From an uncultured Pseudanabaenaceae cyanobacterium (GTDB taxonomy: Bacteria; Cyanobacteriota; Cyanobacteriia; PCC-9006; JAAUQQ01), in contig CALIGI010000082.1 of assembly GCA_938021205.1 (NCBI GenBank), positions 1,111 to 65,110 on the forward strand: a stretch of DNA of 64,000 nucleotides, in the 5' to 3' direction. Each line of letters starts with the position of its first letter. Position 1 is the stretch's first letter. Position numbers and translations under genes: made by a program. Below the pieces are notes generated by a model, which made no database searches, had not been told where the DNA came from, and saw only the letters and a program-made list of their open reading frames with translations. This document shows, piece after piece, positions 1 through 64,000 of the stretch.

Positions 1-37
1 TCTCCCCTCTCCCTTAGGAGAGGGGCTGGGGGTGAGG
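1..37. repeat. G/C-tract stem-loop dispersed repeat (copy at window edge)
   Basis: A 9-bp stem CCCCTCTCC / GGAGAGGGG with loop CTTA (4-25) is followed by CTGGGGGTGAGG. Related hairpin plus GGGG-tract modules occur at 17166-17218, 22333-22420, 23373-23457 and 40688-40725. Confidence 0.55.
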
Positions 38-115
38 ATGCCTTGTCTCTTCTCGAATTCAGGCTAGTCCCAGACTTCAAAACAGTTAAGACAACCCGTT
101 AAGAACGCATTTTCC

Positions 116-484
116 ATGACCCCAGTTCACACCATCCGCGTTCATGATCGCCAAAAAGGCGTTGAGCATACGGTCCGAGTCCCTGAAGATCGCTATATCC
201 TCCACTCCGCCGAAAGCCAGGCCGTAGATTTGCCCTTTGCCTGTCGCAATGGCGCTTGTACGACCTGCGCTGTGCGTATTTTGTCCGGTGAAGTCTATCA
301 ACCCCATGCGATGGGACTGTCTCAGCCCCTGCGAGACAAAGGTTATGCCCTGCTTTGTGTGGCCTGCCCCCGCTCAGATTTAGAGGTAGAGACCCAGGAT
401 GAAGATGAGGTGTATGAGCAGCAATTTGGTCAGTACTTTGGCAAGGGCAAGGTGAGCTACGGTATTCCCTTGGAAGAAGAGTAA
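116..484 (+). CDS. plant-type [2Fe-2S] ferredoxin-like protein
   Basis: 122-aa ORF with cluster-ligand pattern CRNGACTTCAVRILSGEV ... LLCVACP. Confidence 0.85.
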   Translation: MTPVHTIRVHDRQKGVEHTVRVPEDRYILHSAESQAVDLPFACRNGACTTCAVRILSGEVYQPHAMGLSQPLRDKGYALLCVACPRSDLEVETQDEDEVYEQQFGQYFGKGKVSYGIPLEEE

Positions 485-580
485 AATATGGTGCTGCGAT
501 CGCGGTGGGCTCAAGCTCAGACAATTCTCACAGCCCTGCACTCGCCAATAAACAGTGCTAAGTGTCGAGAAAGCCTGGAA

Positions 581-1129
581 ATGTACCGTAGTATGCCTCG
601 TTGGGCTATGGCACCGTTTATTGCGCTCTCATTGGGCCTTGCTCTTCTGCTTACGGGCTGTCAGAAAAATTTAGCCCCCCAGGATGCTTTAATGACCGCT
701 ACGGTCCAGCAGATCATCAGCGGTAACACCCTAGAAGTCATTGTGCCTAGACTGGCAACTAACCAAATCCAGCGCGTGCGTCTCATTGGCTTTGATGCGC
801 CGACGCCAGCCCAGCGCCCCTGGGGAAAGGAAGCTATGGATTTTCTGCGCCAGGTGGATAAGGAAGCCATTCAGTTGGAATTTGATCAAGAGCGCCAGGA
901 TTCCTATGATCGTCTCCTCGCCTATGTTTGGCATAACGGCGAGCTGCTCAACCTGAGCATTGTGGCTGAGGGTCATGCCCTAATGGACGCTCGCCTGCCC
1001 AATATTCGCTACGAAGATGAGCTGCGCCGAGGGCAGGAATCAGCAAGGCTTCAAGGCTTAGGCATTTGGGATCCGGCTAATCCCATGCGCCAGACGCCGG
1101 ACGAGTTTCAAGAGCAGCGACCCAAGTAA
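581..1129 (+). CDS. thermonuclease (SNase-like) family lipoprotein
   Basis: Lipobox LLLTGCQ after a hydrophobic N-terminus. SNase-like motifs are present: GNTLEV, RVRLIGFDAPTP, DRLLAYVW, EGHA. The ATG at 581 is preferred over the ORF-track start at 488. Confidence 0.75.
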   Translation: MYRSMPRWAMAPFIALSLGLALLLTGCQKNLAPQDALMTATVQQIISGNTLEVIVPRLATNQIQRVRLIGFDAPTPAQRPWGKEAMDFLRQVDKEAIQLEFDQERQDSYDRLLAYVWHNGELLNLSIVAEGHALMDARLPNIRYEDELRRGQESARLQGLGIWDPANPMRQTPDEFQEQRPK

Positions 1130-1254
1130 ATGACGAGAATTAAATTAGACCTTCCCCCCCTTTCAAGAGGGATTGCGGGATTAATAAATCCTTGTTTCTA
1201 GGTGACCCTTAGGCTGTCACCCCCGTTCATCCCTTTACAACTCTTGCTTTAAAG

Positions 1255-2091
1255 ATGCCTACCCCCGAAGAGCTTCAACGTTTTCTCGATATTGCAACAG
1301 AGGCTGCCATGGCCGGTGGCGCAGTCCTTCAGCGCTACTATGGTCAGCTGACTTCCGTGGAGGAAAAGGGGCGTAAAGGGGACTTAGTGACCAATGCCGA
1401 TAAAGAATCGGAGGTGGCTATCCTGGCGGTGATGCGTCGCCATTTGCCCAGCCATGCAATCTTGGCTGAGGAGTCGGGGGAGAGCGCCGATGCTGGAGAA
1501 AATGATTACCTTTGGGCGATCGATCCGCTAGATGGCACGACGAACTATGCCCATCAGTACCCCTTCTTTTCAGTCTCCATTAGTCTTTTGTTTAAAGGGG
1601 AGCCTGTCGTGGGCGTGGTGTATGCACCCTTCTTTAATGAGCTATACCAGGCTGCCAAGGGATTGGGGGCGTTTTGTAATCGCAAGCCCATTCACATCTC
1701 CGCAACTCCCGATTTGGCCCAGAGTCTTTTGGTGACGGGATTTGCCTACGATCGCCACCAGACCGATGACAATAATTACGCAGAGTTCAATCGCCTCACT
1801 CACTTAACCCAGGGGGTCCGGCGCGGAGGCTCCGCAGCAATGGATTTAGCATTCGTGGCCTGTGGTCGCCTAGATGGCTATTGGGAGCGAGGGTTGTCGG
1901 CTTGGGATCTCGCTGCGGGAATAATTTTAGTAGAAGAGGCAGGGGGTTGCGTTACAGCCTACGATCAATCACCATTCCAAATCTTTTCAGGACGTGTACT
2001 GGCGACCAATGGCTCACTTCACCAGGAGCTGAGTCAAGTCCTTATGGAAACTCGCCCATTGGGTCATCCGGATCAGTACCGATATTCCTAG
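1255..2091 (+). CDS. inositol monophosphatase family protein
   Basis: Motifs EESGE, WAIDPLDGTTNY and WDLAAGIILVEEAGG. Confidence 0.9.
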   Translation: MPTPEELQRFLDIATEAAMAGGAVLQRYYGQLTSVEEKGRKGDLVTNADKESEVAILAVMRRHLPSHAILAEESGESADAGENDYLWAIDPLDGTTNYAHQYPFFSVSISLLFKGEPVVGVVYAPFFNELYQAAKGLGAFCNRKPIHISATPDLAQSLLVTGFAYDRHQTDDNNYAEFNRLTHLTQGVRRGGSAAMDLAFVACGRLDGYWERGLSAWDLAAGIILVEEAGGCVTAYDQSPFQIFSGRVLATNGSLHQELSQVLMETRPLGHPDQYRYS

Positions 2092-2537
2092 AGAAGTTTG
2101 GTAGCGTTATTTTACGTAATATGGGGATGGCTCTCATGCTTGAGGCCTCAGTACTTCAGCTCAAATAATTTTGCTCAAGTGCTGTTTTTGGCGTTGCAAC
2201 TGTCAAATCTAAGGCGATCATTTGCTAGGTTCATCGCCTACAATGCTCCACAGGTTAATGCGTTCACTGTGTTTGTCAGGGCTCTTTATGGCTCCTGGGT
2301 TACCCGTTATGGGGCCGATAGATTTGCTTCTATTTCTATCTTAGGCAGAGTATAAGCCATTACATAGTTGGCAGTGGACAGCGACTGTTCCATCCCCATT
2401 AGATAATGGCTTGATGGGATGAAACCATTGAATGCCGTAGGGTTGCCCAGGGCGATCGCTGGTGCATTGATTGACTAGGCTCGCCAGCATCTAGAGAACT
2501 CCACGGTTTCACTCCAGATTCAGCAAGGGACACATAA

Positions 2538-3584
2538 ATGTCTTTCGAGATTAAAAAAGGCCTCTACAACCTCGACACCTTTGAAGACCACCACGCTGCC
2601 CTGGGCCTGCCGGTGAATGCTGATGCTTCCCAAGTGCGGAAGCGATATTTGAGAATTGCTCGGAAACTCCACCCAGATAGCATGGTGGGCAGTAGTGCCC
2701 AAGAGAAAGCCCGTGCCACTGAGGTGCTTTCTAAATTGGTGAACCCAGCCTATGAAATGCTTTCTCAGGACAAAAATCGAAAAGAATACTTGATCCTCAC
2801 CCGCCTCAAGGGTCAGCAAGTGAAGCAGCAAAAAGATAGCCTTACGAGTGGCTTAGGAGAAGAGGCCAAGAAGTTGTTTAAGGCCCCCAACGTGGACGGT
2901 GCTTACAAGCAGCTTGTCACGCAGCTAGCAGATCAGCAATTTGATGAGCTAGACAAGATTGTTGATGTGGTTGGCAGTCTTAGTGAGTTGAATTTGGTTT
3001 ATCTTCTACGCCAGCAGGGGAATGCCATTCCCAAGGCGGCGGCCAAGTCTGCCAGCCCAGCTTCTCGTCCTGGACAGCCTCCTGTACCTGGCATGGGCCG
3101 TTCTCCCATGCCCGCTGCTAATGATAAGACCACCATCATTCAAACCCAGGCTCATCAGATGTCCTTGGCCGATGGCTACCTGAGGCGGGCAGAGGAATAC
3201 TTGCGTAAGAAGGCGCTGTCCCAGGCCATTTTGGAGCTGCGTGATGGTCTCCGGGCAGCTCCGAAGGATAGTCGCTGCCATAGCCTCATGGGGATTATTT
3301 ATTTGCAACAAAACCAAGCCACCATGGCAAAGGTCTCCATTCGCAAGGCTTTGGAGTTGAATCCCAAGGATTTGCGGGCGATTGAAGGTCGTCGTAAGCT
3401 ATCCACCATGGGCCATAAGATTGAGCTGAGTGGTGAGTCAAACAATGTTCCCCCAGCGGGGAGTAGTAGTGGAGCATCTGCGAAGGGCCGCTCCAAGACC
3501 GGAACCAAATCTAACGCTAAGTCTAAGGGAGGTGGCGGTCTATTTGGCGGTATCTTTGGGGGTGGCAAAAGTAAAAGAAAGTAA
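2538..3584 (+). CDS. J-domain (DnaJ-like) protein with C-terminal TPR and a Gly/Lys tail
   Basis: J-domain signature HHAALGLPVNADASQVRKRYLRIARKLHPD. TPR-like segment YLRRAEEYLRKKALSQAILELRDGL...AIRKALELNP. Confidence 0.8.
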   Translation: MSFEIKKGLYNLDTFEDHHAALGLPVNADASQVRKRYLRIARKLHPDSMVGSSAQEKARATEVLSKLVNPAYEMLSQDKNRKEYLILTRLKGQQVKQQKDSLTSGLGEEAKKLFKAPNVDGAYKQLVTQLADQQFDELDKIVDVVGSLSELNLVYLLRQQGNAIPKAAAKSASPASRPGQPPVPGMGRSPMPAANDKTTIIQTQAHQMSLADGYLRRAEEYLRKKALSQAILELRDGLRAAPKDSRCHSLMGIIYLQQNQATMAKVSIRKALELNPKDLRAIEGRRKLSTMGHKIELSGESNNVPPAGSSSGASAKGRSKTGTKSNAKSKGGGGLFGGIFGGGKSKRK

Positions 3585-4816
3585 TGGTCTATCAGCCCCC
3601 TTTGGGAGCGCGGGATTTATTGCCCGTCGAAGTTGCTCAGCAGCAGTGGATTGAGTTGCGTTTGCGCTCGGTCTTTGAGTGTTGGGGGTATCAGCGTATC
3701 GTGACTTCGACGTTGGAGCGGCTGGATACCCTCATGGCAGGTGGGGCGGTCAAGCGCCAGAGCCTGTTGCAAGTGCTTTCGAGTGATGATGGTGAGCTTG
3801 GGTTGCGTCCTGAGCTGACAGCTTCCATCGCTCGGGCTTCGGTGACGCGCTTAGCTCAGGCTCCAAGGCCTTTGCGTTTGTTCTATCTGGCTAATGTGTT
3901 TCGGCGTCAGCAGGAGCAAGAGAGCTACCAGGCTGGGGTGGAATTGCTCGGTGCTGGGTCGGTGATGGCCGATGCTGAGACGCTGTTATTGGTGAGTGAT
4001 TGTTTGGATGCGTTGGGTCTTGCTGCGTTGGATGGACCCAGCCCCTGCACAATTATTTTGGGTCAGGCTGCGTTAACGAAGTCATTATTAGTGCCTTTCC
4101 CCGAGGGTTTGCGAGGCAAGGTTTTGGGGGCGATCGCCCACCTAGACCGCCTTGCCTTAGAAACCCTAGACCTTAGCCCAGCTCTTAGGTCTAGAGCCCT
4201 GGCCTTGATGGATCTCCGAGGTCAGCCTGAGACAGTGCTGACAAAGCTCCAGAGCTTTGACTTGAATGATGCCCAGCAGGCGATCGCCCAGCGCTTATCC
4301 CAGCTAACGGAGTTGTTGGCGTCACGACTGGGTAATGCTGGGCCAGCCATGATCCTCGACCTCAGCCTGGTGCAGACGTTTGATTACTACACCGGCATTG
4401 TCTTTGAAGTGGCCTGTGGGTCTGGTGGCACCAATGATGTCGTGGCCCAGGGGGGACGCTATGACCAGCTTTTAGGTTTCTATGATCCCCAGCAGGAGAC
4501 CTCTCCCGGCATTGGTTTTAGTTTTGAAATTGAGCAGCTTCAGCAGGCGTTGCAATTTGCTGGGACATTGCCCCAGTCCACAGGGACTGTTGATTGGTTG
4601 GTTGTCCCTAGGACAGAGAGTGATCAGCAAGCTGCCCTAGATCAAGGCGAGAAGCTGCGCGGTCAGGATCAACGGGTGGAGTTGTATTTGGAAACAGGCT
4701 CGGATGCGGCGGCGGTGAAGGTCTATGCCCGGAGTAGAGCGATCGCTAAAATTGCTTGGATTACGGCTGGTCAAGTGCCTGAAGAAGAGGTCTTGACCGA
4801 GCCAGTTGATGGCTAG
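3584..4816 (+). CDS. hisZ: ATP phosphoribosyltransferase regulatory subunit (HisRS-like)
   Basis: N-terminus PPLGARDLLP, ELTASIAR, and a class-II aaRS-like core FDYYTGIVFE / GGRYDQLL. Overlaps the previous stop by 1 nt (TAATG). Confidence 0.8.
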   Translation: MVYQPPLGARDLLPVEVAQQQWIELRLRSVFECWGYQRIVTSTLERLDTLMAGGAVKRQSLLQVLSSDDGELGLRPELTASIARASVTRLAQAPRPLRLFYLANVFRRQQEQESYQAGVELLGAGSVMADAETLLLVSDCLDALGLAALDGPSPCTIILGQAALTKSLLVPFPEGLRGKVLGAIAHLDRLALETLDLSPALRSRALALMDLRGQPETVLTKLQSFDLNDAQQAIAQRLSQLTELLASRLGNAGPAMILDLSLVQTFDYYTGIVFEVACGSGGTNDVVAQGGRYDQLLGFYDPQQETSPGIGFSFEIEQLQQALQFAGTLPQSTGTVDWLVVPRTESDQQAALDQGEKLRGQDQRVELYLETGSDAAAVKVYARSRAIAKIAWITAGQVPEEEVLTEPVDG

Positions 4817-4900
4817 ATTTGGCAGCGTCCATCGGCCCCAGGCTGTAAGACTGCGATAGATTGATTAGCGAGAGGAAGACCTTCTAAGGGGGAAAGCACT

Positions 4901-5125
4901 TTGGCCTTTTCAATTGTGACGGATGTTTGTGAAGGAGTGGCAGATTGCGTGGATGCCTGCCCTGTAGCTTGTATTGACGAGGGGCCAGGTAAAAATAAGA
5001 AGGGAACTAATTGGTATTGGATCGATGCTGCGACCTGCATTGATTGTGGGATTTGTCTTCAGGTCTGTCCGGTAGAGGGAGCCATTTTGGCTGAGGAGCG
5101 GCCTGATTTGCAAAAGACACCTTAG
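4901..5125 (+). CDS. 4Fe-4S dicluster ferredoxin (TTG start)
   Basis: Two Cys clusters: CEGVADCVDACP and CIDCGICLQVCP. A GGGGGA Shine-Dalgarno-like sequence lies upstream of TTG 4901. Confidence 0.8.
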   Translation: MAFSIVTDVCEGVADCVDACPVACIDEGPGKNKKGTNWYWIDAATCIDCGICLQVCPVEGAILAEERPDLQKTP

Positions 5126-5135
5126 GTTGTCTTTT
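5112..5135 (+). terminator. probable intrinsic terminator of the ferredoxin gene
   Basis: AAAAGACACC / GGT(T)GTCTTTT stem with one bulge spanning the stop codon, followed by a T-run. Confidence 0.5.
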
Positions 5136-5473
5136 TTCGAGGGGGAGTTGTGAGCGTTTGGTTGATTTCAGCCAGGCGCTTTTTTATGAATGGTGGATTG
5201 GAGCTGGGGGAGTTGGCTGCGATGGGAGCACCATCATTGATGATCTTCCATCCATTGCTGAAGGCTAAAAACATTGCAGGGAGAGGATTTTGTTTCGACA
5301 CCGATTGTAATTAAACTGTCTGTCTTGGGAGGGAGGCTGGGCATCCTAGAGTTATCGCCAAAGCTGATCACTGCCTGCTTTTATGTGAGTGCATCTATTT
5401 CTAATGCTGCTTCCAGAACGCAAGTTTTGCGAGGAATCAGTTTGCTCAATTCAGCTACCTCACATCATTAGTC

Positions 5474-6499
5474 ATGGCACTTATTGCCCCTGTTCCCACT
5501 CCCATGCTGACGCCCCAGGTCTCGCTGGATTTTTCCATTGTGATTTGCACCTACAACGGTGCGGCACGCCTGCTGGATCTATTTGAAAGATTACGGCATT
5601 GCTGTGGGTTTCGACCCGGCGAGAATGCAGGCATAGAAGCGTATCAACCCATCCGTTGGGAAATCCTGGTGGTGGACAATAACAGCAGCGATGAAACAGC
5701 AGCGGTAGTGCGCCAAGCCCAGCAAGATTGGCCTGAGGATTATCCCCTTCGTTATTGTTTTGAGGCCCAGCAGGGCGCGTCCTATGCCAGGGAGCTTGGG
5801 GTCCATGAGGCCCAGGCAGGGCTCATTGGGTTTTTGGATGACGATAATCTGCCTGCGCCTGACTGGGTCTACGAGGCCTATCGCTTTGCCCAGGAGTATC
5901 CCAATGCTGGGGCCTTTGGCAGCCAAATTCATGGCGATTATGAGGTGGAGCCTGCAGATGAGCTGAAACCGCTACTGCCCTTTCTGGCCATTGTGGAACG
6001 GGGAGCAGAGCCGCTGCGCTATGACTCCATGAAGCGAATGTTACCCCCTTCAGCGGGTCTGGTGGTGCGGCGGGAGGCTTGGTTGGAGAGCATGCCGGAG
6101 ACTTGCATGTTGCGAGGCCGTAATCAGGACAGCATGTTGACCGGGGAAGATACAGAAGCCCTGACCTATTTGCTGCGCTCCGGCTGGGAGATCTGGTACA
6201 ACCCAGCGATGCATTTGTGGCATCGAATCCCCCATTGGCGCTTGGAACGCAGCTATCTGATTCCCTTTTTTCAGGGCATTGGGTTAAGCCGCTATGTGAC
6301 GCGGATGCAGGGGCTTAAACCCTGGCTGCGGCCTTTGGCTCTGCCGGTCTACATCTTGAATGATTTGCGTAAGGCGGTGGTTTTGATTCTGCGTCATGGT
6401 TTCCGCCTACGCGAGAACTTGACGGCTCAGTGTGAGTTGACGTTGATTCTATATTCGTTGCGCAGTCCCTTTTATTTTTGGCGCATGGGCCGAACTTGA
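5474..6499 (+). CDS. family-2 glycosyltransferase (HpsE-like)
   Basis: FSIVICTYNGA, VVDNNSSDET and GFLDDDN (DXD). A close paralogue of the next gene. Confidence 0.8.
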   Translation: MALIAPVPTPMLTPQVSLDFSIVICTYNGAARLLDLFERLRHCCGFRPGENAGIEAYQPIRWEILVVDNNSSDETAAVVRQAQQDWPEDYPLRYCFEAQQGASYARELGVHEAQAGLIGFLDDDNLPAPDWVYEAYRFAQEYPNAGAFGSQIHGDYEVEPADELKPLLPFLAIVERGAEPLRYDSMKRMLPPSAGLVVRREAWLESMPETCMLRGRNQDSMLTGEDTEALTYLLRSGWEIWYNPAMHLWHRIPHWRLERSYLIPFFQGIGLSRYVTRMQGLKPWLRPLALPVYILNDLRKAVVLILRHGFRLRENLTAQCELTLILYSLRSPFYFWRMGRT

Positions 6500-6589
6500 A
6501 TGGTTAGACCGGGCTGAATCTCTAGTCAGCTTTGGGTGGAACTGTCGGGTGACTGCTTGCGGAAAGTTTGTTTTGGACAGAAAACGATT

Positions 6590-7684
6590 ATGAAGTTGAC
6601 GATCGCCATTCCGACTTTCAATGGTGCCCCTCGCTTGGCGAAGGTTCTGGAGCATTTCCAGACTCAGGAGCTGCCCGAAGCATGGGCTGGGGCTGATACT
6701 TGGGAAATTCTGGTTGTGGATAACAACAGCAGCGATGACACTGCTGTTGCCGTGACGCAGCTTCAGGTGGATTGGGCCAAAGGTCCTTGGGGCGATCGCG
6801 TGCCGCTCCGCTATTGCTTTGAACCTACGGCTGGCTTGGCCCATGCGCGTCAGCGGGCGATCGCTGAAGCCAAAGGGGACTGGGTCGGCTTCATCGACGA
6901 TGATAATTGGACAGAGCCCCAGTGGGTCGCTTCGGCTCTGACCTTTGCTGTGGCCCATCCTGACTTGGGTGCATTTGGGAGTCGCATCAAGGCAGCCTAT
7001 GAGGTGGAGCCGCCGAAGAACTTCGAAGAAATCGAAGCCTTCCTAGCCATTCGTGACCATGGTGATAACGAGCATCCTTTTGACCCTGAGCATTTGCAGC
7101 TACCCCCCGGCGCGGGAATGGTGGTCAACCGCCAGCGTTGGCTAGCGACGGTACCAGCGATGATGTCCGTGGTGGGCCGCACTGCCGATACCTTGATTAG
7201 CGGTTCTGATTACGCAGCGCTGCTCTACCTTCACCGAGCAGGCCATGGCATTGCCTATAACCCTGGGATGGTCTTACACCATGCGATCCCAGCGAGTCGT
7301 CTGGAGCGATCCTATCTATTGCCCTTGGCCTATGGCATTGGTATGGCGATTTGTCAGCTGCGTTTCATCAATGCCCATGGGCTGCGCCGTTGGGAGATTG
7401 CTCTACGCACCGTTGTGGGGGGGCTTCGCCGCATCATCATGCGCCTCTGGCAGCATGGCCCAGGCTTGCGAGCCAACCTCAACTTGACTTTCTTGTTTTG
7501 TTTTTATCTGGGAGGGATGTTGAGTCCCCTCCTGGCTGTGGTTCCCCAGGCGGGAACCTGGCTCAATTATCAGCGTGCTCGTTCCTTCACTCATTTTCTC
7601 TTGAAGCTATGGCCACTGTCTCCATCATTATCCCGGCCTACAACGCCGCAGCCACCCTCCCCAGCACCCTTAAATCCGTCCTAG
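6590..7684 (+). CDS. family-2 glycosyltransferase (HpsE-like paralogue)
   Basis: LTIAIPTFNGA, VVDNNSSDDT, GFIDDDN and GAFGSRIKAAYEVEP, which parallels GAFGSQIHGDYEVEP in the upstream gene. ATG 6590 is preferred. Confidence 0.8.
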   Translation: MKLTIAIPTFNGAPRLAKVLEHFQTQELPEAWAGADTWEILVVDNNSSDDTAVAVTQLQVDWAKGPWGDRVPLRYCFEPTAGLAHARQRAIAEAKGDWVGFIDDDNWTEPQWVASALTFAVAHPDLGAFGSRIKAAYEVEPPKNFEEIEAFLAIRDHGDNEHPFDPEHLQLPPGAGMVVNRQRWLATVPAMMSVVGRTADTLISGSDYAALLYLHRAGHGIAYNPGMVLHHAIPASRLERSYLLPLAYGIGMAICQLRFINAHGLRRWEIALRTVVGGLRRIIMRLWQHGPGLRANLNLTFLFCFYLGGMLSPLLAVVPQAGTWLNYQRARSFTHFLLKLWPLSPSLSRPTTPQPPSPAPLNPS

Positions 7685-8547
7685 AGCAAACCTACAAAGA
7701 CTTTGACGTTTGGGTGGTAGACGATGGCTCCAGTGATGGCACTGCTGCCTGGGTTCAGGCCCAGCCTGATCCGCGTATCCATTTGCTGAGCCAGGTGAAC
7801 CGTGGGGCCGCTGCTGCCCGTAACCATGGTATTGAAGCTTCCGAGGGAGCGCTGATTACATTTTTGGATGCGGATGATCTTTGGACGCCAGAGAAGTTGG
7901 CTGACCAAGTGGCTGCCCTGGAGGCTAATGCCCAGGCCATCGTGGCCTATAGCTGGACAGATTATATCGATGTTGATGGACAGTCGCTCTATCCCGGTGG
8001 CCGAGTCAAACATCAGGGTGATGTCTATGCTGCGCTATTTCAGCAGAATTTTATTGAAAATGGCTCCAATTTGATGGTGCGCCGCTCTGCTATTGAGCAG
8101 GTTGGCCCTTTCGATCCTGACTTGGCTTCGGTTCATGACTGGGAGCTGTGGCTGCGTTTGGCGGAGGCGGGGGAGTTTGCCCTCGTCTCAAAGGGCCAGA
8201 TTCTGTATCGGGTGATGCCGGGGTCGATTTCTAGCAATCTCTCTCGCCAGGAGCGCAACCTACGGCGGGTGGTGGATGGGGCCATGGCACGATCGCCTCA
8301 CCGCCTCACCCCTCACCGCCGCGCCAGCCTCACTAATCTGTATCAATACCTCACCTTCCGCTCCCTCAGTCTGGGGCAAACGCGACGGCAGTATCTGCAA
8401 AGTCTGCGCTATTTAATGTTGGCTGGGTTCCATGGGCCGCAGATTATTTGGCAGCGATCGCGTCTCATGGCGATTACCTTGGCCAAGATTGCTTTGGGAC
8501 TGGTTTTGTCTCCGAGGGTATTACGCGATCGCTTATCTCTGCATTAA
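7609..8547 (+). CDS. family-2 glycosyltransferase
   Basis: VSIIIPAYNAA, VVDDGSSDGT and FLDADD. The ATG at 7609 gives a canonical GT2 N-terminus. It overlaps the previous gene by 76 nt. Confidence 0.8.
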   Translation: MATVSIIIPAYNAAATLPSTLKSVLEQTYKDFDVWVVDDGSSDGTAAWVQAQPDPRIHLLSQVNRGAAAARNHGIEASEGALITFLDADDLWTPEKLADQVAALEANAQAIVAYSWTDYIDVDGQSLYPGGRVKHQGDVYAALFQQNFIENGSNLMVRRSAIEQVGPFDPDLASVHDWELWLRLAEAGEFALVSKGQILYRVMPGSISSNLSRQERNLRRVVDGAMARSPHRLTPHRRASLTNLYQYLTFRSLSLGQTRRQYLQSLRYLMLAGFHGPQIIWQRSRLMAITLAKIALGLVLSPRVLRDRLSLH

Positions 8548-8977
8548 ATTGAGCGTTGCCTCGTTTGACATTAATTTGCGCTTAGGTTCTAATGCTTAGC
8601 TCTCGCTTGGCTGTTATTGTTTCTTAAGTGAAAAAACTGATACTGGGCAGTAATCCTGGTATCCCATCGGTTATTCCATCTTGTAAAAGCGGTCGTTACG
8701 AGTGGGGAGCAGCAGAGCCCGAATAAGGCTTGCTTGATTGAGATGCCAGTTGGTTCAATGCGACTTCTATCTCGATTATTCTCTTCGAGCTGGGCACTCT
8801 AGAAGCGAGTTAAGCGATGAAGTTGGCGAAATTATTCGCTTATATATCGTTGTGAGTGGTGCTCCAAAGCAGAATTTTGCTCCGTGACAAGACTTCTGCG
8901 CATTGAGCTTCTAGCATCTTCCCGTTGCTGATTGGTCTCGGATACTTCCAGCTGGGACCTCTGTTTTAGGACAAACC

Positions 8978-11104
8978 ATGCGCTACTCTTCTATCTCTAG
9001 CGATGCTCTCCTCACTTTCATGACGGGCGTTTTGCTGACCAGCAGTCCTGGCTTGGTTCAAGCCCTGGAATTCCCCATTGAGGGGACTGGGATAGATGCG
9101 GCTACCCAAGCTGCTCTTGATGGTTTGGGACTCCAGGCTCCCGACTTTTTGCCCTCGGACAGCTTTGTCCCCGTCATTCTCGCTCCTGAGTTAGCTGCGC
9201 CTGAACTCTCTGAACCGGTGCCCGCTGCTCAAACAGAACCTCCTTCCATCGAACAAGCTCAACAGGCTGAGGCTGATACTGTTGAGCAGATACAGGAGAT
9301 TCAAGCTTCAGAAGCGATTGAGCCTGAGGGTGTCCACCTTCCCTTGGCCGAAGTGTCTGCTGAAATCCTGGCAGAGAGTTTTCTTGCAGAGAATTTTTTT
9401 GCGCAGTCCATTCCGCTACCTCCTGGGACGCCCTCGCTTCCGGCTCCCTTGCCAACACCGGGTGAGCAGGATCGACCGTTTTCGACGGATGAAGTCATTG
9501 ATGGGCCTCAAGCACCTGAGACGCTGCCTGATGAGCTCCCACCTTCCAGCGAGATTTTGCCAACGCCCTCTCCCATTCAACCCGACGATGAAAATGTTGA
9601 GGGTCCTGCCACGATCAATGTCACGGGTTATACCGTTGAGGGCAGCACTATTTTTGATGCGGAGAGGTTAGCTGAAGTTACTGCTCCTTTCACTGGCAAC
9701 GTTTCCTTTGGTCAGTTGCTCCAGGCTCGCTCTGCGGTGACTGAGCTGTATGTGAAGAATGGCTATGTTACCTCCGGTGCCTTCGTTCCGCCTCAAACCC
9801 TAGAAGGTGGCCTGGTCAAAATCCAGGTCCTGGAAGGCAAGCTAGAGGATGTGCGCATCACTGGAAACCAGCGCTTGAAGCCGAGCTATGTGCGCAGTCG
9901 TTTGGAGCGAGCTGGGGCTGAGCCATTGAAGGTGGAGGACTTGCTAGAAGGCTTGAAATTGTTGCAGCTTGATCCGCTCCTGGAAACTATTTCTGCGGAT
10001 CTACAGGCGGGGATTCAGCCTGGCACGAGTTTGCTGGATGTGAAGGTGTCTGAAGTCGATCCCTTTACTGCAACAGTCTCGCTGGACAATGGGCGATCGC
10101 CCAGTGTGGGAAGCTTCCGCCGAAAAATCTCCCTCAATCATGCCAATTTGTTGGGGTATGGTGATGCCCTGAACCTGGCCTACAGCAACACCGATGGCAG
10201 CAATGCTTTGGATTTGGGCTATACCGTGCCCCTCAATGCTAGAAATGGCACCCTGCGTTTTGCCTATGGTCGAACGCGCAGTGAGGTGATCGAGGAGCCC
10301 TTTAACCCGTTAGAAATTTCGGCTAGATCGGTTTACTACGAAGGCACCTATCGCCAGCCTCTATACCAAACGGCTAGTGAAGAATTTGTTTTGGGCTTAA
10401 CTTTTTCTCGTCAGGAAAGCCGCACTGAGCTGGGTTTTGCTGATATTGGTGGATTTCCCCTCTCTCCCGGTGCCGATGAAGATGGCAGAACTAGAATCTC
10501 TGCCCTGCGATTCTTTCAGGAATGGAATAAGCGGAAGAGCAATCAGGTCTTGGCAGCGAGATCCCAGTTGAACCTGGGGACAAATTGGTTTGATTCGAAC
10601 CAAAGCCCCGACGGTGGCCCCGATAGTAATTTCTTCTCCTGGCGTGGCCAGGCTCAGTGGGTGCGTCTGTTGGCTCCCGACACCTTGGCACTGGTGCGGG
10701 GGGATTTGCAATTTGCCGATCGCGTCTTAGTTCCCCTTGAACAGTTTGGTATTGGGGGGCAGAGTAGCGTGCGAGGCTATCGCCAGGATGCGTTGTTAAC
10801 GGATAACGGTTTGCTGGTTTCGGCGGAAGTACGCCTCCCCGTGGCCGTGGATCGGCTGTCCAATTGGGGGACGACGCTACAGGTCGCTCCATTTCTGGAT
10901 TTAGGTCATGGCTGGAATCGGGGGGGGAATAATCAACCGGTGGAAAGGACGCTGGTGGGCACAGGCTTAGGTTTTATTTGGCGTCAGGGCAATAACTTCT
11001 CGGCTCGGGTTGACTGGGGCTTTCCGCTGGTGGATGTGGAGAATGAGGATGATACCTGGCAGGAGAATGGAATTTATTTCTCGGTGAATTACAACCCGTT
11101 CTAA
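8978..11104 (+). CDS. ShlB/FhaC/HecB-family (TpsB) outer-membrane secretion/activation protein
   Basis: Signal-like N-terminus and an acidic/Pro-rich region of about 210 aa. A POTRA-like segment follows: INVTGYTVEGSTIF...KIQVLEGKLEDVRITGN. The C-terminus is a beta-barrel ending in YFSVNYNPF. Confidence 0.8.
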   Translation: MRYSSISSDALLTFMTGVLLTSSPGLVQALEFPIEGTGIDAATQAALDGLGLQAPDFLPSDSFVPVILAPELAAPELSEPVPAAQTEPPSIEQAQQAEADTVEQIQEIQASEAIEPEGVHLPLAEVSAEILAESFLAENFFAQSIPLPPGTPSLPAPLPTPGEQDRPFSTDEVIDGPQAPETLPDELPPSSEILPTPSPIQPDDENVEGPATINVTGYTVEGSTIFDAERLAEVTAPFTGNVSFGQLLQARSAVTELYVKNGYVTSGAFVPPQTLEGGLVKIQVLEGKLEDVRITGNQRLKPSYVRSRLERAGAEPLKVEDLLEGLKLLQLDPLLETISADLQAGIQPGTSLLDVKVSEVDPFTATVSLDNGRSPSVGSFRRKISLNHANLLGYGDALNLAYSNTDGSNALDLGYTVPLNARNGTLRFAYGRTRSEVIEEPFNPLEISARSVYYEGTYRQPLYQTASEEFVLGLTFSRQESRTELGFADIGGFPLSPGADEDGRTRISALRFFQEWNKRKSNQVLAARSQLNLGTNWFDSNQSPDGGPDSNFFSWRGQAQWVRLLAPDTLALVRGDLQFADRVLVPLEQFGIGGQSSVRGYRQDALLTDNGLLVSAEVRLPVAVDRLSNWGTTLQVAPFLDLGHGWNRGGNNQPVERTLVGTGLGFIWRQGNNFSARVDWGFPLVDVENEDDTWQENGIYFSVNYNPF

Positions 11105-11121
11105 ATTGCGATAGGTTGCAG

Positions 11122-11901
11122 CTAGCTAGAGGCGCTGGTGTAGAAGCGCAGGGCAAAGCGCCAGAATTGGTTTGCGGCCACTAGCAATACTGTGGCCAGT
11201 AGACCCGTTGCCATTAGCCAGGTGTTGCTGATTTCCCCTCGCAGGGTTTGGGCCGGAACGGTGGTAAGGAAGGCTACGGGCACAATGAAGGTGAAGAAGA
11301 ATCTGTAAGCCGAGGGGTAGGCCACCATGGGAAATCGTCCGGCAGAGACCAGACCGCGCAGAACTTCTGTGACGTTGTAAACCTTGACGAACCAAATGCT
11401 GGTGGCTCCCAGGACAAACCAGAGGCTGTAGAGAATCAGGAAGCTAGAGGCGATCGCGGGCAAGGCCAGTAAATAAGCTGTAAAAGGCAGGCTCAGCTTG
11501 CTCCCCGCATAGGCAATGAGTAACCCTCCCAGTAAAAAATCTGGCAGACCCCAGAGGGAAAAGCTGCGGGTGGAGAGCCAAAATTGGGAGCTAATGGGCT
11601 TGAGGAGGACAAAATCCAGGGTGCCTTCCTGGACATGGGTGACGATACGGTTGAGGTTCGGAGACAAAAGCGTAGCCGAGAAGCCTTCTAGCAAGGTGAA
11701 GATGCCGACGACCAGGAGGGCTGCTTCCCAGGGCCAACCGTCGAAGCTGTAGCCTGTGCGATAGAAGAGGAAGAGACTGAAGAGGCTGCCCCCAAAGTTA
11801 CCCAGACTGCCCAGGGCAGCCAGGAGAAAATTGAGTCGGTATTCCATCTCGGCGGCGATCGCCGCCCCCCAAAATCGCCCTAGCACTCTGAGATATTTCA
11901 T
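11122..11901 (-). CDS. ABC-2 family transporter permease (multi-pass membrane protein)
   Basis: 259 aa with about 6 hydrophobic segments. The N-terminus YLRVLGRFWGAAIAAEMEYRLNF is typical of ABC-2 permeases. No ATPase gene is adjacent. Confidence 0.6.
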   Translation of the reverse strand: MKYLRVLGRFWGAAIAAEMEYRLNFLLAALGSLGNFGGSLFSLFLFYRTGYSFDGWPWEAALLVVGIFTLLEGFSATLLSPNLNRIVTHVQEGTLDFVLLKPISSQFWLSTRSFSLWGLPDFLLGGLLIAYAGSKLSLPFTAYLLALPAIASSFLILYSLWFVLGATSIWFVKVYNVTEVLRGLVSAGRFPMVAYPSAYRFFFTFIVPVAFLTTVPAQTLRGEISNTWLMATGLLATVLLVAANQFWRFALRFYTSASS

Positions 11902-12026
11902 CTTGCCCGTTGTCTAATACAAAACATAATTGTGTGCCGTGATAATGGGCTGACAATAACGGCCATGGCGCAGAATCATAGCAGTCTCTCTTTGCGCTGG
12001 CCCTTAGACCCTCGCCTTTCCTCCAA

Positions 12027-13130
12027 ATGGTATCAACAGTTCCTGCTCCTGCTTCATCCCTCGCCACCACAGCCTTGCCCCACCTCGCCATTTCCATGGG
12101 AGATCCCGCAGGTATTGGTCCAGAAGTCATTCTCAAGGCCTTGGCCAACAAGGACGTGACCCAGATCTGCGATATCACCTTGGTGGGCTGCGGAGGTTGG
12201 CTCCAATCGACCTATCGCCGCTTGGTCAGTCAAGGGCAAACCGTGGCCGACCCCAACCAGTTCAAGCGGGTGGATATTCCTAGTCAGCAGGAAATTATTC
12301 TGGGTCAGCCCAGCGCTGCCACAGGAGCCGCTAGCTTTGATGCTCTGAATGGTGCAATTGATTTGGCCCTGGCAGGTAAGGCAGAAGCGGTGGTCACGGG
12401 ACCCATTGCCAAGTCGGCTTGGAAATCTGCCGGGCATCATTATCCGGGACAAACCGAGCTGCTGGCTAGCCGGGCTGACTGCGATGACTTTGCCATGGCA
12501 TTTCTGGGGGAGTCACCCCACACCGGTTGGGAGTTGCGATCGCTCCTCGCAACCACCCACATTCCTCTGCACCAAGTACCGACCGCGCTAACCCCACTGC
12601 TCATGACCCGCAAACTAGAGCTGCTCTTGCGCTTCCTCCAAGAGCGCTGTGGTCTCGCCCAGCCCCGCATTGGTATTGCCGGGCTTAACCCCCACAGCGG
12701 CGAGCTGGGCCAGTTAGGGACTGAGGAGCAGGATTGGCTGATTCCCTGGCTAGAGAAGATGCGCCAGCGTCACCCCCAGGCCCATCTCATAGGCCCGGTT
12801 CCCCCCGATACGCTCTGGGTGACCTCTGGCCAGGCCTGGTATGGCTTAGATGAAAAAGGTCAGCGGCTTGACCCCGGTCGCAAAGCGCCTCTGGCTCGGA
12901 CCTATGATGCTTATCTCGCGCTCTACCACGACCAAGGTCTCATACCAGTGAAATTACTGGCGTTTGACCGCGCAGTGAATACAACTATTGGCTTACCCTT
13001 TGTGCGCACTTCGCCGGACCACGGTACTGCTTTTGACATCGCAGACCAAGGCATCGCTCGACCTGAAAGTATGGAATCTGCGATCGCTTGGGCCATTAGG
13101 CTTATTCGCTCAACAGCTTATATTCACTGA
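12027..13130 (+). CDS. pdxA: 4-hydroxythreonine-4-phosphate dehydrogenase
   Basis: [22 protein letters not shown] and [13 protein letters not shown]. Confidence 0.9.
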
Positions 13131-13247
13131 ATCCTCGTCTTCTACGAGAACAAGCCATATCTATTTAAAGGAAACAACAAACTTCAGCCAAATCAACGGT
13201 TCTGCGATGACCGAGACAGGATCTCATTCCTATAATCGCAGTAGACG

Positions 13248-14174
13248 TTGAGGGCGCATCGTCGCAAACCATCCGTGCAATTTCGGGCATCTTTCAGCAC
13301 TGTAGAAGCTGAGACAAATACGGAAAGTATTGGTTTCTCAGAAACATTCCATCGCCAGGGTAAAGCCCTGAGTTGTCTAGGTCTCTATGAGAGAGCTTTG
13401 ACCCGCTATGACAAGGTTTTGGAGCAGGACCGCCATACCCCCGTGGTGTGGTGCGATCGTGGCTATACCCTAGAAAAGCTGGGGCGCTACGACGAGGCTG
13501 CCTATAGTTTTGGCGAGGCCATTACCCTTCGCCCGAGCTATGCCAGTGCCTGGCTGGGGCGAGGGATTATCCATGCCCAGCTCAATGAATCTGATCAAGC
13601 TCTGGACTGCTTTGATCGGGCGTTGCGGTTTGCTCCCAAGGACTATCGCTCCTGGTATAACCGAGGACGGGTATTGGTTATTATGGGTTGCTATCCAGAA
13701 GCGGTGGAGAGCTTTGACCAGGCTTTGGAGCGTAAGCCCCAAAAGCACCAAGCTTGGTATCACCGTGCGGTTTGTCTCTTGGCCCAAAACCAATGGGCTG
13801 AAGCGCTGTCCAGTATTGATATTGCCCTCACTGTGAAGCCTGACTGTTATTACGCTTGGAACTATCGCGGTGCGTTATTCCAACGGATGGAGCGTTTGCC
13901 TGAGGCGATCGAGAGCTTTAAGCGTTCCCTGTCTTATCGCGAAGTCAACCTGGATGCCCAGTGGGGATTAGCACGCTGCCATTATCGTCGGGGTGAGATT
14001 GACCAGAGCTTAGATGCCTTGGCAGCAGCTTTTGAAGTCAATCGTGAGCGCTCCTTAGATCGCTGGCAATCGGACTCAAGTCTTCAGGCCTTGTCCCAGC
14101 ATCCCCGCTTTAAGTCATTACTAAAGGCTTCTCCGGTTCGCGAAGAGGTCACTTTTGGGAGTCGTGGCGCTTAG
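13248..14174 (+). CDS. TPR repeat protein (start uncertain, TTG)
   Basis: Repeated 34-aa pattern: W..RG..L..LGRYDEA...F..A. No in-frame ATG near the 5' end. Confidence 0.7.
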   Translation: MRAHRRKPSVQFRASFSTVEAETNTESIGFSETFHRQGKALSCLGLYERALTRYDKVLEQDRHTPVVWCDRGYTLEKLGRYDEAAYSFGEAITLRPSYASAWLGRGIIHAQLNESDQALDCFDRALRFAPKDYRSWYNRGRVLVIMGCYPEAVESFDQALERKPQKHQAWYHRAVCLLAQNQWAEALSSIDIALTVKPDCYYAWNYRGALFQRMERLPEAIESFKRSLSYREVNLDAQWGLARCHYRRGEIDQSLDALAAAFEVNRERSLDRWQSDSSLQALSQHPRFKSLLKASPVREEVTFGSRGA

Positions 14175-14206
14175 GCTGTTAGTTTTTGGCGCTGTTAGTT
14201 TCTGGC
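14175..14206. repeat. 16-bp tandem duplication
   Basis: GCTGTTAGTTTTTGGC followed by GCTGTTAGTTTCTGGC, immediately after the TPR gene stop. Confidence 0.8.
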
Positions 14207-14693
14207 ATGGTTGCAGGTACATCATTGAAGCCTTTCAATTTGAGGGGACAAAAATAGCAGTCTGTCTTGAGAACAGCAATTGTCTGTCCTAATGAGAGGT
14301 TTTGGTTCCCCGTTGGTCGATTGCTGTTGAGGGCCTGGGAGACAGGGCTATGGGGGACGGTGGGCAGCCGTCCATGGGGGTAGAACTGCCTGATTAAAGA
14401 GGGGTACTAATCCGGATGACCAATTTGCTTGAGTGAAAAATAATACGGTTAATTGAGCCCCGTCTGGGTTCGACATCAGGTTGAGTTTTGGTTCTGCATC
14501 TAGAGAGGTTTTGTCTTTGCTCTAAGCACTGATTTCAGATTGACCTTTCCAAGCCAATCCGTTTTGCCGCAAGTAGAACATTGTCTCGGGACCAGGTTGT
14601 GATAGATTCAATCGCTTGGATCAATTCCTCGACAGTGGAGGTGTTTTTGGTTTATAAGCGAGCCAACTGCACTTCGGGCGAGATTCCCAGTCC

Positions 14694-15083
14694 ATGCCTC
14701 CTGATGATCCCTTTGAACGGGCCGACCAAAAGCGGTTGCGTTTGTTTCTGTATTTAATACCATTGGTCGGAATTGTACCGGCGGGGGTCAATCTGTACCT
14801 CCAACGCCGCCAGTCTTTGCCCAATCCGGAACAACGTCGTCAGCGCCAAGATTTGCAGGTGAGCCGTCAGGCCGTCAGCCTTGCAATGGCTTGGCTGTTA
14901 GCCCTTGCTTTAGTCAACCTGGGTGGACAGCTGGGCGAGACCCCCCAGCTTGGCATCATGCTGTTCAACAGTGTGCTAACCTCGGGCTATTTCATGGCGA
15001 GTTGTTGGCTGATGCTCCAACTAGGGCGAGGCAAGCGCCCAGAGTTGCCAGGATTAGATGCCCTTGGGAATCGACTGCCCTAA
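14694..15083 (+). CDS. small integral membrane protein, unknown function
   Basis: 129-aa ORF with three hydrophobic segments: LFLYLIPLVGIV, LAMAWLLALALV, SGYFMASCWLML. Confidence 0.5.
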   Translation: MPPDDPFERADQKRLRLFLYLIPLVGIVPAGVNLYLQRRQSLPNPEQRRQRQDLQVSRQAVSLAMAWLLALALVNLGGQLGETPQLGIMLFNSVLTSGYFMASCWLMLQLGRGKRPELPGLDALGNRLP

Positions 15084-15165
15084 CCCTTACGAGATAAAAG
15101 GTGTGAGACAATCTGTGCCCGTAACTCATAACGCTCGAAATCGGGCGGCAGGTTCCCCTCGCCGG

Positions 15166-16755
15166 ATGAACCCTAAGACTTCGACACAGAAGTCTGTGGT
15201 GTCTCGGAAGCCTAGCCAGTCTTCGTTGGGAACAGCGGCGGCTTCTAAGCGATCGCGTCGTATTCCTTGGGTTGGCATCACCCTGGCTCTGACGGCTGCT
15301 TCTATGGTTTCTGCCACGGCAGGCGCTTTGTTAGCGGTCTCCCTGTCCAGTACACCGCTACTCCAAAGCCAGCTAAGCGCCGAGGATGCTGCGTTCTTTG
15401 AGAAAAATGGTGGCTCTATTGCCTCGGGTAATTTAAATCTTCCTGGCCTCAATCGTCCCGTTAATATTCTGCTACTGGGGACGAAGGTTCTCACCTCTGA
15501 TATTCCTGAGCTAGAAGGCAAGTCTGAGGAGCTGGGTTACCACGCCCTCGTGAATACGTTTGAGGGACTTAGCGATACGATGCTGCTGCTGCGCTTTGAC
15601 CCAGCGAAGGACAAGCTCACGTTGCTGTCTATTCCTCGGGATACGCGAGCCAATGTGCCAGGCCTGGGCCTGGTCAAGATGAATGAAGCCAACCTGGAGG
15701 GAGGGCCTGCTCTGGCTGCCCAGGCGACTAGTGACTTGCTCAATGGGGCTGGGATTGATCGCTATGTGCGGGTGAATGTCCAGGCGATTGAAAAGCTGAT
15801 CGATGCCATGGGTGGGGTCGAAGTCTATGTGCCCCAGGACATGAAGTATCAAGATGACAGTCAGCATCTCTACATTAATTTGAAGGAAGGGCAGCAGGTT
15901 TTGGATGGTGATAAGGCTATGCAGTTCCTGCGTTTCCGGTATGACAGCAAAGGGGATATTGGCCGAGTTCAGCGTCAGCAAATACTCATGCGTGCCTTTA
16001 TTGAGCAGGCCCTGACGCCTAAGACGTTAGGCAAGCTGCCGAAGGTTTTGTCTATCGTTCGCTCTCACTTGGATACCAATCTTTCGGTTGAGGAGCTGTT
16101 TGCGCTGGTGAACTTTGCCAGCAAGAAGCAGCGCAGCGATGTACAGATGGTGATGTTGCCGGGAGCCTTTAGTAGTCCCGATGACTATGATGCGAGCTAT
16201 TGGTTGCCCAATTACGACGAGATTGACACCATTGCCGAGGGGTATTTTGATGTATCCCCTTCTCGAAATGAGGATTTGTGGGATGACTACTATGGCGATC
16301 GCGGGGGCTACGGGAATGGCCGCAACAATGAGTACGGTGGCGAGCACCAGTTCCGCAATGCGGATGCTGAGCCCAGCGATGAGCTAAGTAATGAGCTAGG
16401 CGGTTGGGACTTGGCAGAATATAGCGAAGGCATACCCACGAACCTGCGCATTTCCATCCAAGACAGTACGGGCAAAGATGCGGTCATCGATACCGTTCTG
16501 GATCAGCTTTATGACGAGGGCTATAACAACTTGTTTGTGCAGTCCGATTGGTCCGAGCCATTGCAGGAGACCCGCATTATTGCGCAGAAGGGTGATATTG
16601 CAGGAGCAGAGGCGGTGAAGCAGTCTCTGGGCTTGGGCAATGTGCGGGTGGACAGTATCGGCGACATTGATTCGGACATTACGATTCAGTTGGGTCGAGA
16701 CTGGTTGACGAAGGTCAACCGCCGCTCAGCTTGGCGCGATATCCCAACTGAATAA
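15166..16755 (+). CDS. LCP (LytR-CpsA-Psr) family protein
   Basis: N-terminal TM segment, then NILLLGT, SDTMLLLRFDP, LLSIPRDT and RFRYD..GDIGR..RQQ. ATG 15166 is preferred. Confidence 0.8.
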   Translation: MNPKTSTQKSVVSRKPSQSSLGTAAASKRSRRIPWVGITLALTAASMVSATAGALLAVSLSSTPLLQSQLSAEDAAFFEKNGGSIASGNLNLPGLNRPVNILLLGTKVLTSDIPELEGKSEELGYHALVNTFEGLSDTMLLLRFDPAKDKLTLLSIPRDTRANVPGLGLVKMNEANLEGGPALAAQATSDLLNGAGIDRYVRVNVQAIEKLIDAMGGVEVYVPQDMKYQDDSQHLYINLKEGQQVLDGDKAMQFLRFRYDSKGDIGRVQRQQILMRAFIEQALTPKTLGKLPKVLSIVRSHLDTNLSVEELFALVNFASKKQRSDVQMVMLPGAFSSPDDYDASYWLPNYDEIDTIAEGYFDVSPSRNEDLWDDYYGDRGGYGNGRNNEYGGEHQFRNADAEPSDELSNELGGWDLAEYSEGIPTNLRISIQDSTGKDAVIDTVLDQLYDEGYNNLFVQSDWSEPLQETRIIAQKGDIAGAEAVKQSLGLGNVRVDSIGDIDSDITIQLGRDWLTKVNRRSAWRDIPTE

Positions 16756-17056
16756 GCTTTTCGAGTAACTTTTCGCGGTGGTCTCCTTGGATTTCAAGGC
16801 GGTCCTCTTTGGTGGCACCGCCGGTTCCACAGAGGTTCTTGAGAGTTTTGAGGAGTTTTTTGAGGTTTTCGTCGCTGAGTTGGAAGGGGCCAATGAGGGT
16901 TACGGTTTTGCCTCCTCTGCCTTTGCGGGAGGTTTGGATGCGTAGGTCATGGTCTTCGGGAGTAAGTTCTTTGACGGGTCGCTCTAGGGCTTCTTCGTTG
17001 CCGAATTCGCGGTAGACGGTTTTGTCTCCTGCTTTGGCTTTTTTCTTTTTTCCCAT
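16715..17056 (-). CDS. translation initiation factor SUI1/YciH
   Basis: RKGRGGKTVTLI, LKNLCGTGGA, LEIQGDHREK and a C-terminal LSGG. Confidence 0.9.
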   Translation of the reverse strand: MGKKKKAKAGDKTVYREFGNEEALERPVKELTPEDHDLRIQTSRKGRGGKTVTLIGPFQLSDENLKKLLKTLKNLCGTGGATKEDRLEIQGDHREKLLEKLIQLGYRAKLSGG

Positions 17057-17165
17057 GGTTTGCGTTCGTGAGCTGGGGCTGGTCTGTGACTATCGTATAG
17101 CGGTTGCTGTGTGCATCTGCTTCGAAAAAAAGTTAGAGGCAAGAAGGCAAATCCTTGGGGACCAG

Positions 17166-17218
17166 TCCCCAAACCCCAGCCTTAGGGACGGAAGTCGTCC
17201 CTGAAGGGTCACCCTCCC
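17166..17218. repeat. G/C-tract stem-loop dispersed repeat
   Basis: TCCCCAAACCCCAGCC followed by hairpin GGGACG-gaagt-CGTCCC. Same family as 1-37 and 22333-22420. Confidence 0.45.
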
Positions 17219-17309
17219 AAGCGTTGGGTTGCTTCGGCATGAATCCTTTGGCGTTTGACCCACTGTTTGCATGGGGAGGCGGATTAGGTCGTGTTTCTAG
17301 GGGGAAGAC

Positions 17310-17342
17310 AAAAAAAGAGCGATCGCCCTTAGGCGATCGCTC
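17310..17342 (-). terminator. intrinsic terminator downstream of psaI
   Basis: 11-bp stem GAGCGATCGCC / GGCGATCGCTC (17317-17342, loop CTTA). On the minus strand it is followed by TTTTTTT. Confidence 0.75.
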
Positions 17343-17414
17343 TTCAAAAAATGGATTCTCAATTGATCAGCTAAAAGGCGAAGAATCGCATTTCAATTGA
17401 TCGATGAAGATCGC

Positions 17415-17513
17415 CTAGGCGTCGACTTCCACATAGAGGAAGAACAGACCCATGGAAGCGAAGGCTGCGATGGCGCAAAGGGGAACGAAAATGCTAGGCA
17501 ACATTGACGACAT
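17415..17513 (-). CDS. psaI: photosystem I subunit VIII (32 aa; below the ORF-track cutoff)
   Basis: Hand translation gives MSSMLPSIFVPLCAIAAFASMGLFFLYVEVDA. It matches the PsaI core LPSIFVPL...MGL.FLY.E. Confidence 0.8.
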   Translation of the reverse strand: MSSMLPSIFVPLCAIAAFASMGLFFLYVEVDA

Positions 17514-17700
17514 AATTTTCTTAAACCTGGAGTACGGCAAAAGGACGGTCATTAATTAGGAGTCTACTTCGAAGCTTTCTGGACTAGGGGCAGGATAAAG
17601 ATTCTTAACAAAAGAAATCTTAATAATCAAACCATTGAGGAATCTGTTTAAACTACGCTACTGCTTAGGATTTCTTCACTTCAAGAGAGGTCGTATTCGC

Positions 17701-18186
17701 ATGACTCAAGACATGGTGACCCACCCCGGTGATCCCTTTGTGGGCAACCTGGCCACCCCCCTTAACTCCTCGGAATTTTCCAAGGCGTTTATCCGTAATT
17801 TGCCCGCTTATCGTAAGGGACTCTCTCCTAGCCGTCGTGGCTTGGAGATTGGTATGGCCCATGGCTATTTCCTCTACGGTCCCCTAGCATTGCTGGGTCC
17901 CCTGCGTCATGCTGACGTTGCGGCGACTGTAGGCATCATTGGCACCGTTAGCTTTGTGATGTTGTTGACCATTGCCATGTCGCTTTATGGCGCTGTGACC
18001 ACTGCGCTTCCTGAAGCCACGGTCACGACTCCTGAGCCTCCCGCGCTAGATCGCGATGCTTGGAGTGAGCTGGCAGGTGGCTTCTTTATCGGCGGTTGTG
18101 GCGGTGCTGCTTTCGCTTATTTCCTCTGTCAGACTCCCCATCTGGACCTGCTACAAAGCTTGGCCAGTGGTGTCTGGTCTTCGTAG
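17701..18186 (+). CDS. psaL: photosystem I reaction-centre subunit XI
   Basis: FVGNLATPLNSSEFSKAFIRNLPAYRKGLSPSRRGLEIGMAHGYFLYGP. ATG 17701 is preferred over the ORF-track start. Confidence 0.9.
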   Translation: MTQDMVTHPGDPFVGNLATPLNSSEFSKAFIRNLPAYRKGLSPSRRGLEIGMAHGYFLYGPLALLGPLRHADVAATVGIIGTVSFVMLLTIAMSLYGAVTTALPEATVTTPEPPALDRDAWSELAGGFFIGGCGGAAFAYFLCQTPHLDLLQSLASGVWSS

Positions 18187-18327
18187 GACTTTCTGAATGA
18201 TGAGTTCGAATTGTCAGTGTTTGAAGATAATCTTGGTCAATTGGATAGAGACGCATTTTTAAGGCTGGTCTACTAAGTTTCCTGGGTTTGTGGCCCTTTG
18301 AGGGCTGAGTTTCGAGCTCGTTATTTA

Positions 18328-18367
18328 AATCCCAGGAGAGGTCTTGCCTTTCCTGGGATTTTGCTTT
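18328..18367 (+). terminator. intrinsic terminator of psaL
   Basis: AATCCCAGGA / TCCTGGGATT 10-bp stem followed by TTGCTTT. Confidence 0.7.
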
Positions 18368-18557
18368 GGTGGGCCACTGGAATGGTCGTTACAAGGTATT
18401 GCTTTTGATGTTGGAGCGATGGCTTTTGGCGTGATTGCGTCTGTTTAGCCTTCGATGTGCATGGAATTGGCCTGGGGGCATTTGCGTTTGGGATTTTTTG
18501 TGTTTACATATAGCCCTGCCGACGATTTAGGCCAATGACTTAGGGGGAGGTGAGCAT

Positions 18558-18839
18558 ATGGTGATTCTGTGCAGTTTGTTGCTGGGTGCTGGATTAGGTG
18601 CCAGTGCGGTCTATTGCCTCTTGGACAGTCGTATTGATTCCTATCGAACTCGCAATCAAGATTTGCGCCATCAGCTCAACGATATGCAGCGCAACTTTGG
18701 CGATCGCCTCCACGACAATTTGAGCCAGCAACGTTTTGACTATGAAGCGGAGATCAAATTGCTTAAGGGTCAGCTCTTCCGCGCGAAATTCCGTGGGAAC
18801 AAAGGTACAACGGTGGATGCCAAAGCAAAGGTCAGTTAA
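18558..18839 (+). CDS. small membrane-anchored coiled-coil protein, unknown function
   Basis: 93 aa. N-terminal TM segment ILCSLLLGAGLGASAVYCLL, then a charged helical region. GGGGGAGG Shine-Dalgarno-like sequence upstream. Confidence 0.55.
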   Translation: MVILCSLLLGAGLGASAVYCLLDSRIDSYRTRNQDLRHQLNDMQRNFGDRLHDNLSQQRFDYEAEIKLLKGQLFRAKFRGNKGTTVDAKAKVS

Positions 18840-18862
18840 TTCATTTTGCTCGCCCTATTGAT

Positions 18863-18908
18863 AAAGCCCCGGTTTCCAGCGCGACAGATCTGCTGGGACC
18901 GGGGCTTT
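18863..18908. terminator. bidirectional hairpin between convergent genes
   Basis: AAAGCCCCGGT ... ACCGGGGCTTT outer stem with a nested CCAGC/GCTGG stem. T-rich on the plus side. Confidence 0.6.
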
Positions 18909-18957
18909 GGTTTGGATGCTGATAGCTGCTGTAAGGCTGATAGCAGCAATGGTGGGG

Positions 18958-19794
18958 CTATTGGGCATTTCCCTTAAGGAAGTCCACCAGACTCTCCAGG
19001 AAGCTCTCGCTGAGGTCATCGGCCTCATTCTCAGTGGTTGCTTCACCCATGAGGCTGCGGCTGGCTGCGGCTACCATGGGTACTTCCTCAGCAATGCCTA
19101 CCAAGATGAGGCGGAAGGCGATGCGACGGACTTCATCGAGATCCATGCGCAGTTGTTCAGCAACGCTGGAGAGAGACACCGTTCCGTTGGTAAATTCCCA
19201 CATTTGCCATTCCAGTTTATTGAGCTTGAGGTGGGGCTTACCTTCAATGGCGCTCTCTAAGGTCGAATTGCCCTCCGGCAGTTTCTCTTCTAGGGCATTC
19301 CAGTTCTTTAGGACTCGCAGGGCACCTAGGGTGACCTCTGTGGGCAGCATCATGTGCCCTGTCATCTCCTGCATGGGCATTTTTACGCCGCTCTCAAACT
19401 CAAACTGGCCCTGACTATATTCAAATAGGGCACAGACCTGGCGCATAACCTGGGTGTAAAAGGTTAGCTTGAGCTGCGCTGGACTGACCTGTTCGCGAAT
19501 CTTGAGGTAAACCCCTAGAGGGACGACGAGGGCACTAAATTGTTGGATTTGCTCCTTCGTAATATTTTTCAGAAGGTTCTTGCGATGAAGCAAGCGCAGC
19601 AGACCATTGCCATCGCTGTAGCTGGAGGCGGAGACAATGCGGCCTTTTCGCAGCCAGATGTAGAAACTGCGAGCAGGTTTGCCGTCACCTTGGGCAGTGG
19701 TCTGGAGGGTGAGCTGTCCCGTTTTATTGCCCTGTTCTAGGAACTGAAATAGCTCCGGTAAGGAAAATTCTGCAAGTTGCCCGGTAATGGCCAT
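18958..19794 (-). CDS. PATAN/DUF4388 domain protein
   Basis: N-terminus ITGQLAEFSLPELFQFLEQGNKTGQLTL...FYIWLRKGRIVSA is the DUF4388 pattern, the same fold as the N-termini of the PatA-type regulators at 58403 and 60346. Confidence 0.75.
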   Translation of the reverse strand: MAITGQLAEFSLPELFQFLEQGNKTGQLTLQTTAQGDGKPARSFYIWLRKGRIVSASSYSDGNGLLRLLHRKNLLKNITKEQIQQFSALVVPLGVYLKIREQVSPAQLKLTFYTQVMRQVCALFEYSQGQFEFESGVKMPMQEMTGHMMLPTEVTLGALRVLKNWNALEEKLPEGNSTLESAIEGKPHLKLNKLEWQMWEFTNGTVSLSSVAEQLRMDLDEVRRIAFRLILVGIAEEVPMVAAASRSLMGEATTENEADDLSESFLESLVDFLKGNAQ

Positions 19795-19842
19795 GGCGCT
19801 GACTTAACTCCGACTGCGTTCCGATACTGAATTTTTGCGGGG

Positions 19843-19874
19843 CGATCGCTTCACAAGCTTCCGCTGGAATCGCC
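19843..19874. repeat. 32-nt HIP1-centred dispersed element
   Basis: GCGATCGCTTCACAAGCTTCCGCTGGAATCGC. Related copies at 20834-20849 plus 20904-20923 (split), 21631-21662 (inverted) and 29165-29196 (inverted, inside a CDS). Confidence 0.6.
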
Positions 19875-20246
19875 ATGTTCCGGTAGGACTAGGCCCCGAA
19901 AACTAGCGAAATAGCAATGTCAATGTAAGCGCCCCCATTGTGGGCTGTGGCCTTGGGGCTGACAAGGGGTTGGGCTAGAAATTAGGTCGGTTTTACGGAC
20001 TCTTTGGATCTAGGGTCAGTTCCTGTGGAGATTGGTTGAATCTCCCGATTGCTGCCACTGACCAAGGGGAATCTGCTGGGGAGCAGGAATTTACCTTGGC
20101 GCGTTTACGTTGAGGTCACGATAGCAAACCCATTCCAAAAATTGGGAGATCTGTGCCCAAAAACTTCTGAGGGGAGAGAACTGGGCAAAGATATGGGGTT
20201 GTAGTCCCTCGCGATTTCTAGTTCGGTTTGCGAAGCGATCGCTTGG

Positions 20247-20786
20247 CTATACCGCAACGCCCTGCATCAAATGCTGAACCAGCGCAATGATGGCCTGGGC
20301 GACGGAGCCTTGTTCGTTGGCGTTGACGATGACGATGGGGGGCTGGTGCTTGGAGTCGAGATAGCCAAGGGCCAAGGCGACGTTCTCCGGTGCCCAGGCC
20401 CCTTCGCAGTCCGTGTGGGTCATGCCGATGATCATTGGAATATGGGCGCGCTGACGCATGAAGCTGAGGATGCGCCGGGCATAGCGGAAGTCCTGGGGCC
20501 TATGGGCGGCTACAAGCAGGATGTAGGCATGGGCCTTGCGGATGAGGATGTCCCACATGAAGTCAAAGCGAGACTGACCGGGGGTGCCGTAGAGGTGCAG
20601 GGCCATGTCCGGGGCAAATTGCAGGCGGCCAAAGTCGAAGGCTACAGTGGTGGTGCGCTTCATCAGGGCAGTTTCGTCGGTGGCGGTGCGATCCGTATCG
20701 ACGACTTCGATTTCGCTGATGGTGCGGATGAAGGTGGTTTTTCCGGCTCCGACGGTGCCGGTGACCACAAGACGCATGATTTCCAT
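20247..20786 (-). CDS. small Ras-like GTPase (MglA/CvnD-type ATP/GTP-binding protein)
   Basis: P-loop GTVGAGKTT, switch II YGTPGQSRF, and a G4-like MTHTD. Confidence 0.8.
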   Translation of the reverse strand: MEIMRLVVTGTVGAGKTTFIRTISEIEVVDTDRTATDETALMKRTTTVAFDFGRLQFAPDMALHLYGTPGQSRFDFMWDILIRKAHAYILLVAAHRPQDFRYARRILSFMRQRAHIPMIIGMTHTDCEGAWAPENVALALGYLDSKHQPPIVIVNANEQGSVAQAIIALVQHLMQGVAV

Positions 20787-21016
20787 GGCAGGCCCCTTAG
20801 TTCGTGACTATGGTTGGGTAATGGGAGGGTTGGGGCGATCGCTTCGCAAACTTTCCGAGGAAGCCACTGTCCGCCATCGCTTATGGCAGACTGTCGCCTG
20901 CGTAAGCTTCTGCAGGAATCGCCCAGGGGCGGCCCGAGATTCGGCTTGACGTCAGAATCTAGCTAGGACCGAGATGCGCTGAGGATGAGAGAGGAAAAAG
21001 GCTGAGGAGCAAGGGG

Positions 21017-21388
21017 CTACATCAGGGCTAGCTTGAGTTCCGCAAGGGCACGTTTGATTTCTAACATCAGTAGACCTTGCTTGGCCGCCTGGCTAGCCAG
21101 GACCAGGAAGACCGCATCTTCGCCGCAACTCGTGAGTACGCCGTAGCCCTGGTCGCCTTCCACGTAGATACGATCAATCTGTCCACGGGATAGCTCCATG
21201 CCAATGCGCTCGGCTAGGGAAAGCATGGCAGCAGACATGGCCGCGACCCGTTCCTCATCCATGCCCGCAGGCAATGTGGAGGCCAGGGGTAAGCCATCGG
21301 GAGTCACAAGGGCTGCGCCTTGGATATCACTGGTGGACGTTACGAAGTCTTGGAGAACGCTGCTCAGCTTTTGGGTGTTGATGGCCAT
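21017..21388 (-). CDS. Roadblock/LC7 (MglB-like) domain protein
   Basis: 123 aa. DIQGAALVTPDGLPLAS...AAMSAAMLSLAERIG...VLTSCGEDAVFLVLA is typical of Roadblock/LC7. Confidence 0.8.
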   Translation of the reverse strand: MAINTQKLSSVLQDFVTSTSDIQGAALVTPDGLPLASTLPAGMDEERVAAMSAAMLSLAERIGMELSRGQIDRIYVEGDQGYGVLTSCGEDAVFLVLASQAAKQGLLMLEIKRALAELKLALM

Positions 21389-21874
21389 GGTGGGTCGGAG
21401 TCAAAGATAGGGCCGTCTGGCTCGGGCTCGGGATGCGTCGCAGACGTGGCGATGAACCGGAAGACTGGCTGACAAATAGAGAAGGCCGGGCTAGGGAATG
21501 CCCTGGTTTCCCTCTGATTAATCAGGCTGTCTAGATGACTCTAAAAGTCGCGCTTACAACTACTCAGGCTAGAGTCGCCTATAGGATGCCTTTAAATGCT
21601 CCGAAAGTATATAGGACCGGAGAATCAGCAGTGATTCCTCGGTCAGCTTGCGAAGCGATCGCACTAAGCGGACAGTTCTCCTGATCATGCCCAGGCTGGG
21701 ATGGCGATGCGACGTGAGCCGAGATACATATGGCTAGCGCTTACAAGAGAGGCTGGCTTTGTAGGGAAACGATGAGCTGGGATTGAACCATTTGCTGAGG
21801 TTGTCAGATGAGGTTTATGTGACCTATGGCGACATGACCGATAATGTTGGAAATAGTATTTGGATGCCTTTCCC

Positions 21875-22309
21875 ATGACCCTATCCGTCGGCACTCAGGC
21901 CCCCAACTTTAGCTCCACTGACGAAGCAGGCCAACCCATTTCCTTGGCAGACTTCAAAGGTAAAACCGTCGTCATGTACTTCTATCCCAAGGACGACACA
22001 CCGGGCTGCACCAAGCAGGCTTGCAGTTTCCGCGATGCTGAGGCGGACTATTCCAGCAAGGATATTAAGGTTCTGGGCGTGAGCATGGATGATGCGGCTT
22101 CTCACCAGGCTTTCAAGGAGAAGTACAGCCTGCCTTTCACCCTTGTTGTGGATAAAGATGGTGCAATTACCAAAGCCTATGACGTGGAAGGCGGTGGTTA
22201 TGCCAAGCGCGTTACCTACATTATTGATGGTGAGGGCAAGGTTGCCCAGGTGATGGATTCGGTGCAGACCGCGACCCATGCGGCGGATGTTTTGGCGGCG
22301 TTGGGTTAG
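21875..22309 (+). CDS. peroxiredoxin, BCP/PrxQ type
   Basis: VVMYFYPKDDTPGCTKQACSFRD. Confidence 0.9.
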   Translation: MTLSVGTQAPNFSSTDEAGQPISLADFKGKTVVMYFYPKDDTPGCTKQACSFRDAEADYSSKDIKVLGVSMDDAASHQAFKEKYSLPFTLVVDKDGAITKAYDVEGGGYAKRVTYIIDGEGKVAQVMDSVQTATHAADVLAALG

Positions 22310-22332
22310 AGGCAAGAGGCGAAATTAGATTT

Positions 22333-22420
22333 TCCCCTTTGGTGAGGGGGATGTGAGGGGGATCGGCTGTTGGACTTGCCCTAGCTAGATCCCCCAAACC
22401 CCCCTTGGAAAGGGAGAGCG
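22333..22420. repeat. palindromic MITE-like element of about 88 bp
   Basis: Two hairpin plus G-tract arms (CCCCTttggtgAGGGG-GATGTGAGGGGGATC ... GATCCCCCAAACCCCCC-TTGGAAAGGG). The reverse complement aligns along its length with 23373-23457. Confidence 0.7.
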
Positions 22421-22453
22421 AGTCAAAGGACAGGATTAATAAAGTCTCTTTTT

Positions 22454-23287
22454 TTAAGTTGGCAGGGTGCCAAAGAGCCACAGCGATAAGACAAAATCTG
22501 CCATAAAGACTCCGATCCAAATCATCACAACCGCTGAGGTGGCTGACTCTCCAACGCCCTTTGCGCCGCCCCAGGTGGTGAGGCCCCAGCTACAGCCCAC
22601 CACCGAAACAATCAGACCAAACACCAGTGCTTTGAGCAGTACCGCGAATAGATCGCCCAGGTTTAAAAACGAGTTTGCAGCCCCCAAAAATGTTCTGGGT
22701 AGTTGTCCATAGGCTTGGTAGGCGATCGCCGTTCCTCCCAGCATTCCAGCCGCGATCGCAAACATCGTCAAAATTGGCAGCATCACACAGGTGGCCACGA
22801 CCCTGGGCACCACCAGATAATCCACCGGATCAGTGCGCATCATCAGCAGTGCATCGATCTGCTCCGTGACCCGCATGGCCCCCAGCTCCGCTGCAAAGGC
22901 CGCGCCGACTTGTCCCGCCACCACCCCCGCTGTCAGGACTGGGGCCAGCTCCCGGCAAAATGCAATGGCAAAGGCTCCCCCCACGGCTTCTAACGCGCCT
23001 AGCCGCGACATCTCGCGCGCGGTTTGCACCGTGAAAATCATCCCGGCAAAGCCATTAATCAGCAGCACTGCCCCGATGGCATTGGGTCCTACTTTGACTA
23101 AATGCTCCATGAGATTTCGTCGTTGTAGCTTGCCCTTGATCAAGCGTAGTAAAACTTGGCCGCCTAGCAATCCAGCTATTCCTAGCCTTCGGAGTCCCTT
23201 TGGGGCAGTGCCTTTGAGGCGGGGGGCGGGCGGGAGATTGGGGGAGCGATGTGTCTTGTTGGGGCGAGGGGGGCGGGGAAGTGCCAT
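22454..23287 (-). CDS. mlaE: MlaE-family ABC transporter permease
   Basis: VGPNAIGAVLLINGFAGMIFTVQ, REL.PVLTA, AAELGAMRVTEQIDAL and DPVDYLVVPR. Confidence 0.85.
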   Translation of the reverse strand: MALPRPPRPNKTHRSPNLPPAPRLKGTAPKGLRRLGIAGLLGGQVLLRLIKGKLQRRNLMEHLVKVGPNAIGAVLLINGFAGMIFTVQTAREMSRLGALEAVGGAFAIAFCRELAPVLTAGVVAGQVGAAFAAELGAMRVTEQIDALLMMRTDPVDYLVVPRVVATCVMLPILTMFAIAAGMLGGTAIAYQAYGQLPRTFLGAANSFLNLGDLFAVLLKALVFGLIVSVVGCSWGLTTWGGAKGVGESATSAVVMIWIGVFMADFVLSLWLFGTLPT

Positions 23288-23372
23288 GGCGATCAGGCTG
23301 GAAGCCTATGGGGCAATTCCGCAGGGAACTTGCCTAAGAAAAGGAGATTGATGAATCTTGTGATTTGACTTG

Positions 23373-23457
23373 CTCCCCCTTTCTAAGGGGGCTTGGGGGA
23401 TCTGGCTCGGGCTATGTCAACAGCCGATCCCCCTCAATCCCCCTTGACTAGGGGGAA
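23373..23457. repeat. palindromic MITE-like element (inverted relative to 22333-22420)
   Basis: CCCCCTTTCTAAGGGGGCTTGGGGGATC ... GATCCCCCTCAATCCCCCTTGACTAGGGGG. Confidence 0.7.
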
Positions 23458-23491
23458 GGATGAATGGTCGCTTTTTAAGGGCGATCGCGGT

Positions 23492-24379
23492 TTAGTCTGT
23501 GGCATCTCCTATTGCATCTGCAGTGGCGGTCTCCTCGCTCGTTTCGGCAGATGCACCGTGGTTGCTATCCGAGGCAGTTGCTGAGGTTGAAGTTGAAGTC
23601 GCCATGGCAGCGGCTGTATTGACAGCTTTTTGGTCTTTCCACTTCTTGAGATAGGTCGTCCCTACGACTAGACCAATGATGCCAAGACTGTAGAGACCTA
23701 AGGGGCTAGGCATCCAGAAGTACCCTTCGATGTGGTTGAGCTGACCGGGTAGCATGTGCCACACCATGCCGTTGGGCAGCGCTTCACCGGCGATCGCATT
23801 GGGACCCCGCAGTTTGTACTTCGCTCCCCAGGGAGCATCGACATGGAAGTCCAGGTTGAGCAGATTGCCAGGATTGACCAACATGCCTTCATCTTCTGAG
23901 CTGATGCCTAGACTGCTCAAGTCCACGTCTAGGGTGAGGTGATTGCGCAGGAGAAGGAGCCAATTGGCCTGTTGCAAGCTCACTTGGGCACGGACATTAG
24001 GAGTGTCGATTAAGTCTGAGGCGGCGGGCTGACCTTCAAAGAAGCGATTGAATTTTTTGACAAAGTCCTTGTCGGTGGTGAAGGGGATGTTCACCTGGAG
24101 TTCGCTATTGGAGATGCGTTGGGTGTTGCCCTGGAGCTTGCGTGCCCGTTCGTCCAGGCTGTCGAGCCATTGCTGGGCGCTGATGCCGTTGATGGCGGCA
24201 AGGCGATCACCCAGCTTCACGGTTTGGGTAATTTGCCCGGAATGCTGGTTGTCGAAATGAATGCCCACGTCATAGTTGACGCAGCCGGAGAGCAGCAGTG
24301 CGACTAGGCTGACTAAAATGAAATTTCGCAGCTTGACGAGTCGCTTCAGGGACAGTTTTACGTTCGACAGCATGGGCAT
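23492..24379 (-). CDS. lipoprotein with C-terminal TM anchor (DUF3153-like)
   Basis: Lipobox LLLSGCVNYD, a late TM segment LGLYSLGIIGLVVGTTYL, and a Ser/Thr/Ala-rich tail. The family name is from memory only. Confidence 0.55.
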   Translation of the reverse strand: MPMLSNVKLSLKRLVKLRNFILVSLVALLLSGCVNYDVGIHFDNQHSGQITQTVKLGDRLAAINGISAQQWLDSLDERARKLQGNTQRISNSELQVNIPFTTDKDFVKKFNRFFEGQPAASDLIDTPNVRAQVSLQQANWLLLLRNHLTLDVDLSSLGISSEDEGMLVNPGNLLNLDFHVDAPWGAKYKLRGPNAIAGEALPNGMVWHMLPGQLNHIEGYFWMPSPLGLYSLGIIGLVVGTTYLKKWKDQKAVNTAAAMATSTSTSATASDSNHGASAETSEETATADAIGDATD

Positions 24380-24573
24380 TGGCTCGGTGTTGGGTCGAGC
24401 GGATTGGGGTCAAGTATGCTCGCTTTGTTGATTATTACCTATGGTGATGGCGACCTGGGACTGGAGTTGGCTTTCGTCATGTTTATTGTCCCGCTGGTAT
24501 GACTGGGCTGGCTGATGGGGTCGCTACAATGCCATAGAACAATGCCATAGACGGTGAGTGAAATTTCAATGCC

Positions 24574-24756
24574 ATGGCCCACGGCAGGAACAAGAAAAAG
24601 AAGCCGACGAAGTCGAATTTGCCGAGTAAGGTTTGTGTGGTGTGCGATCGCCCCTTTGAATGGCGCAAGAAATGGGCGGACTGTTGGGATGAAGTGAAAT
24701 ATTGCAGCGATCGCTGCCGGAGACGTCCAGCCCAAGCGGAGTCCGATGATGGATGA
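24574..24756 (+). CDS. DUF2256-type small zinc-binding protein
   Basis: [44 protein letters not shown]. Confidence 0.75.
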
Positions 24757-24903
24757 CTGAGGGCGCGAGTTTATTTTTTTGAGACTTGAAATAGCCGTAC
24801 AAAACCGCTTCCGTAGGTTCTGAGTTTATTTCTGTTGCAAGGAACACGACGGCTCTAATTTTAGCTCGTTACAATCTCGGCATATGAGTTCGGAATATGA
24901 GCC

Positions 24904-25176
24904 ATGTCTTCCACCCCAAAGTCTCTACCCGCGAATTGTCAAACTTGTCAGGTCTGCGGTGCGTCCATTGATAGTGAGGACAAGGTTTATTTTAACTATG
25001 GCCCGACCGGGAGTCGGGAGCGCCTCTATGCTAGAGTCTGCCGATTTGCAGCGGCAGCAGGCTGTATTAATGAGGGCGATCGTCAAGTGACGGCTGATGA
25101 TAATTATGGCAAAGCAGGTTTTGGCCTAGCCCCCCCGGTCTCTGAGCCGTTCGATATTGATCGGCGGGCGGCTTAG
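24904..25176 (+). CDS. hypothetical Cys-containing protein
   Basis: 90-aa ORF with CQTCQVC ... C...C. Its composition is more protein-like than the overlapping 24884 frame. Confidence 0.4.
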   Translation: MSSTPKSLPANCQTCQVCGASIDSEDKVYFNYGPTGSRERLYARVCRFAAAAGCINEGDRQVTADDNYGKAGFGLAPPVSEPFDIDRRAA

Positions 25177-25190
25177 GAATGAGAATGACA

Positions 25191-25850
25191 TTAGACCGTT
25201 AGGCTGTGCAAGCGACTATACGCCAAGCTCTCCATGGCATTGTGGAGGTGGTTTATGTTCAGCTTGTCGCTGGCTGTAATGCTCAGACTGCTGCGCTCTA
25301 GGGTTGCCGTTGGCTTGAGGATAATCCCCTCTTCAACAGTGGCACGGGCTCTGTACTCCAAGCCGATGGCCAAGTTCGTATGAGTGCTGGGTTCATGGAT
25401 GGCTCGGCTCAGCGGTTTAGTGGCATTATCAATATGAGCCAAATTCAGCATCCGATTGAGTTGGCCCAAGTACTCCCATTGATGAATGCTTGGCGGCCAG
25501 GATTGTCGTTCGGCTTATAGTTGGGTTGTCTCTACAACAATTATTTTGAAAGTTCTTGGCGGAATGCGAACAGCGACAGCGGTATCTGAGTTGCGTTGGC
25601 ATTGCAGCGGATGGAACGATTTGTTGGGGTAAGACCAGTGAGGTTTTGCTAGGGGTGTTTTCTGGAGGCCAGCAGATCGGCGATACGCTGGATGCACTGC
25701 TGGGACTGGTGACTGTCGATCTGTAAGTGCTCCAGGGTCTGAGCAGGGCGGTCAAAACATGACGTTGTGCGACAGCATCGGTCTGCCTCGTTGCATTTGC
25801 AGTCGTCTCTTTGGAACAATTGATAGGCGTTTGTTTGTTCTACTTTTGCC
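25191..25850 (-). pseudogene. possible decayed gene (three coding-like pieces in different frames)
   Basis: Hand translation of the minus strand gives three coding-like pieces. They are ...TLEHLQIDSHQSQQCIQRIADLLASRKHP*, then QNLTGLTPTNRSIRCNANATQIPLSLFAFRQELSK*, then ...QSWPPSIHQWEYLGQLNRMLNLAHIDN...SLTV*. Each is in a different frame. Confidence 0.25.
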
Positions 25851-25853
25851 GCA

Positions 25854-26447
25854 ATGAGTTTTGTGCAGCCCAGCCCTAATCCATCCCTTGTCCTCTCCGT
25901 CGCAGAGCTGAAGGTTTTGCTGAAGTTACTGGGGCAGGTTGATTATTGTGCGCCTCTGGAGCAGTTAAAACCGAGCGCTAAAGTGGCTAAGCGTGAGCTG
26001 ATGGCGATCGCTCAATCCCTACAAGCTAATGCACTGATCGTCTACCTCAGCCAAATTGAACGTTTTGCCATAACCCAGCGAGGGCGGATGCTCTTTCGGC
26101 TGGAGATGGCAGCCCGTCCCGTGACACCGGATGAATGGCGGGTGATGCAGTCCTGTCGAAAAGGAGCGATCGCGGTGGAGCAAATTTCGGCGAAAGTTCC
26201 CCAGTCGGTTCGCCAGGAGTTGTTGAAGAATCTGGAGCAGCGAGAGTTCATTAAGGTGACGGAGCGAGCGGTGGCGGATGTTCAGTTGACCCAGGCTGGG
26301 CAGGCTTTCTTGCGCAGCTATCGACCCTGCGGTGGCCAGGCTGTGTTGAGCTTGGACTTGCTGACAAATTATTTGAACTTCATGTCTCTGGCTTTGCCGG
26401 GTGATGGTGAAACTGAGTTGATGCCCCAGACTAGGGCGATCGCTTGA
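25854..26447 (+). CDS. hypothetical protein
   Basis: 197-aa ORF with normal composition. No motif recognised. Confidence 0.5.
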   Translation: MSFVQPSPNPSLVLSVAELKVLLKLLGQVDYCAPLEQLKPSAKVAKRELMAIAQSLQANALIVYLSQIERFAITQRGRMLFRLEMAARPVTPDEWRVMQSCRKGAIAVEQISAKVPQSVRQELLKNLEQREFIKVTERAVADVQLTQAGQAFLRSYRPCGGQAVLSLDLLTNYLNFMSLALPGDGETELMPQTRAIA

Positions 26448-26576
26448 GGTCTGCTCTTCTCCAGGACTCCTGAGCTAGAATGAGTCTTTGTGAAGTCTTG
26501 ACTGTTATGGGATTCAGCTTCCGTAGATATTGGCTAAGCTAGCAACTACAAAGGGTTACCTAGGAGATTTTAAGCA

Positions 26577-27272
26577 ATGCCCATGTTGTCCGCAGCTCAG
26601 TCTCAACCTACCGAACGGGCTGAATTTATCCGCAAAACTTACATCCACCTGGCTGGTGCTATCGCGGCGTTTACCTTGCTGGAAGTGATCTTTTTCAATA
26701 CCGGCATTGCTAACCTTCTCGCAAATCTCATCTTTGCCAGCGGTGGGATCGGATGGCTGGCTATTATGGGAGGCTTTACGCTCATTGGCTGGTTGTCGGG
26801 GGGTCTAGCTCGGCAGGCCAATAATGAGGGCTTGCAGTACCTTGGCCTAAGCCTATACGTATTGATTTACTCGTTAGTCTTTATTCCGTTACTGTTTGTT
26901 GCCACAAATTATGCGGATAGCTCGGTATTGCCAACGGCTGTCATTCTCACGCTATGCCTGTTTGCTGGCCTCACGCTAATCGCTTTTACCACTCAGAAGG
27001 ATTTTTCGTTTCTGGGTGGTTTCTTGCGAATTGGTGGCTTTGTGTCGATCGGTTTTATCGTTTGTAGCGTTATCTTTGGATTTCAATTGGGTCTACTGTT
27101 CTCGTTGGGGATGGTGCTTTTTTCTGCGGTCGCTATCTTGTACGACACCTCGAATGTCATGCGCCACTACGCTGTCAATCAGCATGTAGCGGCTGCACTG
27201 AAGTTATTTGGTTCTGTTGCGTTGTTGTTCTATTACATTCTGAGCATTTTGGTGAGGATGAACCGCCGTTAA
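26577..27272 (+). CDS. Bax inhibitor-1/YccA family membrane protein
   Basis: FIRKTYIHLAGAI, seven hydrophobic segments and a basic C-terminus. Confidence 0.85.
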   Translation: MPMLSAAQSQPTERAEFIRKTYIHLAGAIAAFTLLEVIFFNTGIANLLANLIFASGGIGWLAIMGGFTLIGWLSGGLARQANNEGLQYLGLSLYVLIYSLVFIPLLFVATNYADSSVLPTAVILTLCLFAGLTLIAFTTQKDFSFLGGFLRIGGFVSIGFIVCSVIFGFQLGLLFSLGMVLFSAVAILYDTSNVMRHYAVNQHVAAALKLFGSVALLFYYILSILVRMNRR

Positions 27273-27295
27273 GCGACGGCTTGCTCAAGGTTTGT

Positions 27296-27334
27296 AAAAA
27301 GCCAGGCAGGAGAATTCTCCTGCCTGGCTTTTTT
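27296..27334. terminator. bidirectional intrinsic terminator
   Basis: Perfect palindrome GCCAGGCAGGAGAATTCTCCTGCCTGGC (27301-27328) flanked by AAAAA and TTTTTT, between convergent genes. Confidence 0.85.
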
Positions 27335-27362
27335 GTTCTTGTGCTTGTTGTTTCTCAGTTAC

Positions 27363-29201
27363 TCAAGGCTTGAGGGCCATTCCATTCTTTTCTCGGACTT
27401 GGGCATTAGAGTCTTGGGATAGTGATTCAGGTAGAGTTTGCACCAGGCTATAGTCCACGGGCGATCGCGTCAAACTGTCCGCATAATTCTGATTGAGATA
27501 GTCACTGTATTGCGCTTCGCCTCGCAGGTGGCGATTGAAAAAGGCCAATCCCATGGCTTTGAGCCCTGGCTGGGCGAGCTTGTTGTTGGGACCTAAAAGA
27601 CTTTCGGGCAGGGCGACAACTTCACTGCTGCCGTCATCTCCAATGAACGTGAAGTGGGTCCCGTTATTGACGAGGAGTAGATATTTATTGGGGGTTTTCA
27701 GCCATTGAAAGGGCTGAAGCTGTTCGGGTAAGGCTGGAGCCACGTAGTCATGGGTACCTGCCACGAGCATCACGGGAATATTCAAGGGTTCTAGGCCAGC
27801 GCGGCCAAAAATCTGGCTGGTGAGGGGGTTGATTGCCAAGACGGCTGTGACGCGCTTATCCCTCGTTTCCAGGGATATGTCTTGGGGGAGGTCCAGGATG
27901 CGGCATTGAAGGGGGATGGAGATGTTGAGGCTAAATCGGCTCACTTCTTCGGGACAGTAGCGGTTAAGTTGTGGTCGATTGATTTGTGCTCCCCCTGCAG
28001 CGAGGGCGGTGTAGCCTCCGAGGGATTGACCTGCTACGCCGACTGCTTCTAAATCGAGATTGGCTAGGGCAGGGTTTGTTTGAGCCCGTTGGGTGAGATG
28101 GTCTAGGGCTGCGGTGATATCTTGGGGACGCCGCAAGAGTTCCCTGGCACTGGGGGGAGCTGCCAGGCCGCTGAGGAAGCGGCTGAAGCGATCGGTACTG
28201 GTCTCGTTGTGCTCAAGGACTAGGACTGCATAGCCGTAGGAGGTCCAATGCTCGGCGAGGTAAGCGAAGGTGCGACGGTTGGAGCCTAGTCCGTGGGAAA
28301 GCACGATGATGGGAGTTTTAGGAGCCGCTGTTTCACCATTGATGGAGAGCGGGGAGATGGGTCGTTTGGGGATGTAGAGGTCTGCTAAGGAAAAGCTAGG
28401 ACGACTCGGTGTGCGAAAGGTGAGGGGCTGCCTGCGCCAGGTGAGGGGGCCGGGCTGGGTGAGGTTCTCGAAGCGGCGGGCTGTGGGGAGGCGATCGCGA
28501 TTGGCCTGTTCCTGGATTGCTCGAATGACCTCAGGGCGGCGGATGTAGAAGTCAGAGTTTTCGCTGATGAGTTCCAGCGCTTGGGAGACATCCAGGGTAA
28601 GACGCTTCCTGGGATATTGCCGCACGATGTTGAGCAAGCTGATGCCATCGGGATGGACCGAGGCTGCGAGAATCGTTTCTTGAAGTAGTTCGGTGCTACT
28701 GCGAGGGGTAGCCCCTGCGATTGAGTCATTCTCGATGATTAAGCTGCCTAGGCGGGCTAGTAAAACATCCCCTTCAGGTAAGGCCAAAAATTGAGATAGG
28801 GCGGTGGGATTAAAGTCGAAGCTGGTCTGGAGAAGGGCGCGCAGAGATTCGATTTGGCCAGGTTTGCTGGCAGCTTTGACAAAGCCTAGGTTGGCAGAAA
28901 CCTTGCCTTCATTGGCGAGCAGTTCCAAGTCGGCCAGGGTTATGTCAAAGGAGATGGACTTGAGGGTGATGTTGATGGCTTCGGCGGCCAGGCTAGGGCA
29001 AGGTATGGCCAGGGCTAAGCTGGCAAGACTCGCTCCTAGGAATTTTCCTAGCGCTTTCCTGGGGGCTAGGCTCAGAAATTTTGTCAATGCGAAATTCTCC
29101 TGATCTTTCTCCTGACTTTGGAGTGCGAGGGAGTTGGATAAATGGGAAGAGAGAAGCTGATGCAGCGATTTCTGGGTCAGCTTTCGAAGCGATCGCGTCA
29201 T
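27363..29201 (-). CDS. alpha/beta hydrolase with N-terminal DUF1400-like region
   Basis: HGLGSNRRTFAYLAEHW and the nucleophile elbow GQSLGG. A signal-like segment LASLALAIPCPSLAAEA is present. Confidence 0.75.
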   Translation of the reverse strand: MTRSLRKLTQKSLHQLLSSHLSNSLALQSQEKDQENFALTKFLSLAPRKALGKFLGASLASLALAIPCPSLAAEAINITLKSISFDITLADLELLANEGKVSANLGFVKAASKPGQIESLRALLQTSFDFNPTALSQFLALPEGDVLLARLGSLIIENDSIAGATPRSSTELLQETILAASVHPDGISLLNIVRQYPRKRLTLDVSQALELISENSDFYIRRPEVIRAIQEQANRDRLPTARRFENLTQPGPLTWRRQPLTFRTPSRPSFSLADLYIPKRPISPLSINGETAAPKTPIIVLSHGLGSNRRTFAYLAEHWTSYGYAVLVLEHNETSTDRFSRFLSGLAAPPSARELLRRPQDITAALDHLTQRAQTNPALANLDLEAVGVAGQSLGGYTALAAGGAQINRPQLNRYCPEEVSRFSLNISIPLQCRILDLPQDISLETRDKRVTAVLAINPLTSQIFGRAGLEPLNIPVMLVAGTHDYVAPALPEQLQPFQWLKTPNKYLLLVNNGTHFTFIGDDGSSEVVALPESLLGPNNKLAQPGLKAMGLAFFNRHLRGEAQYSDYLNQNYADSLTRSPVDYSLVQTLPESLSQDSNAQVREKNGMALKP

Positions 29202-29383
29202 CGGTTGAGACCTGCTGTGAAGTCGCCTTGAGGTGCCTGAGTTTGGAGGGTTCCTATGGGATCTAAACCAAATAGGTCACAGATGTAGCAATAGGAACGG
29301 ACTAGTCGTCGTCGGGCTAGCTTGCGGCGATATAACCTAAATTTCGATCTTCTCAAACTTTTTCCCCATCGTCACGAGCAAAT

Positions 29384-29415
29384 TTTTTGTACCTGGGAGT
29401 TTTTGTACCTGGGAG
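29384..29415. repeat. perfect 16-bp tandem duplication
   Basis: TTTTTGTACCTGGGAG repeated twice. Confidence 0.85.
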
Positions 29416-29471
29416 CTTGGGGCCTTGATGCCCTCTCAATATGAGTACTCTTGATCGCGGATATCTGGACC

Positions 29472-29503
29472 AAAAAGCCCACCGCAGGTTGATGTGGTGG
29501 GCT
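29472..29503 (-). terminator. intrinsic terminator of msrB
   Basis: AGCCCACC / GGTGGGCT stem (29476-29503). On the minus strand it is followed by TTTTTGG. Confidence 0.65.
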
Positions 29504-29596
29504 CAGATTAGATGACGCCTATCTCTTGGGATGAGCTACGGCTGTGATTAGCGACAGGTCCAGTATTGGGCGCATCTCCATTCCGTTGTGGCTTGA

Positions 29597-30013
29597 TTAG
29601 CTGCCGCTAGCAGGCTCAAAGCGTAGGGAGACGCCATTCATGCAGTAGCGCTGCCCCGTAGGCTTGGGACCGTCTGGGAAGACATGGCCGAGGTGACCAC
29701 CGCAGTTGCTGCAATGGACTTCGGTGCGGACCATGAAGAGGGTGCGATCGCTCGTGGTCCCCACTGCACCCTGAAGCGGGTCGTAGAAGCTAGGCCAGCC
29801 CGTACGACTGTTGAACTTTGTTTCTGCATCAAACAGCTTTTGGTCACAGCCTGCACAGTAGTAAGTGCCAGGCTCATAAGTTTTATCGAGGGGGCTGCTG
29901 AAGGCGCGCTCGGTGCCATGCTTGCGCAACACACGGAAGGCTTCGGGAGACAATTCCGCTTGCCATTCCGCCTCGGTTTTTTGGACGGGATACTGTTCGT
30001 TGTTGTCTGCCAT
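29597..30013 (-). CDS. msrB: peptide-methionine (R)-S-oxide reductase
   Basis: YYCAGCDQKLF, GWPSF and HCSNCGGHLGHVFPDGP. Confidence 0.95.
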   Translation of the reverse strand: MADNNEQYPVQKTEAEWQAELSPEAFRVLRKHGTERAFSSPLDKTYEPGTYYCAGCDQKLFDAETKFNSRTGWPSFYDPLQGAVGTTSDRTLFMVRTEVHCSNCGGHLGHVFPDGPKPTGQRYCMNGVSLRFEPASGS

Positions 30014-30649
30014 GAAGTTGAGAAGGTTAATGCGCGGGACGGTTCAGGAATGAAGGCTGGGTAATGCGACAAAAGAGAACTGTCAATTGGCAGTCTACTC
30101 AGCAGCAATCCCTTGCTCTATCTACGTTGAGTCTAGCAGGCGTGGCTAATCTCTGCCCGGTCGAAAACCGGAATGGACTAGGGGCTTATTACTAAATCTT
30201 TGAGAAAAAATAAAAATTGCCAAAATCATCTCAGGGCAAGTTTTTGAAGAAAAGGATTTAATCCTTCACCAGAGCGTTTTTTCCTTATTTCCCTTGGGCA
30301 ACCTGCAAATAAGGCCAGTTCACCTAAGGGACGTTTTATCTAAGTAGCCAAGCGTTGGAATGGAGACTCTTCGCCCGAGATTCATATTGCGTTTTGTGTG
30401 GATTTTGACTCGGATAGGCATCCTTGCGACAGCTCAGCCCCTTATGCAAAAAAGTCTCTAACCGCCATTACAACTTTGCCAGTTGCAGTTGATTTTTCTG
30501 CTTGGGAGCGGTGGCGGACAGCGAAACATTGGCTCAGGTTCCTCCTGTAGAAGCATTGCCCCATGCTGTTTCAGACACCGCCTTTTCTAGGTGTGTTGAG
30601 GTCCTTCTACACAAGTTCTACAACGGCTTTTTTATCCGGTATTTACGCT

Positions 30650-32080
30650 ATGTCCTCCCGGTCTATCTCCCTCGCTGCCCTTTCCTGTTTGCTGCTGGTT
30701 AGCGGTACGGGCTGTTCCCAAATCTCCAACCTGTCTTCCAGTAAGGCGTCGGAGTCCCTTGAGGGGGCGCTGACCGAAACGATTGAAGAAGCTCAAGCTG
30801 CTACCACTGGGGTAGAAGCGGTAGAGGAAATCCCTGAGGTGATTTCCCAGGCTGGCTACGTCAAAGCTGCTGAGGAAGCCAGTGCCCGCGCCCAGAACAA
30901 CGCCAAGACCGCTGTGACCCGTGCGGAATGGACCCAGGTGGATGGGGACTGGCAGCAGGCGATTAATAACCTTGAAGCGGTGGGTGAGGATGCGGCTGAG
31001 TACGGTGAGGCCCGTACTAAGTTGGCCAGCTATAAGAATAGCCAGGCTGCCGCATCCAAAAACTATCTGTCAGCGGATGAGGCCCGTTACGACATCTTGA
31101 CTACTTCTCCGGTTAACGATGCGGCTAAAGCTGGGACCTTTGAAGCAGATGCTCGCCAGGTTCGTGAATGGCTGTATAAAGGGGAATTTAAGAAGGTCAA
31201 TACGCTGCTGCGCAGCAGCGTGAGCAGCAATCGCCGCACCAGCAACGGCATGATGTACGCGGATGCTGTGTTAGTAAATGTTTTTAATGGCCCTGGCGTT
31301 GTGGCTTCTCCCAAGTTGATGACCCAGCTCAACAAGTGGGTTGAGGCTGAGCCTGAGAATGCCATGGCCTATGCTGTTCGCGCTTACTCCAATCAGGCTT
31401 CCATCACCTGGACTCGTCTCTTTCTGGTGCGTCCCGATGACTCCCGTGAGAGCCTGGTTCCTGAGATTTCCGTTCAGCCACTGACGGTTAGCCTCATGGA
31501 TGCTGAGGTTGCCTTGGAGCTAGAGTCTGGAAATCGCTTGGCGCATCTTGCCAAACTGCGAATGGCAAAGATTATTGGTTTAGGCCAAGAAGAGACAGAA
31601 GGAGCAGTGGAGCAGGCAGACGAGTTCGCCTTTTTTGAGCCCAATTACTTCGAGACTACGTTCAAAGCAGCGAAAGCGGCAATGCCCAGTAGCTACGAAG
31701 TTGTGCAAGAGAAGGCACAGTATTTACTAATTCTGGACCGCTCCGGGGCGCGTGCGCTGGAATACCTACGACCCGTTGCAGCCTCTGCGCCTGCAAATAG
31801 CGCAGTTCCGATGCTAATTCCTATGATCCATTTCATGATTGGCAGCACCAATGAAATTATGGCTGAGCATCTCCAGAAGCCTGATGTTTGGGATGAAGTC
31901 CAAAAGAATGCGGAACGTGCCATTTCGGGTCTTCCAGAGTCTGGACTTTTCCCCGCTTGGTATGCTTACATGGCATCCCGCTCAAATAATAGCGAAGTTG
32001 CTAATAAGTATATGCAGATTGCCATGAACAACGGCGGCGAGAGCCCCTTGGTTCAGTCCTTCCTGCGCATGATGATGTAG
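30650..32080 (+). CDS. lipoprotein, unknown function
   Basis: MSSRSISLAALSCLLLVSGTGCSQ lipobox. The remainder is helical with no recognised motif. Confidence 0.6.
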   Translation: MSSRSISLAALSCLLLVSGTGCSQISNLSSSKASESLEGALTETIEEAQAATTGVEAVEEIPEVISQAGYVKAAEEASARAQNNAKTAVTRAEWTQVDGDWQQAINNLEAVGEDAAEYGEARTKLASYKNSQAAASKNYLSADEARYDILTTSPVNDAAKAGTFEADARQVREWLYKGEFKKVNTLLRSSVSSNRRTSNGMMYADAVLVNVFNGPGVVASPKLMTQLNKWVEAEPENAMAYAVRAYSNQASITWTRLFLVRPDDSRESLVPEISVQPLTVSLMDAEVALELESGNRLAHLAKLRMAKIIGLGQEETEGAVEQADEFAFFEPNYFETTFKAAKAAMPSSYEVVQEKAQYLLILDRSGARALEYLRPVAASAPANSAVPMLIPMIHFMIGSTNEIMAEHLQKPDVWDEVQKNAERAISGLPESGLFPAWYAYMASRSNNSEVANKYMQIAMNNGGESPLVQSFLRMMM

Positions 32081-32165
32081 TTGCAACTTATGTCCCTGCC
32101 TAAGTCGTCAGCTTTGACTGCTTAGGGCGATCGGTTCCTGGCTTTGGCTGGGAGCCGATTTTGTC

Positions 32166-33629
32166 TTACGACTGCTTAAACCGCTCCTTCGCCTCATCAA
32201 AGGCCGAGCGCATCACCCCCTGAATCTTCTCGGGGTCCGGCGTTTTACCGCCCATGAGATCGCCGAAATAAACGCAGGCGCTCTCACCCAAGGCCCAGGT
32301 ATAGGCCGCAGCCCAGGATGCTGCTACAACACTGCCGAAAACCGGGATAAACTTGACCAGCTCCCGCCCGATCACCTGGGCCAGGAATCCTCCGGCAATA
32401 CTGCTAACCACCCCGCCCGCCTGGGATGGGCTAAGGGTTTGGCCGTAGAGTTTGCCGAGTAATCCCACCATGGAAACCTGGAGGGCTGTGAGCACTGGCA
32501 TGGTGGCGAAGGGCAAAGGCACGGCGGCGGCGGTGGCGGCCATGATCGAGAAAGCTGATATGTAGCGGCGGCCTACGTTGCGATAGAGGCTACCCAGTTG
32601 CTCATTGACATCAGTCTGTTCGTTTAGCAACTGCTCTAGGGCACGGGATTCGGCTTCGGGGAGTAGCGCTGCGAGGCGATCGCGCAATTGCTCTAGTCCA
32701 TACAAAGCTGGAGTGTATTCGTCCTCTTCTAGAGTGAAGTCCAGCAGTAGTGCCTGGTCGTAGAGCCCGGCAAAGTCTTGTTGGATGGCTGCGAATGCAC
32801 GGGTGACTGCTTCAAAGGTTGGCGGATAGGCAGGGTGATCGTCCCGGGGACTGGGGTAAAGTTCGTGGAGGCAGGTGACGGCTAGGAAGATGGGAATGGC
32901 GGGGTAGGTTGCCCGGAGGGTTTGGGCGATTGCTCGTAGGCTATCCGTGGCGAAGTCGTTGATCTTAACCGTCAGAATCAGAATTCTTGCGCCTTGACCT
33001 TCGCCTTCTAATTCCGTTGTCAGTTCCCCGAGGATGTCCTCGGTGGACTGGCTGGCATCACCCAAGCCCACGGTATCGGTGAAGATCAGCAGGGGCAGCT
33101 CGTCTGAGGGGTAGGCGTAGCGTTGGGTGTGCTGGGTATGGGGTCGGTAGCCCTGGCCGATAATTTCGGCAGAAACTCCTGTGAGGCCTCGCACAATGGA
33201 ACTTTTGCCGGTTTGGGGCTTGCCGATGAGTAGGGCTTCGGTGGTGGGTAGCTCGGTGCGGACAGCGGCTAGAATCTCGGCGACTCTGGCTTCACTGACA
33301 TTGAGATAGTCGTTGAACCAACCACTGGCACTGCCACTCACTTTTTGCGCAGTACTGCCGACCTGTTGGGCAACTTCCTGAGCCTGTTTGATAGGGAGGC
33401 GTTTCTTGAGCGCTGTTGGGATTGCGCCCAGGGGAGGGATTGCCTTGACGATGAATTTGCTGAGTTTTTGCCAGGTGGCGGGTGGTTGACCGGAATTTGG
33501 ACCAGAATTTGGACCGGCATTGAGACTGGCATGGGGGCTAGGTTCGGTGAGCTCCTTAGATGATGAGGGCTCGGAGTTCATTGTGTTCTGGGAAATGTCT
33601 TCCGTCATGACAGCCACGCTAAGAGCCAA
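32166..33629 (-). CDS. GTP-binding protein with C-terminal DUF697-like membrane domain
   Basis: P-loop GKPQTGKSS and DTVGLGD. The C-terminus has hydrophobic Gly-rich segments (GGVVSSIAGGFLAQVIG, VFGSVVAASWAAAYTWALG). Confidence 0.7.
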   Translation of the reverse strand: MALSVAVMTEDISQNTMNSEPSSSKELTEPSPHASLNAGPNSGPNSGQPPATWQKLSKFIVKAIPPLGAIPTALKKRLPIKQAQEVAQQVGSTAQKVSGSASGWFNDYLNVSEARVAEILAAVRTELPTTEALLIGKPQTGKSSIVRGLTGVSAEIIGQGYRPHTQHTQRYAYPSDELPLLIFTDTVGLGDASQSTEDILGELTTELEGEGQGARILILTVKINDFATDSLRAIAQTLRATYPAIPIFLAVTCLHELYPSPRDDHPAYPPTFEAVTRAFAAIQQDFAGLYDQALLLDFTLEEDEYTPALYGLEQLRDRLAALLPEAESRALEQLLNEQTDVNEQLGSLYRNVGRRYISAFSIMAATAAAVPLPFATMPVLTALQVSMVGLLGKLYGQTLSPSQAGGVVSSIAGGFLAQVIGRELVKFIPVFGSVVAASWAAAYTWALGESACVYFGDLMGGKTPDPEKIQGVMRSAFDEAKERFKQS

Positions 33630-33787
33630 AATCCTTATTCTGATTATCGGATTTTGGTCTAGGTCTGGCTAGGGGGCTTATCCGAATTGAGGAGGAGTAG
33701 CATCACGAAAATTTCTATGGTGCTAATCACGGTAATCAATCGCAAAGGAGGCCTGGAGATATAGATATCCCTAATCTCGGGGGTGCC

Positions 33788-33806
33788 ATCACAAGATCTT
33801 CACATT
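33788..33806 (+). promoter_or_regulatory. TCACA-N6-TCACA direct-repeat box A, with a -10-like TAAGGT at 33814-33819
   Basis: ATCACAAGATCTTCACATT. There are 9 nt between the second TCACA and TAAGGT. The box lies 50 nt upstream of ATG 33856. Confidence 0.6.
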
Positions 33807-33855
33807 GGTTCTTTAAGGTGGACCCATAACCAAAGAGAATTTGAGAGCAAGAGCC

Positions 33856-34020
33856 ATGTCTGGTTATCCTGATTGCCCTTGCTGCTCCTATGAACTCCTT
33901 CGCCATGTGAGCGATCGAGGAACGGCTTGGTTCTGTTCCCATAGCTATCAAGAAATACCTGTATGGAGCCTATCCGATGGCTTGAAGATCTCTGCTATTG
34001 GAGCATCACGAAAAGCATGA
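33856..34020 (+). CDS. small Zn-ribbon-like protein (54 aa), copy A
   Basis: Hand translation gives MSGYPDCPCCSYELLRHVSDRGTAWFCSHSYQEIPV... It is a paralogue of 41922-42101, and the fourth Cys is replaced by Ser. Confidence 0.6.
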   Translation: MSGYPDCPCCSYELLRHVSDRGTAWFCSHSYQEIPVWSLSDGLKISAIGASRKA

Positions 34021-34367
34021 TGGAATTACGCCCCTGCGATCTCACCCGGCAGCCGACTACGCTCGGTCAGATCGTTGATGAATTTGTCAGTAGTTGCCCC
34101 ACCCCCATCTATGGGGATATCTTGGCTCGTCCGGTGGTGCGTCGCTATTTAATTAACTATGTTTTGCAGCGCATCCAGTGGGAGCTGCCTCCGGGGCTAC
34201 TGCGGGTGGATGAGACCCAGCCAGAGATGGCACGGCAGGATGTTGTCGCCTTTCGCCAATATGTTGAATGCGCGATCTACTGGGGCATGGAGGAGATTAT
34301 TCGCGATCGCCTCGACCTATCCCTGAGTGAGAGCCACAACAGCCTCGCGATCGGATCTGGGGGCTAA
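34017..34367 (+). CDS. uncharacterised 116-aa protein, copy A (paralogue of 42098-42457)
   Basis: ATGA start/stop overlap with the upstream Zn-ribbon ORF, as in copy B. The shared core is EFVSSCP.P.YG...RPVVRRYL..YVL.R.QWELP..LLRVDETQP...YVECAIYWGMEEIIRDRLDLSL. Confidence 0.75.
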   Translation: MMELRPCDLTRQPTTLGQIVDEFVSSCPTPIYGDILARPVVRRYLINYVLQRIQWELPPGLLRVDETQPEMARQDVVAFRQYVECAIYWGMEEIIRDRLDLSLSESHNSLAIGSGG

Positions 34368-34675
34368 CCTTTAACCCGTTCTCTCTCTGGTCTACCGCTT
34401 CCTAACGTTGCCAATGCCAAGGAGTTGAGGCTGAACCAACTAAAACCTGCGTAGAATCTGTTCGCAGTTCTCTGGGCTTGGTGAATTTAGCGACTCTACC
34501 CCCTGCCAAATCCCTTCAGTGGATATTTGAAAAGCGTCTTTGCTCCTAGGGTCAGTCAGTTGAATACGGAGTCTAAGCACCCTTGGGGAGAGAGCGACGA
34601 CTTCTCGCAGTGATTGTGCAGTTTGGCTAGCTTCCCCAAACATTCTCTAAAACTAAATTTGCTGAGTAGAGCCCC

Positions 34676-34858
34676 ATGAACATTGATCAAGAGCCCACCG
34701 CAGCAGCATCCTACGCTCGCACGTTAGTTGCTCGGGGCTGCCCCCAAAGGCTTGCTATTGTGGTTGGCACCATCTTGGCGAGAACCGACAACGCTCTGGA
34801 ATACACCCGCCAAGAAAAAGAACTGATTGGCCAAGCCTATGGGCATTTGGCTCGGTAG
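34676..34858 (+). CDS. hypothetical small protein
   Basis: 60-aa ORF only. Confidence 0.3.
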   Translation: MNIDQEPTAAASYARTLVARGCPQRLAIVVGTILARTDNALEYTRQEKELIGQAYGHLAR

Positions 34859-35065
34859 TTGAGGCCCGGTGAGCTGTTCTGAAGAAAGCAACATCTGGAA
34901 TTACATGAGCCCATTAAAGTCAGACAATGTGAGTGAGCTTCTTGTGACGTCCTAGTCACGGTGGGGACCTCTTGATCAAATGTTGACGTTCACGATAGAG
35001 CTAGTGAGGCTGGATCATAGGCTTGGAGGCTGTCAAACCTATGCGAGTTTAGAGATCTCTACACT

Positions 35066-35250
35066 CACAAAAGAAAGGGCCAGTCTAAGGAATTAGACTG
35101 GCCCTTTCTTTATATTCAATAGCCTATATAGTCCAACGATAAAAGTTGGGATGGCTAGTGGGATTTATACAACAAACAGTCAGTAAGTTAGCCGTTTTAT
35201 AATCCTCAAAAGGAGGTTTGGCCAACAAGATTTAAACAGTTGATTTGTCT
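35066..35250 (-). ncRNA. candidate small RNA (box C promoter to terminator, no ATG ORF)
   Basis: Box C at 35272-35290 points leftwards and the terminator at 35110-35071 closes the unit. I found no ATG in the intervening minus-strand sequence. Confidence 0.3.
35071..35110. terminator. bidirectional intrinsic terminator
   Basis: Perfect 16-bp stem AAGAAAGGGCCAGTCT / AGACTGGCCCTTTCTT with loop AAGGAATT. T-rich sequence follows on both strands. Confidence 0.8.
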
Positions 35251-35271
35251 CTTACCTATTGAACCTCACGC

Positions 35272-35290
35272 AATGTGAAGATCTTGTGAA
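35272..35290 (-). promoter_or_regulatory. TCACA-N6-TCACA direct-repeat box C (minus orientation)
   Basis: The minus strand reads TTCACAAGATCTTCACATT. Possible -10 hexamers are TTCAAT (35263-35258) or TAGGTA (35258-35253), so the spacing differs from boxes A, B and D. Confidence 0.5.
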
Positions 35291-35505
35291 TAGGCCAATC
35301 TAAATGCAGACCATCGAAATTTCATGGGACCGGAGAGACTGGTACCAAACTCGCTAGGGGCTGGGGATGACCCGGCTTTATTGAGCCAAGGTAGAGTCAC
35401 GGCAATGCGGTTACATTCTTAAAACTACATTTAACTTCATGTTTCGTAGTGGGTTTGTGAGATTTCTAGACGGATACTTAAAACAAGCTAAATAATTTGG
35501 CTCCT

Positions 35506-37506
35506 ATGAAGATTCTGGTAGTCGAGGATGATGAAGCCTTTTCTGCTTTAGTTGAAGCTGCTCTAGAAGAACAGCATTACCAAGTGGATCGGGTGACTGA
35601 TGCCCAATCTGGGTGGGATTGGTTGGATGCCTATGAGTATGATTTAATTCTGCTGGATTTGATCTTGCCCGGTAAGGCAGATGGACTTTGCTTTTGTCGA
35701 GAGTTGCGGGCCAAGGGCGATCTTACGCCGGTTTTATTGATGACGGCGAATGAAGCCCAGTCCATTAAGGTTCAAGGATTGGATGCGGGGGCTGATGATT
35801 ATTTAGTTAAGCCTTTTGATTGGGCTGAGTTGTTGGCGCGAGTGCGTGCCCTATTGCGTCGGGGCCAGGATTCCCTGTCTCCCCTATTGGTCTGGGGGAC
35901 TTTAGAGTTGGACCCCAGCAGTTGCGAGGTGGTGTGCCAAGTTCAGCCGAATCTGTCCGGGGCAACTTCAGTGGGAACGGGGCCAAAAGTGCTGGCTCTC
36001 ACGGCTAAGGAATATAGCCTGTTGGAATTGTTGCTGCGTAATCCCCATCGCATTTTCAATGCGGGAGCATTATTGGATCGCCTGTGGGATTCCGAGGAGG
36101 CTCCATCGGAAAATGCAGTGCGAGCCCATATCAAAGGACTCCGCCGCAAGCTTAAGCAGGCGGGAGTTGGAGACCCTGTGGAGACGGTGTATGGCCTGGG
36201 CTATCGTTTGCGGGGGGCTCCATCCCAGGCGGAGGAGCCTTTTGCTGGGGCAGAGCAATCTGGTTCAACGGATCTTGCGGCGGAGTCTCCAGCGGGACAG
36301 CCTACTCCGGAGCCTTTTCAGCAGCAGCTTGAGCGGGTATGGCAGCGAGCCAGAAAAACCTATTTAGAGCAAGTGACGGCCTTGGATGGCATGGTGGAGC
36401 GTTTGCAGCAGCAGTCTACGACATCCTCCCTGTTCTTGACTCCAGAGGATTGGCAGCAAATGCGCCGTCAGGCCCATAGTCTTAAGGGGGGGCTGGGTAG
36501 CTTTGGGCTTCATGGGGCGGCGGCGGTGGCTGCCCAGCTCCAGGACTTAGTTGAGCCTGCCCTGGATGAGGGTAGCAAAAGTAGCGATGACTCAGGTGCT
36601 GTACCTCCTGCAGGTGGAGTACTACAGCCTCTCTTACTCCAGTTGCGTCAGGCGCTGGAAGCTGCTGTCACCTTGCAGCTAGAGCCTTTGGCACCGGATC
36701 CTCCAAGCCCCCCAGAGCCTTTAGGCCAATGTTGGTTGGCCACGACTGATGCTGCCCTAGTAGAGCGCTTGACGGCGATCGCGGTCAGCTCAGGTATTAC
36801 CCTAGATTTCCTATCATTGGAGGATTCTTTGGAGCGTTGCTTGCTCCCTCGGGAAGATGGCCTCTCCGCAGGGGGGGGAGCTCCACCCCAGGTGGTGATC
36901 TGGGATTTGGCGACAGTCCAGAGTGTTGCTTTAGAGCGTTTAGGAGGATTGCCTTGGATTGCCTTGATTGAAGGAGATTCTTTGCCCCAGCGAGTCAAGG
37001 CAGTCCAAGGCGGTAGCAGTTGCTGTGTGGATCGCCTTGCTGGCAGTGAGGCAATCATGGAAGCAGTCGCGGCTCAGTTGCAGCGGCTACGCCAAAAACA
37101 GTTGGGGGCGGCTAAGCTGCTGGCAGTGGATGATGATGCTCCGCTATTGAATCTGTTGGAAGGGATGTTGCAGCCCTGGGGGGTGGAGGTGACGCTGCTG
37201 AGCCAGCCTGAGCAGTTTTGGCAGGTGCTCCAGAAAACCCAGCCGGACCTGTTGCTGTTGGATGTGGAGATGCCTGGGGTCAATGGTTTAGACCTCTGCC
37301 GAGTGGTCCGTCAGGACCCTCAATGGTGCCGATTACCGATCTTGTTCCTCTCTTCTCGGCGGGATGGCCCCTTGCTGGAGCAGCTTTTTGCAGCGGGGGC
37401 CAGTGATTTCTTGAGCAAGCCAGTGACGGGGGAGATGCTGGTGGCTAGGGTCAGGAATTGTTTGGAGCAGTCTGCATTGGGTCAACCTCAGGTGCTGCTG
37501 TCATGA
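35506..37506 (+). CDS. multidomain response regulator: REC, OmpR-type winged helix, Hpt, receiver-like domain, REC
   Basis: REC1: KILVVEDDE...LILLDLILPG...LLMTA...YLVKPF. wHTH: LTAKEYSLLELLLRNPHRIF...VRAHIKGLRRKL...VYGLGYRL. Hpt: QAHSLKGGLGSFG. C-terminal REC: LLAVDDD...LLLLDVEMPG...FLSS...FLSKPV. Confidence 0.85.
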   Translation: MKILVVEDDEAFSALVEAALEEQHYQVDRVTDAQSGWDWLDAYEYDLILLDLILPGKADGLCFCRELRAKGDLTPVLLMTANEAQSIKVQGLDAGADDYLVKPFDWAELLARVRALLRRGQDSLSPLLVWGTLELDPSSCEVVCQVQPNLSGATSVGTGPKVLALTAKEYSLLELLLRNPHRIFNAGALLDRLWDSEEAPSENAVRAHIKGLRRKLKQAGVGDPVETVYGLGYRLRGAPSQAEEPFAGAEQSGSTDLAAESPAGQPTPEPFQQQLERVWQRARKTYLEQVTALDGMVERLQQQSTTSSLFLTPEDWQQMRRQAHSLKGGLGSFGLHGAAAVAAQLQDLVEPALDEGSKSSDDSGAVPPAGGVLQPLLLQLRQALEAAVTLQLEPLAPDPPSPPEPLGQCWLATTDAALVERLTAIAVSSGITLDFLSLEDSLERCLLPREDGLSAGGGAPPQVVIWDLATVQSVALERLGGLPWIALIEGDSLPQRVKAVQGGSSCCVDRLAGSEAIMEAVAAQLQRLRQKQLGAAKLLAVDDDAPLLNLLEGMLQPWGVEVTLLSQPEQFWQVLQKTQPDLLLLDVEMPGVNGLDLCRVVRQDPQWCRLPILFLSSRRDGPLLEQLFAAGASDFLSKPVTGEMLVARVRNCLEQSALGQPQVLLS

Positions 37507-37739
37507 TGATTTTAGGAGGAGGGTCGATGTTGAAGACGGGTGATGAATTCAATGGCAGTTTTGGGAGTCCCAGGAAAAAGGGCTTTTGAGATGGGTCGGG
37601 AGAGCAGTGGATGGTACGAGCCTGTGGGCTCACCTTGTGAGACCTGCCGTTGCCATTACTGCTGATTTTTGGGCTCTGGTTTTGATGATTGATGCGCTAT
37701 TTTCGCTTTGGCTTTGGCCCGTCCCCGTAAAATCCTAGG

Positions 37740-40466
37740 GTGTCTATGGCTCTCAATGAACCCAATCAAATATTTGCGAATATCGCCTTAAAGATCCGCC
37801 AGTCCTTGAATTTAGAGGACATTTTGGAGACGGCGGTGGCGGAGGTGCGCCAGTTGTTGGGCTGCGATCGCGTGCTGATCTATCGTTTCTATCCCGACTG
37901 GAGTGGTGTCATTGCGGTGGAATCGGTGGCGAGCGCTGAGCTTTCGATTTTGAGCCGTGTCATAAAGGACCCTTGTTTTGAGCAGAGTTGGTTGAAGCCC
38001 TATCGGGAGGGACGGCTCCAGGCCACCGCAGATGTTCAGCAGGCGGGCCTTCGAGATTGTTATGTGGAATTCCTAGGGGAGTTTCAGGTGCGGGCCAATC
38101 TGGTGGTGCCGATTCTCTTGGGCGATTGCGCTGAACCCCTGTGGGGGCTGTTGATCGCCCACCATTGTCAGAAGCCTCGTGTTTGGTCTGAGGAAGATGT
38201 TCAGTTACTGAAGCAATTGTCGGACCAGATGGCGATCGCCATTCAGCAGGCTTTGTTGCTCCAGCGCACCCAGGCTGAGCTGGTCGAACGTCGCCTGGCT
38301 GAGGCCAATTTGGAGGAGAGTGAGGCGCGCTTTCGTCGCCTGGCGGAACAGGCCCAGGATGTGATCTATCGCTATGTGTGGCAGCCTGAAGCCCAGGTGG
38401 AATACATTAACCCAGCCATTACGACCTTGACGGGCTACACCCCTGGAGAATTTTATGCCTCGCCGGAGTTGCTGTTTTCTCTGGTGCATCGCGAAGACTT
38501 GAAGCAGTTTCGTCAGCAACTTTCGCCTCAGCTCCAGAGTGCCGATGATGATGTGGAGCCCCAGCCCCGGTTGATCGTGTGGCGCTGCCTCCATAAGGCA
38601 GGCCACGTGTTGTGGGTTGAGCAGCGTTGTACGCCCCTGCGGAATGAAGCGGGAGAATTGGTGGCGGTGGAAGGGATTGTGCGGGATATTCGCGATCGCA
38701 TGGTGGATTTGACTCCTTCGCCCGCTGCCTCAGTGACTGAGGCCGGCTTGTCTCAGCTTGGGTTTGGTGCGGACGCTAGAAAGCGGCTGTGGCAGAGTCT
38801 GCGGGAGCCATTTTCTAGCCTAGCCCTGTCTCGCTATGCCAGTGCCAGCGTTATGGTGGGCATGATTTTTCTGGCGGAGGGGCTGCGTCAGGGGGGGCTA
38901 TCGGCTGCTAGCCAAATGCTGGTGCTGTTTGTCGGGCTGGTGCTAGCAGCCAGTGGAGGAGGATTGCAGGCAGGGGTGATGGCCACCCTCGCCCTCTGGC
39001 TATATCTCTTGGTTACGCTGGTGTTGGATGGAGCCACGGGGCGGACGGATTGGCCGCTATACCTGGCGATTTATGGGCTTGCCACGGCCATCGTGGCAGT
39101 GGTGGTGGGGCAGACCAAGGATCGCAGCCTTTCAGCCGATCAGGCCTTGAACCAGGTGAATGAAACTCTTGAACTGCGGGTGCAGGAGCGGACTGCAATC
39201 TTAGATCGCACCAATAATCAACTCCGAGAGGAAATTGAGGAGCGGCGGCGAGCCCAGGCGGCTCACCAGGCCGCAGAAATAGAATTGCAGCAGCTCAACC
39301 AGGTTTTGGAGAGTCGGGTCTTAGAGCGTACAGCGACCCTGGCAGCCTCCGAGGGACGGTGGCGCAATTTCATTGATACCGTGCGCTTGTTGGTTGTGGA
39401 TATCGGTGTGGATGGCCGAGTGAACTATGTCAATCCCCATTTCCTGACCCTGACAGGCTATGAAGCTGAGGCTGTGATTGGCTGCAATTGGTTTGAGACC
39501 TTTGTGCCCCGCCACCAGCTCTCCCAAACTCGGCAGATTTTTCAGGAGTTCCTGGATGAGGGCTTCCATTCCTATTTCCCCACGGTTATTTTGACGGACT
39601 CGGGCGAGGAGATCGTCGTGGCCTGGAATAACACGCTGCTGCACGATGCTGCTGGTCAGGTCCAGGGCAGCCTCAGCATTGGTGAAGATATCACTGAACG
39701 CTATGCTGTCTCCCGGATGAAGGATGAGTTTATTTCCGTGGTGAGTCATGAGTTGCGTACACCACTCACCTCCATTCATGGTGCTCTGGAACTGTTGGAT
39801 TCTGAGGTGGTGCCGCTGGAGTCGGAGCGGGGCCGTCAGGTATTGGCGATCGCCGCCGAAAATTCCCAGAGGCTGGTGCGCCTCGTCAATGACATCCTTC
39901 AGCTAGAGCGCTTGGAGTCGGGCAAGATCAACCTGAATCAGAATGTCCTGTGCAGTACTGAGGTCACGGCCCGAGCCCAGGAGCTGATGCAAATGCTCCT
40001 AGAGCGCTCTCAAATTCAGTTGGTTGTGGAGGATCCTGGTCTAGAGTTGTGGGCTGATGGCGATCGCATCATTCAGGTGCTGACTAATTTACTAGATAAC
40101 GCCATCAAGTTCTCGGAAGCGGATGGCCAAGTGAGCCTTACCGTGGAAGCGGCAGCTTCCCCCACGGTTCCGGGGCAAATGATGGTGTTGTTTAAGGTGA
40201 GTGACCAAGGTCGGGGGATTCCCCTAGATAAGCTGGGCAGTATCTTTGAGCGCTTTCACCAAGTGGATGCCTCGGATTCCCGTCGGCGTGGCGGCACGGG
40301 ATTGGGATTGGCCATTTGTCGCAGCATTGTCCAGCAACATGGCGGGCAGATTTGGGTGAACAGTACTTTGGGCCAAGGGAGTCACTTTTATTTTGTTTTG
40401 CCGTCGCAGCCTGAGGGAAAAGGCAAAATGCTGGAGGGCCAGAGATCCCCACCAAGCTCTACCTAG
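37740..40466 (+). CDS. sensor histidine kinase (GAF, PAS, 4-TM block, coiled coil, PAS, HisKA, HATPase)
   Basis: H-box VSHELRTPLTSI, N-box LTNLLDNAIKFS, G1 DQGRGIP and G2 GTGLGLAICRSIV. A hydrophobic block lies mid-protein. No C-terminal receiver. An alternative ATG is at 37746. Confidence 0.9.
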   Translation: MSMALNEPNQIFANIALKIRQSLNLEDILETAVAEVRQLLGCDRVLIYRFYPDWSGVIAVESVASAELSILSRVIKDPCFEQSWLKPYREGRLQATADVQQAGLRDCYVEFLGEFQVRANLVVPILLGDCAEPLWGLLIAHHCQKPRVWSEEDVQLLKQLSDQMAIAIQQALLLQRTQAELVERRLAEANLEESEARFRRLAEQAQDVIYRYVWQPEAQVEYINPAITTLTGYTPGEFYASPELLFSLVHREDLKQFRQQLSPQLQSADDDVEPQPRLIVWRCLHKAGHVLWVEQRCTPLRNEAGELVAVEGIVRDIRDRMVDLTPSPAASVTEAGLSQLGFGADARKRLWQSLREPFSSLALSRYASASVMVGMIFLAEGLRQGGLSAASQMLVLFVGLVLAASGGGLQAGVMATLALWLYLLVTLVLDGATGRTDWPLYLAIYGLATAIVAVVVGQTKDRSLSADQALNQVNETLELRVQERTAILDRTNNQLREEIEERRRAQAAHQAAEIELQQLNQVLESRVLERTATLAASEGRWRNFIDTVRLLVVDIGVDGRVNYVNPHFLTLTGYEAEAVIGCNWFETFVPRHQLSQTRQIFQEFLDEGFHSYFPTVILTDSGEEIVVAWNNTLLHDAAGQVQGSLSIGEDITERYAVSRMKDEFISVVSHELRTPLTSIHGALELLDSEVVPLESERGRQVLAIAAENSQRLVRLVNDILQLERLESGKINLNQNVLCSTEVTARAQELMQMLLERSQIQLVVEDPGLELWADGDRIIQVLTNLLDNAIKFSEADGQVSLTVEAAASPTVPGQMMVLFKVSDQGRGIPLDKLGSIFERFHQVDASDSRRRGGTGLGLAICRSIVQQHGGQIWVNSTLGQGSHFYFVLPSQPEGKGKMLEGQRSPPSST

Positions 40467-40687
40467 GCCCAGAAATGCTCCAAGAACAGCCTAAAAACTG
40501 CCCAGAAACCAGCAGAGCGTGGGGATTAGGACTGTTGGACGATTGGCCAGGGGAGCATTCCAGGTATAACGTGAGTTCGATAATTCTTGGGCTGTCCTCA
40601 CCTGGGTTGAGCTCAACAGGAGAGCCCCTAGTCCTTGGGGAAAAAGGAACGTCAAAATCTCTAAAAGCCTTGTGATTTTGCGTTCGG

Positions 40688-40725
40688 CTCCCTTCTCTCG
40701 TTGGAGAAAGGCTTAGGGGATGAGG
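40688..40725. repeat. G/C-tract stem-loop dispersed repeat
   Basis: CTCCCTTCTCtcgttgGAGAAAGG followed by CTTAGGGGATGAGG. Confidence 0.5.
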
Positions 40726-40830
40726 TTGTTTCTGTGTCTGTCGAGTCGAACTCAGGTCGGAATAGAAATCCCATGCTTAGAGACTGCTCTGAGCATGGGA
40801 ATGGGGTCAATCAATAGAGGTTAGAGGATA

Positions 40831-41211
40831 ATGACAAAACGAATCTTGATTATTGATGACGATGATGGCATTCGCGACATCGTTGCCATTTCGCTGGAGG
40901 CTTTAGCTGGATGGGAAGTCCTCAAGGCAGATTCTGGGCCAGCGGGGGTGGAACTGGCTCGTTCGGCTCAGCCCGACGGGATCTTGCTGGATGTGATGAT
41001 GCCAGGCCAGGATGGTATGGAGACCTTGAAGCAGCTCCAGGCTCAGCCTGAGACCTCTGCCATTGCGACGATTTTTCTCACGGCGAAGGCTCGCTCCAGT
41101 GAGCAAAAGCGATTATTAGATTTGGGCTGTGTGGGGTTAATTACGAAGCCCTTTGAAGTGCAAAAGCTAGTTCCGCAGATTTGTGAATTGTTGGGATGGC
41201 TCCTGCCCTAG
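40831..41211 (+). CDS. single-domain (CheY-like) response regulator
   Basis: ILIIDDDD, ILLDVMMPG, FLTAK and ITKPF. Confidence 0.9.
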   Translation: MTKRILIIDDDDGIRDIVAISLEALAGWEVLKADSGPAGVELARSAQPDGILLDVMMPGQDGMETLKQLQAQPETSAIATIFLTAKARSSEQKRLLDLGCVGLITKPFEVQKLVPQICELLGWLLP

Positions 41212-41293
41212 GTGCTCAGGTACCGCCGCCTTGGTCCGAATGGCTTTCCTGGCTGGCCTACTGAATCTAGGCGTATATGTCAGTGCGGTTGGG

Positions 41294-41312
41294 ATCACAA
41301 AATCCTCACAAT
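41294..41312 (+). promoter_or_regulatory. TCACA-N6-TCACA direct-repeat box D, with a -10-like TAGGCT at 41320-41325
   Basis: ATCACAAAATCCTCACAAT with a 9-nt spacer to TAGGCT. It lies about 90 nt upstream of ATG 41401. Confidence 0.55.
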
Positions 41313-41400
41313 CTTTTTCTAGGCTGAGGATTGTTGTGTTTCTTAGGGCAAATTTTTGGTAGAGGGCAAGTCACAAGCTCCGTTTCGCTTTGAGCGAGAA

Positions 41401-41793
41401 ATGACGATCTCGATATTGGAGAAGCAAGATGTAGCTGCACTGCAGGCGCTGAAGCAATTTTTGCTAAATATGCCCGGACCGAAGGCGATTGAGACTGTTT
41501 TGGTTCAGGCTGTTTGCTACTGCGCGGAGGAACGTCCAGAAGCTTTTAACTGGGTCGTTGCCCATGCTGCTCAGCTAGAGCCAGAGCTGCGACTGGAGCA
41601 GTGGGCTTACAACTTCGTGGTGAACGCCTTGGCGCAGAAGGGCTGTGTTGTGGGGCGAGAGTTTCGTTTTGAGCAACAGTCGGACTCCAGTCAGTTGCAA
41701 TTACATCTAGAGGCTATGGTCCGACAGATTCTCTGGGAGAACTGCTCCCAGGGGGAATGGTTGCTGCTGAATCGTTTGTTTGGGATTGAGTAA
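41401..41793 (+). CDS. uncharacterised 130-aa protein
   Basis: ORF with normal composition preceded by box D. No motif recognised. The ORF-track start at 41356 is a TTG. Confidence 0.55.
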   Translation: MTISILEKQDVAALQALKQFLLNMPGPKAIETVLVQAVCYCAEERPEAFNWVVAHAAQLEPELRLEQWAYNFVVNALAQKGCVVGREFRFEQQSDSSQLQLHLEAMVRQILWENCSQGEWLLLNRLFGIE

Positions 41794-41846
41794 ACTCAGG
41801 TGAGTTTTAGAGGGATAGTCGGTTCAGCACTATGGCTGACAGAACC

Positions 41847-41865
41847 ATCACAGGATCTTCACATT
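41847..41865 (+). promoter_or_regulatory. TCACA-N6-TCACA direct-repeat box B, with a -10-like TATAGT at 41873-41878
   Basis: ATCACAGGATCTTCACATT with a 9-nt spacer to TATAGT. It lies 57 nt upstream of ATG 41922. Confidence 0.6.
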
Positions 41866-41921
41866 GTTTCTTTATAGTTCAGTTAAGAACAAAACGAGAT
41901 GTGATTGGGGAGAAAGTTTAT

Positions 41922-42101
41922 ATGTCTGGATATCCTGCTTGCCCCTGCTGCTCCTATGAGCTTCTGCACCGTGTGAGTGCTAAGGGGTCTATCTGGTTCT
42001 GCTCCCATTGTTATCAAGAAATGCCTGTGGTGGATGTTAGCCAGTATCGGCTTTCTGGAACTTTGGTGTCACAAATTTCGAGAGGTACGCGGAAGTCATG
42101 A
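41922..42101 (+). CDS. small Zn-ribbon protein (59 aa), copy B
   Basis: MSGYPACPCCSYELLHRVSAKGSIWFCSHCYQEMPV, with CxCC ... CxxC intact. Confidence 0.65.
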   Translation: MSGYPACPCCSYELLHRVSAKGSIWFCSHCYQEMPVVDVSQYRLSGTLVSQISRGTRKS

Positions 42102-42457
42102 TGGAATCGACGTCTAGGGATAATGTTAGTGATAGTGCTCGTGCCCAGGATCGCATGACGCTGGGAGAGATCATTAATGAGTTTGTCTCCAGTTGCCCCT
42201 CGCCTCTCTATGGCGAAGCTCTGTCCCGCCCTGTGGTGCGTCGTTACTTGGTTGACTACGTTCTGAAGCGGGTTCAGTGGGAGCTACCGTCGGAGCTGTT
42301 ACGGGTGGATGAAACCCAGCCTGGTTCTGCTGCCCAAGATGCCATTACCTTTCGCGAATATGTGGAATGCGCCATTTACTGGGGCATGGAGGAGATCATT
42401 CGCGATCGCCTTGATCTGAGCTTAGTTGATGATGGATATCCGAATCCTGCGGCCTAG
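42098..42457 (+). CDS. uncharacterised 119-aa protein, copy B (paralogue of 34017-34367)
   Basis: ATGA overlap with the Zn-ribbon ORF. About 68 of 89 aligned residues are identical to copy A by hand count. Confidence 0.75.
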   Translation: MMESTSRDNVSDSARAQDRMTLGEIINEFVSSCPSPLYGEALSRPVVRRYLVDYVLKRVQWELPSELLRVDETQPGSAAQDAITFREYVECAIYWGMEEIIRDRLDLSLVDDGYPNPAA

Positions 42458-42511
42458 GGGGCTGTGATTCTCCTATGTCGATTCTAGATTGAGCCGAAGC
42501 ATCGAGCTGGA

Positions 42512-43588
42512 CTATCGCCGATAGGTGCTGCCATCGGGCATGGTGGCTCCAGCTAGATCCGCACCGTTGAGATTGGCACTGCTGATTTCTGCGCGAATTA
42601 GAATTGCCTCAGTGAGGTTCGTTTGGGATAGGTTTGTGCGGGCAAAGTAGCCCTCGGAGAGGATGCCGCGTTGAAGATTCACACCGGTCAAATCTGCACG
42701 GCTGGCATCGCAGCGAGCCAGCTTGGCATCTACCATTACTGCCCCAATGAAGCTGCCATGCTTAAGGTTGGCATCTGCCAGGGTGACGGAGGTGAAGTCG
42801 CTGTTGTTGGCCTGGGCACCAATGAGCTTGGCGCGGTCCAGGCGGGCGTTGACTAGGCTAGCGTTATCTAGGATGGCTTCGCTCAGGTCTGCCTCGGAGA
42901 GTATCGCTCCAGTCAGGTTTGAACCGCGCAGGTTTGCACCGCGCAGATCTGCTCCCCTCAGGGTGGCATCGGCTAGGTCTGCCTGGCTGAGATCTACACG
43001 GGCCAGGTCCGCACCGGATAAATTGGCCCCCCGTAGATCCGTCTGGTGGAGGTTGGCCCCGCGTAGATTGCTGCTGCGATTGCTGCCTTCTTCTCGTAGG
43101 TTGGCCCCGCGTAGGCAGGCCCCGCTGAGGTTGGCTCCGCTGAGGTTGGCATTGCGGAGGTCGCAGTCCATGAGGTTTGCATCTAGCAGGTTTGCCAGGG
43201 TGAGCTGGGCGCTGCGCAGGTCAGCTCCCTGGAGACTACTGCCATGGAGATCGGCGTTATTGAGACGGGCGCTGACGAGTTTGGATTGGTTGAGGTTGGC
43301 TCCGCTGAAACGGCTGTTGCTCAGGTTGGCTTCGCTGAAATCCACACGGGTGAGATAGGCCATCATAAAGTTGCCGCTACTGAGTTCCGCTTTGGCAAGG
43401 TTGACGCCGATGAGGTCAGCCTCCAGCAGGTCTGCACTACGAATACGGATGCTCTGGAAGTTGGTTTTGCCAGTGGCATATTGCTGGAGGAGTTGCTTGC
43501 TGTCCATTAGGTACAGGGATGGGGAAGGGAGTTTGAGCGAGCTTGGGACGGGTTTTGGCGAGGAATAGATGGTCGGTCCAGAGGGCAT
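42512..43588 (-). CDS. pentapeptide repeat protein
   Basis: Long run of A(D/N)L..-type pentapeptides, for example ANLSGANLSGACLRGANL and DLRGANLSGADLARVDLSQADL. Confidence 0.9.
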   Translation of the reverse strand: MPSGPTIYSSPKPVPSSLKLPSPSLYLMDSKQLLQQYATGKTNFQSIRIRSADLLEADLIGVNLAKAELSSGNFMMAYLTRVDFSEANLSNSRFSGANLNQSKLVSARLNNADLHGSSLQGADLRSAQLTLANLLDANLMDCDLRNANLSGANLSGACLRGANLREEGSNRSSNLRGANLHQTDLRGANLSGADLARVDLSQADLADATLRGADLRGANLRGSNLTGAILSEADLSEAILDNASLVNARLDRAKLIGAQANNSDFTSVTLADANLKHGSFIGAVMVDAKLARCDASRADLTGVNLQRGILSEGYFARTNLSQTNLTEAILIRAEISSANLNGADLAGATMPDGSTYRR

Positions 43589-43683
43589 GGGGTCAACCGA
43601 TCCTGGGCTGGGAACTCTGAGGTGTCTCGTGGATGCTCAGGCGGGGGATGATTGTTGAGGGGGGAATGCCCAGATGTGGAGGG

Positions 43684-45075
43684 TCAGGGATAGAAGGGGC
43701 GGAGGGCGCGGGCGATCGCTCCGGCGGCATTGCCATATTCATCGCTGGGCATGAGTTGGCAGGCCATGAGTTGGAGCTGTTCATCGAGGCTGTCGTGGCT
43801 TGTGAATTGTTCCATTAACCGCAGCGTTAAATCCCCGAGGGTTTCGGTTTGGAGCTTTGACCAGTCTCCGCTGGAGTTGAGGTCGAAGGGATAATACAAG
43901 GTCGAAAACAGCAGAATTTTGACCCGTAGGGGGTTGGCATAGCGCATCAGTTCCACCCGTAGCTCGGCGAGGCCTTGCCAGTCTAGGGATTGGGCTTGCT
44001 GCTCTACTGGGTTTGGATTGCCCTGGGCCGAATCGGTTTGTGATGAATCGGTATAGTCTGGGTTGTCCCATTGCTCTGGCGCTCGCTCGCTAGCGGGGGG
44101 GGCATCGAGGGGCTGTTGACTGGGCGATGTGGTTAAGTTTTCTCGCTGAAGACGATTACCCTGATCCCCGTCGATCCCCATGGGAATCAGCACACCCGTC
44201 GGTTCTGGGGTGTCGTCATCGTCGTAGAAGCCCAGGGGAATGGGGTCGACACCGCTTCCTGAGATTCTTTCAGGACCCGTGCTGAAGGGGTCTTCTGTTG
44301 AGTAGACCGCTTGAGTCGGGGACTGAAGTTCAGGGTCGGGGGCTGGCTGGCTGGTTGAGAGTTGCTCCAGGGGAGTATAGAGTTGGTGGCATTCTCGCTG
44401 AATGAGCTGGGCTACCAGCTCATATTCCATTTGCCGGTTTAGGGTGACCACCACATTGCGCAGGGCGCTGTGCAGAGCCTCCTCGTTCGCAGACATTTTG
44501 TGGAGCTGCTTGAGTAAGTTGGTGAAGCGGAAGCGACCTAGCATGACAGGATCATTGCTCCATTCGCCGCTACACACGGCATAGAGCAATTTCTTGATGC
44601 GGGTGGCGCTGGGGGATTGTTCTAGGGTGGCTGAAATTTCGTCGTAGGGGAGTGGGGGGAAGGGATTGCTATCGGCATCGATAGACCGTGTCTCGAAGGG
44701 GGAGAGGCGTTGAGCCGCAGGTTCGCTGGGGTTGAAGCCGTCTAATGAAGCCTCGGAGGGGAGGGCTGCTGCGCTGCTATCGCCTTGGTAAGCCTGTCTC
44801 GTAATCTTGAGCAGGGTGCGGCCTGCGGGAATAAAGGCTTTGCTTTCTGGGGCTTGGCTAAGGGCGCGACGTAGGGCCTGCTTGAGTTCTTCGAAGCTGC
44901 TGTAGCTGCGGGTTAGGTCCTGGACAAGATCCCGAAGACGGTAGAGATCGAGGAGATTGAGATCCTCGGGCCAACGGTTTTGATTTGCGGCAAAAGCAAG
45001 CTGGTGAATCTGTCGGCGCTCAGCCTGGGATTCCAGTTGTTGGGCCACTTCGTCGAGAAGCCAGGACGGTACCAT
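43684..45075 (-). CDS. uncharacterised protein with three copies of a helical domain of about 80 aa
   Basis: Internal repeats are anchored by RQIHQLAFAANQNRWPEDL...SFEELKQAL, TRIKKLLYAVCSGEWSNDP...NEEALHSAL and LRVKILLFSTLYYPFDLNSSGDW...SLDEQLQLM. Confidence 0.65.
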   Translation of the reverse strand: MVPSWLLDEVAQQLESQAERRQIHQLAFAANQNRWPEDLNLLDLYRLRDLVQDLTRSYSSFEELKQALRRALSQAPESKAFIPAGRTLLKITRQAYQGDSSAAALPSEASLDGFNPSEPAAQRLSPFETRSIDADSNPFPPLPYDEISATLEQSPSATRIKKLLYAVCSGEWSNDPVMLGRFRFTNLLKQLHKMSANEEALHSALRNVVVTLNRQMEYELVAQLIQRECHQLYTPLEQLSTSQPAPDPELQSPTQAVYSTEDPFSTGPERISGSGVDPIPLGFYDDDDTPEPTGVLIPMGIDGDQGNRLQRENLTTSPSQQPLDAPPASERAPEQWDNPDYTDSSQTDSAQGNPNPVEQQAQSLDWQGLAELRVELMRYANPLRVKILLFSTLYYPFDLNSSGDWSKLQTETLGDLTLRLMEQFTSHDSLDEQLQLMACQLMPSDEYGNAAGAIARALRPFYP

Positions 45076-45688
45076 AAGTTATTCGCGATTGCTCCCTTTG
45101 GGTTGCTGGGCTGTATGACCCAGAGTTATTTGGATAACCCTAAAACCGATTGCCCCGGTTTGTTGGTCATAGCCGGGCTCAATATTCAGAGCAACAGGAC
45201 GTTAAACCGAGCGGAAGGCGTGGATTGGTGTTTCCGAGACAAGCCTTCGTGGATAAAGGTGGCGAGGAAAAACCAATGGTTGTAAATGCCTTTGCCTGAC
45301 GCGTCACTAGCGTGACCGAAGCTATGGCAAGTCGTGTCCTGAGACTAGATGAACTCCCAATAATCATACTGAGTTCTGGGGGGAGCTGCTTTGAAAGTTC
45401 CTAGAAGTTTGGTTGAAGAGATTCTTTCGTTGGTGAGTTTGACGTCCCCTTGGTCGGTTTGCAGGTTCGAGGTGGGTGTGAACCATGATGCGTACAGATG
45501 AACTGTAAATATTGGCAGATTGTTGCTTGTTGGCAGCTCGTTAGATCGAATTTAGAGTAGCCAGGCAGTCCGTATGGTCCGGTTGGGCGGGTTGGCCTGC
45601 TGAATCCCAGCGTCGCGGGAGATGACGTGGGGATTTGAGGGCTGTATGGGCACTGGGGGCGCTGGAGCGGCAATGGCTTGATTGTCTT

Positions 45689-45717
45689 GGGTTGGTTGGG
45701 TGGTGGTTGGTGGTGGG
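45689..45717. repeat. (GGT/GGTT)n G-tract
   Basis: GGGTTGGTTGGGTGGTGGTTGGTGGTGGG. Confidence 0.7.
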
Positions 45718-45751
45718 CGATCGCACATCCTCTTGGGATTGTTGGGGGATT

Positions 45752-45788
45752 AAAAAAATAGAGGGACAGGTCATAACCCTGTTCCTCT
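45752..45788 (-). terminator. intrinsic terminator of the adenosine deaminase gene
   Basis: The minus strand reads AGAGGAACAGGG-ttatga-CCTGTCCCTCT followed by ATTTTTTTA. Confidence 0.65.
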
Positions 45789-45813
45789 ACAACGTACAGA
45801 AAATCCTAGGGAT

Positions 45814-46854
45814 TTAGCCTAGCGGGCTGACTACGCCAAGTTCTGGATGCAACACACTATTCAAAATCGTTTCGGGGCGAGCCTTGTGATTCCAGGCAAA
45901 GGCATGCTTGAAGGCTGCGTCCTGGCAGGCTCGTAGCTGTTCGAAGTTGATGATGTTGTGGGTGAGTAGGTTCTCGTATTCAAAGGGCAGGCGCACATTG
46001 TGCAGACCCGCATTGTCCGTGCAGATGGCAATGTCCACGCCCGCTTCAAAGCAGCGATCGAAGACGACCTTGAGCTGGTCTAGACTTTCCATTGTCCCCG
46101 TCTGTAAATAGGTAGTGGGGCAGACTTCCAGACATTGGCCACGAGCGGCGACATCTTTGAGCAGCTCAGGATACAGCAGGGGGATCTGGATGCCGTGGCC
46201 GACCCGTTTGAGGTAAGGCAGTAGCTCGGGGAAGCAACCCTCGGTGGTTTCAAAGAGGTGGCCGGTGGTATTAATGCCTCGGGCCAGGGCGTATTGGTAC
46301 AGCTCAACAAATTCGGGCAGACGCTCTTGATATTCTAGATTGCCGCCCGCTAGGTCTACGCCACAGACATATTGGGGGAATTGGACAGCCAGGTCGATCA
46401 TGGCTTTGTTGACCTCGAAGGGGAGCTTCGAGTGCATGCAAAGGATCTGACTGTTGACGATGGGGTAGGGCTGGTTTTGGCTGGCCTCGCCCACCACTTG
46501 GATGATTTCGGCGGTGGCATCGATGCGATCGCTCTGGCTCAATTCCTCTGGGGTACGCAAGTAAGGGCTATAGCGCAGCTCTAGATAGGCTAAGTTTTCA
46601 AAAACATAGGCTCCTCGCAACAGGCGGTAGATGAAATAGGGCAGGGTGTCTGCCGTTTGCACCTTCTCAACGATGGTGTGGAGTTCCAGGTATTCGTCCA
46701 GGGTGTTACGAGGACGAGTGTAGAAGTCTTCAAAGTCGGCGTAGTCTTCAAACTGGGTGGACTGGCCCGGCTCATTGCGCTGGAAGTAGCGCCACAGAAT
46801 GCGAGGGACAACGGAGCCGCCGAGGTGGCGATGCAGTTCTGCGTATAGGGCCAT
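45814..46854 (-). CDS. add: adenosine/adenine deaminase family protein
   Basis: ELHRHLGGS metal-binding HxH, VDLAG, TGHLFE and ICTDNAG. Confidence 0.8.
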   Translation of the reverse strand: MALYAELHRHLGGSVVPRILWRYFQRNEPGQSTQFEDYADFEDFYTRPRNTLDEYLELHTIVEKVQTADTLPYFIYRLLRGAYVFENLAYLELRYSPYLRTPEELSQSDRIDATAEIIQVVGEASQNQPYPIVNSQILCMHSKLPFEVNKAMIDLAVQFPQYVCGVDLAGGNLEYQERLPEFVELYQYALARGINTTGHLFETTEGCFPELLPYLKRVGHGIQIPLLYPELLKDVAARGQCLEVCPTTYLQTGTMESLDQLKVVFDRCFEAGVDIAICTDNAGLHNVRLPFEYENLLTHNIINFEQLRACQDAAFKHAFAWNHKARPETILNSVLHPELGVVSPLG

Positions 46855-47236
46855 GGTCTCTTTCTCCTAACAAGATGAGCAGTGGTGTAATTGCGATGGA
46901 GCTGTTGCAAAAAATGACTGCGAAAATCGCAGCCTGTGGACAGCAAGGAGCTTGGTTAACTGGAAAGTTCTAGGGGCCGTAGCGGTTGTGATGGACGTAA
47001 ATGCCAATACGATTTGTCGTCAATCAAGTGCGCCAATGAAGATTGGCTAAGCAGAATCCGCTAATGCGTATTTAAGAAATGCTAACGCAGGGAGTGAATC
47101 TTTGTTCGGTTATGAAATTAAACCTCTGGGGGGTCTGACCCTAGGATCACCCCGGTGCATCTATGTTCCTTGGCTTACGACCTATGGCGATTGATAAATC
47201 TTCGTGACGAAACCGTTGTGAAGCCGTACGGCACTG

Positions 47237-48013
47237 ATGTTGAGAGATTTTATTAGAGATATGAGCCAAACTAACCCTGATCCCGCTGCCCAGCCTCCGC
47301 TGCAGTCGTTTCCTGCCAATGTTCCGCCTACGCCGGAGCCCACCTATGAAGTGGTCCAGGCGGCGATGTTTCAAATGTGGGATGCAGTTAATCAGTTGAG
47401 CGAGATTCCGCCGCCGCCCTGCGAACGCTATCGAGTGACGATCTTTGGCTCAGCGCGGCTTAAACCCACAGACCCGCTCTATCAAGATGTCCAGCATTTG
47501 GCCCGGGAGCTGACCCGCATGGGCTGCGACATTGTCACCGGGGGGGGGCCAGGCTTGATGGAAGCGGCCAATCAGGGGAGCGTCGATGCTGATCCCCATA
47601 ATCAAACCCAGTCCATTGGTCTGCGCATTGACTTGGATTTTGAGCAACATGCCAATCCCTTTGTCGAGCAGTTGCATAGCCACCGAACTTTCTTCTCACG
47701 ACTGCACCACTTCGTTTTGCTCTCCAATGCCTTTGTTGTGGTGCCCGGTGGTATCGGCACGGCGCTGGAAACGCTGATGGTGTGGCAGCTCTTGCAGGTC
47801 AAGAAGCTTAATCAAGATATGCCGCTGATTATGGTGGGGGATATGTGGAAGGGGCTGGTGGATTGGGCGAGTCATTCCATGCTGGGAGCCACGCCCCAAA
47901 TGGCCAGCCCGGAGGATATGGAGATTCCTCGCTGTGTTTCGACGATGGAAGAGGCGATCGTGGCGCTCAAGACTTCCAAGTCCCTGTGGGAACACAACTG
48001 TAACTGTGGTTAG
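47237..48013 (+). CDS. LOG family protein (TIGR00730-type nucleotide phosphoribohydrolase)
   Basis: TIFGSAR, GGGPGLMEAAN and VVPGGIGTALE. An alternative ATG is at 47261. Confidence 0.8.
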   Translation: MLRDFIRDMSQTNPDPAAQPPLQSFPANVPPTPEPTYEVVQAAMFQMWDAVNQLSEIPPPPCERYRVTIFGSARLKPTDPLYQDVQHLARELTRMGCDIVTGGGPGLMEAANQGSVDADPHNQTQSIGLRIDLDFEQHANPFVEQLHSHRTFFSRLHHFVLLSNAFVVVPGGIGTALETLMVWQLLQVKKLNQDMPLIMVGDMWKGLVDWASHSMLGATPQMASPEDMEIPRCVSTMEEAIVALKTSKSLWEHNCNCG

Positions 48014-48553
48014 GTTGTTCGGTTAGCAACTTTTTCGAGCTGAGAAACCCTTGTGAGGATTGAGCTATGGCCTTTGGGACTGTCGCATATTGGGCCATGC
48101 CGCTGATGGCTGGGTTGTCCGGATTCCCGTGAAACGGCTGAGTGCTTGGGGGATTGATCCTGGGTAAACTGTCTGTAATACCTTCGACATACTAGAACTT
48201 TGCCCTGGCGTGACTGCTGGGGCTTTTTCTTGGAACATTGCTCTGGGCACCAATCTCTTCAATCATGGGGCAAGCCTAGGTCAGGCTGGGCGATCGCACT
48301 GGTGCTGAGTATGGAGACTTTGACTTCGCGATCGCGAGCTACGAAAGCAGAGCCCAGGGAAAATATTGGGTTTTGGATGGATAATTGAAGCTGGTGAGGC
48401 ATTGGGGGACGGGTTCCCCGTGATGTGCTGTTTCCTGGTTTGCGGCTGATAGAGCCATCTCCATCTCTGGCCCATTCTCCGGAAAGTTGAATTTTTCTGT
48501 TGTATGGCTGGCCTTAAGGAGTTGCTCAGAATGAATTCGAATCGGCTAGTACT

Positions 48554-49297
48554 GTGACCTATTTCTTGCCTGCAATCTTGACGCTTTTTAATGCTTTGCC
48601 CCTGGGGCTGACTGCTAGGGGGCTGCGTAACTTTGTTGAACGCGGCTCTTGCAAGGTGATTCCGCCCCTGTGCAGCCTGGCCGATAGCCGCTGGATCTCG
48701 TGGAATTTGTTTTTGGCGCTGATTCCTTTGGTGCTGAGCTTCTGGCTGTTTCGTCGTGGGGCTGGGCGGAAGCGATCGCTCCTATGGTGGTCGACCTTTC
48801 TGGCCTATATGGCTTTTTTGCCCAATGCTCCCTATTTGCTGACTGACATTATCCATTTCGTTAAGTCAATCAATTATGGCTATTCCATTTGGGTGATTGT
48901 CTTGTTAGTGTTGCCGATGCATTTCGTGGCGATCGTTGGAGGCTTCCAGGCTTATGTGCTGGCGTTGATTAATCAGCAACATTACTTGGTGCGCCAGGGG
49001 GCGGCTCGCTGGGTTAATCTAGCGGAGCTGATGACTCATGCCCTCTGTGCTGTGGGGATTTACTTGGGTCGTTTTGATCGCCTCAATAGCTGGGATTTGG
49101 TCCAAGATCCCACGGCAGTTTTCTATCGGCTTCTGTATACCCTCACGGCTAAACGACCTGTGCTGGTGACATTCATTACCTTTGTGATTATTACGGTACT
49201 TTACTGGGTGATGAAGCAAATTACCCTGGGCTTAGTGCTGCGTTATCGACAGCTCAAAGCAGGTGATCCCTATGGTTTGAAGGGGACTTCTTTGTAG
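48554..49297 (+). CDS. DUF1361-like integral membrane protein (GTG start)
   Basis: WNLFLALIPLVLS and LPNAPYLLTDIIHF. Multi-pass membrane protein. Confidence 0.55.
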   Translation: MTYFLPAILTLFNALPLGLTARGLRNFVERGSCKVIPPLCSLADSRWISWNLFLALIPLVLSFWLFRRGAGRKRSLLWWSTFLAYMAFLPNAPYLLTDIIHFVKSINYGYSIWVIVLLVLPMHFVAIVGGFQAYVLALINQQHYLVRQGAARWVNLAELMTHALCAVGIYLGRFDRLNSWDLVQDPTAVFYRLLYTLTAKRPVLVTFITFVIITVLYWVMKQITLGLVLRYRQLKAGDPYGLKGTSL

Positions 49298-49305
49298 GGG
49301 GGAGT

Positions 49306-49339
49306 CTGCTGGGGGAGGCGGTGGCGATCGCCCCAGCAG
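49306..49339. terminator. hairpin between convergent genes
   Basis: CTGCTGGGG / CCCCAGCAG stem around a HIP1 site. No clear U-tract. Confidence 0.35.
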
Positions 49340-49346
49340 GGTCAAG

Positions 49347-49922
49347 CTAAATCCCTAGTAGCTCGGCCATTACCACAGTCTCCGATTCCCTCAGCGTTGC
49401 AAGCCGTGAGGCAGATAGCTGAGCAGTGGCTTGGCTGTCGACTAGTTGATCGGGATTGAGCAAAAATTGTAGAGGTTGCTCCGCATTGGCCGTCGTCATG
49501 CCATCCACACATTGGATTTCATAGGTCTTTGGCAGGGGCAATAGCTCACTCTCAGCTAGGCGACAGAGGGAGGGGGGTGAATCAATGGGGAGCGTAATGC
49601 GGTGCTCCTGTTGTGTAGTAGGGATTGATAAGGCGGTGATGATCAGAGCAATTTGCTGCCGAGAGGCTTGAGCATGGGAGGGGGAGTCGGGCTCTTCGAT
49701 GCGGTTAAAGATTTGCCGATCTATGGAGACGACTGGCAAGATATCTTCCTGGAAGTTGATGTATCGGAGCGGGCAGCAGTCATGCTCAAAGACGATCGCT
49801 CGCTGAACAGCATCAATGGGTATGAGAAAGCCCATGCCACGCATCTTGAACGTGATGAGCTGTTGCTGGACCTCGACTTTGCGATCGTTGATGCGGGGAA
49901 GGCGAGCAGCGCGGGTGGCCAT
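49347..49922 (-). CDS. CheW-like domain protein (divergent, downstream of cheA)
   Basis: LITFKMRGMGFLIPIDAVQRAIVFE...ILPVVSIDRQIF...IALIIT follows the CheW beta-strand pattern. Confidence 0.6.
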   Translation of the reverse strand: MATRAARLPRINDRKVEVQQQLITFKMRGMGFLIPIDAVQRAIVFEHDCCPLRYINFQEDILPVVSIDRQIFNRIEEPDSPSHAQASRQQIALIITALSIPTTQQEHRITLPIDSPPSLCRLAESELLPLPKTYEIQCVDGMTTANAEQPLQFLLNPDQLVDSQATAQLSASRLATLRESETVVMAELLGI

Positions 49923-50028
49923 GGGTTTTGTGTCAGAAATGGAATGTTAGGGGCAGGGCTTTCCACCTAAAGAAATGCTCAGGCGAGAAAGGGGTGGAGC
50001 GATGCCCCTAGGGAAAATGGATCATGGA

Positions 50029-53000
50029 TCAAACGATTGCGAGTTCCGGCAATGCCTGGGAATTGCCAAACGATGCAGATAGTTCGATCAATTGTTCCAA
50101 GCTTTGCAGCAGTTGAGTTTGCTTGAAGGGCTTGGAGAAGTAATCAGCGGCTCCCAGGCTCATGGCGAGCTGGCGATGCTTGTCTCCGCTGCGGGAGGTG
50201 AGCATGACTACGGGAATGTCCTCGCAGTTTGGGAGGCTCTTGACCTGGGCCAGGAAGCCAAAACCATCCAGGCGAGGCATTTCTACGTCGCTCATGATCA
50301 CATCAGCGGTGATGCCGCTCTGGAGTTGGTCGATCGCATCTTGCCCATCCTTGGCCTGTTCCACGTGGTAACCCGCTTTTTCCAGCGTGATGCTGAGGAA
50401 GCGGCGTACGTTGATGGAGTCGTCGATGACGAGTACCGTACGTTTGTTGCTGATTGCTATGGGGAGGGCCAAGTTTTGCTCATGCAAATCCTGGCGCTGG
50501 GCATCGCGCAATACCCAGCTCATCAGTTTTTCCATTTCCACTAGGGGAACGACGCGGCCATCGCCCAGGACAACGCAGCCAGAGAAGCCCTGGGGTAGAC
50601 TGATTTTGCCTTCTACGGTTCGGGTGGTGACTTCCTGCTCACCCCAATAGCGATCGCATTCAATGGCGTAGGGTTCGTCTCCATGGGTCACGATCAGGGC
50701 GGAGCTTTGATCGATGATGGGAGAGCTTTCTGTTTCTAACTTAATCAGGGGGCGGACGAAGTGGAGCCAGTTCTGAAGGCGTAGTAGGGGAACGGTGTAG
50801 CCCTGCCATTCCAATAGGTCTTGCTCAGCAGCCTGTACAATTTTCTGTTGTTCTAACAACAACATCTCTTCGACGATATTGGCTGGAAACGCCATGACCA
50901 TGCCTTGGCATTCCACGACCAGCACTCGCGTCACCGAAAGAGAAAGGGGCACGGTTAGGGTAAAGGTACTGCCTTGACCGGTCTTGGTTTCGACGGTGAT
51001 GTCTCCTTGGATGTCTCGCAGGTTGCTGCGGACCACATCCATGCCGACCCCTCGACCGGAGAGGCTCGTGACTTGTTCGGCGGTGCTGAAGCCGGGCTCA
51101 AAGATGAGATTGACCAGCTCTTTGTCGCCCGAGACCTCGATTTCGGCAGGCGTCAGGCCCATGCTGAGTACCTTGCTGCGAATCTTCTCTAGGTTGATGC
51201 CTGCACCATCATCTTGGATGGTGATGGCGACTTGGTTGCCGCGATAGCTCGCGCCAATTTCGATATTGCCTTGGGGCGTTTTGCCTTGGGTGATGCGAGT
51301 CTCGCGGTCCTCAATGCCGTGGTCAAAGCAGTTGCGTAGCAGGTGCATGAGGGGATCTTGGAGCGCCTCAATAATGGTGCGCTCAATTAAGGTGTTGCTG
51401 CCCCGGACCTGAAGATCCACCTGTTTGTCATGGGCCATGGAGAGCTCCCGCAGTAGACGAGGGAAGCGATCGGTGATGGCGGACAGAGGGCGCATCCGCA
51501 TCTGGTTCATGCCCACTTGGAGTTGTTGGGCCGTGCGGTTGAGGCTACGAGAGACGGTTTCGGTTTCTCCCAGGGCTAGTTCGATATCGCTGGTCACTTC
51601 CTGGATTTGTACGACGCTGTCGATGATTTCCTGGGAGACGAGGTGCAGTTCGCTATATTGATCCATTTCCAGCAGGTCGAAGCTGTTGGATAGGGACTGA
51701 GTGCTTGGGATGGGGGTTGAGGGGGGTGGGGTCGTGCTTGGGTTTGCAGGGGTGGAGTTGTTGTGGGTGTTGGAAAGTTGTTGGGTGGCACCGCGATCAT
51801 AGGATTGGCGCAGGATGTTGTTTGCCTGGTCTAGGGACTTAACCCGTTGGTTGAGTAGGCCAAATAAGGTGCTGAGGTAGCCTAGTTGTATGCCCAAGCC
51901 GTTGCGATCAGTGGTGAGTTCGCCGAGGAGTTCTCCGAGGCGCTCTAACTTGCGCACGGAGACGCGGATGCTGGTGTCTTGTCCGGTGGTCGAGCTATTG
52001 TCATGTTCGTCAGTTGAGCTATTGTCAGCTTCTGACTCCGTCAATATGCTGGAGGTGAGCTGGGCGGCTTCTTGGGCGATCGCGTTGTGGTTCACCCCAG
52101 GTTCTTGAGGTGGTTCTGCTGTGGTGGGATTGGTGCTGTTAAAGTCGGCTAGCTCCTCTAGGTCAAAGGCTTCGTCGTTGAGAAAAATGCTGACTAACGT
52201 CTCTGCATCAAGGGCTGTCGGTTCTGAGCTTTCGGCTTCTGACGGCAGATCCGTCGCCGATGCCGGGAGAGGGCTAGGTTCAATTTTGGGTCTAGTCCCT
52301 GGTTCTGAGGATGCTTGGGGCGCTTCTAGGTCGTTCCCATTGGCCTGTTGAAGATCAGGTTGCTCTGTGCTTGAGAACGCGGGAGATTCTTCTAGGGGCA
52401 GATTGTCCGTGATTACTTCGTCTGCTTCTGGGGATATGACTGCTGCGGCTGGGGCTAAGGCGATCGCTTCAAGGCTAAAGTCCTCTGGCGTCATGCCCTC
52501 AAAGAGGCTGTCTAGCACGGCTTCATCAGCAGAAGCGATCGCCTCCACGGATATCTCAGGGGTGGGAGTGGTGGCGGTGGGAGCAGAGTCGTGGGTTGTA
52601 TTGTGCTGTGGGCTTGGTGATTCTGGGGACTGAGATTCTGGGGGCTGGGTATCCACAAGTCCCCCTAGGTTCAATAGATCCGCGAGGGAACTTTCAGTGT
52701 CTAAGCAGTCAGCTAGACCTGAGAAATTGGATGGTTCAATGCTCTCTCCCAAGTCTTCGGGGAAAAGGTCTTGAATTTGAGGGGCTGGCGTTGGTGTCTC
52801 TGATGATTCAGCTAGACTAGTTGTGTCAGCATTTTTGCCTGGCTGATCGGTCTCTTGGGTTGATGTGATCGCTGCTTTGATCGCTTGAGGCAAGAGAACA
52901 GTTTCCGGAATGAGCCCCGCTTGACCCACCAGGACGAGCCCATGGCTGCGTCGCAGGGGCTTGAGCACAGCTTGACAAACCTCCACGAGGTCACTTTCAG

Positions 53001-53661
53001 GGCAGTCGGTACAAAGCTGTAAACCGTGGTTACAGAGGGCGATGAACGGGCTGATTTCTAGCATTTCCCCCAGGCTGCCCATTTCTGCACAGGCGATGAG
53101 AAATTCCTGGCGGAGTAACGGGAGATCAGGATCCTGGATTGCCCCTTCAAGACGATCTAGGCAGGGACCAATTTCACTTTCAAACAGCATGACGCCCATG
53201 TCGCCACCCGCATCGGCCGCGAGACTGGCCTGCTCGTCAGCAGCAGTGGGGTCACCGAGGCGATCATATAGTTGGTCAAGCAACGGCTGGGTGTTGGCTT
53301 CAAGCCAGCCTGCATCAATACCGGAGCGCTCCCGGTAAAGCTCCAACATCTGGCTCATGCGATCCACTGCGCTGAGGAATAGGCGTTCGAGTTCACCTTC
53401 GGGCTCATAGCGTCCTCCCTGGAGGACTTTGAAGAAATCCTCCAAGCGATGGGCGACTTGGCTGAGTTCATGGAAGCCCATTAAGGCGGCTCCACCCTTG
53501 ATGGAATGGGCGGCTCGCAAGATTCCATCAATGGCTTCACGGGTGAGTTTTTGTTCGCCCAGTCCCAATAAGGCTGACTCGATGGTGTCCAGATACTCCT
53601 GGGCTTCCTCCAGGAACTGGAGGCGCACTAGCCATTCTTGATCTGACATTTGCTCCGACAT
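50029..53661 (-). CDS. hybrid CheA-type histidine kinase (Hpt, long acidic/Pro-rich linker, dimerisation, HATPase, CheW-like, REC); PilL/HmpE-like
   Basis: Hpt AAHSIKGGAALMG, N-box HLLRNCFDHGIE, G1 DDGAGI and G2 GRGVGMDVV. C-terminal REC: VLVIDDS...IMSDVEMPRLDG...MLTS...FSKPF. Confidence 0.9.
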   Translation of the reverse strand: MSEQMSDQEWLVRLQFLEEAQEYLDTIESALLGLGEQKLTREAIDGILRAAHSIKGGAALMGFHELSQVAHRLEDFFKVLQGGRYEPEGELERLFLSAVDRMSQMLELYRERSGIDAGWLEANTQPLLDQLYDRLGDPTAADEQASLAADAGGDMGVMLFESEIGPCLDRLEGAIQDPDLPLLRQEFLIACAEMGSLGEMLEISPFIALCNHGLQLCTDCPESDLVEVCQAVLKPLRRSHGLVLVGQAGLIPETVLLPQAIKAAITSTQETDQPGKNADTTSLAESSETPTPAPQIQDLFPEDLGESIEPSNFSGLADCLDTESSLADLLNLGGLVDTQPPESQSPESPSPQHNTTHDSAPTATTPTPEISVEAIASADEAVLDSLFEGMTPEDFSLEAIALAPAAAVISPEADEVITDNLPLEESPAFSSTEQPDLQQANGNDLEAPQASSEPGTRPKIEPSPLPASATDLPSEAESSEPTALDAETLVSIFLNDEAFDLEELADFNSTNPTTAEPPQEPGVNHNAIAQEAAQLTSSILTESEADNSSTDEHDNSSTTGQDTSIRVSVRKLERLGELLGELTTDRNGLGIQLGYLSTLFGLLNQRVKSLDQANNILRQSYDRGATQQLSNTHNNSTPANPSTTPPPSTPIPSTQSLSNSFDLLEMDQYSELHLVSQEIIDSVVQIQEVTSDIELALGETETVSRSLNRTAQQLQVGMNQMRMRPLSAITDRFPRLLRELSMAHDKQVDLQVRGSNTLIERTIIEALQDPLMHLLRNCFDHGIEDRETRITQGKTPQGNIEIGASYRGNQVAITIQDDGAGINLEKIRSKVLSMGLTPAEIEVSGDKELVNLIFEPGFSTAEQVTSLSGRGVGMDVVRSNLRDIQGDITVETKTGQGSTFTLTVPLSLSVTRVLVVECQGMVMAFPANIVEEMLLLEQQKIVQAAEQDLLEWQGYTVPLLRLQNWLHFVRPLIKLETESSPIIDQSSALIVTHGDEPYAIECDRYWGEQEVTTRTVEGKISLPQGFSGCVVLGDGRVVPLVEMEKLMSWVLRDAQRQDLHEQNLALPIAISNKRTVLVIDDSINVRRFLSITLEKAGYHVEQAKDGQDAIDQLQSGITADVIMSDVEMPRLDGFGFLAQVKSLPNCEDIPVVMLTSRSGDKHRQLAMSLGAADYFSKPFKQTQLLQSLEQLIELSASFGNSQALPELAIV

Positions 53662-53851
53662 CTGAATCTGGCATCCTAAAACGGGGTGGGCGAAAACGGG
53701 TGAGCGAAGATTTGACTAGGCGCGCATTGGAGGCATAGGACTGGGCGGCGATCGCCCTAGCCCAATTGTCAAAAGGGAGTCCAGAACTCGACAATCCATG
53801 GCCATGGGGATGGCCTCTCAGTCTCGAGTTCCTACCTTGGCGAGGCATAAA

Positions 53852-56704
53852 TTAGCCTGCACCTTCCTCCACCTTGAATGCATTAACCGAACATTGAAGC
53901 TGCTCGGTGATTTCCGCTGTCGCCTGCAAAGAATCTGAGACATCTCGGGAGGCATGGGAGGTATCGGTGGAGACCTGGGCTACATCAGCCATCATCTGCT
54001 TGACCTGCTCAGATACGGTGGCTTGGGTAATGGTTTCATTCGAAATCAGTTGAAAGGTGCTGTTGACCTCGCGGGAGACCTCCAGGACTTGCTCCAAACT
54101 CTGTTTGGCCTCTTCCACAGATCGCGTGCCTTCAACGACTTGGCTGGTGCTGGTTTCCATTGCTTCTACAACGTTGCTGGTTTCAGTTTGAATCGCCGCA
54201 ATGATTTGTTCAATTTCCTTGGTTGCTAGGGCAGACTGGGCAGCTAGGGCACCCACTTCTTCAGCAACTACAGCAAAGCCTCGACCTTCTTCACCAGCAC
54301 GAGCCGCCTCGATACCGGCATTAACGGCCAGGAGGTTGGTCTTCAAGGCAATTTGGTTGATCAACTCAACCACTTTAGAAATCTGCTGGGAGGATTCGCC
54401 TAGGCGCTTCACCTGTTTCGCGGTGTCCGCTACGGTTTGGCGAACCTGGGAAATACTCTTTACCGTGCTTTCCATGGCTTCACCACCAGCTTTGGCAGTG
54501 GCCTCAGCTACTTGGGAGGCTTGGGCGGCTTCGGTGGCTTGTTTCGCAACGTTTTGGAGACTGCTAGTCATTTCCTCAATGGAGGCCAGGGTGACATTGA
54601 TTTGAGTGGCCTGCCCAATGGCGTTTTGGGACAACTGACGAATAGATTCGCCATCGCTGTTTACTGAGTCATTAACCTGGGTGGATGCCTGTTTCACCTG
54701 GGTTACAACGTCGCGTAGGTTTTCCACAATGGCATTGAAAAAGTCAGCCACAATGCCAATTTCACCATCGGTGATTTGAGCTCGAACGGTGAGGTCACCG
54801 CTACTGGCTCCTTCTACATCAGAGAGCAGCGTGAGTAGTTCTCGCTGAAGGTTATCGTTCTGCTGCTTGGCTTGCTTGGCTTGCAGTTGGGCTTGCAAGA
54901 AGCTTTCCACGGAGTTGAGTGAAAGGCCCAAGCGGTTGGCAATTTGGGTGAGCTCGGTAATGTTGTCTTGAGTCCAATCTTGAGCTTCGTCGCAGGTTTG
55001 GAGGCTGAGCCAGCCATAACACTGGTTGCTCACCATGACGGGTGCCCAGAGGCAGGACCGCACTTTTAAGGCTTGGAGCTCCTCTTTGAGTTCAGTGGGA
55101 AAGTCTGCTGCGGCAAGCTGTCTGTAGGCCTGGCAGCTCTGGTGCTCTTGGAATTGGGTAAATTGGTCGCTGGATAGGGCTGAGAGGTCTTGACCTCGGG
55201 CGTTGCTCAAGTGGGGTTTGACGGCTTCAGCGAGGATACTGCTACTGCCGTTGGGACCTGTGATTCGAGCAAAGATGACGCGATCGCCTCCCATCTGCTG
55301 CTGAATCTCCTGGAGGGCTTTCTCCAGCGGACCCGCTAACTCCTCGGTGTTTTGCAATCGAGTAATCTCGGCTAGCATTGTCTCCAAACGCGTATTAGAT
55401 TCCTGAGTCGTCAAGAAGCTTTGGAGCTGGCTACTCATTTGGTTGATGTTCTGGCCGAGCAAGACCAGCTCGTCTCCCTCATCCGGAACAGACAAGCGAG
55501 TCTCAAATTGACCTAAGCCAATTTTTTCTACTACCTTCGCTGCCTGAATGACCGGTTTTGTCGCTTGGCCCGCGAGATAAACCGCAATGAGACTGATGAT
55601 TCCGGTTACCGCCGCAGTCCCCAACAGCAGAGTGATGAGCAACTGGCGCTGAGACGCAAAAATGATCTCCTTATCAGTGCTGATCATGGATGACCACTCT
55701 AAGTCTGGGAGATCAGGCGTGGATGAGAATGGGTAAAAGCTCGCCAGCTGATCACTGCTGCTACTCTGATTCACGGTGGAAACGCTGTCTGCTTGGCGCG
55801 CCTGCCATAGCGCTTCGAGTCCCCCAAAGCCTTGGGTCAGCGGGATGCCAACTTGCTTTGAATCCAACGCTCCAATGATGGACCCATGGGCATCAATAAT
55901 GTAGGGCTGCTCACCATTTTTATTGAAGGTCGACAGAATTGGATCGAGGGCACTGGTTGGCATGCGGCTTCGTGTCACGCCAATCATTTCGCCGGTTTCG
56001 CTATCAAAGATTGGAGCTGCAAAATAGATCGCTACCTCACCTGTTGTTGGGGAAATTTGCGGTTGGCTAATGTAGGGCTTTTGTGTCTTAAAAACTGTTT
56101 GAATGTAATCTCGATCTGCATGGTTATCGAGGATTTTGCCATCCGTAGACTGGGCAATGACATCCCCCTGTAAATCGAAGGCCGCGATACTGGTGTATAC
56201 GCCGTAAGTCTGACGGTAAAATTCAAGTTGCGCCTGTTTTTCCTCGAGCGTCAGACTGTTGCGTGCGCTAAACGTGGATAGAAAAGGAAGCTGAGCGATT
56301 ACCTGAATATTGTTATAGCGATCAACCATAAAGGCATTGGTACGCTCAGCCATGCCGGTGGCTCGCGCAAGGGAGGCTGCGGTTAGCTTTTTTTCCAGTG
56401 CATTTGCACTGAGATTGTAGGCAAAGCCACCTAGCGTCAGCGTGGGTAGAGCCGCTAGGAGCATGGCTGCCAGCGTCGCCTTTCCCTTCAAACCTAGGCG
56501 TTTTTGGGGAGCATTTTGGCTACGCATAGCTCGTCCCTGATTGAGGGAGGCTTGGGGGAGCTTGGAAGCGTTGCTCAGGTTTGTAACCACATCCGTTGCA
56601 ATGGCTTGAAACTCCTCTGGAGCAGGAGTGAGTGGGTCTAATTCTGGAATGTTCGCCGTTGTATCTGTAGCTTTATCTGGGTGGACTTCGTTGGAGTTAA
56701 CCAT
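53852..56704 (-). CDS. methyl-accepting chemotaxis protein (2 TM, periplasmic sensor, HAMP, GAF, MCP signalling domain); PilJ/HmpD-like
   Basis: Hairpin-tip motif [30 protein letters not shown] segments [19 protein letters not shown] and [23 protein letters not shown]. The GAF lacks a CH bilin motif. Confidence 0.9.
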
Positions 56705-57092
56705 GTCGTAAAACCTTGAGTGGAATAACTATTCAAGAAAAATTGGGAAACGCAAAAAGCGCTAAACGAGATTGAGCTACGCCAGGATTTTGTCCTCAGG
56801 CATGGCCAAACAAGTGTTCTGAAATAAGTGATTTAGGGGGCCGTCCCTCACATGCCTAAACAGACGTTCTCCCCCCAGGAAGGCTCTGCTAGGTCTCTGA
56901 GTGAGCCAGACGGGAGGAGACTCTGCCTGGCAGTTCATAGCCTGTTGCTCAGATCCATTGGGACATTCGTACTCTTTCGAAGGAGCTAAGGCAGACGTTG
57001 ATCTGAATAGCAATGGTTTTAACCAGTGAGACTATTGCCATTACCAACTTTGCGGCTTGCCCTGAGGTGCACCCATGATTATCCATAGTCTT

Positions 57093-57111
57093 TTTCCACA
57101 AACTGTGGAAA
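57093..57111. promoter_or_regulatory. perfect 8-3-8 palindrome in the cheW-mcp spacer
   Basis: TTTCCACA-AAC-TGTGGAAA. Confidence 0.4.
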
Positions 57112-57159
57112 GCTTGAAATAACTGTGCAAAAACTGGAAAAACCTTGGGGTAAATAGAG

Positions 57160-57828
57160 CTATGCTTGATAGCCGCTGTAGCTTGAAATCGCTACTGCAT
57201 CTAGGACTAGAAGCTTTTCATCATTTTGTGGAATACAGCCCTGTATGTAGGGGATGAGCCCTGGAGAAAGCTCGTTGTCGATAGCGGATTGAATCAACTC
57301 TGTGGAAAATCGGGTAACGCCTTGAACTTCTTGGACAGCTAGGCCGATGGGCTTATTGTTTACTCTTAGGATTGCCAAGTGGTATTCGGGCGATCGCGGA
57401 TCTAAAGGCGTCAGGCCAAATAACTGAGGCAAATCCAATACCCAGAAGATTCGACTCCGGTGATTGAGCAAGCCCATTACAGCAGCAGGCATATTGGGCA
57501 TGACCGTCAAACGCTGTTGAGGGATGACCAATACTTCTTGGGCCTGGTCAGTATTGATAGCAGCCAAAGTGTTGTCATCCAATCGCAGGCGGATATGGGG
57601 ATTACCAGTGGACTTGGTGCTGGATCCTCCCTGGAGCGCAACGGTGGGAATGGAAGCCAAGGTAATCTCTGTGGCTAAGGCAACGGTGTCGTTAACGGCA
57701 GTGTCTCCCACTGTTGTTGTCTCTGCGATCTCTTTGTTGCTGACAGCTTCACTTCCATCCCACTTTGCTAGCGCCAAGTCTGTTGCTAAGGCTTCTTGTT
57801 CAAGCCCATCATGCGTAGAATTCACCAT
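57160..57828 (-). CDS. CheW-like coupling protein (PilI/HmpC-like)
   Basis: QEVLVIPQQRLTVMPNMPAAVMGLLNHRSRIFWVLDL...LAILRV...IGLAVQEVQGV. ATG 57828 avoids overlap with cheY. Confidence 0.8.
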   Translation of the reverse strand: MVNSTHDGLEQEALATDLALAKWDGSEAVSNKEIAETTTVGDTAVNDTVALATEITLASIPTVALQGGSSTKSTGNPHIRLRLDDNTLAAINTDQAQEVLVIPQQRLTVMPNMPAAVMGLLNHRSRIFWVLDLPQLFGLTPLDPRSPEYHLAILRVNNKPIGLAVQEVQGVTRFSTELIQSAIDNELSPGLIPYIQGCIPQNDEKLLVLDAVAISSYSGYQA

Positions 57829-57835
57829 GGTTGCC

Positions 57836-58198
57836 TTACCCCACGACGGAAGTAACTGCATTGACGATCTCTTCCTTGCTGTAGGGCTTGGTGATATAGA
57901 TTTTGATGCCTTGCTTCATGCCCCAGAGGCGATCGAGCTCCTGGTTCTTGGACGTACAAGCAATGACAGGCAAAGTCTCAGTTTTGGGATTCTTCTTGAG
58001 GTTGCGGCACAGCTCCAGCCCGCTCATGCCAGGCATCACAAGGTCGGTCACCACCAAGTCAGGCTCAATGGACTCTAGCTTTTGCAAAGCTTCATTGCCG
58101 TTGCTGGCATCAACAACGAGGTGACCTGCTTCCTGGAGGTAACCGGTCATGAGTTCGCGTTCGGAGGCGGTGTCTTCGACGAGGAGAATAGTAGCCAT
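57836..58198 (-). CDS. CheY-like single-domain response regulator (PilH/HmpB-like)
   Basis: ILLVEDT, LVVTDLVMPG, ACTSK and ITKPY. ATG 58198 is preferred. Confidence 0.9.
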   Translation of the reverse strand: MATILLVEDTASERELMTGYLQEAGHLVVDASNGNEALQKLESIEPDLVVTDLVMPGMSGLELCRNLKKNPKTETLPVIACTSKNQELDRLWGMKQGIKIYITKPYSKEEIVNAVTSVVG

Positions 58199-58402
58199 GG
58201 TTGATCGAGTTTTAATTTGAATGCTGGGATGTGGAGAGAGGTGATGCGGTGAGCCAAGCCCTGCAAAGGCTTTCAAAGTTGTGGGTTTTGCCCAAGACAA
58301 ATCAAACTGACTCAGAGGCAAGCTATTGGATGACCTTTGCTGCAAAGGCCACGCGATAACCTGCCCAATGCAGGAAATACTTAAAACTTGCAGTTAATGA
58401 AC

Positions 58403-59722
58403 TTAATCGCTTAAGTAACGTAGGACAATTTGGAGCAAGTCTTTTTGAGTGAAGGGTTTAGTTAGGTAATCTGTTGTGCCAGCCATTTTGGCCCGGGCAC
58501 GGTCTAGGAGGCCTTTGTTACCAGTTACCATTACGACAGGGATATGCTTGAGCAAAGACGATTTTCGAATCATCGTGCAAACCTGATACCCATCCAAGGT
58601 GGGCATACTGGCATCCAATAGAATTAGATCTGGTTTGATTGAGATGATCTTCATCAACGCCTTTTGAGAGTCGTCGATCATCGTGATTTCAAAAATCTCT
58701 TGCTGAAGAAATCGCTGAATTTCTCGCAGCACCGTAGGACTGTCATCAATGCAGACAATTTTCCAGGTGCGTTGTTGGTTGCTGTCACGATTGACGTTAA
58801 GGAAGCCACTATCCGATGTGGAGCCATTACTGAGCGGGCCTGAACGAGGACCTCCACTAGAGGAAGGCGCACTGGGTGGGGATGCCTTGATGTAGGACTG
58901 GTTCAAGCGAGGTAGTTGATCATGGGGACTCAGCGGCTCCCGCAGGATAATGATGCCTTCACTAATCAGGGGCGAAAAGCGGCGGCAAAGGGCCAGTTCA
59001 TCCTGTTGCAGCAGCATGGCAAGCTGTCGGAAGTTAAACCCCAGCAATAGGCGAGACAGCTTGTCAGCCATATGAGGTGAAAGCTTTTGCCGAGCACGTT
59101 CTTCCCCAATCAGATAGGGACGCTGATAAGGGGAGCTAATGCGGGGGGCCATTGCATTCCACTGGTCCAGACGTTCCCACATCCGAGGCCAGAGTATGTC
59201 CAGTTCAAGTTGACAAATGCTGGGGAGCTCACCCATGGAATTGGTCTGGACTTCGTAATTCCCTTCAGGCAGTAGCAGATAGCTTTCGAGCACTTCTGCT
59301 GACATCTTGCTGGCTAAATTGGCTAAAGAAGCCCCATCACAATGCCCTTGATTGACTAGCCAGCGCAAGGCTTGATAGTCGGCTGTGAAGTTTTCAGGTG
59401 GCGTTTCCTGCTCCATCTGTCTGACCTGACTCCGCAGTTCATTGTTGGAGAGGTCAGACATTTGAGGTAATCCTTTGAGGTGGCGTTCTAAGCGCTCAAA
59501 GGGGTCTGCACTGTTGGTGGCATAAACAAGTTGGCCCCGTTGGACGTAGATGAACCACTCAAGAGTGGAATCTGCTACATGCAAACAGCCGCTTGTTATT
59601 GCCGTGAGTTGGTCAACTAGCTCTGCAGGAGAGCAATGGGTTGGGGCGATACAGGTTTCCTGCATTAAAGGTAATCCTTGCACTGGAGCGTTTATGGCAC
59701 CCTGCTCTGCAAGTAGAAACAA
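58403..59722 (-). CDS. PatA-type response regulator (PATAN N-terminal domain plus canonical REC); PilG/PixG/HmpA-like
   Basis: PATAN: LEWFIYVQRGQLVYATNSADPFERLERHL. REC: VCIDDS, LILLDASMP, MVTG and LTKPF. Confidence 0.85.
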   Translation of the reverse strand: MFLLAEQGAINAPVQGLPLMQETCIAPTHCSPAELVDQLTAITSGCLHVADSTLEWFIYVQRGQLVYATNSADPFERLERHLKGLPQMSDLSNNELRSQVRQMEQETPPENFTADYQALRWLVNQGHCDGASLANLASKMSAEVLESYLLLPEGNYEVQTNSMGELPSICQLELDILWPRMWERLDQWNAMAPRISSPYQRPYLIGEERARQKLSPHMADKLSRLLLGFNFRQLAMLLQQDELALCRRFSPLISEGIIILREPLSPHDQLPRLNQSYIKASPPSAPSSSGGPRSGPLSNGSTSDSGFLNVNRDSNQQRTWKIVCIDDSPTVLREIQRFLQQEIFEITMIDDSQKALMKIISIKPDLILLDASMPTLDGYQVCTMIRKSSLLKHIPVVMVTGNKGLLDRARAKMAGTTDYLTKPFTQKDLLQIVLRYLSD

Positions 59723-60286
59723 ACCTGACTCGAATAATTAGTGAGAGATCTCAGCGTTACTTTCGTTGGACTATTTGAGGTTCAGCGAAGAGATTATGCT
59801 TGATCTTTCTGTTTGGTGGAACTGCTATTGAAGCCTTTTGTAAAGAGGAACACAATAGCAGGCCATTAGTTGATGCTTAGTTTTAAGATGCCCGTATTTA
59901 GCTCAATATCTCTATCGTTTGAATGATCTAATTTTATATCGTTTTTGGTTGGCTTTATAGGTGGCTGATATTCCTGCAGTCCATTAATCTGTAAGGCCCA
60001 ACCTCTGATGATTGTTTGCTCTGTGAGATTTTGATGGCTCTCCTGGAACAATTGCAAATGTTGAATATGAACATCTCTAGCCCTCTAAAAGAGCATTAAC
60101 CCTTCAAAATTTGTTAATCCACTCACCCTTTAAATACTAGGCCCTAGGAGAGCCTTTTGATTTGTCATAAGGTGTAGAGATTTTAAGCATATTCTATGTT
60201 GCTCTAATGACTTATCTAAGGTCTCTAAAAAGATACTTCTTGTTGTGAATCAAGTCTCATTGTCTTGATTCACCAGGCGTAATAAA

Positions 60287-60310
60287 CCCCATCACATATT
60301 TTGTATGGGG
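60287..60310 (-). terminator. weak intrinsic terminator after the PatA-like paralogue
   Basis: CCCCAT / ATGGGG stem with a 12-nt loop. The minus strand continues TTTATT. Confidence 0.35.
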
Positions 60311-60345
60311 CTTCAGTGGGGGATGTAGAGTCAGGTTACGAAGAG

Positions 60346-61653
60346 TTAGTTACTCAAGTGTCGGAAAATGAGCGCTAGCAAATCCTTTGCACTGTAAGGG
60401 CTTGCTAACGTATCCGTTGCACCAGCCATTTTGATGCGGGCACCGTCAAATAGTCCTTTCTTAGAGGTCACTAAAATGATGGGCGTATTTTTTAGTAGAG
60501 GGGACTTTCGCATCAGGGTACAAAGCTCATAGCCATCCACTACGGGCATGTGAGCTTGGAGAAAAACTAAGTCTGGAGGATTGGTTGTGAAGGCTGATAA
60601 GGCCTGGGTGGGGTCTGGGTGCTGCTCAATTGCAATCTCAGCATCGGCAATGAGTGGACTAATTGCATTGACGAGTATTTCGCCTGGATCAACGCAAGCC
60701 AGCCGCCATGTTGCTGTGGTCGTGCTATCAATACCAAGGGTATCTTCAGACGGCTCTGCTGAGGCTAGGGGGCCAATTTGAATGGCGGTGTGCTCTGGTT
60801 CGTCATTCTCAGCTTCAAAGGGGTCCTGATAACTTTGCCTTGCTGGTTTGAAGAAGCTAGTGGGGGTGTCGCTGTTGGGGTAAGGCAGTTTGTCGAAGGG
60901 GCTTAAGGGCTGGCGCAGCAAGATAATCTGATCCGCCATGAGGGGATAGAGGCGCTGGGCAAAGAGCAACTCGTCTTGGCCGACGATGGTACCCAGTTGA
61001 CGGAAGTTGAAGCCGACGAGCAGTTTGCTGAGCTGCTTGACTCGGCGCTCCTTGAGGCGAGTTAGGGCCATGCTCTTATTGGCGAGGTAAGGGCGCTGGT
61101 AGGGCGAAAGTAAGTGGGGAGCAAGACTATGCCAGACTTTGAGGCGTTCTTCCACTCGCTGAATAAAGGGCTCTAGGTTGAGCCGGCAATAGATTGGGAG
61201 GTTAACGAGGGAGCATCGCTCGACCTTGTAGTTGGCTTCGGGGAGCTGAATATAGCCTTCCATTACCTCCGCTGTAATCTTGCTGGCAAGGGTTCCAGCT
61301 GTGATGGAGTCTACGTACAGCTCGCTGACAGCCCAGGAGAGTGCCCCGTAGTCGCCACAGATTCCTGTTGTGTTGTATTGGGAGCGGTAGTCTGCTTCGT
61401 GGCCAAAGCGGTTGCGCATGTCATTGCGTACTTCTTTGGTAATGCTAGGGACAATGTCTGCGAGACCTCTTAGGTAGCGTTCCAAGCGTTCGAAGGGATC
61501 AGCACTGTTGCTTGCATAGATCAGCTGTCCCTCTCCAAAATAAAGGTGCCAGGTAATGGCGCGATCGCTGATGCGCACATAGCTACTACTCATGTCCGCT
61601 ACATCAAGCAGCGCTCTGGGATTGCAATATTCAAATGCAACGGCGGTTTCCAC
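60346..61653 (-). CDS. PatA-like protein with degenerate (pseudo-)receiver domain
   Basis: PATAN: ITWHLYFGEGQLIYASNSADPFERLERYL. Receiver: ACVDPGE (versus IDDS), LVFLQAHMP (Asp replaced by Gln) and LASPY (Lys replaced by Ser). Confidence 0.85.
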   Translation of the reverse strand: METAVAFEYCNPRALLDVADMSSSYVRISDRAITWHLYFGEGQLIYASNSADPFERLERYLRGLADIVPSITKEVRNDMRNRFGHEADYRSQYNTTGICGDYGALSWAVSELYVDSITAGTLASKITAEVMEGYIQLPEANYKVERCSLVNLPIYCRLNLEPFIQRVEERLKVWHSLAPHLLSPYQRPYLANKSMALTRLKERRVKQLSKLLVGFNFRQLGTIVGQDELLFAQRLYPLMADQIILLRQPLSPFDKLPYPNSDTPTSFFKPARQSYQDPFEAENDEPEHTAIQIGPLASAEPSEDTLGIDSTTTATWRLACVDPGEILVNAISPLIADAEIAIEQHPDPTQALSAFTTNPPDLVFLQAHMPVVDGYELCTLMRKSPLLKNTPIILVTSKKGLFDGARIKMAGATDTLASPYSAKDLLALIFRHLSN

Positions 61654-61965
61654 AGGCGAATCCTATTCTTAGCGGTTGCGCAATATAGAGACCTACGAGA
61701 GACCCCACGATTTCGGTAAACCCTTGGACCCAGATAGAAGCTGCGATGGGAAAAGACGGAATGTTGTCTCAACCCTTTGGTGATGTCGCACTCCTTTAAT
61801 ATGCCCGGAGTCGGTGGGAACTAAACCCTCTAACTGAGGACGGTTTGAGAGTGATTCTACACAGAACTCTGAATGTGTGAAACTTTAGACTGAATTAAAT
61901 GGGAGTGGATCCAAATCTTGTCTGGAATGCTTTGCATCTGGTCTCAATTGATATTTTGCTCTACT

Positions 61966-62012
61966 ACAGGGTGAAGACTCTCTGGGAGATTTGGCGACAG
62001 GGTGAAGACTCT
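61966..62012. repeat. 16-nt perfect direct repeat, 31-bp period
   Basis: ACAGGGTGAAGACTCT at 61966-61981 and 61997-62012, in the divergent promoter region. Confidence 0.85.
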
Positions 62013-62247
62013 TGGGGGGCTGTGGTGTCTGCCCCTTGGAGCAGTGAGTGGCCTGATGGATTCGGGGGAAAGGCTTAAGTTGGGTTACGATGCCCCAGTT
62101 TAAGTTCACTTGGCTGTTTTGTACGTGCTTGCTCGGTGTGGGCGTATTGCTTGACTTGAGTTGTTATGCGTTTCTAACCTGGTCTGGTTCTAGGGGTGGG
62201 GGTATGTTAGATATTGAGATATGTAACCTGCACGTGAAATATCAAAC

Positions 62248-62862
62248 GTGGCCGATTTGTCACCAGAAGATTTTGAGAGGCTTCAGGCCAAGAATAGGCC
62301 TGAAAATGTTGCCTTGTCCTGCCCTGTGGATCTTTCCACAACGGCGGAAGGGCGGCAGCGTGATTTATGCGCGTCTGTGACGATCCCCTGTGGGACAGAG
62401 ACGATTTGGCAGATTTTGACCAATTATGATTGTCTGGCGGACATTATTCCGAGCTTGGCCGTGAGCCGCCGGTTGCCCCATCCTGATGGAGATTCTGCTG
62501 GTGACAGGGGCAAGGTCCGCTTAGAGCAGGTTGGCTCTCAGAAGATTTTGAAGGTCAATTTCTCTGCTCGGGTTGTCCTGGATATGGAAGAGGACTATCC
62601 CAGTGCGATCCATTTCGCCATGGTCGAAGGGGATTTTAAGCATATGAAAGGCTCTTGGAAGCTGGAGGCACTGGAGAGTGCGGACGATCGCCCCCAGACT
62701 CGCCTGTCCTATTGTTTGAGCATTTTGCCCAAACGCACCATGCCGGTTCGTATGGTGGAAAGCCGGTTGAGCCAGGATCTTGCGATTAATTTGCAGGCGA
62801 TTTATCAGCAGGCGATCGCCAGCACTGCTGCTGGTGATGTTGAGCTATCCCCTGTGGTTTAG
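62248..62862 (+). CDS. SRPBCC (cyclase/dehydrase-like) family protein
   Basis: IWQILTNYDCLADIIPSL, FSARVVLDMEE and MVEGDFKHMKGSWKLE. Confidence 0.6.
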   Translation: MADLSPEDFERLQAKNRPENVALSCPVDLSTTAEGRQRDLCASVTIPCGTETIWQILTNYDCLADIIPSLAVSRRLPHPDGDSAGDRGKVRLEQVGSQKILKVNFSARVVLDMEEDYPSAIHFAMVEGDFKHMKGSWKLEALESADDRPQTRLSYCLSILPKRTMPVRMVESRLSQDLAINLQAIYQQAIASTAAGDVELSPVV

Positions 62863-62882
62863 GCCTGTGGCTGACTCACCCC

Positions 62883-62934
62883 ATAACAAGCCCCTCTATT
62901 CATACTTCAGGAAGTGAATAGAGGGGCTTGTTAT
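62883..62934. terminator. perfect 20-bp-stem hairpin between convergent genes
   Basis: ATAACAAGCCCCTCTATTCA-tacttcaggaag-TGAATAGAGGGGCTTGTTAT. No clear U-tract on either side. Confidence 0.5.
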
Positions 62935-62987
62935 GATGATTTGTTCCCTAGGCGCAGCTTGAGTGTGAGCTTAGATGGCTCTAGCCC

Positions 62988-64000
62988 TTACTGAGCTTGG
63001 ATGACCACGTCGCTGGCATCAACGGGCTCAACCTTGCCTTCGCGCTCTAGCACCAGTTGGAGCATTGCTGTGGCTTCTCCACGGGTGGCGGGTCGTGTGG
63101 CCTCTAGATCTGTGGTGCTGTTGGGGTTCACCACGAGGCCTTCCTGGAGGGTTGCAGCGACTTGACCTTTGGCCCAGTCTGGAACGCCTTCGATGTTGTA
63201 ACCATTGAGGATGGCATCTGGATCTTCTGGAGAGGTGAGGTTCAAACCACTGGCCAGAGTCACAAAGACCTGCCAGCGAGGAATTTGCTCACCGGGGCGG
63301 AAGGCTAGGCCGCTGTCGGTGGCATAACCGCTCATGAATCCGGCGTTGCTGGCCCCTGCAATGCCCTGGGCTGCCCAGAACGTTTCGTCGATGTCATCAA
63401 ACTCGCTAGCAGCGATGGCAGCATCGCCGTTGGCCTGCTCAGCCTCGTTAATGAGAGCTGCAAATTCGGCACGGGTCACGGGAGCATCAATGTCGAATGC
63501 TGCCGCTGCTTCGCCTGTGCCATCGGGGGTGGGCAAGGCACCAAAGCGTTCTGCCTCGGTGAGGGACTGAGCAAAGGGAGCGACCCAGGAATCTGCCGCG
63601 ACTTCGGGAACGCTTGTATCTAGGGCTTCGGAGGCGACTTGAAGGGGAGCCGCTGCTTCTGTTTCGGGAGGAGCTGTTTCGGGGGTGGTTGCTTCAGGAG
63701 GAGTTGCTTCAGGCTCAGGTGTGGGAATGGTCGCTTCAGTGGTGACAGCAGCTTCAGTGGGCACTTCAGCCGCATCTGTTCCGGAAGCAGCTCCAGCAGC
63801 GATCGCTCCTCCAGCAGCGGCGACACCAGCAACTTGACCTCGGCTAGGCAATAGGCTCACGCCGCTGTCTTTGTCACCCAGAGCATTGCCAAGGTTGGCA
63901 GAAGGAGAGGAGAGTTTACCTGTATTGCCTGCAACCTCGACGGAGGCTTTGTCTAGATCCGTTTCTACCTTTGCTTCGCCATTGCCGGTTGCGATCGCGA
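62988..64000 (-). CDS. SLH-domain protein (5'-partial; ORF open to the window edge)
   Basis: SLH-like repeats: FDDIDETFWAAQGIAGASNAGFMSGY...FRPGEQIPRWQ and VPDWAKGQVAATLQEGLV...TRPATRGEATAML. Hand translation shows no stop between 63860 and 64000. Confidence 0.7.
   Translation of the reverse strand, partial: AIATGNGEAKVETDLDKASVEVAGNTGKLSSPSANLGNALGDKDSGVSLLPSRGQVAGVAAAGGAIAAGAASGTDAAEVPTEAAVTTEATIPTPEPEATPPEATTPETAPPETEAAAPLQVASEALDTSVPEVAADSWVAPFAQSLTEAERFGALPTPDGTGEAAAAFDIDAPVTRAEFAALINEAEQANGDAAIAASEFDDIDETFWAAQGIAGASNAGFMSGYATDSGLAFRPGEQIPRWQVFVTLASGLNLTSPEDPDAILNGYNIEGVPDWAKGQVAATLQEGLVVNPNSTTDLEATRPATRGEATAMLQLVLEREGKVEPVDASDVVIQAQ

Follow-up and report, generated by a model that had tools for sequence, protein, structure and literature searches.

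The pho box, the operator of PhoB, is a pair of direct repeats, 11 bp in period, that takes the place of the −35 hexamer some 10 bp upstream of the −10 element and is bound head-to-tail by an OmpR-class winged helix. RcaC has the domain order REC-wHTH-HPt-REC, with the rca genes arranged as rcaE-rcaF-rcaC, and the sensor kinase of dpxABC is a DXCF-type cyanobacteriochrome. Upon phosphorylation, RcaC binds promoters at the L-box, whose position decides between activation and repression (PMC8256508, PMC5737509). For far-red light photoacclimation (FaRLiP), a dedicated conserved intergenic motif has been proposed upstream of the targets (bioRxiv 10.1101/2024.05.15.594131).

Here, we analysed the window, a 64-kb stretch of DNA from an uncultured Pseudanabaenaceae cyanobacterium, in which copies of a 19-nt TCACA-N6-TCACA box surround a phosphorelay cassette. 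Judged from sequence, the box is likely a pho-box-like operator of the hybrid OmpR-class regulator encoded between its copies, which would end a four-step relay of the Rca/Rfp type.

Results

The box and its promoters

All four boxes picked out by eye in the earlier note were recovered by a pattern search of the whole window, each in its place and orientation and with 0 mismatches to WTCACARRATCYTCACAWT (Table 1), against a chance expectation of 0.28 and with at least four matches reached in 0/100 shuffles. A position weight matrix (PWM) trained on 20 related sites scored the four boxes at 29–36 bits, compared with a shuffle maximum of 21, while all other positions of the window stayed at ≤12 bits. 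That the box occurs nowhere else in the window held for the search for WTCACARRATCYTCACAWT with ≤3 mismatches, which yielded no match beyond boxes A, B, C and D, but needs qualifying for a decayed fifth copy, homologous to the third box of the orthologous locus L001, in which a 4-bp spacer insertion gives a 15-bp period followed by TTTAAT. With four copies per 64 kb and no weaker ones in the pattern and PWM scans, the box is not a dispersed repeat.

Table 1. Coordinates of the boxes, promoter elements and genes in the window
Feature	Position	Strand	Basis or remark
Box A (ATCACAAGATCTTCACATT)	33788..33806	+	Exact match; PWM 35.2 bits; aligns with orthologs' box B
−10-like hexamer TAAGGT, promoter A	33814..33819	+	9 nt past second half-site; TAnnnT column kept in alignment
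Putative Zn-ribbon protein A, 54 aa, CPCC...CSHS	33856..34020	+	Translation; family alignment
116-aa orphan helical protein	34017..34367	+	Translation; p119 paralog; start overlaps Zn-ribbon A stop codon (ATGA)
Decayed fifth box	34920..34947	-	1-mismatch match; aligned to L001 2929-2947
Candidate box-C-driven small RNA, ~180 nt	35069..35251	-	Start coordinate inferred; hairpin end, then U tract
−10-like hexamer TTCAAT, promoter C	35258..35263	-	10 nt past second half-site, not TAnnnT
Box C (TTCACAAGATCTTCACATT)	35272..35290	-	Exact match; divergent from regulator gene
Conserved block of ~95 bp directly upstream of regulator gene (promoter or leader)	35410..35505	+	Alignment of window, L001, L004
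Hybrid response regulator, REC-wHTH(OmpR class)-HPt-REC, 666 aa	35506..37506	+	Pfam; proposed box binder
Sensor histidine kinase, 906 aa from ATG	37746..40466	+	Pfam; PDB phmmer
Single-domain CheY-like receiver, 126 aa	40831..41211	+	Pfam Response_reg 4e-24; proposed phosphate shuttle
Box D (ATCACAAAATCCTCACAAT)	41294..41312	+	Exact match
−10-like hexamer TAGGCT, promoter D	41320..41325	+	9 nt past second half-site; invariant in all four orthologs
130-aa orphan protein 'p129'	41401..41793	+	Translation
Box B (ATCACAGGATCTTCACATT)	41847..41865	+	Exact match
−10-like hexamer TATAGT, promoter B	41873..41878	+	9 nt past second half-site
Putative Zn-ribbon protein B, 59 aa, CPCC...CSHC-YQEMP	41922..42101	+	Translation; family alignment including distant L036, L098 members
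119-aa orphan helical protein 'p119'	42098..42457	+	Translation; translationally coupled to, and overlapping, Zn-ribbon B

The −10 hexamers proposed earlier for promoters A, D and B proved correct, starting exactly 9 nt past the second TCACA (in box A, the half-sites lie at 33789-33793 and 33800-33804). Promoter B reads TACAGT, TACTGT, TAAAGT and TATCTT in the orthologs, keeping TAnnnT in all, and TTnAAT was kept in 5/5 promoters of the small RNA type. Of 20 compiled sites, 15 carried TAnnnT at exactly +9 and five TTnAAT at +9 or +10; in an independent sample, TAnnnT stood at +9 in 6/6 sites. The half-site period was 11 bp and the second core position was C at 26/26 sites. This fixed distance to a conserved −10 hexamer bears out the proposal that the direct repeat stands in for the −35 region.

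The same position could also serve repression, the adjacent regulator occupying the −35 region and blocking RNA polymerase so that the units are on when the relay is off, as RcaC both activates and represses by L-box site and orientation (PMC8256508). We hold this to be unlikely, since no −35 hexamer was read from the sequence at 17 ± 1 bp from the −10 of the window promoters, the site and orientation of the box are those of class II activators such as PhoB, and its orientation relative to the −10 is identical at 26/26 sites. The box position together with the missing −35 hexamer suggests instead that the regulator would recruit RNA polymerase in a PhoB-like manner.

Conservation at orthologous loci

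Four orthologous loci from Pseudanabaenaceae/Synechococcales (L001, L004, L007 and L008) were compared. Rather than lacking the box, which would have spoken against a regulatory role, they retained TCACA-N6-TCACA with TAnnnT 9 nt downstream at the same gene junctions amid diverged flanking DNA. Box B was identical in all four, box C was identical in L001 and L004 at an unchanged position, and box D was kept in L001, L004 and L007 with the DNA upstream diverged. The box is thus a footprint under purifying selection. The conserved block upstream of the regulator gene contained no full box.

These data bear on whether the copies might lack a regulatory role, being left over from segmental duplication or belonging to a short dispersed repeat. 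Units A and B are indeed paralogous, and the likeness of boxes A and B alone could have been inherited; but boxes C and D precede unrelated sequences, the box and −10 stay unchanged between species where the flanks cannot be aligned, the copies in the window are few and without weaker companions, and promoters of homologous genes again carry the box in lineages with 28–40% protein identity. We give this reading hardly any credence, the footprint and co-occurrence data having effectively refuted it.

Proposed regulated units

The composition of the four driven units matched the earlier description: a Zn-ribbon plus 116-aa ORF (A), a 130-aa ORF (D), a Zn-ribbon plus 119-aa ORF (B) and an ORF-less stretch ending in a strong hairpin at ~35110-35073 (C). 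Unit A is a recent duplicate of unit B, the 116-aa protein being 76% identical to p119 over 89 residues, and its Zn-ribbon motif indicates that the fourth Cys was lost. The output proteins, which the earlier note did not recognise, indeed belong to no Pfam or NCBIfam family and match no PDB fold. The AF2 model of p129 (pLDDT 82.6, pTM 0.76) found no PDB match, nor did that of p119, which is all-helical (pLDDT 67); relatives of p119 amounted to 14 clusters among 5.8 billion proteins and four representatives among 1.84 billion. Box-driven homologs of p129 were found in five distant loci (L036, L098, L120, L122 and L123), so that the p129 family stands out as the signature target of the box in different lineages.

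In the candidate small RNA region, no conserved ORF was found, with 1-nt indels between orthologs. RNAalifold gave 36 pairs, nine of them with compensatory changes, with 93.7% of cells paired; the observed covariation was reached by 0/500 shuffles, and slid controls had 0–3 compensatory pairs. No Rfam family matched the candidate at threshold.

The phosphorelay cassette

The regulator, put forward in the earlier note as the only winged-helix protein nearby, carries the sole OmpR-type winged helix that tblastn found in the window. It matched Response_reg twice (4e-53), Trans_reg_C (6e-21) and Hpt (4e-10) in Pfam, its phospho-acceptor motifs LILLDLILP, AHSLKG and LLLLDVEMP are intact in translation, and its recognition helix, ENAVRAHIKGLRRKL, is conserved with distant box-linked regulators. 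The kinase is ordered as cyanobacteriochrome-type GAF, PAS, hydrophobic segment, PAS, HisKA and HATPase, with PDB phmmer matches to 6oap (7e-46), TePixJ 3vv4 (1.5e-37) and RcaE 7ckv (1e-32). In its GAF, DPCF and DCY align to both chromophore cysteines (DXCF and canonical), which are kept in the four orthologs, so that the kinase input is probably light. In 3/4 orthologs the canonical Cys is followed by Tyr instead of His, and bilin binding by this GAF is therefore only putative. In the order RR-HK-CheY the cassette has the complete set of relay parts and, by its predicted domains, matches the RcaC/RfpB type of four-step relay; given the cyanobacteriochrome-type GAF, it resembles light-colour relays of the Rca/Rfp kind. 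Some other modules have non-GAF sensors (HAMP-PAS), so light does not serve as an input throughout the family.

The box and module in distant lineages

Box-linked modules recurred in lineages whose regulator is only 38% identical and whose CheY-like proteins are 55–67% identical to that of the window. Contig Ga0207419_1001348 has the order [box]-RR-HK-CheY-[box]-p129-Zn-ribbon, L108 [box]-DUF1816-RR...HK-CheY, L029 HK-CheY-[box], and L036, which shares its metagenome but not its contig with L108, [box]-p129-Zn-ribbon. A further sample of eight RcaC-like modules (165 kb), picked by regulator homology alone, contained six exact boxes versus ~0.3 expected, three immediately preceding p129 homologs and two immediately following the CheY gene; at 3/8 modules (L117, L121 and L124, the last truncated just past its CheY gene), no box lay within ±10 kb. 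The box is thus not private to the window locus but probably a family-wide operator, enriched, at a fixed promoter position, and co-occurring with the module and p129 across lineages. In L108 and L114 it lies upstream of the relay genes, where the window has the box-less conserved block, so the wiring varies between loci.

The recognition helix hardly differs throughout the RcaC-like family, in thousands of regulators, and specificity may be shared; with possible paralogs per genome, a paralogous regulator encoded at another locus might use the box as well or compete for it. A true OmpR-class operator might then be bound from outside the window, by such a paralog or by the global RpaB, whose site HLR1 is a direct repeat with the core xTTACA, TTACA being one base from TCACA. 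HLR1, however, has a period of 10 bp rather than 11 bp, and T where the core of the box has its invariant C; moreover, the box accompanies modules of this type in several lineages, in many cases lying right at their 3′ or 5′ end, and the window encodes no other wHTH. An outside binder accordingly seems improbable to us compared with the regulator encoded between the boxes.

Discussion

We infer binding of the box by this regulator, with an activating rather than a repressing effect, a requirement for phosphorylation, and light as the signal. In the proposed mechanism, the kinase would autophosphorylate on light quality, and phosphate would pass to the CheY-like protein, the HPt histidine of the regulator and its N-terminal receiver (His-Asp-His-Asp). 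The activated regulator would bind the two TCACA half-sites head-to-tail at 11-bp spacing, with the box covering roughly −37 to −22, and would recruit RNA polymerase as PhoB does at the pho box. The outputs in the window would be four units: p129, Zn-ribbon/p119, its recent duplicate, and the divergent, structured small RNA. The recurrence of box, relay and target protein in distant cyanobacteria speaks for a regulon not described before, although its regulatory type is familiar.

Compared with the window system, PhoB has another half-site sequence, a simple two-domain build and a phosphate-limitation signal, and RpaB, likewise a cyanobacterial OmpR-class regulator, is global and unlinked to its targets. 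Read as TTGCACA-N4-TTGCACA, the L-box would share the 11-bp period and CACA core of the window box; the rca gene order differs from RR-HK-CheY.

In dpxABC, found in scattered cyanobacteria including Pseudanabaena, a cyanobacteriochrome kinase is likewise co-transcribed with a single-domain receiver, but the third gene encodes a hybrid histidine kinase rather than a DNA-binding hybrid regulator, an architecture that mismatches the cassette (PMC13492139); no operator is known for it. RcaE-RcaF-RcaC of type III chromatic acclimation is similarly a four-step relay, in which a cyanobacteriochrome kinase signals via a small receiver to a regulator acting on a short promoter repeat (PMC8256508, PMC5737509, PMC13492139). 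Unlike the window kinase with its DXCF-type GAF, RcaE is PAS-GAF-PAS-HK (PMC4658448) with a green/red photocycle (PMC13492139), and the phycocyanin, phycoerythrin and bilin synthesis genes of the RcaC regulon are absent near the window boxes.

The RfpB-RfpA-RfpC master switch of far-red light photoacclimation differs in that RfpA is a knotless phytochrome (GAF-PHY-PAS-HK), compared with GAF (DXCF type)-PAS-hydrophobic segment-PAS-HK here; in that its targets are photosystem and phycobilisome paralogs rather than orphan small proteins and an RNA; and in that the FaRLiP motif is reported to be T-rich and 33–61 bp long, unlike the TCACA direct repeat. Its operon rfpB-rfpA-rfpC nevertheless encodes, as does the cassette, a hybrid regulator, a sensor kinase and a CheY-like protein (PMC4658448). 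RfpA, a bilin photoreceptor kinase that starts with GAF, and the CheY-like RfpC, a proposed shuttle, both resemble their cassette counterparts, and RfpB, whose receivers flank an OmpR-class winged helix, is like the window regulator in architecture and gene order (PMC4658448).

The TCACA-N6-TCACA box and its promoter geometry

Each of the four boxes surrounding the phosphorelay cassette matched the degenerate pattern of the earlier note with zero mismatches. The accompanying claim that the box occurs nowhere else in the window held for intact copies, no further match being found at <=3 mismatches over 64 kb, but a decayed fifth copy exists. In shuffled sequences the pattern was matched 0.28 times on average and 0 of 100 shuffles reached four; a PWM built from 20 related sites scored the window boxes at 29-36 bits, other window positions at <=12 and the shuffle maximum at 21. 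As read from the sequence, the -10-like hexamers TAAGGT, TAGGCT and TATAGT of boxes A, D and B start exactly 9 nt past the second TCACA, and the four units have the gene content first described; box C is followed at 10 nt by TTCAAT, not by TAnnnT. When these 20 compiled sites were joined with six from the eight-module sample described below, the direct repeat with its 11-bp period was present at 26/26, and TAnnnT lay exactly 9 nt downstream at 21 of them, the other five having TTnAAT 9-10 nt downstream. No TTGACA-like hexamer was found at 17 +/- 1 bp and the box orientation is fixed relative to the -10, bearing out the proposal that the box takes the place of the -35 element; pho boxes and other class II OmpR-class activator sites have the same promoter geometry. 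A generic promoter/terminator scan of the window, which misses activator-type box promoters, returned nothing above background. The possibility that the box belongs to a dispersed repeat or mobile element, raised at the outset, was rejected, as conservation is confined to ~30 bp, only four copies are present and the box is always promoter-positioned.

Coordinates of the features discussed (window coordinates unless a locus is named)
Feature	Position	Strand	Description
Box A	33788-33806	+	
Unit A	33856-34367		Zn-ribbon and 116-aa genes
60-aa ORF	34676-34858	+	antisense overlap with 56-aa ORF
56-aa ORF	34724-34894	-	antisense overlap with 60-aa ORF
Decayed fifth box	34920-34947	-	GTCACAAGAAGCTCACTCACATTGTCTGACTTTAAT; 4-bp insertion in spacer
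Small-RNA terminator hairpin	35070-35112		
Box C	35272-35290	-	
Conserved ~95-bp block	35410-35505	+	directly 5' of regulator start codon
Hybrid regulator	35506-37506	+	REC 3-114, Trans_reg_C 163-235, Hpt 304-386, second REC C-terminal
Sensor kinase	37746-40466	+	N-terminal GAF, PAS, hydrophobic stretch, second PAS, HisKA/HATPase core
Kinase hydrophobic stretch	38800-39150		kinase residues ~355-470
CheY-like shuttle	40831-41211	+	126-aa single-domain receiver
Box D	41294-41312	+	
p129 leader end	41384-41403	+	TTCGCTTTGAGCGAGAAATG
Box B	41847-41865	+	
Unit B	41922-42457		Zn-ribbon and 119-aa (p119) genes
Chemotaxis-like cluster	50029-61653	-	
L001, small-RNA region	2256-3546		
L001, boxes of the small-RNA copies	3478-3496, 2488-2506	-	
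L001, third box	2929-2947	-	drives 76-aa coiled-coil-like ORF
L008, rearranged cassette	1-960		
L123, second box and its transcript	17330-17422	-	
L092, box and -10	~10141	-	
L040, box and -10	7179	+	
L045, box and -10	1397	-	
L073, box and -10	2831	+	

Conservation of the box in orthologous loci

Close relatives of the locus were found on contigs of uncultured Pseudanabaenaceae MAGs and of Synechococcales RM1_1_8, in which the genes for the regulator, the kinase, CheY, the 130-aa protein (p129), the Zn-ribbon protein and a 113-123-aa protein follow one another as in the window; the concern that orthologous loci might lack the box was laid to rest by its retention at the same three junctions. 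Intergenic regions were unalignable upstream of the box and near-invariant from the first TCACA through the -10 hexamer; the B/A-type hexamers varied only within TAnnnT (TATAGT, TACAGT, TACTGT, TAAAGT, TATCTT and TAAGGT), and the D-type TAGGCT was invariant. These alignments read as classical footprints of a cis-element, the box, on which purifying selection is strong.

Unit A is missing from the orthologous loci L001 and L004, and in its Zn-ribbon the fourth Cys is gone (CSHS versus CSHC in unit B); it is therefore a recent lineage-specific duplicate of unit B. The cassette is rearranged in L008, the RM1_1_8 locus, where the CheY gene directly follows a receiver 71% identical to the regulator C-terminus, with no kinase or p129 gene between, and box B and the Zn-ribbon/p119 pair come next. 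Elsewhere in the window, a chemotaxis-like cluster that is syntenic in L001 and L004 encodes a hybrid CheA (Hpt-HATPase-CheW-REC, 1210 aa), an MCP with dCache, HAMP and GAF (950 aa), CheW and receiver-containing ORFs, and resembles a phototaxis or motility system.

The relay cassette and its putative light sensor

The regulator falls into the OmpR/PhoB class (Pfam Response_reg 4e-53, Trans_reg_C 6e-21) and, as the earlier note had it, is the only OmpR-type winged helix detectable in the window. Its translation carries phospho-acceptor motifs for all three phosphorylatable domains (LILLDLILP, AHSLKG and LLLLDVEMP), the kinase has the H-box SHELRTPL and the shuttle the receiver motif GILLDVMMP; the regulator-kinase-shuttle order recurs in L001 and L004 and in the distant modules L119, L120, L122, L123 and L124. 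By domain order, gene order and the complete phospho-acceptor set, the cassette qualifies as a predicted RcaC/RfpB-type four-step relay. Identity with the RppA (NrsR) equivalog NF041734, a two-domain regulator of ~229 aa paired with the RppB kinase, was considered, as the first 236 residues reach 256.5 bits, just over the cut-off of 250; yet the protein runs on for 430 residues, and the assignment was excluded because of these extra HPt and receiver domains and because the kinase fails on RppB (146 against a cut-off of 400). Among its relatives, six close orthologs at 69-100% identity are followed by a gap down to ~40%, at which level the nearest further homologs are unnamed.

The ~95-bp block preceding the regulator gene is near-invariant in the window, L001 and L004, has no full box, and probably serves as promoter or leader of the relay operon itself. 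In the distant loci L108 and L114 the place upstream of the regulator is taken by a box, which suggests autoregulation there.

The kinase GAF domain matched solved cyanobacteriochromes (6oap 7e-46, TePixJ 1.5e-37, NpR6012g4 9e-37 and RcaE 1e-32), its DPCF and DCY aligning with the DPCF (second Cys) and ECH (canonical chromophore Cys) of TePixJ. Both cysteines are kept in 4/4 orthologous kinases and in the Limnospira module (L119), where the kinase GAF is homologous and its DPCF and Cys-Tyr recur; there are also modules with HAMP-PAS sensors. The canonical Cys is followed by Tyr in the window, L001, L007 and Limnospira, and by His in L004 only. Light is thus the probable input to the window's relay, through a putative DXCF cyanobacteriochrome. 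The hydrophobic stretch of ~100 residues between the GAF-PAS sensor and the PAS-kinase core probably forms several membrane helices, a placement unusual for a cyanobacteriochrome kinase.

The candidate box-C RNA

The stretch that follows box C has conserved counterparts in L004 and, twice, in L001; the copies differ by 1-nt indels and have no ORF in common. On these four sequences only, RNAalifold gave five helices with 36 pairs in all and compensatory changes at nine of these pairs, two-thirds of the covariation being within the terminator; 93.7% of the cells were paired, 0 of 500 shuffles reached the observed covariation, and slid partners yielded 0-3 compensatory pairs. Rfam held no family at threshold, and the sub-threshold matches to SSRC10 (35.7 bits versus 56) and RefA9 were judged spurious, as they cover the terminator hairpin alone. 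RNAduplex, which ignores accessibility, showed no enrichment for cassette or target genes when the small RNA was compared with 92 translation-initiation regions.

The terminator hairpin is symmetrical enough for termination in both directions, and between it and unit A lie the two antisense ORFs of 60 and 56 aa, candidates only, for which no family was detectable. The window's decayed fifth box is homologous to the third box of L001, and no ORF homologous to the L001 76-aa ORF was found downstream of it. L001 has two small-RNA copies plus this third box; between close relatives, therefore, the upstream arm of the regulon expands and contracts.

Recurrence of the box in distant relay modules

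A metagenome scan with the box and the -10 at the observed spacing gave 108 matches, most of them unrelated sequences, the informative ones being HIP1-rich (cyanobacterial). A low-GC human-gut-assembly sequence, TTTTCACAAAATCTTCACATTCATAATAATTATATG, matched the pattern in dozens of samples (L014, L020-L022 and many others) and was set aside as unrelated to the cyanobacterial system. One distant contig (L098 and L114) reads box-regulator (38% identical)-kinase-CheY (60%)-box-p129 homolog (31%)-Zn-ribbon (50%); L108 reads box-DUF1816 protein-regulator...kinase-CheY; the order in L036, which comes from a separate contig of the L108 metagenome, is box-p129 homolog-Zn-ribbon; and L029 reads kinase-CheY-box. 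In these scan-found loci the box is a cleaner repeat, CCTCACA-N4-CCTCACA.

The scan loci were selected via the box itself; hence a second sample unbiased towards it was taken, namely eight RcaC-like regulators ~40% identical to the window's, picked by homology and contig size only, with 10-kb flanks. These 165.4 kb contained six exact TCACA-N6-TCACA versus ~0.3 expected under uniform composition, and all six were followed by TAnnnT exactly 9 nt later. Three lie directly upstream of p129 homologs (L120, L122 and L123; E 1e-9 to 1e-45 against the window, L036 or L120 proteins), and two right after the CheY gene, which is the position of box D (L119 and L122). The CheY-like proteins of this sample are 55-61% identical to the window's. 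In L123 a second box, divergent from the p129 promoter, would give a ~55-nt transcript ending at a strong hairpin, a candidate for another small RNA under a box, though its sequence has no relation to that of the window's RNA; L118 (Chroococcidiopsis) has two one-mismatch sites, one divergent from the regulator like box C. No box was found within the 10-kb flanks of three of the eight modules, one of which is cut off at its CheY gene. These comparative data suggest that the window's module represents a widespread family.

In other HIP1-rich loci a box and -10 precede the genes of a PATAN-type receiver protein (390 aa; L092), a conserved 546-aa protein (the orthologous loci L040 and L045) and an EF-G paralog (L073); they may be additional members of the regulon or simply match by chance.

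Proposed output proteins

The p129, p119 and Zn-ribbon proteins matched no Pfam or NCBIfam family, and PDB fold searches with the p129 and p119 models gave no match with E below 0.3. The p129 family model (pLDDT 82.6, pTM 0.76) is mostly helical with a small hairpin, and that of p119 (pLDDT 67) is all-helical. The distribution of p119 is extremely narrow: its relatives form 14 clusters among 5.8 billion proteins, and a deep profile search retrieved only 4 representatives among 1.84 billion. Zn-ribbon proteins share the motif CPCC-x16-C-x-H-C-x-Q-E/A-MP across lineages, and in the window an ATGA overlap joins each Zn-ribbon gene to the one after it, suggestive of translational coupling and of a protein pair. 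As small proteins under the control of a signalling module, the outputs may, speculatively, be regulatory adaptors. The last ~20 nt of the p129 5' leader, with a small CGCT/AGCG hairpin, are invariant in four species, the remaining leader diverging, and may act as a translational control element.

The predicted binder and the proposed regulon

The association of box and module spans lineages whose regulators are only ~40% identical, and holds where the target is 4-6 kb away (L120 and L122) and even, if L036 and L108 come from one genome, where the two are on separate contigs. The predicted binder, by far the most parsimonious on these comparisons, is therefore the regulator that the module itself encodes. 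The window's regulator and the distant box-linked regulators have a conserved recognition helix (ENAVRAHIKGLRRKL and ETAVRTQIKGLRQKL, respectively); its near-identity across the whole RcaC-like family fits a shared core specificity. In the mechanism proposed, light would feed the relay, phosphorylation would be needed for regulator action, and binding at the box would activate transcription.

Taken to its full extent, a reading that we offer tentatively and regard as somewhat improbable as it stands, the data could describe a widespread, unrecognised cyanobacterial regulon serving a new acclimation response, in which RR(REC-wHTH-HPt-REC)-HK-CheY modules with interchangeable sensors share one operator, TCACA-N6-TCACA, and one hallmark output, p129, often together with the CPCC Zn-ribbon and a small RNA. 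No description of the module, operator or targets was found in the searchable literature. RcaC/RfpB-type hybrids are among the commonest multidomain regulators in cyanobacteria, with >4,700 homologs scored, and to our knowledge the physiology of only two is known. The operator at this locus is short and sharply delimited, its promoter geometry is fixed and its candidate direct targets are few, so that a large class of unstudied regulators becomes directly testable, and p129, as the conserved hallmark target, could be a marker for finding the regulon in any genome. The roles of p129, p119 and the Zn-ribbon proteins would be new biology, and a ~40-bp photoreceptor-controlled promoter is a possible gain for cyanobacterial synthetic biology.

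Comparison with known systems

The operator recognized by RcaC, the L-box, is taken to be TTGCACA-N4-TTGCACA; with that sequence it would have the 11-bp period and CACA core of the box, and G where the box has T. GCACA-N6-GCACA was not found in the eight sampled modules. Given the shared recognition helix and this possible similarity to the L-box, cross-talk with paralogs may occur. HLR1 of RpaB consists of (G/T)TTACA(T/A)(T/A) direct repeats with a 10-bp period, and the box was rejected as an HLR1, its core being TCACA with an invariant C and its period 11 bp at every site.

In kind, the proposed mechanism is familiar: an Rca/Rfp-type relay joined to an OmpR-class direct-repeat operator. The cassette was rejected as a dpx operon, since the third gene there encodes a hybrid kinase, DpxC, in place of any DNA-binding regulator. 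Its architecture and gene order match rfpB-rfpA-rfpC of far-red photoacclimation, in which RfpB carries a winged helix between two receivers and RfpC is a proposed phosphate shuttle (PMC4658448), and its relay logic is shared with RcaE-RcaF-RcaC of chromatic acclimation (PMC8256508, PMC13492139). A DNA motif for RfpB was still sought in 2023 (PMC10127269), and the FaRLiP motif, described as T-rich and 33-61 bp long, is not comparable to the box. Neither in the window nor in related loci was a phycobiliprotein or photosystem gene found downstream of a box. If the proposal is true, the response would be distinct from both chromatic acclimation and FaRLiP, its effectors being small regulatory proteins and not photosynthetic subunits.

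Follow-up and report, generated by a model that had tools for sequence, protein, structure and literature searches.

A duplicated two-gene module as a candidate component of the local regulon of an Rca-like phosphorelay in a cyanobacterial metagenome contig

Two copies of a compact module, each pairing a small zinc-ribbon-like ORF with the gene of a larger helical protein, flank a phosphorelay cassette in the 64-kb window (the whole stretch of DNA that was analysed). We propose that modules A and B, together with the gene of a ~130-aa protein and a candidate sRNA, constitute a local regulon of the phosphorelay that they flank, and that this relay is RcaE/F/C-like in architecture. The probability of this reading is put at roughly 0.55. 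The modules are linked to the cassette because one promoter box is common to them and to two further units, and because this box resembles the site of an OmpR-class regulator. The features are as follows.

33787..33819, plus strand: promoter box A, CATCACA-AGAT-CTTCACA, with TCACA at 33789-33793 and 33800-33804
33814-33819, plus strand: -10-like TAAGGT of box A, after a 9-nt spacer
33856-34020, plus strand: small ORF A, 54 aa, Zn-ribbon-like (CPCC...CSHS), uncalled in public gene collections
34017-34367, plus strand: large gene A, 116 aa, encoding a protein with five predicted helices, family undescribed
35066..35251, minus strand: candidate sRNA of ~185 nt, ends approximate
35274..35289, minus strand: box of the sRNA unit, TCACAAGATCTTCACA, with a -10-like TTCAAT 10 nt downstream, divergent from the response regulator operon
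35497..37506, plus strand: complex response regulator, 669 aa, with REC, OmpR-class wHTH (Trans_reg_C), HPt and REC
37740..40466, plus strand: sensor histidine kinase, 908 aa, with GAF, PAS, a hydrophobic central region, PAS, HisKA and HATPase
40831..41211, plus strand: single-domain receiver, 126 aa, in an RcaF-like relay position, one Response_reg only
41295..41325, plus strand: box variant TCACAAAATCCTCACA, a 9-nt spacer and -10-like TAGGCT, upstream of the ~130-aa gene
41401..41793, plus strand: conserved ~130-aa protein, family undescribed, called start ATG at 41401
41846..41878, plus strand: promoter box B, CATCACA-GGAT-CTTCACA, with TCACA at 41848-41852 and 41859-41863
41873-41878, plus strand: -10-like TATAGT of box B, after a 9-nt spacer
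41922-42101, plus strand: small ORF B, 59 aa, a Zn ribbon whose two CxxC knuckles are both preserved (CPCC...CSHC), uncalled in public collections
42098-42457, plus strand: large gene B, 119 aa, the copy in the ancestral position, syntenic with all orthologues

The earlier note on this DNA described a duplicated two-gene module on either side of a phosphorelay cassette, and the ORFs and the cassette between the copies are found as it said. At both junctions the sequence is CATGATGGAAT; the large gene begins with its ATG and the small ORF stops with its TGA, so the identical stop-start overlap (ATGA) reported for the two copies is real. BLASTP aligns large A with large B at 68 identical residues of 89 (E 5e-54), exactly the earlier count, and small A with small B at 28 of 41 (E 8e-22). 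The block YVECAIYWGMEEIIRDRLDLSL, said to be invariant in the larger protein, is the same in A and B. An alignment of the two DNA segments gives 78% mean column identity, and the indels within the ORFs (15 and 18 nt) are each a multiple of three. The leader from the box to the small ORF is ~30-40 nt long in each module. The 64-kb window contains no third copy of the small or the large gene. Large gene A is called in NCBI/ENA, where it carries no name, and the exact sequence of small ORF A is absent from the public collection searched.

The regulator of the cassette has two Response_reg domains, Trans_reg_C at residues 166-238 and Hpt at 307-389 according to Pfam, and its orthologues have the same set. 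In NCBIfam it gives generic OmpR-class matches alone, the best being RppA (256.5 bits, residues 4-239). The single-receiver protein is conserved in all loci. In the GAF domain of the kinase the cysteines of DPCF and DC[Y/H] are conserved in four orthologues, and by these motifs the domain looks DXCF-like rather than RcaE-like. A module is located directly downstream of the single-REC gene at position B of the window, in loci L001, L002, L003, L004, L009 and L014, and in the paralogous locus L012, with the ~130-aa gene present or absent between the two. Where it occurs, in most loci, the ~130-aa gene is immediately upstream of module B; its mechanical ORF start in the window is TTG at 41356. 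Comparison of the paralogous regulators reveals identities of 70% in REC1, 68% in the wHTH, 41% in HPt, 23% in the middle region and 50% in REC2. Their recognition helices are near-identical (NAVRAHIKGLRRKL vs. NAVRAHIKTLRSKL), which matches the near-identical boxes of the two paralogous systems.

The box common to A and B, also pointed out earlier, is TCACAAGATCTTCACATTG at 33789 and TCACAGGATCTTCACATTG at 41848. Its consensus is TCACA-N6-TCACA with an 11-bp period, and a -10-like TAnnnT or TTnAAT follows 9-10 bp downstream. Three of the four sites in the window are identical over 19 nt bar one R position. The box recurs in matching register and positions in L001, L002, L003, L004, L009, L012 and L015, and the variant TCACAAAATCCTCACA is also present upstream of the ~130-aa orthologue in L001, L002, L003 and L009 and of its paralogue in L012. 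In L002 a third box, on the minus strand, precedes a 76-aa ORF, a counterpart of which was not found in the window. The window boxes head small genes of unknown function or the sRNA candidate, and in the 64 kb none of the four heads a phycobiliprotein or bilin-synthesis operon. A metagenome scan with WTCACARGATCTTCACATTG returned 10 matches against a rough chance estimate of ~7, all of them on unrelated non-cyanobacterial contigs without module genes.

Another explanation of the box deserves serious attention, namely that it is an ordinary promoter element for another factor (an alternative sigma or an unlinked transcription factor), and that the modules are merely neighbours of the cassette by shared ancestry. 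The box overlaps the -35 region and could be a -35-type element, and its binding by the cassette regulator is something that we infer. P0020, a distant family member in L010, has a degenerate, box-like sequence, while the cassette is absent within 18 kb. In addition, the two paralogous systems, which may reside in one genome, have nearly the same box, and this would lead to cross-talk if the regulators bind it. However, a direct repeat of a pentamer with 11-bp periodicity is the well-established, typical geometry of OmpR/PhoB-class sites. All four sites cluster in the 8 kb around the cassette, the rest of the 64 kb has none, and the linkage survives in the paralogous system, where the recognition helix of the wHTH is conserved. 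We therefore consider an unrelated factor unlikely and continue with the local regulon as the preferred reading.

One of the four box-headed units is the candidate sRNA. Its 3' end is formed by a strong palindromic hairpin with a T-run terminator (~35111-35069, a 19-bp palindrome), which was unflagged by the terminator scan and was found by eye and by alignment folding. Homologues occur as four copies in three genomes; the alignment yields 41 predicted pairs, 11 of them with compensatory changes. No ATG codon was seen by eye in the region. Rfam gives no family above threshold for the sRNA, and two hits on the palindromic terminator, SSRC10 (35.7 bits vs. a cut-off of 56) and RefA9, were judged to be due to chance. 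When RNAduplex was run with the sRNA against 94 translation-initiation regions, the box-driven genes turned out not to be enriched (ranks 35-86).

The small ORF is the most distinctive part of the module. Copy B and all relatives have four zinc ligands in two CxxC knuckles, C7, C10, C27 and C30, and Cys9 and His29 are further invariant residues of the family. The earlier observation that only copy A reads CSHS is correct: its codon 30 is AGC (Ser30, 33943-33945), at the position of the fourth ligand, so that small A has C7, C10, C27 and S30 and lacks the complete four-ligand set. No other known member of the family has CSHS. L017, a Logan contig from an independent assembly, matches window positions 32486-35512 with 100% identity and reproduces AGC, with the reservation that the underlying reads may be shared with the window assembly. 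An AF2 model of the small ORF has strands at residues 15-19, 22-26 and 33-35 with pLDDT 71-79. Foldseek compares the ribbon model to C11/Rpb9, ZifS and YfgJ with a probability of up to 0.99, although at E values of 0.05 or worse. The Pfam family Cys_rich_CPCC (PF14206) matches small B with 16.8 bits (E 0.006), below the gathering cut-off of 24.5 bits, and does not match small A.

The doubt raised earlier that the small ORFs might be conserved only as RNA or as a leader is not borne out. The ORF is conserved at the protein level (ω 0.11-0.37), its Cys/His pattern is invariant, and it was found in one paralogous and five orthologous loci. The ω value is 0.31 between small A and small B and 0.11 between small A and its A-type orthologue in L015; comparisons of B with its orthologues give 0.09-0.37. 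Together with ω of 0.14 for large A vs. large B, these ratios indicate that both the small and the large ORF are under purifying selection. The locus also shows that gene callers still overlook conserved functional micro-ORFs.

The earlier note treated the modules as direct repeats about 8 kb apart. They are indeed paralogues, but not a recent repeat. The dS between A and B is 1.25-1.9, which means saturation, and in trees with 60 bootstraps A is never sister to B. Judged from these distances and trees, the duplication is old and the two modules are paralogous copies of a small operon. L015/L016 carry an orthologue in the A position. Copy A arose before the split from the L015/L016 organism; after the split, one zinc ligand changed in the window genome, Cys30 to Ser, and the L015/L016 organism lacks a large gene behind its A-position small ORF.

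The altered ligand raises the question of whether copy A is decaying, that is, whether Cys30-to-Ser destroyed its zinc site, a pseudogene lies ahead and module B alone is functional. The uniqueness of CSHS in the family fits with this, as does the fact that within the core clade large A diverges most (dN of 0.25-0.32 to all others vs. 0.08-0.17 among B and its close orthologues). Losses do occur in the family, such as that of the A-position large gene in L015 and that of the small ORF in L009. Nevertheless, both reading frames of copy A are intact and the indels preserve the frame, its ω values are low in the large gene (0.14) as well as in the small one (0.11 against the orthologue), and its box, -10-like hexamer and ATGA coupling are preserved. 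Moreover, the invariant Cys9 and His29 beside the changed ligand might substitute for Cys30. Decay of copy A as a whole, one of the two outcomes suggested earlier, is accordingly unsupported, and we regard it as improbable.

The earlier note took conserved coupling as a sign that the two proteins act as a pair. This is supported by several loci. The ATGA overlap is common to four orthologous loci and is seen in L001, L002, L003 and the two window copies. In L014 the two proteins are joined in one 218-aa chain (fusion P0022), the source of which is a single 2-kb Logan contig. In L012 a paralogous pair, 39% identical, is kept together beside a paralogous cassette. The pairing is not obligatory, however: in L009 the small ORF is missing while the large gene and the CATGATGGAAT junction are retained, and in L015 the small ORF in the A position, with an intact CSHC, has its own terminator and no large gene after it. 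The small and large proteins probably act as a pair, as far as gene order and fusion can tell, and would then interact physically. A model of the fusion has pTM 0.46 with a disordered linker, and the packing between its domains is not confident. The ribbon part was modelled without an alignment because its sequences are short and MAFFT had wrongly matched them to the helical block in the combined alignment.

Some of the same facts could be read differently, with the small ORF as a regulatory uORF or leader whose translation controls the large gene while the peptide itself has no function. The 4-nt overlap with the downstream start, the lack of annotation of the small ORFs and the retained junction in L009 would all be understandable in this way. 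A leader peptide hardly explains an invariant Cys/His pattern with ω well under 1, the stand-alone copy with its own terminator in L015, the conservation of the ORF in L012 where ~100 nt separate it from the large gene, the in-frame fusion in L014 or a model that folds as a Zn ribbon. We find the uORF explanation very unlikely.

The earlier note was unable to assign either protein to a described family, and broader searches agree. Pfam, NCBIfam and PADLOC give no family match for either module protein, generic Zn-ribbon similarity aside. A profile search finds only chance-level matches among PDB sequences (E 0.5 or worse). An exhaustive HMM search of 1.84e9 representatives returned 4 matches, and searches of 5.8e9 protein clusters gave 14 relatives in the first round and 20 in the second. 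All traceable relatives come from Pseudanabaenaceae or Synechococcales metagenome contigs; all are metagenome bins or contigs, with 0 cultured strains among those traced. The first model of the large protein drew on 15 close sequences; it was of poor quality (pLDDT 63) and had no fold match. The second, that of the fusion, drew on 20 sequences, distant paralogues among them, and shows a good helical domain with pLDDT 79-89, which has no match among PDB and BFVD folds; the N-terminal ribbon alone was matched. On the basis of these searches, the small and large proteins are novel, narrow families.

A ComFB-like fold (PF10719; PDB 4wai, 8hja) had been considered for the helical protein on the grounds of a likeness in motif layout. 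It was rejected, with no Pfam match at E up to 1, an hhalign probability of 0.1% vs. 4wai, and ComFB entries missing among the Foldseek matches.

That the pair is a toxin-antitoxin or another selfish or defence module, inserted twice near the cassette by chance, would agree with the small upstream gene overlapping a larger one by ATGA (a common layout of such systems), with the two copies in one region and with the narrow phyletic distribution, but it can be given hardly any weight, as PADLOC, Pfam and NCBIfam yield no toxin, antitoxin or defence match, synteny with the cassette is strict in at least 7 loci and the paralogous system, no mobile-element genes were seen beside the modules, the promoter box is common to units of another kind, and a natural fusion is hard to square with toxin and antitoxin roles.

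In the local regulon reading, the system may work as follows. The kinase would sense a signal, possibly light colour, as the DXCF-like cysteine motifs in its GAF domain suggest. Phosphate would move via the relay to the complex regulator, whose OmpR-class wHTH is the putative binder of the TCACA-N6-TCACA direct repeat. The repeat would replace the -35 element, 9-10 bp before the -10-like hexamer, in the style of class II activation at the Pho-box or L-box, and binding would switch on all four units together. Translational coupling would yield the Zn-ribbon and helical proteins in similar amounts, and the two may work as a complex. Our best guess by analogy is that the module pair serves as a regulatory adaptor or a feedback connector of the relay. 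The anatomy of the locus, the duplication, the constraint on both ORFs at the protein level, the fusion, the invariable linkage to the cassette and the conserved box of the four units are observed; what binds the box, whether it activates or represses, which signal is sensed and what the pair does are putative in this scheme, as are the transcription starts, the -10 assignments and the binding of the box by this particular regulator.

A more far-reaching version can be offered tentatively, and we doubt it more than we believe it. Here a heterodimer of the ribbon and helical proteins (an effector or connector), the sRNA and the ~130-aa partner would be the full output of an RcaC-type relay driven by a DXCF cyanobacteriochrome. 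Its targets would be other than the phycobilisome, and the three-Cys module would be a diverged second output. If this is true, a light-colour pathway would exist with targets other than phycobilisome genes.

In general, the locus suggests that Rca-like relay architecture and promoter logic were reused, in at least two paralogous versions, for a compact set of neighbouring genes. If the local regulon is real, a regulator that is so far uncharacterised would gain a defined binding-site model, and cyanobacterial signalling would be enlarged by an sRNA and two new protein families. The locus would also be a natural experiment on the divergence of duplicated micro-protein/partner pairs, with ligand loss seen in one lineage, partner loss in another and fusion in a third. 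What limits the impact is that the distribution is very narrow and covers a few metagenome bins from Pseudanabaenaceae or Synechococcales.

Among known systems, the closest parallel is RcaE/RcaF/RcaC of type III chromatic acclimation in Fremyella diplosiphon and other cyanobacteria. RcaC has the domain order REC-wHTH-HPt-REC, and the L-box reads TTGCACA-N4-TTGCACA, a 7+4+7 geometry. To our knowledge, complex regulators of the RcaC type have been described almost exclusively in chromatic acclimation, acting there on phycobilisome genes via the L-box. The kinase RcaE phosphorylates RcaC by way of RcaF, and RcaC in turn binds L-boxes (PMC8256508; PMC4752607; PMC13079394), the position of which decides between activation and repression (PMC8256508). 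RcaC is a complex regulator of the OmpR class (PMC4752607; PMC13079394). One review terms the L-box an inverted motif. The window has the same cast, a GAF-PAS kinase, a single receiver and a complex OmpR-class regulator, and likewise a repeated promoter element at the putative targets, with a box of the same 7+4+7 build. The likeness of the regulator to RcaC is one of domain layout. The repeat core differs (TCACA vs. TTGCACA), and the kinase is larger than RcaE (908 aa), with a hydrophobic central segment and a DPCF motif that looks unlike an RcaE-type green/red GAF. RcaC controls phycobiliprotein or bilin-synthesis operons (cpc2, cpeC, pcyA, pebAB), whereas the putative window targets, all of them next to the cassette, are two small-protein operons, the ~130-aa gene and the candidate sRNA.

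The Pho-box is a direct repeat with 11-bp periodicity that replaces the -35 element and ends ~10 bp before the -10 hexamer. The window repeat is similar to this class II arrangement of PhoB, having an 11-bp period and ending 9-10 bp before a -10-like hexamer; it differs in half-site sequence, the window regulator has HPt and REC in addition, and phosphate-related genes are absent. MgrB (PhoQ/PhoP), SafA and PmrD are small proteins induced by two-component systems that give feedback or connection. The module proteins are likewise very small, encoded beside a two-component system and apparently controlled by it, but they have no kinship to these in sequence or fold, and they are two, a ribbon and a helical protein, with no membrane segment. 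The small ORF shares two CxxC knuckles ~16 residues apart and, as modelled, a three-stranded sheet with the C11/Rpb9 N-ribbon, ZifS TTHA0897, YfgJ and PF14206, all sub-significant matches, and differs from them by Cys9, His29 and, in copy A, a missing fourth Cys. Finally, zinc-ribbon ribosomal proteins (L31, L33, L36, S14) occur as C+/C- paralogue pairs. As in those pairs, one of the two small paralogous Zn ribbons in the window has lost a cysteine ligand; the difference is that here one of the four ligands is changed and both copies carry one and the same promoter box.

The main new finding is that one box is common to four units flanking the cassette of genes for a complex response regulator (35497-37506), a histidine kinase (37740-40466, plus strand) and a single receiver (40831-41211). 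The box is a direct repeat TCACA-N6-TCACA with an 11-bp period, which as heptamers reads CATCACA-N4-CTTCACA, and 9 nt after it comes a TAnnnT hexamer (TAAGGT in module A, TATAGT in module B). A box ending 9-10 bp upstream of a -10-like hexamer and replacing the -35 element occupies the class II OmpR/PhoB activation position. Allowing for as many as 2 mismatches, the 64-kb window holds four such sites and no others. The boxes and their units are as follows.

33789, plus strand: box before module A
33856-34020: small A, Zn-ribbon ORF of 54 aa
34017-34367: large A, helical protein of 116 aa
35066-35251, minus strand: candidate sRNA of ~185 nt, box-driven, with a palindromic terminator and compensatory changes
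35274-35289, minus strand: box divergent from the response regulator operon, predicted to drive the candidate sRNA unit
41295-41325, plus strand: box variant TCACAAAATCCTCACA, then TAGGCT, before the ~130-aa gene
41401-41793, plus strand: ~130-aa gene of no family, with its own box variant
41848, plus strand: box before module B
41922-42101: small B, Zn-ribbon ORF of 59 aa
42098-42457: large B, helical protein of 119 aa

The same box positions are filled in the related loci L001, L002 (five boxes), L003, L004, L009 and L015 and in the paralogous L012, and a metagenome scan for the box returned chance matches only. Wherever a locus has sufficient flanking sequence (window B, L001, L002, L003, L004, L009, L014 and the paralogue L012), the module comes after the single-receiver gene, whether or not the ~130-aa gene is there too. 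The ~130-aa gene is missing from L004; in the window, L001, L002, L003, L009, L014 and L012 it lies between the single-receiver gene and module B, and its product is probably part of the same system. On reading the sequence of the candidate sRNA unit no ATG codon was seen, and its 3' end carries a strong terminator (~35111-35069), a 19-bp palindrome that could work in both directions. Homologous copies, four from three genomes (the window, one in L001, two in L002), have a common fold, with compensatory changes in 11 of 41 pairs; the candidate reached no Rfam family at threshold, and a ranking of target duplexes found nothing. L002 has three box-driven minus-strand units upstream of its response regulator gene (boxes at 2505, 2946 and 3495, minus strand), two being sRNA-like copies and one leading to a 76-aa ORF without a window counterpart, and a second, ETR1_N-type kinase lies just upstream.

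We favor, with a probability of roughly 55%, a model in which a signal at the kinase would pass through a multi-step relay to the REC-wHTH-HPt-REC regulator, which would bind the TCACA repeats and co-activate the four neighboring units. In both paralogous operons translational coupling would supply the ribbon and helical proteins in similar amounts, and the two would act as a complex; our best guess, by analogy, is a regulatory adaptor or feedback connector. That the box serves another factor seems unlikely, and the paralogous system of L012 (1882-8483) and L011 bears on this point. It has the gene order of the window cassette: an 863-aa REC-wHTH-HPt-REC regulator that also has a GGDEF domain, an ETR1_N-GAF-PAS kinase, a single receiver and an unknown 135-aa protein, then the box, a Zn-ribbon ORF and a helical protein of 102 aa. 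Identity between the L012 and window regulators is 70% in the first receiver, 68% in the wHTH, 41% in the HPt, 23% in the middle and 50% in the second receiver; the recognition helices are almost identical and the boxes of both systems nearly alike. This joint conservation of box and predicted DNA-binding domain offers an internal consistency check. L012 and L011 come from the metagenome sample that also yielded L002 and L005, and the two systems, with their nearly identical boxes, may belong to a single organism.

The ORF positions in the earlier note proved exact. In both modules the small-ORF TGA and the large-gene ATG overlap inside CATGATGGAAT. Its count of 68 identical residues in 89 between large A and large B was reproduced (BLASTP, E 5e-54), and the small proteins share 28 of 41 (E 8e-22). 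Column identity of the aligned module DNA is 78%, and the indels within the ORFs, 15 and 18 nt, are each a multiple of three. The window has no third copy. The CSHS reported for copy A is also present: small A has AGC (Ser, 33943-33945) at codon 30, where B and all relatives have Cys. A separately assembled Logan contig, possibly built from some of the same reads, is 100% identical to window 32486-35512, so the Ser codon is no assembly slip of this record.

The duplication is old. L001 and L002 have the B-position module only; in L001 the GTPase gene is followed directly by the sRNA unit and then the response regulator gene, with module A absent. A and B are saturated at synonymous sites, and a neighbor-joining tree places A deep in the core clade, sister to B in 0 of 60 bootstrap replicates. 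L016, from another organism, overlaps the window in the flank near the GTPase gene (77% identical to 33589-33687), and its A-type small ORF has the same 5-codon deletion and LSD...LGAS tail as small A with CSHC intact, so the A copy is older than the split of the window's organism and that of L015/L016. After this split one zinc ligand changed in the window genome, and the other organism is without a large gene after the A-position ORF. In L015/L016 a terminator hairpin, not a large gene, comes after the box and intact ribbon ORF (CSHC); in L015 the small ORF spans 261-428, and a strong terminator-like hairpin (~530-570, GGAAACAGGCCGCCCTAG-AAC-CTAGGGCGGCCTGTTTCC) stands where the large gene would be.

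Decay of module A, one of two fates suggested earlier for the copy, is improbable. The reading frames are intact, promoter and coupling are preserved, and ω is low. The changed ligand of small A, position 30, adjoins the invariant His29 and Cys9, and the three-Cys site may or may not still bind zinc. By the Nei-Gojobori method, large A against B gives dN 0.268, dS 1.89 and ω 0.14, small A against B gives ω 0.31, and small A against the A-type orthologue in L015 gives 0.11; copy B against its orthologues gives 0.09-0.15 (large gene) and 0.27-0.37 (small gene). Judged from these comparisons, both window small ORFs are conserved and under purifying selection.

A role for the small ORF as no more than a leader or uORF is very improbable, since it is conserved at the protein level. 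In six aligned sequences (the window's two copies and four relatives) M1, Y4, P5, C7, P8, C9, C10, S11, Y12, E13, L14, G22, W25, F26, C27, H29, Y31, Q32, E33 and P35 are invariant. By tblastn a Zn-ribbon ORF lies immediately 5' of the large gene in L001, L002, L003 and L004, and the ATGA overlap in L001-L003 is identical to the window's. In L014 ribbon, linker and helical domain form one 218-aa chain (P0022), and P0024 of L012, a merely 39% identical paralogue, has a 59-aa CPCC...CNHC ORF upstream across a gap of ~100 nt. The fusion, the ribbon ORF kept beside P0024 and the conservation of the small ORFs as protein argue for a functional pair, as the earlier note had proposed, but the pairing is not obligatory. 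In L009 (2193-2505) box, CATGATGGAAT junction and large gene are all retained, with no Zn-ribbon ORF in the ~300 nt from box to junction, which looks like natural loss of the small gene.

Neither protein reached a curated family in Pfam, NCBIfam or PADLOC, in line with the first assessment. The sole Pfam match for either, small B to Cys_rich_CPCC, is sub-threshold (16.8 bits, cut-off 24.5). Searches of NCBIfam and PADLOC with both proteins gave nothing relevant, and a toxin-antitoxin or defence module is the least credible reading of the pair. Among 5.8 billion clusters the large protein found 14 relatives (20 after a profile search), exhaustive HMM searching of 1.84 billion representatives gave four proteins in total, and the small ORF is called as a gene just four times anywhere. 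Both window small ORFs are absent from a 15-billion-protein collection, so no pipeline ever called either as a gene; large A and B are present, unnamed. The ribbon protein, the helical protein and the ~130-aa neighbor are outside all described families, and the small ORFs lack annotation. Every relative that could be traced lies in a metagenome bin or contig of Pseudanabaenaceae or Synechococcales, the closest public ones being Pseudanabaenaceae bins, and no cultured carrier was identified. The HIP1 palindrome GCGATCGC recurs throughout the window (e.g., 33911-33918, 34303-34310), which fits a cyanobacterial origin.

The initial AlphaFold model, built for large A, was poor (pLDDT 63) and had no fold matches. 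A second, of the natural fusion P0022 with a more diverse alignment, gave a five-helix domain (pLDDT 79-89) and an N-terminal three-stranded ribbon (71-79) joined by a disordered linker, with no confident packing between domains. In Foldseek the ribbon alone gave matches, which were RNA polymerase C11/Rpb9 ribbons, ZifS and YfgJ, at probability ≤0.99 and with E no better than 0.05; for the helical domain neither PDB nor BFVD offered a counterpart, and a profile search of PDB sequences gave no match. A combined ribbon and helix alignment was misaligned and left unused. A ComFB-like identity for the helical protein was tested and rejected.

The cassette regulator is a 669-aa REC-Trans_reg_C-Hpt-REC protein, the single receiver has 126 aa, and the 908-aa kinase is GAF-PAS-PAS-HisKA-HATPase, its PAS regions being separated by a long hydrophobic stretch (residues ~370-470). 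Its GAF domain (residues ~24-168) has a DPCF motif and a second Cys (DC[Y/H]; DCY in the window, DCH in L001), conserved in four orthologues. These motifs resemble those of DXCF cyanobacteriochromes, which makes a light-color input plausible. On the left the locus is bounded by a GTPase-like protein (MMR_HSR1 and DUF697, 487 aa; 32166-33629, minus strand), on the right by a 358-aa pentapeptide-repeat protein (42512-43588, minus strand); these neighbors are syntenic in L001/L008, where the right-hand equivalent is a 331-aa ORF. Two big minus-strand ORFs lie at 50029-53661 (1210 aa) and 53852-56704 (950 aa). By synteny with L005/L008 alone, the 1210-aa ORF would be the counterpart of a CheA-like Hpt-HATPase-CheW-REC protein, pointing to a predicted chemotaxis- or phototaxis-type cluster ~8 kb from module B.

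Overall, the locus joins a known regulatory architecture to novel, locally encoded outputs; its anatomy is clean and directly testable, and its distribution very narrow. The L-box of Rca chromatic acclimation is TTGCACA-N4-TTGCACA, and the 7+4+7 geometry common to it and the window box is a lead rather than a test; one review calls the L-box an inverted motif. In the Rca system the kinase RcaE phosphorylates the complex OmpR-class RcaC through the single-receiver RcaF, and RcaC binds L-boxes whose promoter position sets activation or repression (PMC8256508; PMC4752607; PMC13079394). The window cassette matches this cast of kinase, single receiver and complex regulator and, by analogy, may operate in the manner of an Rca-type relay whose promoter element resembles an L-box or Pho-box. 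However, none of its putative window targets is a phycobilisome gene, the repeat core of its box differs and its kinase GAF appears to be of another type, and for these reasons we do not file the locus as an Rca system.

Follow-up and report, generated by a model that had tools for sequence, protein, structure and literature searches.

Like the RcaE-RcaF-RcaC and RfpA-RfpC-RfpB systems, three genes of a Pseudanabaenaceae cyanobacterium encoded a complex response regulator, a sensor kinase and a small receiver, and probably constitute an Rca/Rfp-type three-gene photosensory phosphorelay cassette. Judged by homology, they are a divergent copy of this type of light-colour signalling cassette. The genes lay within the 64,000-nucleotide stretch of DNA analysed here (the window):

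35506 to 37506, plus strand: RcaC-type complex response regulator gene (666-aa ORF; Pfam REC twice, Trans_reg_C, Hpt)
37740 to 40466, plus strand: non-hybrid sensor histidine kinase, 908 aa (Pfam GAF, two PAS, HisKA, HATPase_c, no REC)
40831 to 41211, plus strand: CheY-like receiver, RcaF/RfpC-like, 126 aa (Pfam Response_reg, 85 bits)

The ATG at 35506 was chosen as the regulator start over a TTG at 35497 because MKIL also begins its homologues. Pfam, hhalign and an AF2 model, which contained an Hpt of four helices and three receiver folds, agreed with the sequence-only reading that the protein runs from a receiver through an OmpR-type winged helix, an Hpt domain and a degenerate receiver to a C-terminal receiver:

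35512 to 35847, plus strand: N-terminal receiver, residues 3-114, with E7 D8 / D51 / T80 / K102 (Pfam)
35884 to 36213, plus strand: OmpR-type winged-helix DNA-binding domain, residues ~127-236 (Pfam Trans_reg_C 163-235; AF2)
35941 to 35988, plus strand: clade-specific 16-aa loop insertion in the winged-helix beta-sheet, residues 146-161 (alignment, AF2)
36316 to 36663, plus strand: Hpt four-helix bundle, residues 271-386, phospho-His H324 with its codon at 36475-36477 (Pfam, alignment, AF2)
36724 to 37092, plus strand: degenerate middle receiver, or pseudo-receiver, residues ~407-529 (hhalign, AF2)
37114 to 37476, plus strand: C-terminal canonical receiver, residues 537-657, with D543 D544 / D586 / S616 / K638 (second Pfam REC stretch)

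The two Response_reg stretches together scored 178.6 bits and Trans_reg_C 74.8 bits, with modelled strands and helices covering residues 128-235. The Hpt match (residues 304-386) reached 40.3 bits against a gathering cut-off of 24.6, which, with the invariant phospho-site and the modelled four-helix bundle, upholds the Hpt assignment made from the letters. H324 and G328 (H+4) were fixed in all 31 aligned family members, as was G331. The five N-terminal receiver residues showed no or almost no variation, D51 occupying the position at which the family and the RcaC orthologue have their conserved Asp, and D586 was invariant within a C-terminal receiver that formed the best-conserved block of the family alignment and kept all its catalytic residues. 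The N-terminal 236 of the 666 residues also matched the 229-residue NCBIfam equivalog model for RppA (NF041734; 256.5 bits, cut-off 250) and that for PhoB (226 bits), but the RppA label was dropped, since the other 430 residues put the regulator in the RcaC-type family. That these 236 residues score as a complete OmpR-class regulator would suit a two-component shortcut, in which the kinase phosphorylates D51 directly and the Hpt, pseudo-receiver and C-terminal receiver tune stability, abundance or cross-talk. We regard such a shortcut as very improbable: the invariance of H324 and its H+4 Gly among members that are ~40% identical points to a working phosphotransfer site, and such a mechanism would have no need of the dedicated CheY partner that is conserved.

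The 16-residue insertion VQPNLSGATSVGTGPK, picked out in the earlier reading, did separate strands within the N-terminal beta-sheet in the winged helix; it was restricted to the six closest relatives (P0001-P0006), differed among them in length and sequence, and was modelled as a loop of low pLDDT without secondary structure. The isolated middle segment gave no Pfam match even at E ≤ 10, and because Pfam was silent its homology is argued from profile-profile comparison and modelling. It aligned with the canonical middle receiver of the family over 107 columns (hhalign probability 93%, E 3e-7), paired in the family alignment with the canonical third receiver of most members, and folded as (beta-alpha)5 in the AF2 model. 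Its acidic pair has changed from DD to TT, its Thr to Ile and its Lys to Arg, and it has gained a 16-aa loop. The receiver origin and the loss of the acidic pair and Lys suggested beforehand are thus correct, but not the implied loss of the acceptor Asp, as D467 is retained at that position.

RcaE loci were recognised by a kinase GAF near-identical to the solved RcaE GAF (PDB 7ckv), which was matched by the kinases of L029, L033 and L028 at 312, 319 and 268 bits, respectively. At all three loci a small CheY and a regulator of 643-656 aa stood beside the RcaE-type kinase; the Pfam set of these regulators was identical to that of the window regulator, and the RcaC orthologues scored Hpt at 32-36 bits. 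The 651-aa regulator of L029 aligned with the window regulator across all domains (36% identity, E 3e-125). When the RcaE GAF, RcaF and RcaC of L029 were used as queries, the top matches in the window's genome were the window kinase (42.5% identity), CheY (48-50%, next best 35%) and regulator; no second family member was found with these queries in that MAG-like, 79%-complete assembly. The same trio, with a kinase and a CheY of ~125 aa, was present at 13 of 20 sampled unrelated family loci and at both close relatives, L001 and L002. These two were the true relatives retrieved from genome contigs with a single-regulator query, and four further loci from that search were discarded as receiver-only matches in other phyla. 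The Hpt-to-C-terminus part, which is specific to the family and was used as query for the cluster count, retrieved 886 clusters at 50% identity (E ≤ 1e-30). The sequence-only reading had taken the architecture for unusual and perhaps undescribed. This did not survive comparison: RcaC orthologues are alike, and given the 886 clusters and the recurring trio the architecture is both common and already characterised. Novelty of the layout fails because RcaC and RfpB already have such a design.

The closest counterparts by composition were uncharacterised cyanobacterial proteins annotated as 'DNA-binding response OmpR family regulator / HPt domain-containing', which share the Pfam set, align across 99% of the protein with ~40-45% identity, measure ~620-680 aa, or ~780-840 aa with a C-terminal GGDEF, and often adjoin a kinase and a CheY. 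In most of them Pfam finds three REC stretches: their middle receiver is canonical and can presumably be phosphorylated, whereas that of the window's clade has decayed. In an ML tree, from which RfpB was absent, the RcaC clade (L027, L028, L029, L031 and L033; 100%) left out the window clade of six sequences (100%, stem length 1.51). On this phylogeny, the window regulator is not itself an RcaC orthologue: it groups with a few Pseudanabaenaceae sequences on a long branch that the RcaC clade does not include, and the function of its clade may have shifted. L022 and L037 were considered as FaRLiP loci from their order (RR-HK-CheY-CheY) and rejected, as they had housekeeping flanks and DUF4118-PAS-GAF-PAS kinases, not knotless phytochromes.

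RcaC, which acts in type III chromatic acclimation in Fremyella diplosiphon, has the same succession of receiver, OmpR winged helix, Hpt, degenerate middle receiver and C-terminal receiver as the window regulator; RcaE, like the window kinase, has a cyanobacteriochrome GAF and lacks a receiver, and RcaF, like the window CheY, is a single-domain receiver of ~125 aa. The window differs in gene order (RR-HK-CheY, against HK-CheY-RR for Rca), in the extra winged-helix loop and in the middle receiver, whose acceptor Asp is absent in RcaC. The order does match that of the FaRLiP operon, rfpB-rfpA-rfpC (regulator-kinase-CheY). Going by published descriptions, RfpB also resembles the window regulator in having receivers on both sides of its winged helix, and the RcaC/RfpB type of regulator has been described with 'three CheY-like domains' (PMC4390838). 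RfpA, by contrast, is a knotless red/far-red phytochrome encoded in a photosystem gene cluster, whereas the window kinase is of the DXCF cyanobacteriochrome type and had no adjacent photosynthesis genes.

Pfam and hydropathy bore out the description of the kinase as a protein without a receiver that carries GAF, PAS, four mid-protein membrane stretches, PAS, HisKA and HATPase. Its parts were as follows:

37809 to 38243, plus strand: cyanobacteriochrome-type GAF, residues 24-168, with D77-P-C79-F and C107 followed by Y108 (PDB matches)
38820 to 39119, plus strand: four hydrophobic (transmembrane-like) helices, residues ~361-460 (Kyte-Doolittle)
39357 to 40409, plus strand: second PAS, HisKA and HATPase_c, residues 540-890 (Pfam)

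Pfam placed the GAF at 24-168, the PAS domains at 222-314 and 540-655, HisKA at 660-728 and HATPase_c at 773-890, and Kyte-Doolittle windows above 1.5 were centred at 370, 393-406, 416-425 and 446-451. The membrane block, a mid-protein addition relative to RcaE, matched DUF4118 weakly (E 0.56). L001 and L002 each had a kinase orthologue at the corresponding place. All best PDB matches of the GAF were cyanobacteriochrome GAFs: 6oap (6e-46), 8k9o, TePixJ (3vv4/4fof) and RcaE (7ckv, 9e-33). The DPCF motif and the canonical Cys were retained in L001 and L002, and C107 lay at +28 from the DXCF Cys, the spacing found in TePixJ. From these residues the GAF is classed as cyanobacteriochrome-like, of the two-Cys DXCF type, unlike the green/red type of RcaE, and it probably carries a bilin. 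Alternatively, the input might not be light at all. Nearly all bilin-binding relatives have a His beside the canonical Cys, whereas the window GAF and that of L002 have a Tyr; if the GAF thus bound no bilin, sensing would fall to the two PAS domains or the four membrane helices, which could carry other signals, and the family trios at L019, L023 and L032 do use kinases without a bilin-type GAF. We nevertheless consider a non-light input unlikely, as the GAF matches solved bilin-binding structures at 6e-46 to 1e-32, both cysteines of the two-Cys type are kept at the TePixJ spacing, and the L001 orthologue has the standard Cys-His.

The 126-aa CheY-like protein noted beside the kinase was confirmed as an ORF with a Pfam receiver; it was conserved in L001 and L002, and its identity to L029's RcaF orthologue was 50%. 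It had been offered as a possible phosphate sink, a role we disfavour: the rfp and rca genetics point to an obligatory intermediate, because all three rfp genes are needed and RcaF acts between RcaE and RcaC. The title of Kehoe & Grossman (1997) presents RcaE-RcaF-RcaC as a 'novel four-step phosphorelay', and a later account has RcaE signal to RcaC 'via phosphotransfer protein RcaF' (PMC5737509). For FaRLiP, the model is a relay from RfpA through RfpC to RfpB for which all three genes are required, although what exactly RfpC does is described as unknown by Zhao et al. (PMC4658448). RfpC has been proposed to carry phosphate from kinase to regulator, and we propose the same for the window CheY.

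By analogy with these systems, the membrane-anchored kinase would autophosphorylate on its HisKA His in a light-colour-dependent manner. Homology and the published genetics suggest that the phosphoryl group would then pass to the stand-alone CheY-like protein, as the equivalent of RcaF/RfpC, from there to His324 of the regulator's Hpt, and from the Hpt to Asp51 of the N-terminal receiver, after which the OmpR-type winged helix would bind the 11-bp-spaced direct repeat TCACA-N6-TCACA. Asp586 of the C-terminal receiver could serve as a second acceptor that modulates flow or regulator abundance, and the middle receiver as a non-phosphorylatable scaffold. The His-Asp-His-Asp relay put forward in the sequence-only reading is therefore reasonable, being essentially the published Rca and Rfp models, but its wiring is not unusual.

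A possible variant is a relay within one polypeptide or dimer, from the kinase to D586, H324 and D51, with the CheY as a sink, insulator or separate output. The conservation and complete catalytic residues of the C-terminal receiver would fit, as would the GGDEF that directly follows this receiver in many relatives, as in an ordinary REC-output pair; RcaF has recently been reported to bind SigB1 and Hrr1 as well, suggesting extra roles for the small receiver. We think an intramolecular route improbable, given that published models and genetics put RcaF or RfpC between kinase and regulator, that RfpB of heterocyst-forming strains is functional without a C-terminal receiver, and that the CheY, in its recurrence across the sampled loci and its identity to RcaF, is as expected of a dedicated relay partner. 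In RcaC, with D51, H316 and D576 as the residues concerned, changes at the Hpt His or at the Asp of the C-terminal receiver reportedly had weaker phenotypes than changes at D51 (Li & Kehoe, 2005), so passage through the Hpt may not be strict even there.

Around the cassette, the direct repeat recurred four times:

33789 to 33804, plus strand: second box copy, 5' of the small genes left of the cassette
35274 to 35289, minus strand: TCACAAGATCTTCACA, direct repeat and candidate operator, 217 bp 5' of the regulator gene (exact copy in L001 and L002)
41295 to 41310, plus strand: third box copy, 46 bp 5' of the 145-aa ORF that follows the CheY gene (L002 13507, L001 8162)
41848 to 41863, plus strand: fourth box copy, at the beginning of the next small-gene pair (L002 14058, L001 8737)

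In L001 and L002 the box upstream of the regulator had the same relative position and strand, and the cassette boxes as a set kept their positions there. TCACA-N6-TCACA had nine exact matches in 4.2 Mb, of which the four with the spacer RRATCY all flanked the cassette. Assigned to the regulator by proximity and conservation, the repeat is likely the cassette's operator. Neither promoter nor terminator signals exceeded the level expected from shuffled sequence when the regulator start and the spacer between the kinase and CheY genes were scanned. RcaC likewise has a repeat-type operator, the L-box, to which the boxes are likened in kind, by description. Through L-boxes, RcaC proper controls phycocyanin and phycoerythrin genes; the boxes of the window lie beside small uncharacterised genes and not beside phycobiliprotein genes. 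We postulate that the flanking repeats would provide autoregulation, as in the auto-regulated rfp operon, together with control of the nearby small genes, which encode zinc-ribbon/helical protein pairs and the 145-aa protein.

The RcaC design has been under genetic study since the 1990s, and RfpB has brought it up again for far-red acclimation. The exotic-looking layout is thus a standard cyanobacterial signalling design, and its value lies mainly in that correction. We tentatively suggest, as a reading we hold to be possible rather than probable, that the cassette is a rewired, Pseudanabaenaceae-specific offshoot of the RcaC family, in which a membrane-anchored, two-Cys (blue/green-range) cyanobacteriochrome kinase with an unusual Cys-Tyr chromophore site would act through an Rca-type four-step relay on a local small-gene regulon marked by TCACA-N6-TCACA, and not on phycobilisome remodelling. 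If so, the decayed middle receiver and the winged-helix loop would be lineage-specific adaptations to the new role. The family comprises hundreds of 50%-identity clusters with function known for two members only. The window clade couples its regulator to another photoreceptor colour class and to a group of boxed small genes that seems to be self-contained, and it may offer a compact test case for the contribution of the Hpt and extra receivers and for outputs of such relays beyond the phycobilisome.

The cassette consists of three genes, all of them real open reading frames:

35506-37506, forward strand, regulator gene (666 aa)
37740-40466, forward strand, kinase gene (908 aa)
40831-41211, forward strand, stand-alone receiver gene (126 aa)

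Pfam placed Response_reg in two stretches of the regulator (178.6 bits), Trans_reg_C at residues 163-235 and Hpt at residues 304-386 (40.3 bits against a cut-off of 24.6). The 908-aa kinase comprised a GAF, two PAS, HisKA and HATPase_c domains, with no receiver domain detected by Pfam, and its hydropathy profile indicated four hydrophobic helices (residues ~361-460); the 126-aa protein was one receiver domain and nothing more. The domain calls of the sequence-only reading were therefore right for all three proteins. The spacer between the kinase and CheY-like genes (40467-40830) was 365 bp long, compared to only ~38 bp in L002, the locus of a close relative. Within it lay a hairpin (~40771-40800) and a ~170-bp dispersed repeat (core ~40591-40757), of which more than 50 diverged copies (~70-87% identity) were scattered over many contigs of this genome, and which looks like a MITE-like insertion within the operon.

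That reading had also suggested that the regulator's architecture might be undescribed, a claim refuted both by the frequency of the layout and by its identity with the RcaC design. Searched at full length, the regulator matched more than 100 proteins (clustered at 90% identity) that shared its Pfam set, at ~99% query coverage and ~40% identity; every named one was cyanobacterial, and some had a GGDEF added at the C-terminus. An exhaustive search with the family-specific residues 262-666 (Hpt, middle domain and C-terminal receiver) yielded 886 clusters at 50% identity (E<=1e-30), most of them 600-850 aa long with the match beginning near residue 250, i.e., behind REC-wHTH. In the phylum (301 genomes), open frames of 600-850 aa with strong matches were frequent in the oxygenic class; in the remaining classes matches were lacking or confined to the receiver. 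The partners of RcaC are a photosensory kinase, RcaE, and RcaF, a small CheY-like protein; those of RfpB of far-red photoacclimation (FaRLiP), whose DNA-binding domain is flanked by receivers, are RfpA and RfpC (PMC4390838). As a test independent of names, we annotated the gene neighbourhoods at 20 family loci in other genomes. Kinase GAFs at three of these (L029, L033 and L028) closely matched the solved RcaE GAF (PDB 7ckv; 312, 319 and 268 bits over ~162 residues), identifying them as rcaE-rcaF-rcaC loci. Their regulators (643-656 aa) had two REC stretches, Trans_reg_C and Hpt in Pfam, like the window protein, which aligned with the L029 regulator across all domains (36% identity, E 3e-125). 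Judged by domain content and alignment, the architecture is the RcaC design.

An alignment of 31 members gave the family plan as REC, wHTH, Hpt, REC, REC, with D51, H324, the glycine four residues after it (G328) and D586 invariant or nearly so. The Hpt assignment was borne out by its Pfam score and by an AlphaFold2 model of residues 271-386, which had four helices and placed H324 in helix two. Most members had a canonical middle receiver (IVDDD...LLDL...FTA...QKP), giving three REC stretches in Pfam. In the six sequences of the window clade it had decayed: the acidic pair became TT, Thr became Ile, Lys became Arg and a 16-aa loop was added, with Asp467 kept. The middle segment, called receiver-like in the sequence-only reading, had no Pfam match when searched alone, but hhalign related it to the family's canonical middle receiver (93%, E 3e-7), and residues 407-529 were modelled as a (beta-alpha)5 fold (AlphaFold2, mean pLDDT 77). 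The 16-aa wHTH insertion (146-161) was specific to the clade and modelled as an unstructured loop. Genuine RcaC orthologues (e.g., L029:8430-10385) likewise had a degenerate middle receiver, reading IVSSD with Lys replaced, and just two REC stretches in Pfam; a degenerate middle domain is common to them and the window clade, whereas RcaC has lost the acceptor Asp (to Arg) that the window regulator keeps. Many members of ~780-840 aa (P0007, P0011, P0015, P0021 and others; loci L019, L020, L024-L026, L032 and L034) carried a C-terminal receiver plus GGDEF, which would combine transcriptional and c-di-GMP outputs in one polypeptide, and hybrid kinases adjoined some of them.

Maximum-likelihood phylogeny of 50 regulators from the family grouped the window protein and five close relatives in a clade of their own, fully supported, with a long stem (1.51) and outside the RcaC clade; the backbone was without resolution. 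The clade was a single cluster in the 50%-identity library, with the next match down at 32-37% identity. Because of this separate placement and distance, the regulator is classed on sequence as a divergent family member and not an RcaC orthologue. Within its own genome (4.2 Mb, 79% complete) it was the only family member, and genuine Rca queries found their best matches there in the cassette: RcaC the regulator, the RcaE GAF the kinase (42.5%) and RcaF the CheY-like protein (48-50%; next best 35%). Regulator, kinase and a ~125-aa CheY gene were adjacent, in either order, in 13 of the 20 sampled loci, and most kinases of these trios had bilin-type GAFs. Two Pseudanabaenaceae MAGs (L001 and L002, 74-79% identity) had all three genes in exactly the window's order, which is also that of the rfpB-rfpA-rfpC operon (PMC4658448). 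A further conserved trio type, at L022:8290-14724 and L037:6231-11917, combined an RcaC-type regulator, a histidine kinase of DUF4118-PAS-GAF-PAS layout and two small CheY genes in succession; both were rejected as FaRLiP loci, their flanking genes being housekeeping genes.

The N-terminal GAF of the kinase matched solved cyanobacteriochrome GAFs, including the dual-sensor kinase 6oap, 8k9o, TePixJ and RcaE (6e-46 to 1e-32). Its second Cys lay in a DXCF motif (D77-P-C79-F), with the canonical Cys at +28 from it, as in TePixJ. The residue after the canonical Cys was Tyr in the window (C107-Y108, 38055-38063) and in L002, and the usual His in L001, a natural His/Tyr polymorphism among close orthologues at a key bilin-pocket position. 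The GAF matches and both Cys make a two-Cys-type light-colour input likely, tempered by Tyr in place of His; the input may be other than light.

RcaF is the phosphotransfer protein through which RcaE phosphorylates RcaC, and RfpC mediates phosphorylation of RfpB by RfpA (PMC5737509). By analogy, phosphate would pass from the kinase His to the Asp of the CheY-like protein, then to Hpt His324 and on to Asp51 of the N-terminal receiver, whose phosphorylation would promote DNA binding; Asp586 of the C-terminal receiver would be a second, modulatory acceptor and the middle domain a scaffold. Alternatively, the kinase may phosphorylate the C-terminal receiver directly, with the CheY-like protein as a sink, or D51 directly, with the accessory sites tuning abundance, but published Rca and Rfp genetics (PMC5737509, PMC4658448) favour the path through the CheY-like protein, kinase-CheY-His324-Asp51-DNA, which is the best-supported route. 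The multistep relay envisaged from sequence was reasonable, though not new, being already the textbook model for RcaC/RfpB-type proteins.

A candidate operator, the direct repeat TCACA-N6-TCACA, had exactly four copies in the window, all of them flanking the cassette:

33789, forward strand, box copy
35274, reverse strand, box copy in opposite orientation to the regulator gene, ~205-217 bp upstream of it
41295, forward strand, box copy
41848, forward strand, box copy

Its half-sites are spaced 11 bp, the typical geometry for OmpR/PhoB-class regulators. Nine exact matches were found genome-wide against ~7 expected, and among these the spacer RRATCY was confined to the four cassette copies. L001 and L002 had the box upstream of the regulator at the same position and with the same sequence, and the copies downstream of the cassette were conserved as well. 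We infer that the box belongs to the window regulator; these observations support possible autoregulation and local control of a set of small, uncharacterised genes. The rfp genes are likewise auto-regulated (PMC4658448). Directly after the CheY gene, behind a box, a conserved 145-150-aa protein was encoded in all three genomes (window 41356-41793; L002 13567-14004; L001 8221-8673) and is likely a member of the cassette's regulon. The sole box-like site outside the cassette region of the window's genome, TCACAAAACCCTCACA at C199:7284, was one spacer base off the box at 41295. Upstream of its cassette, L002 had an extra 835-aa histidine kinase gene (4005-6512) and three further exact boxes (3322, 6794 and 7235; region 3322-7250), and therefore a larger boxed neighbourhood.

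The window cassette is a new, divergent member of the RcaC-type family, of minor interest for its decayed middle receiver, wHTH loop, Cys-Tyr GAF, mid-protein membrane block and local boxed regulon.
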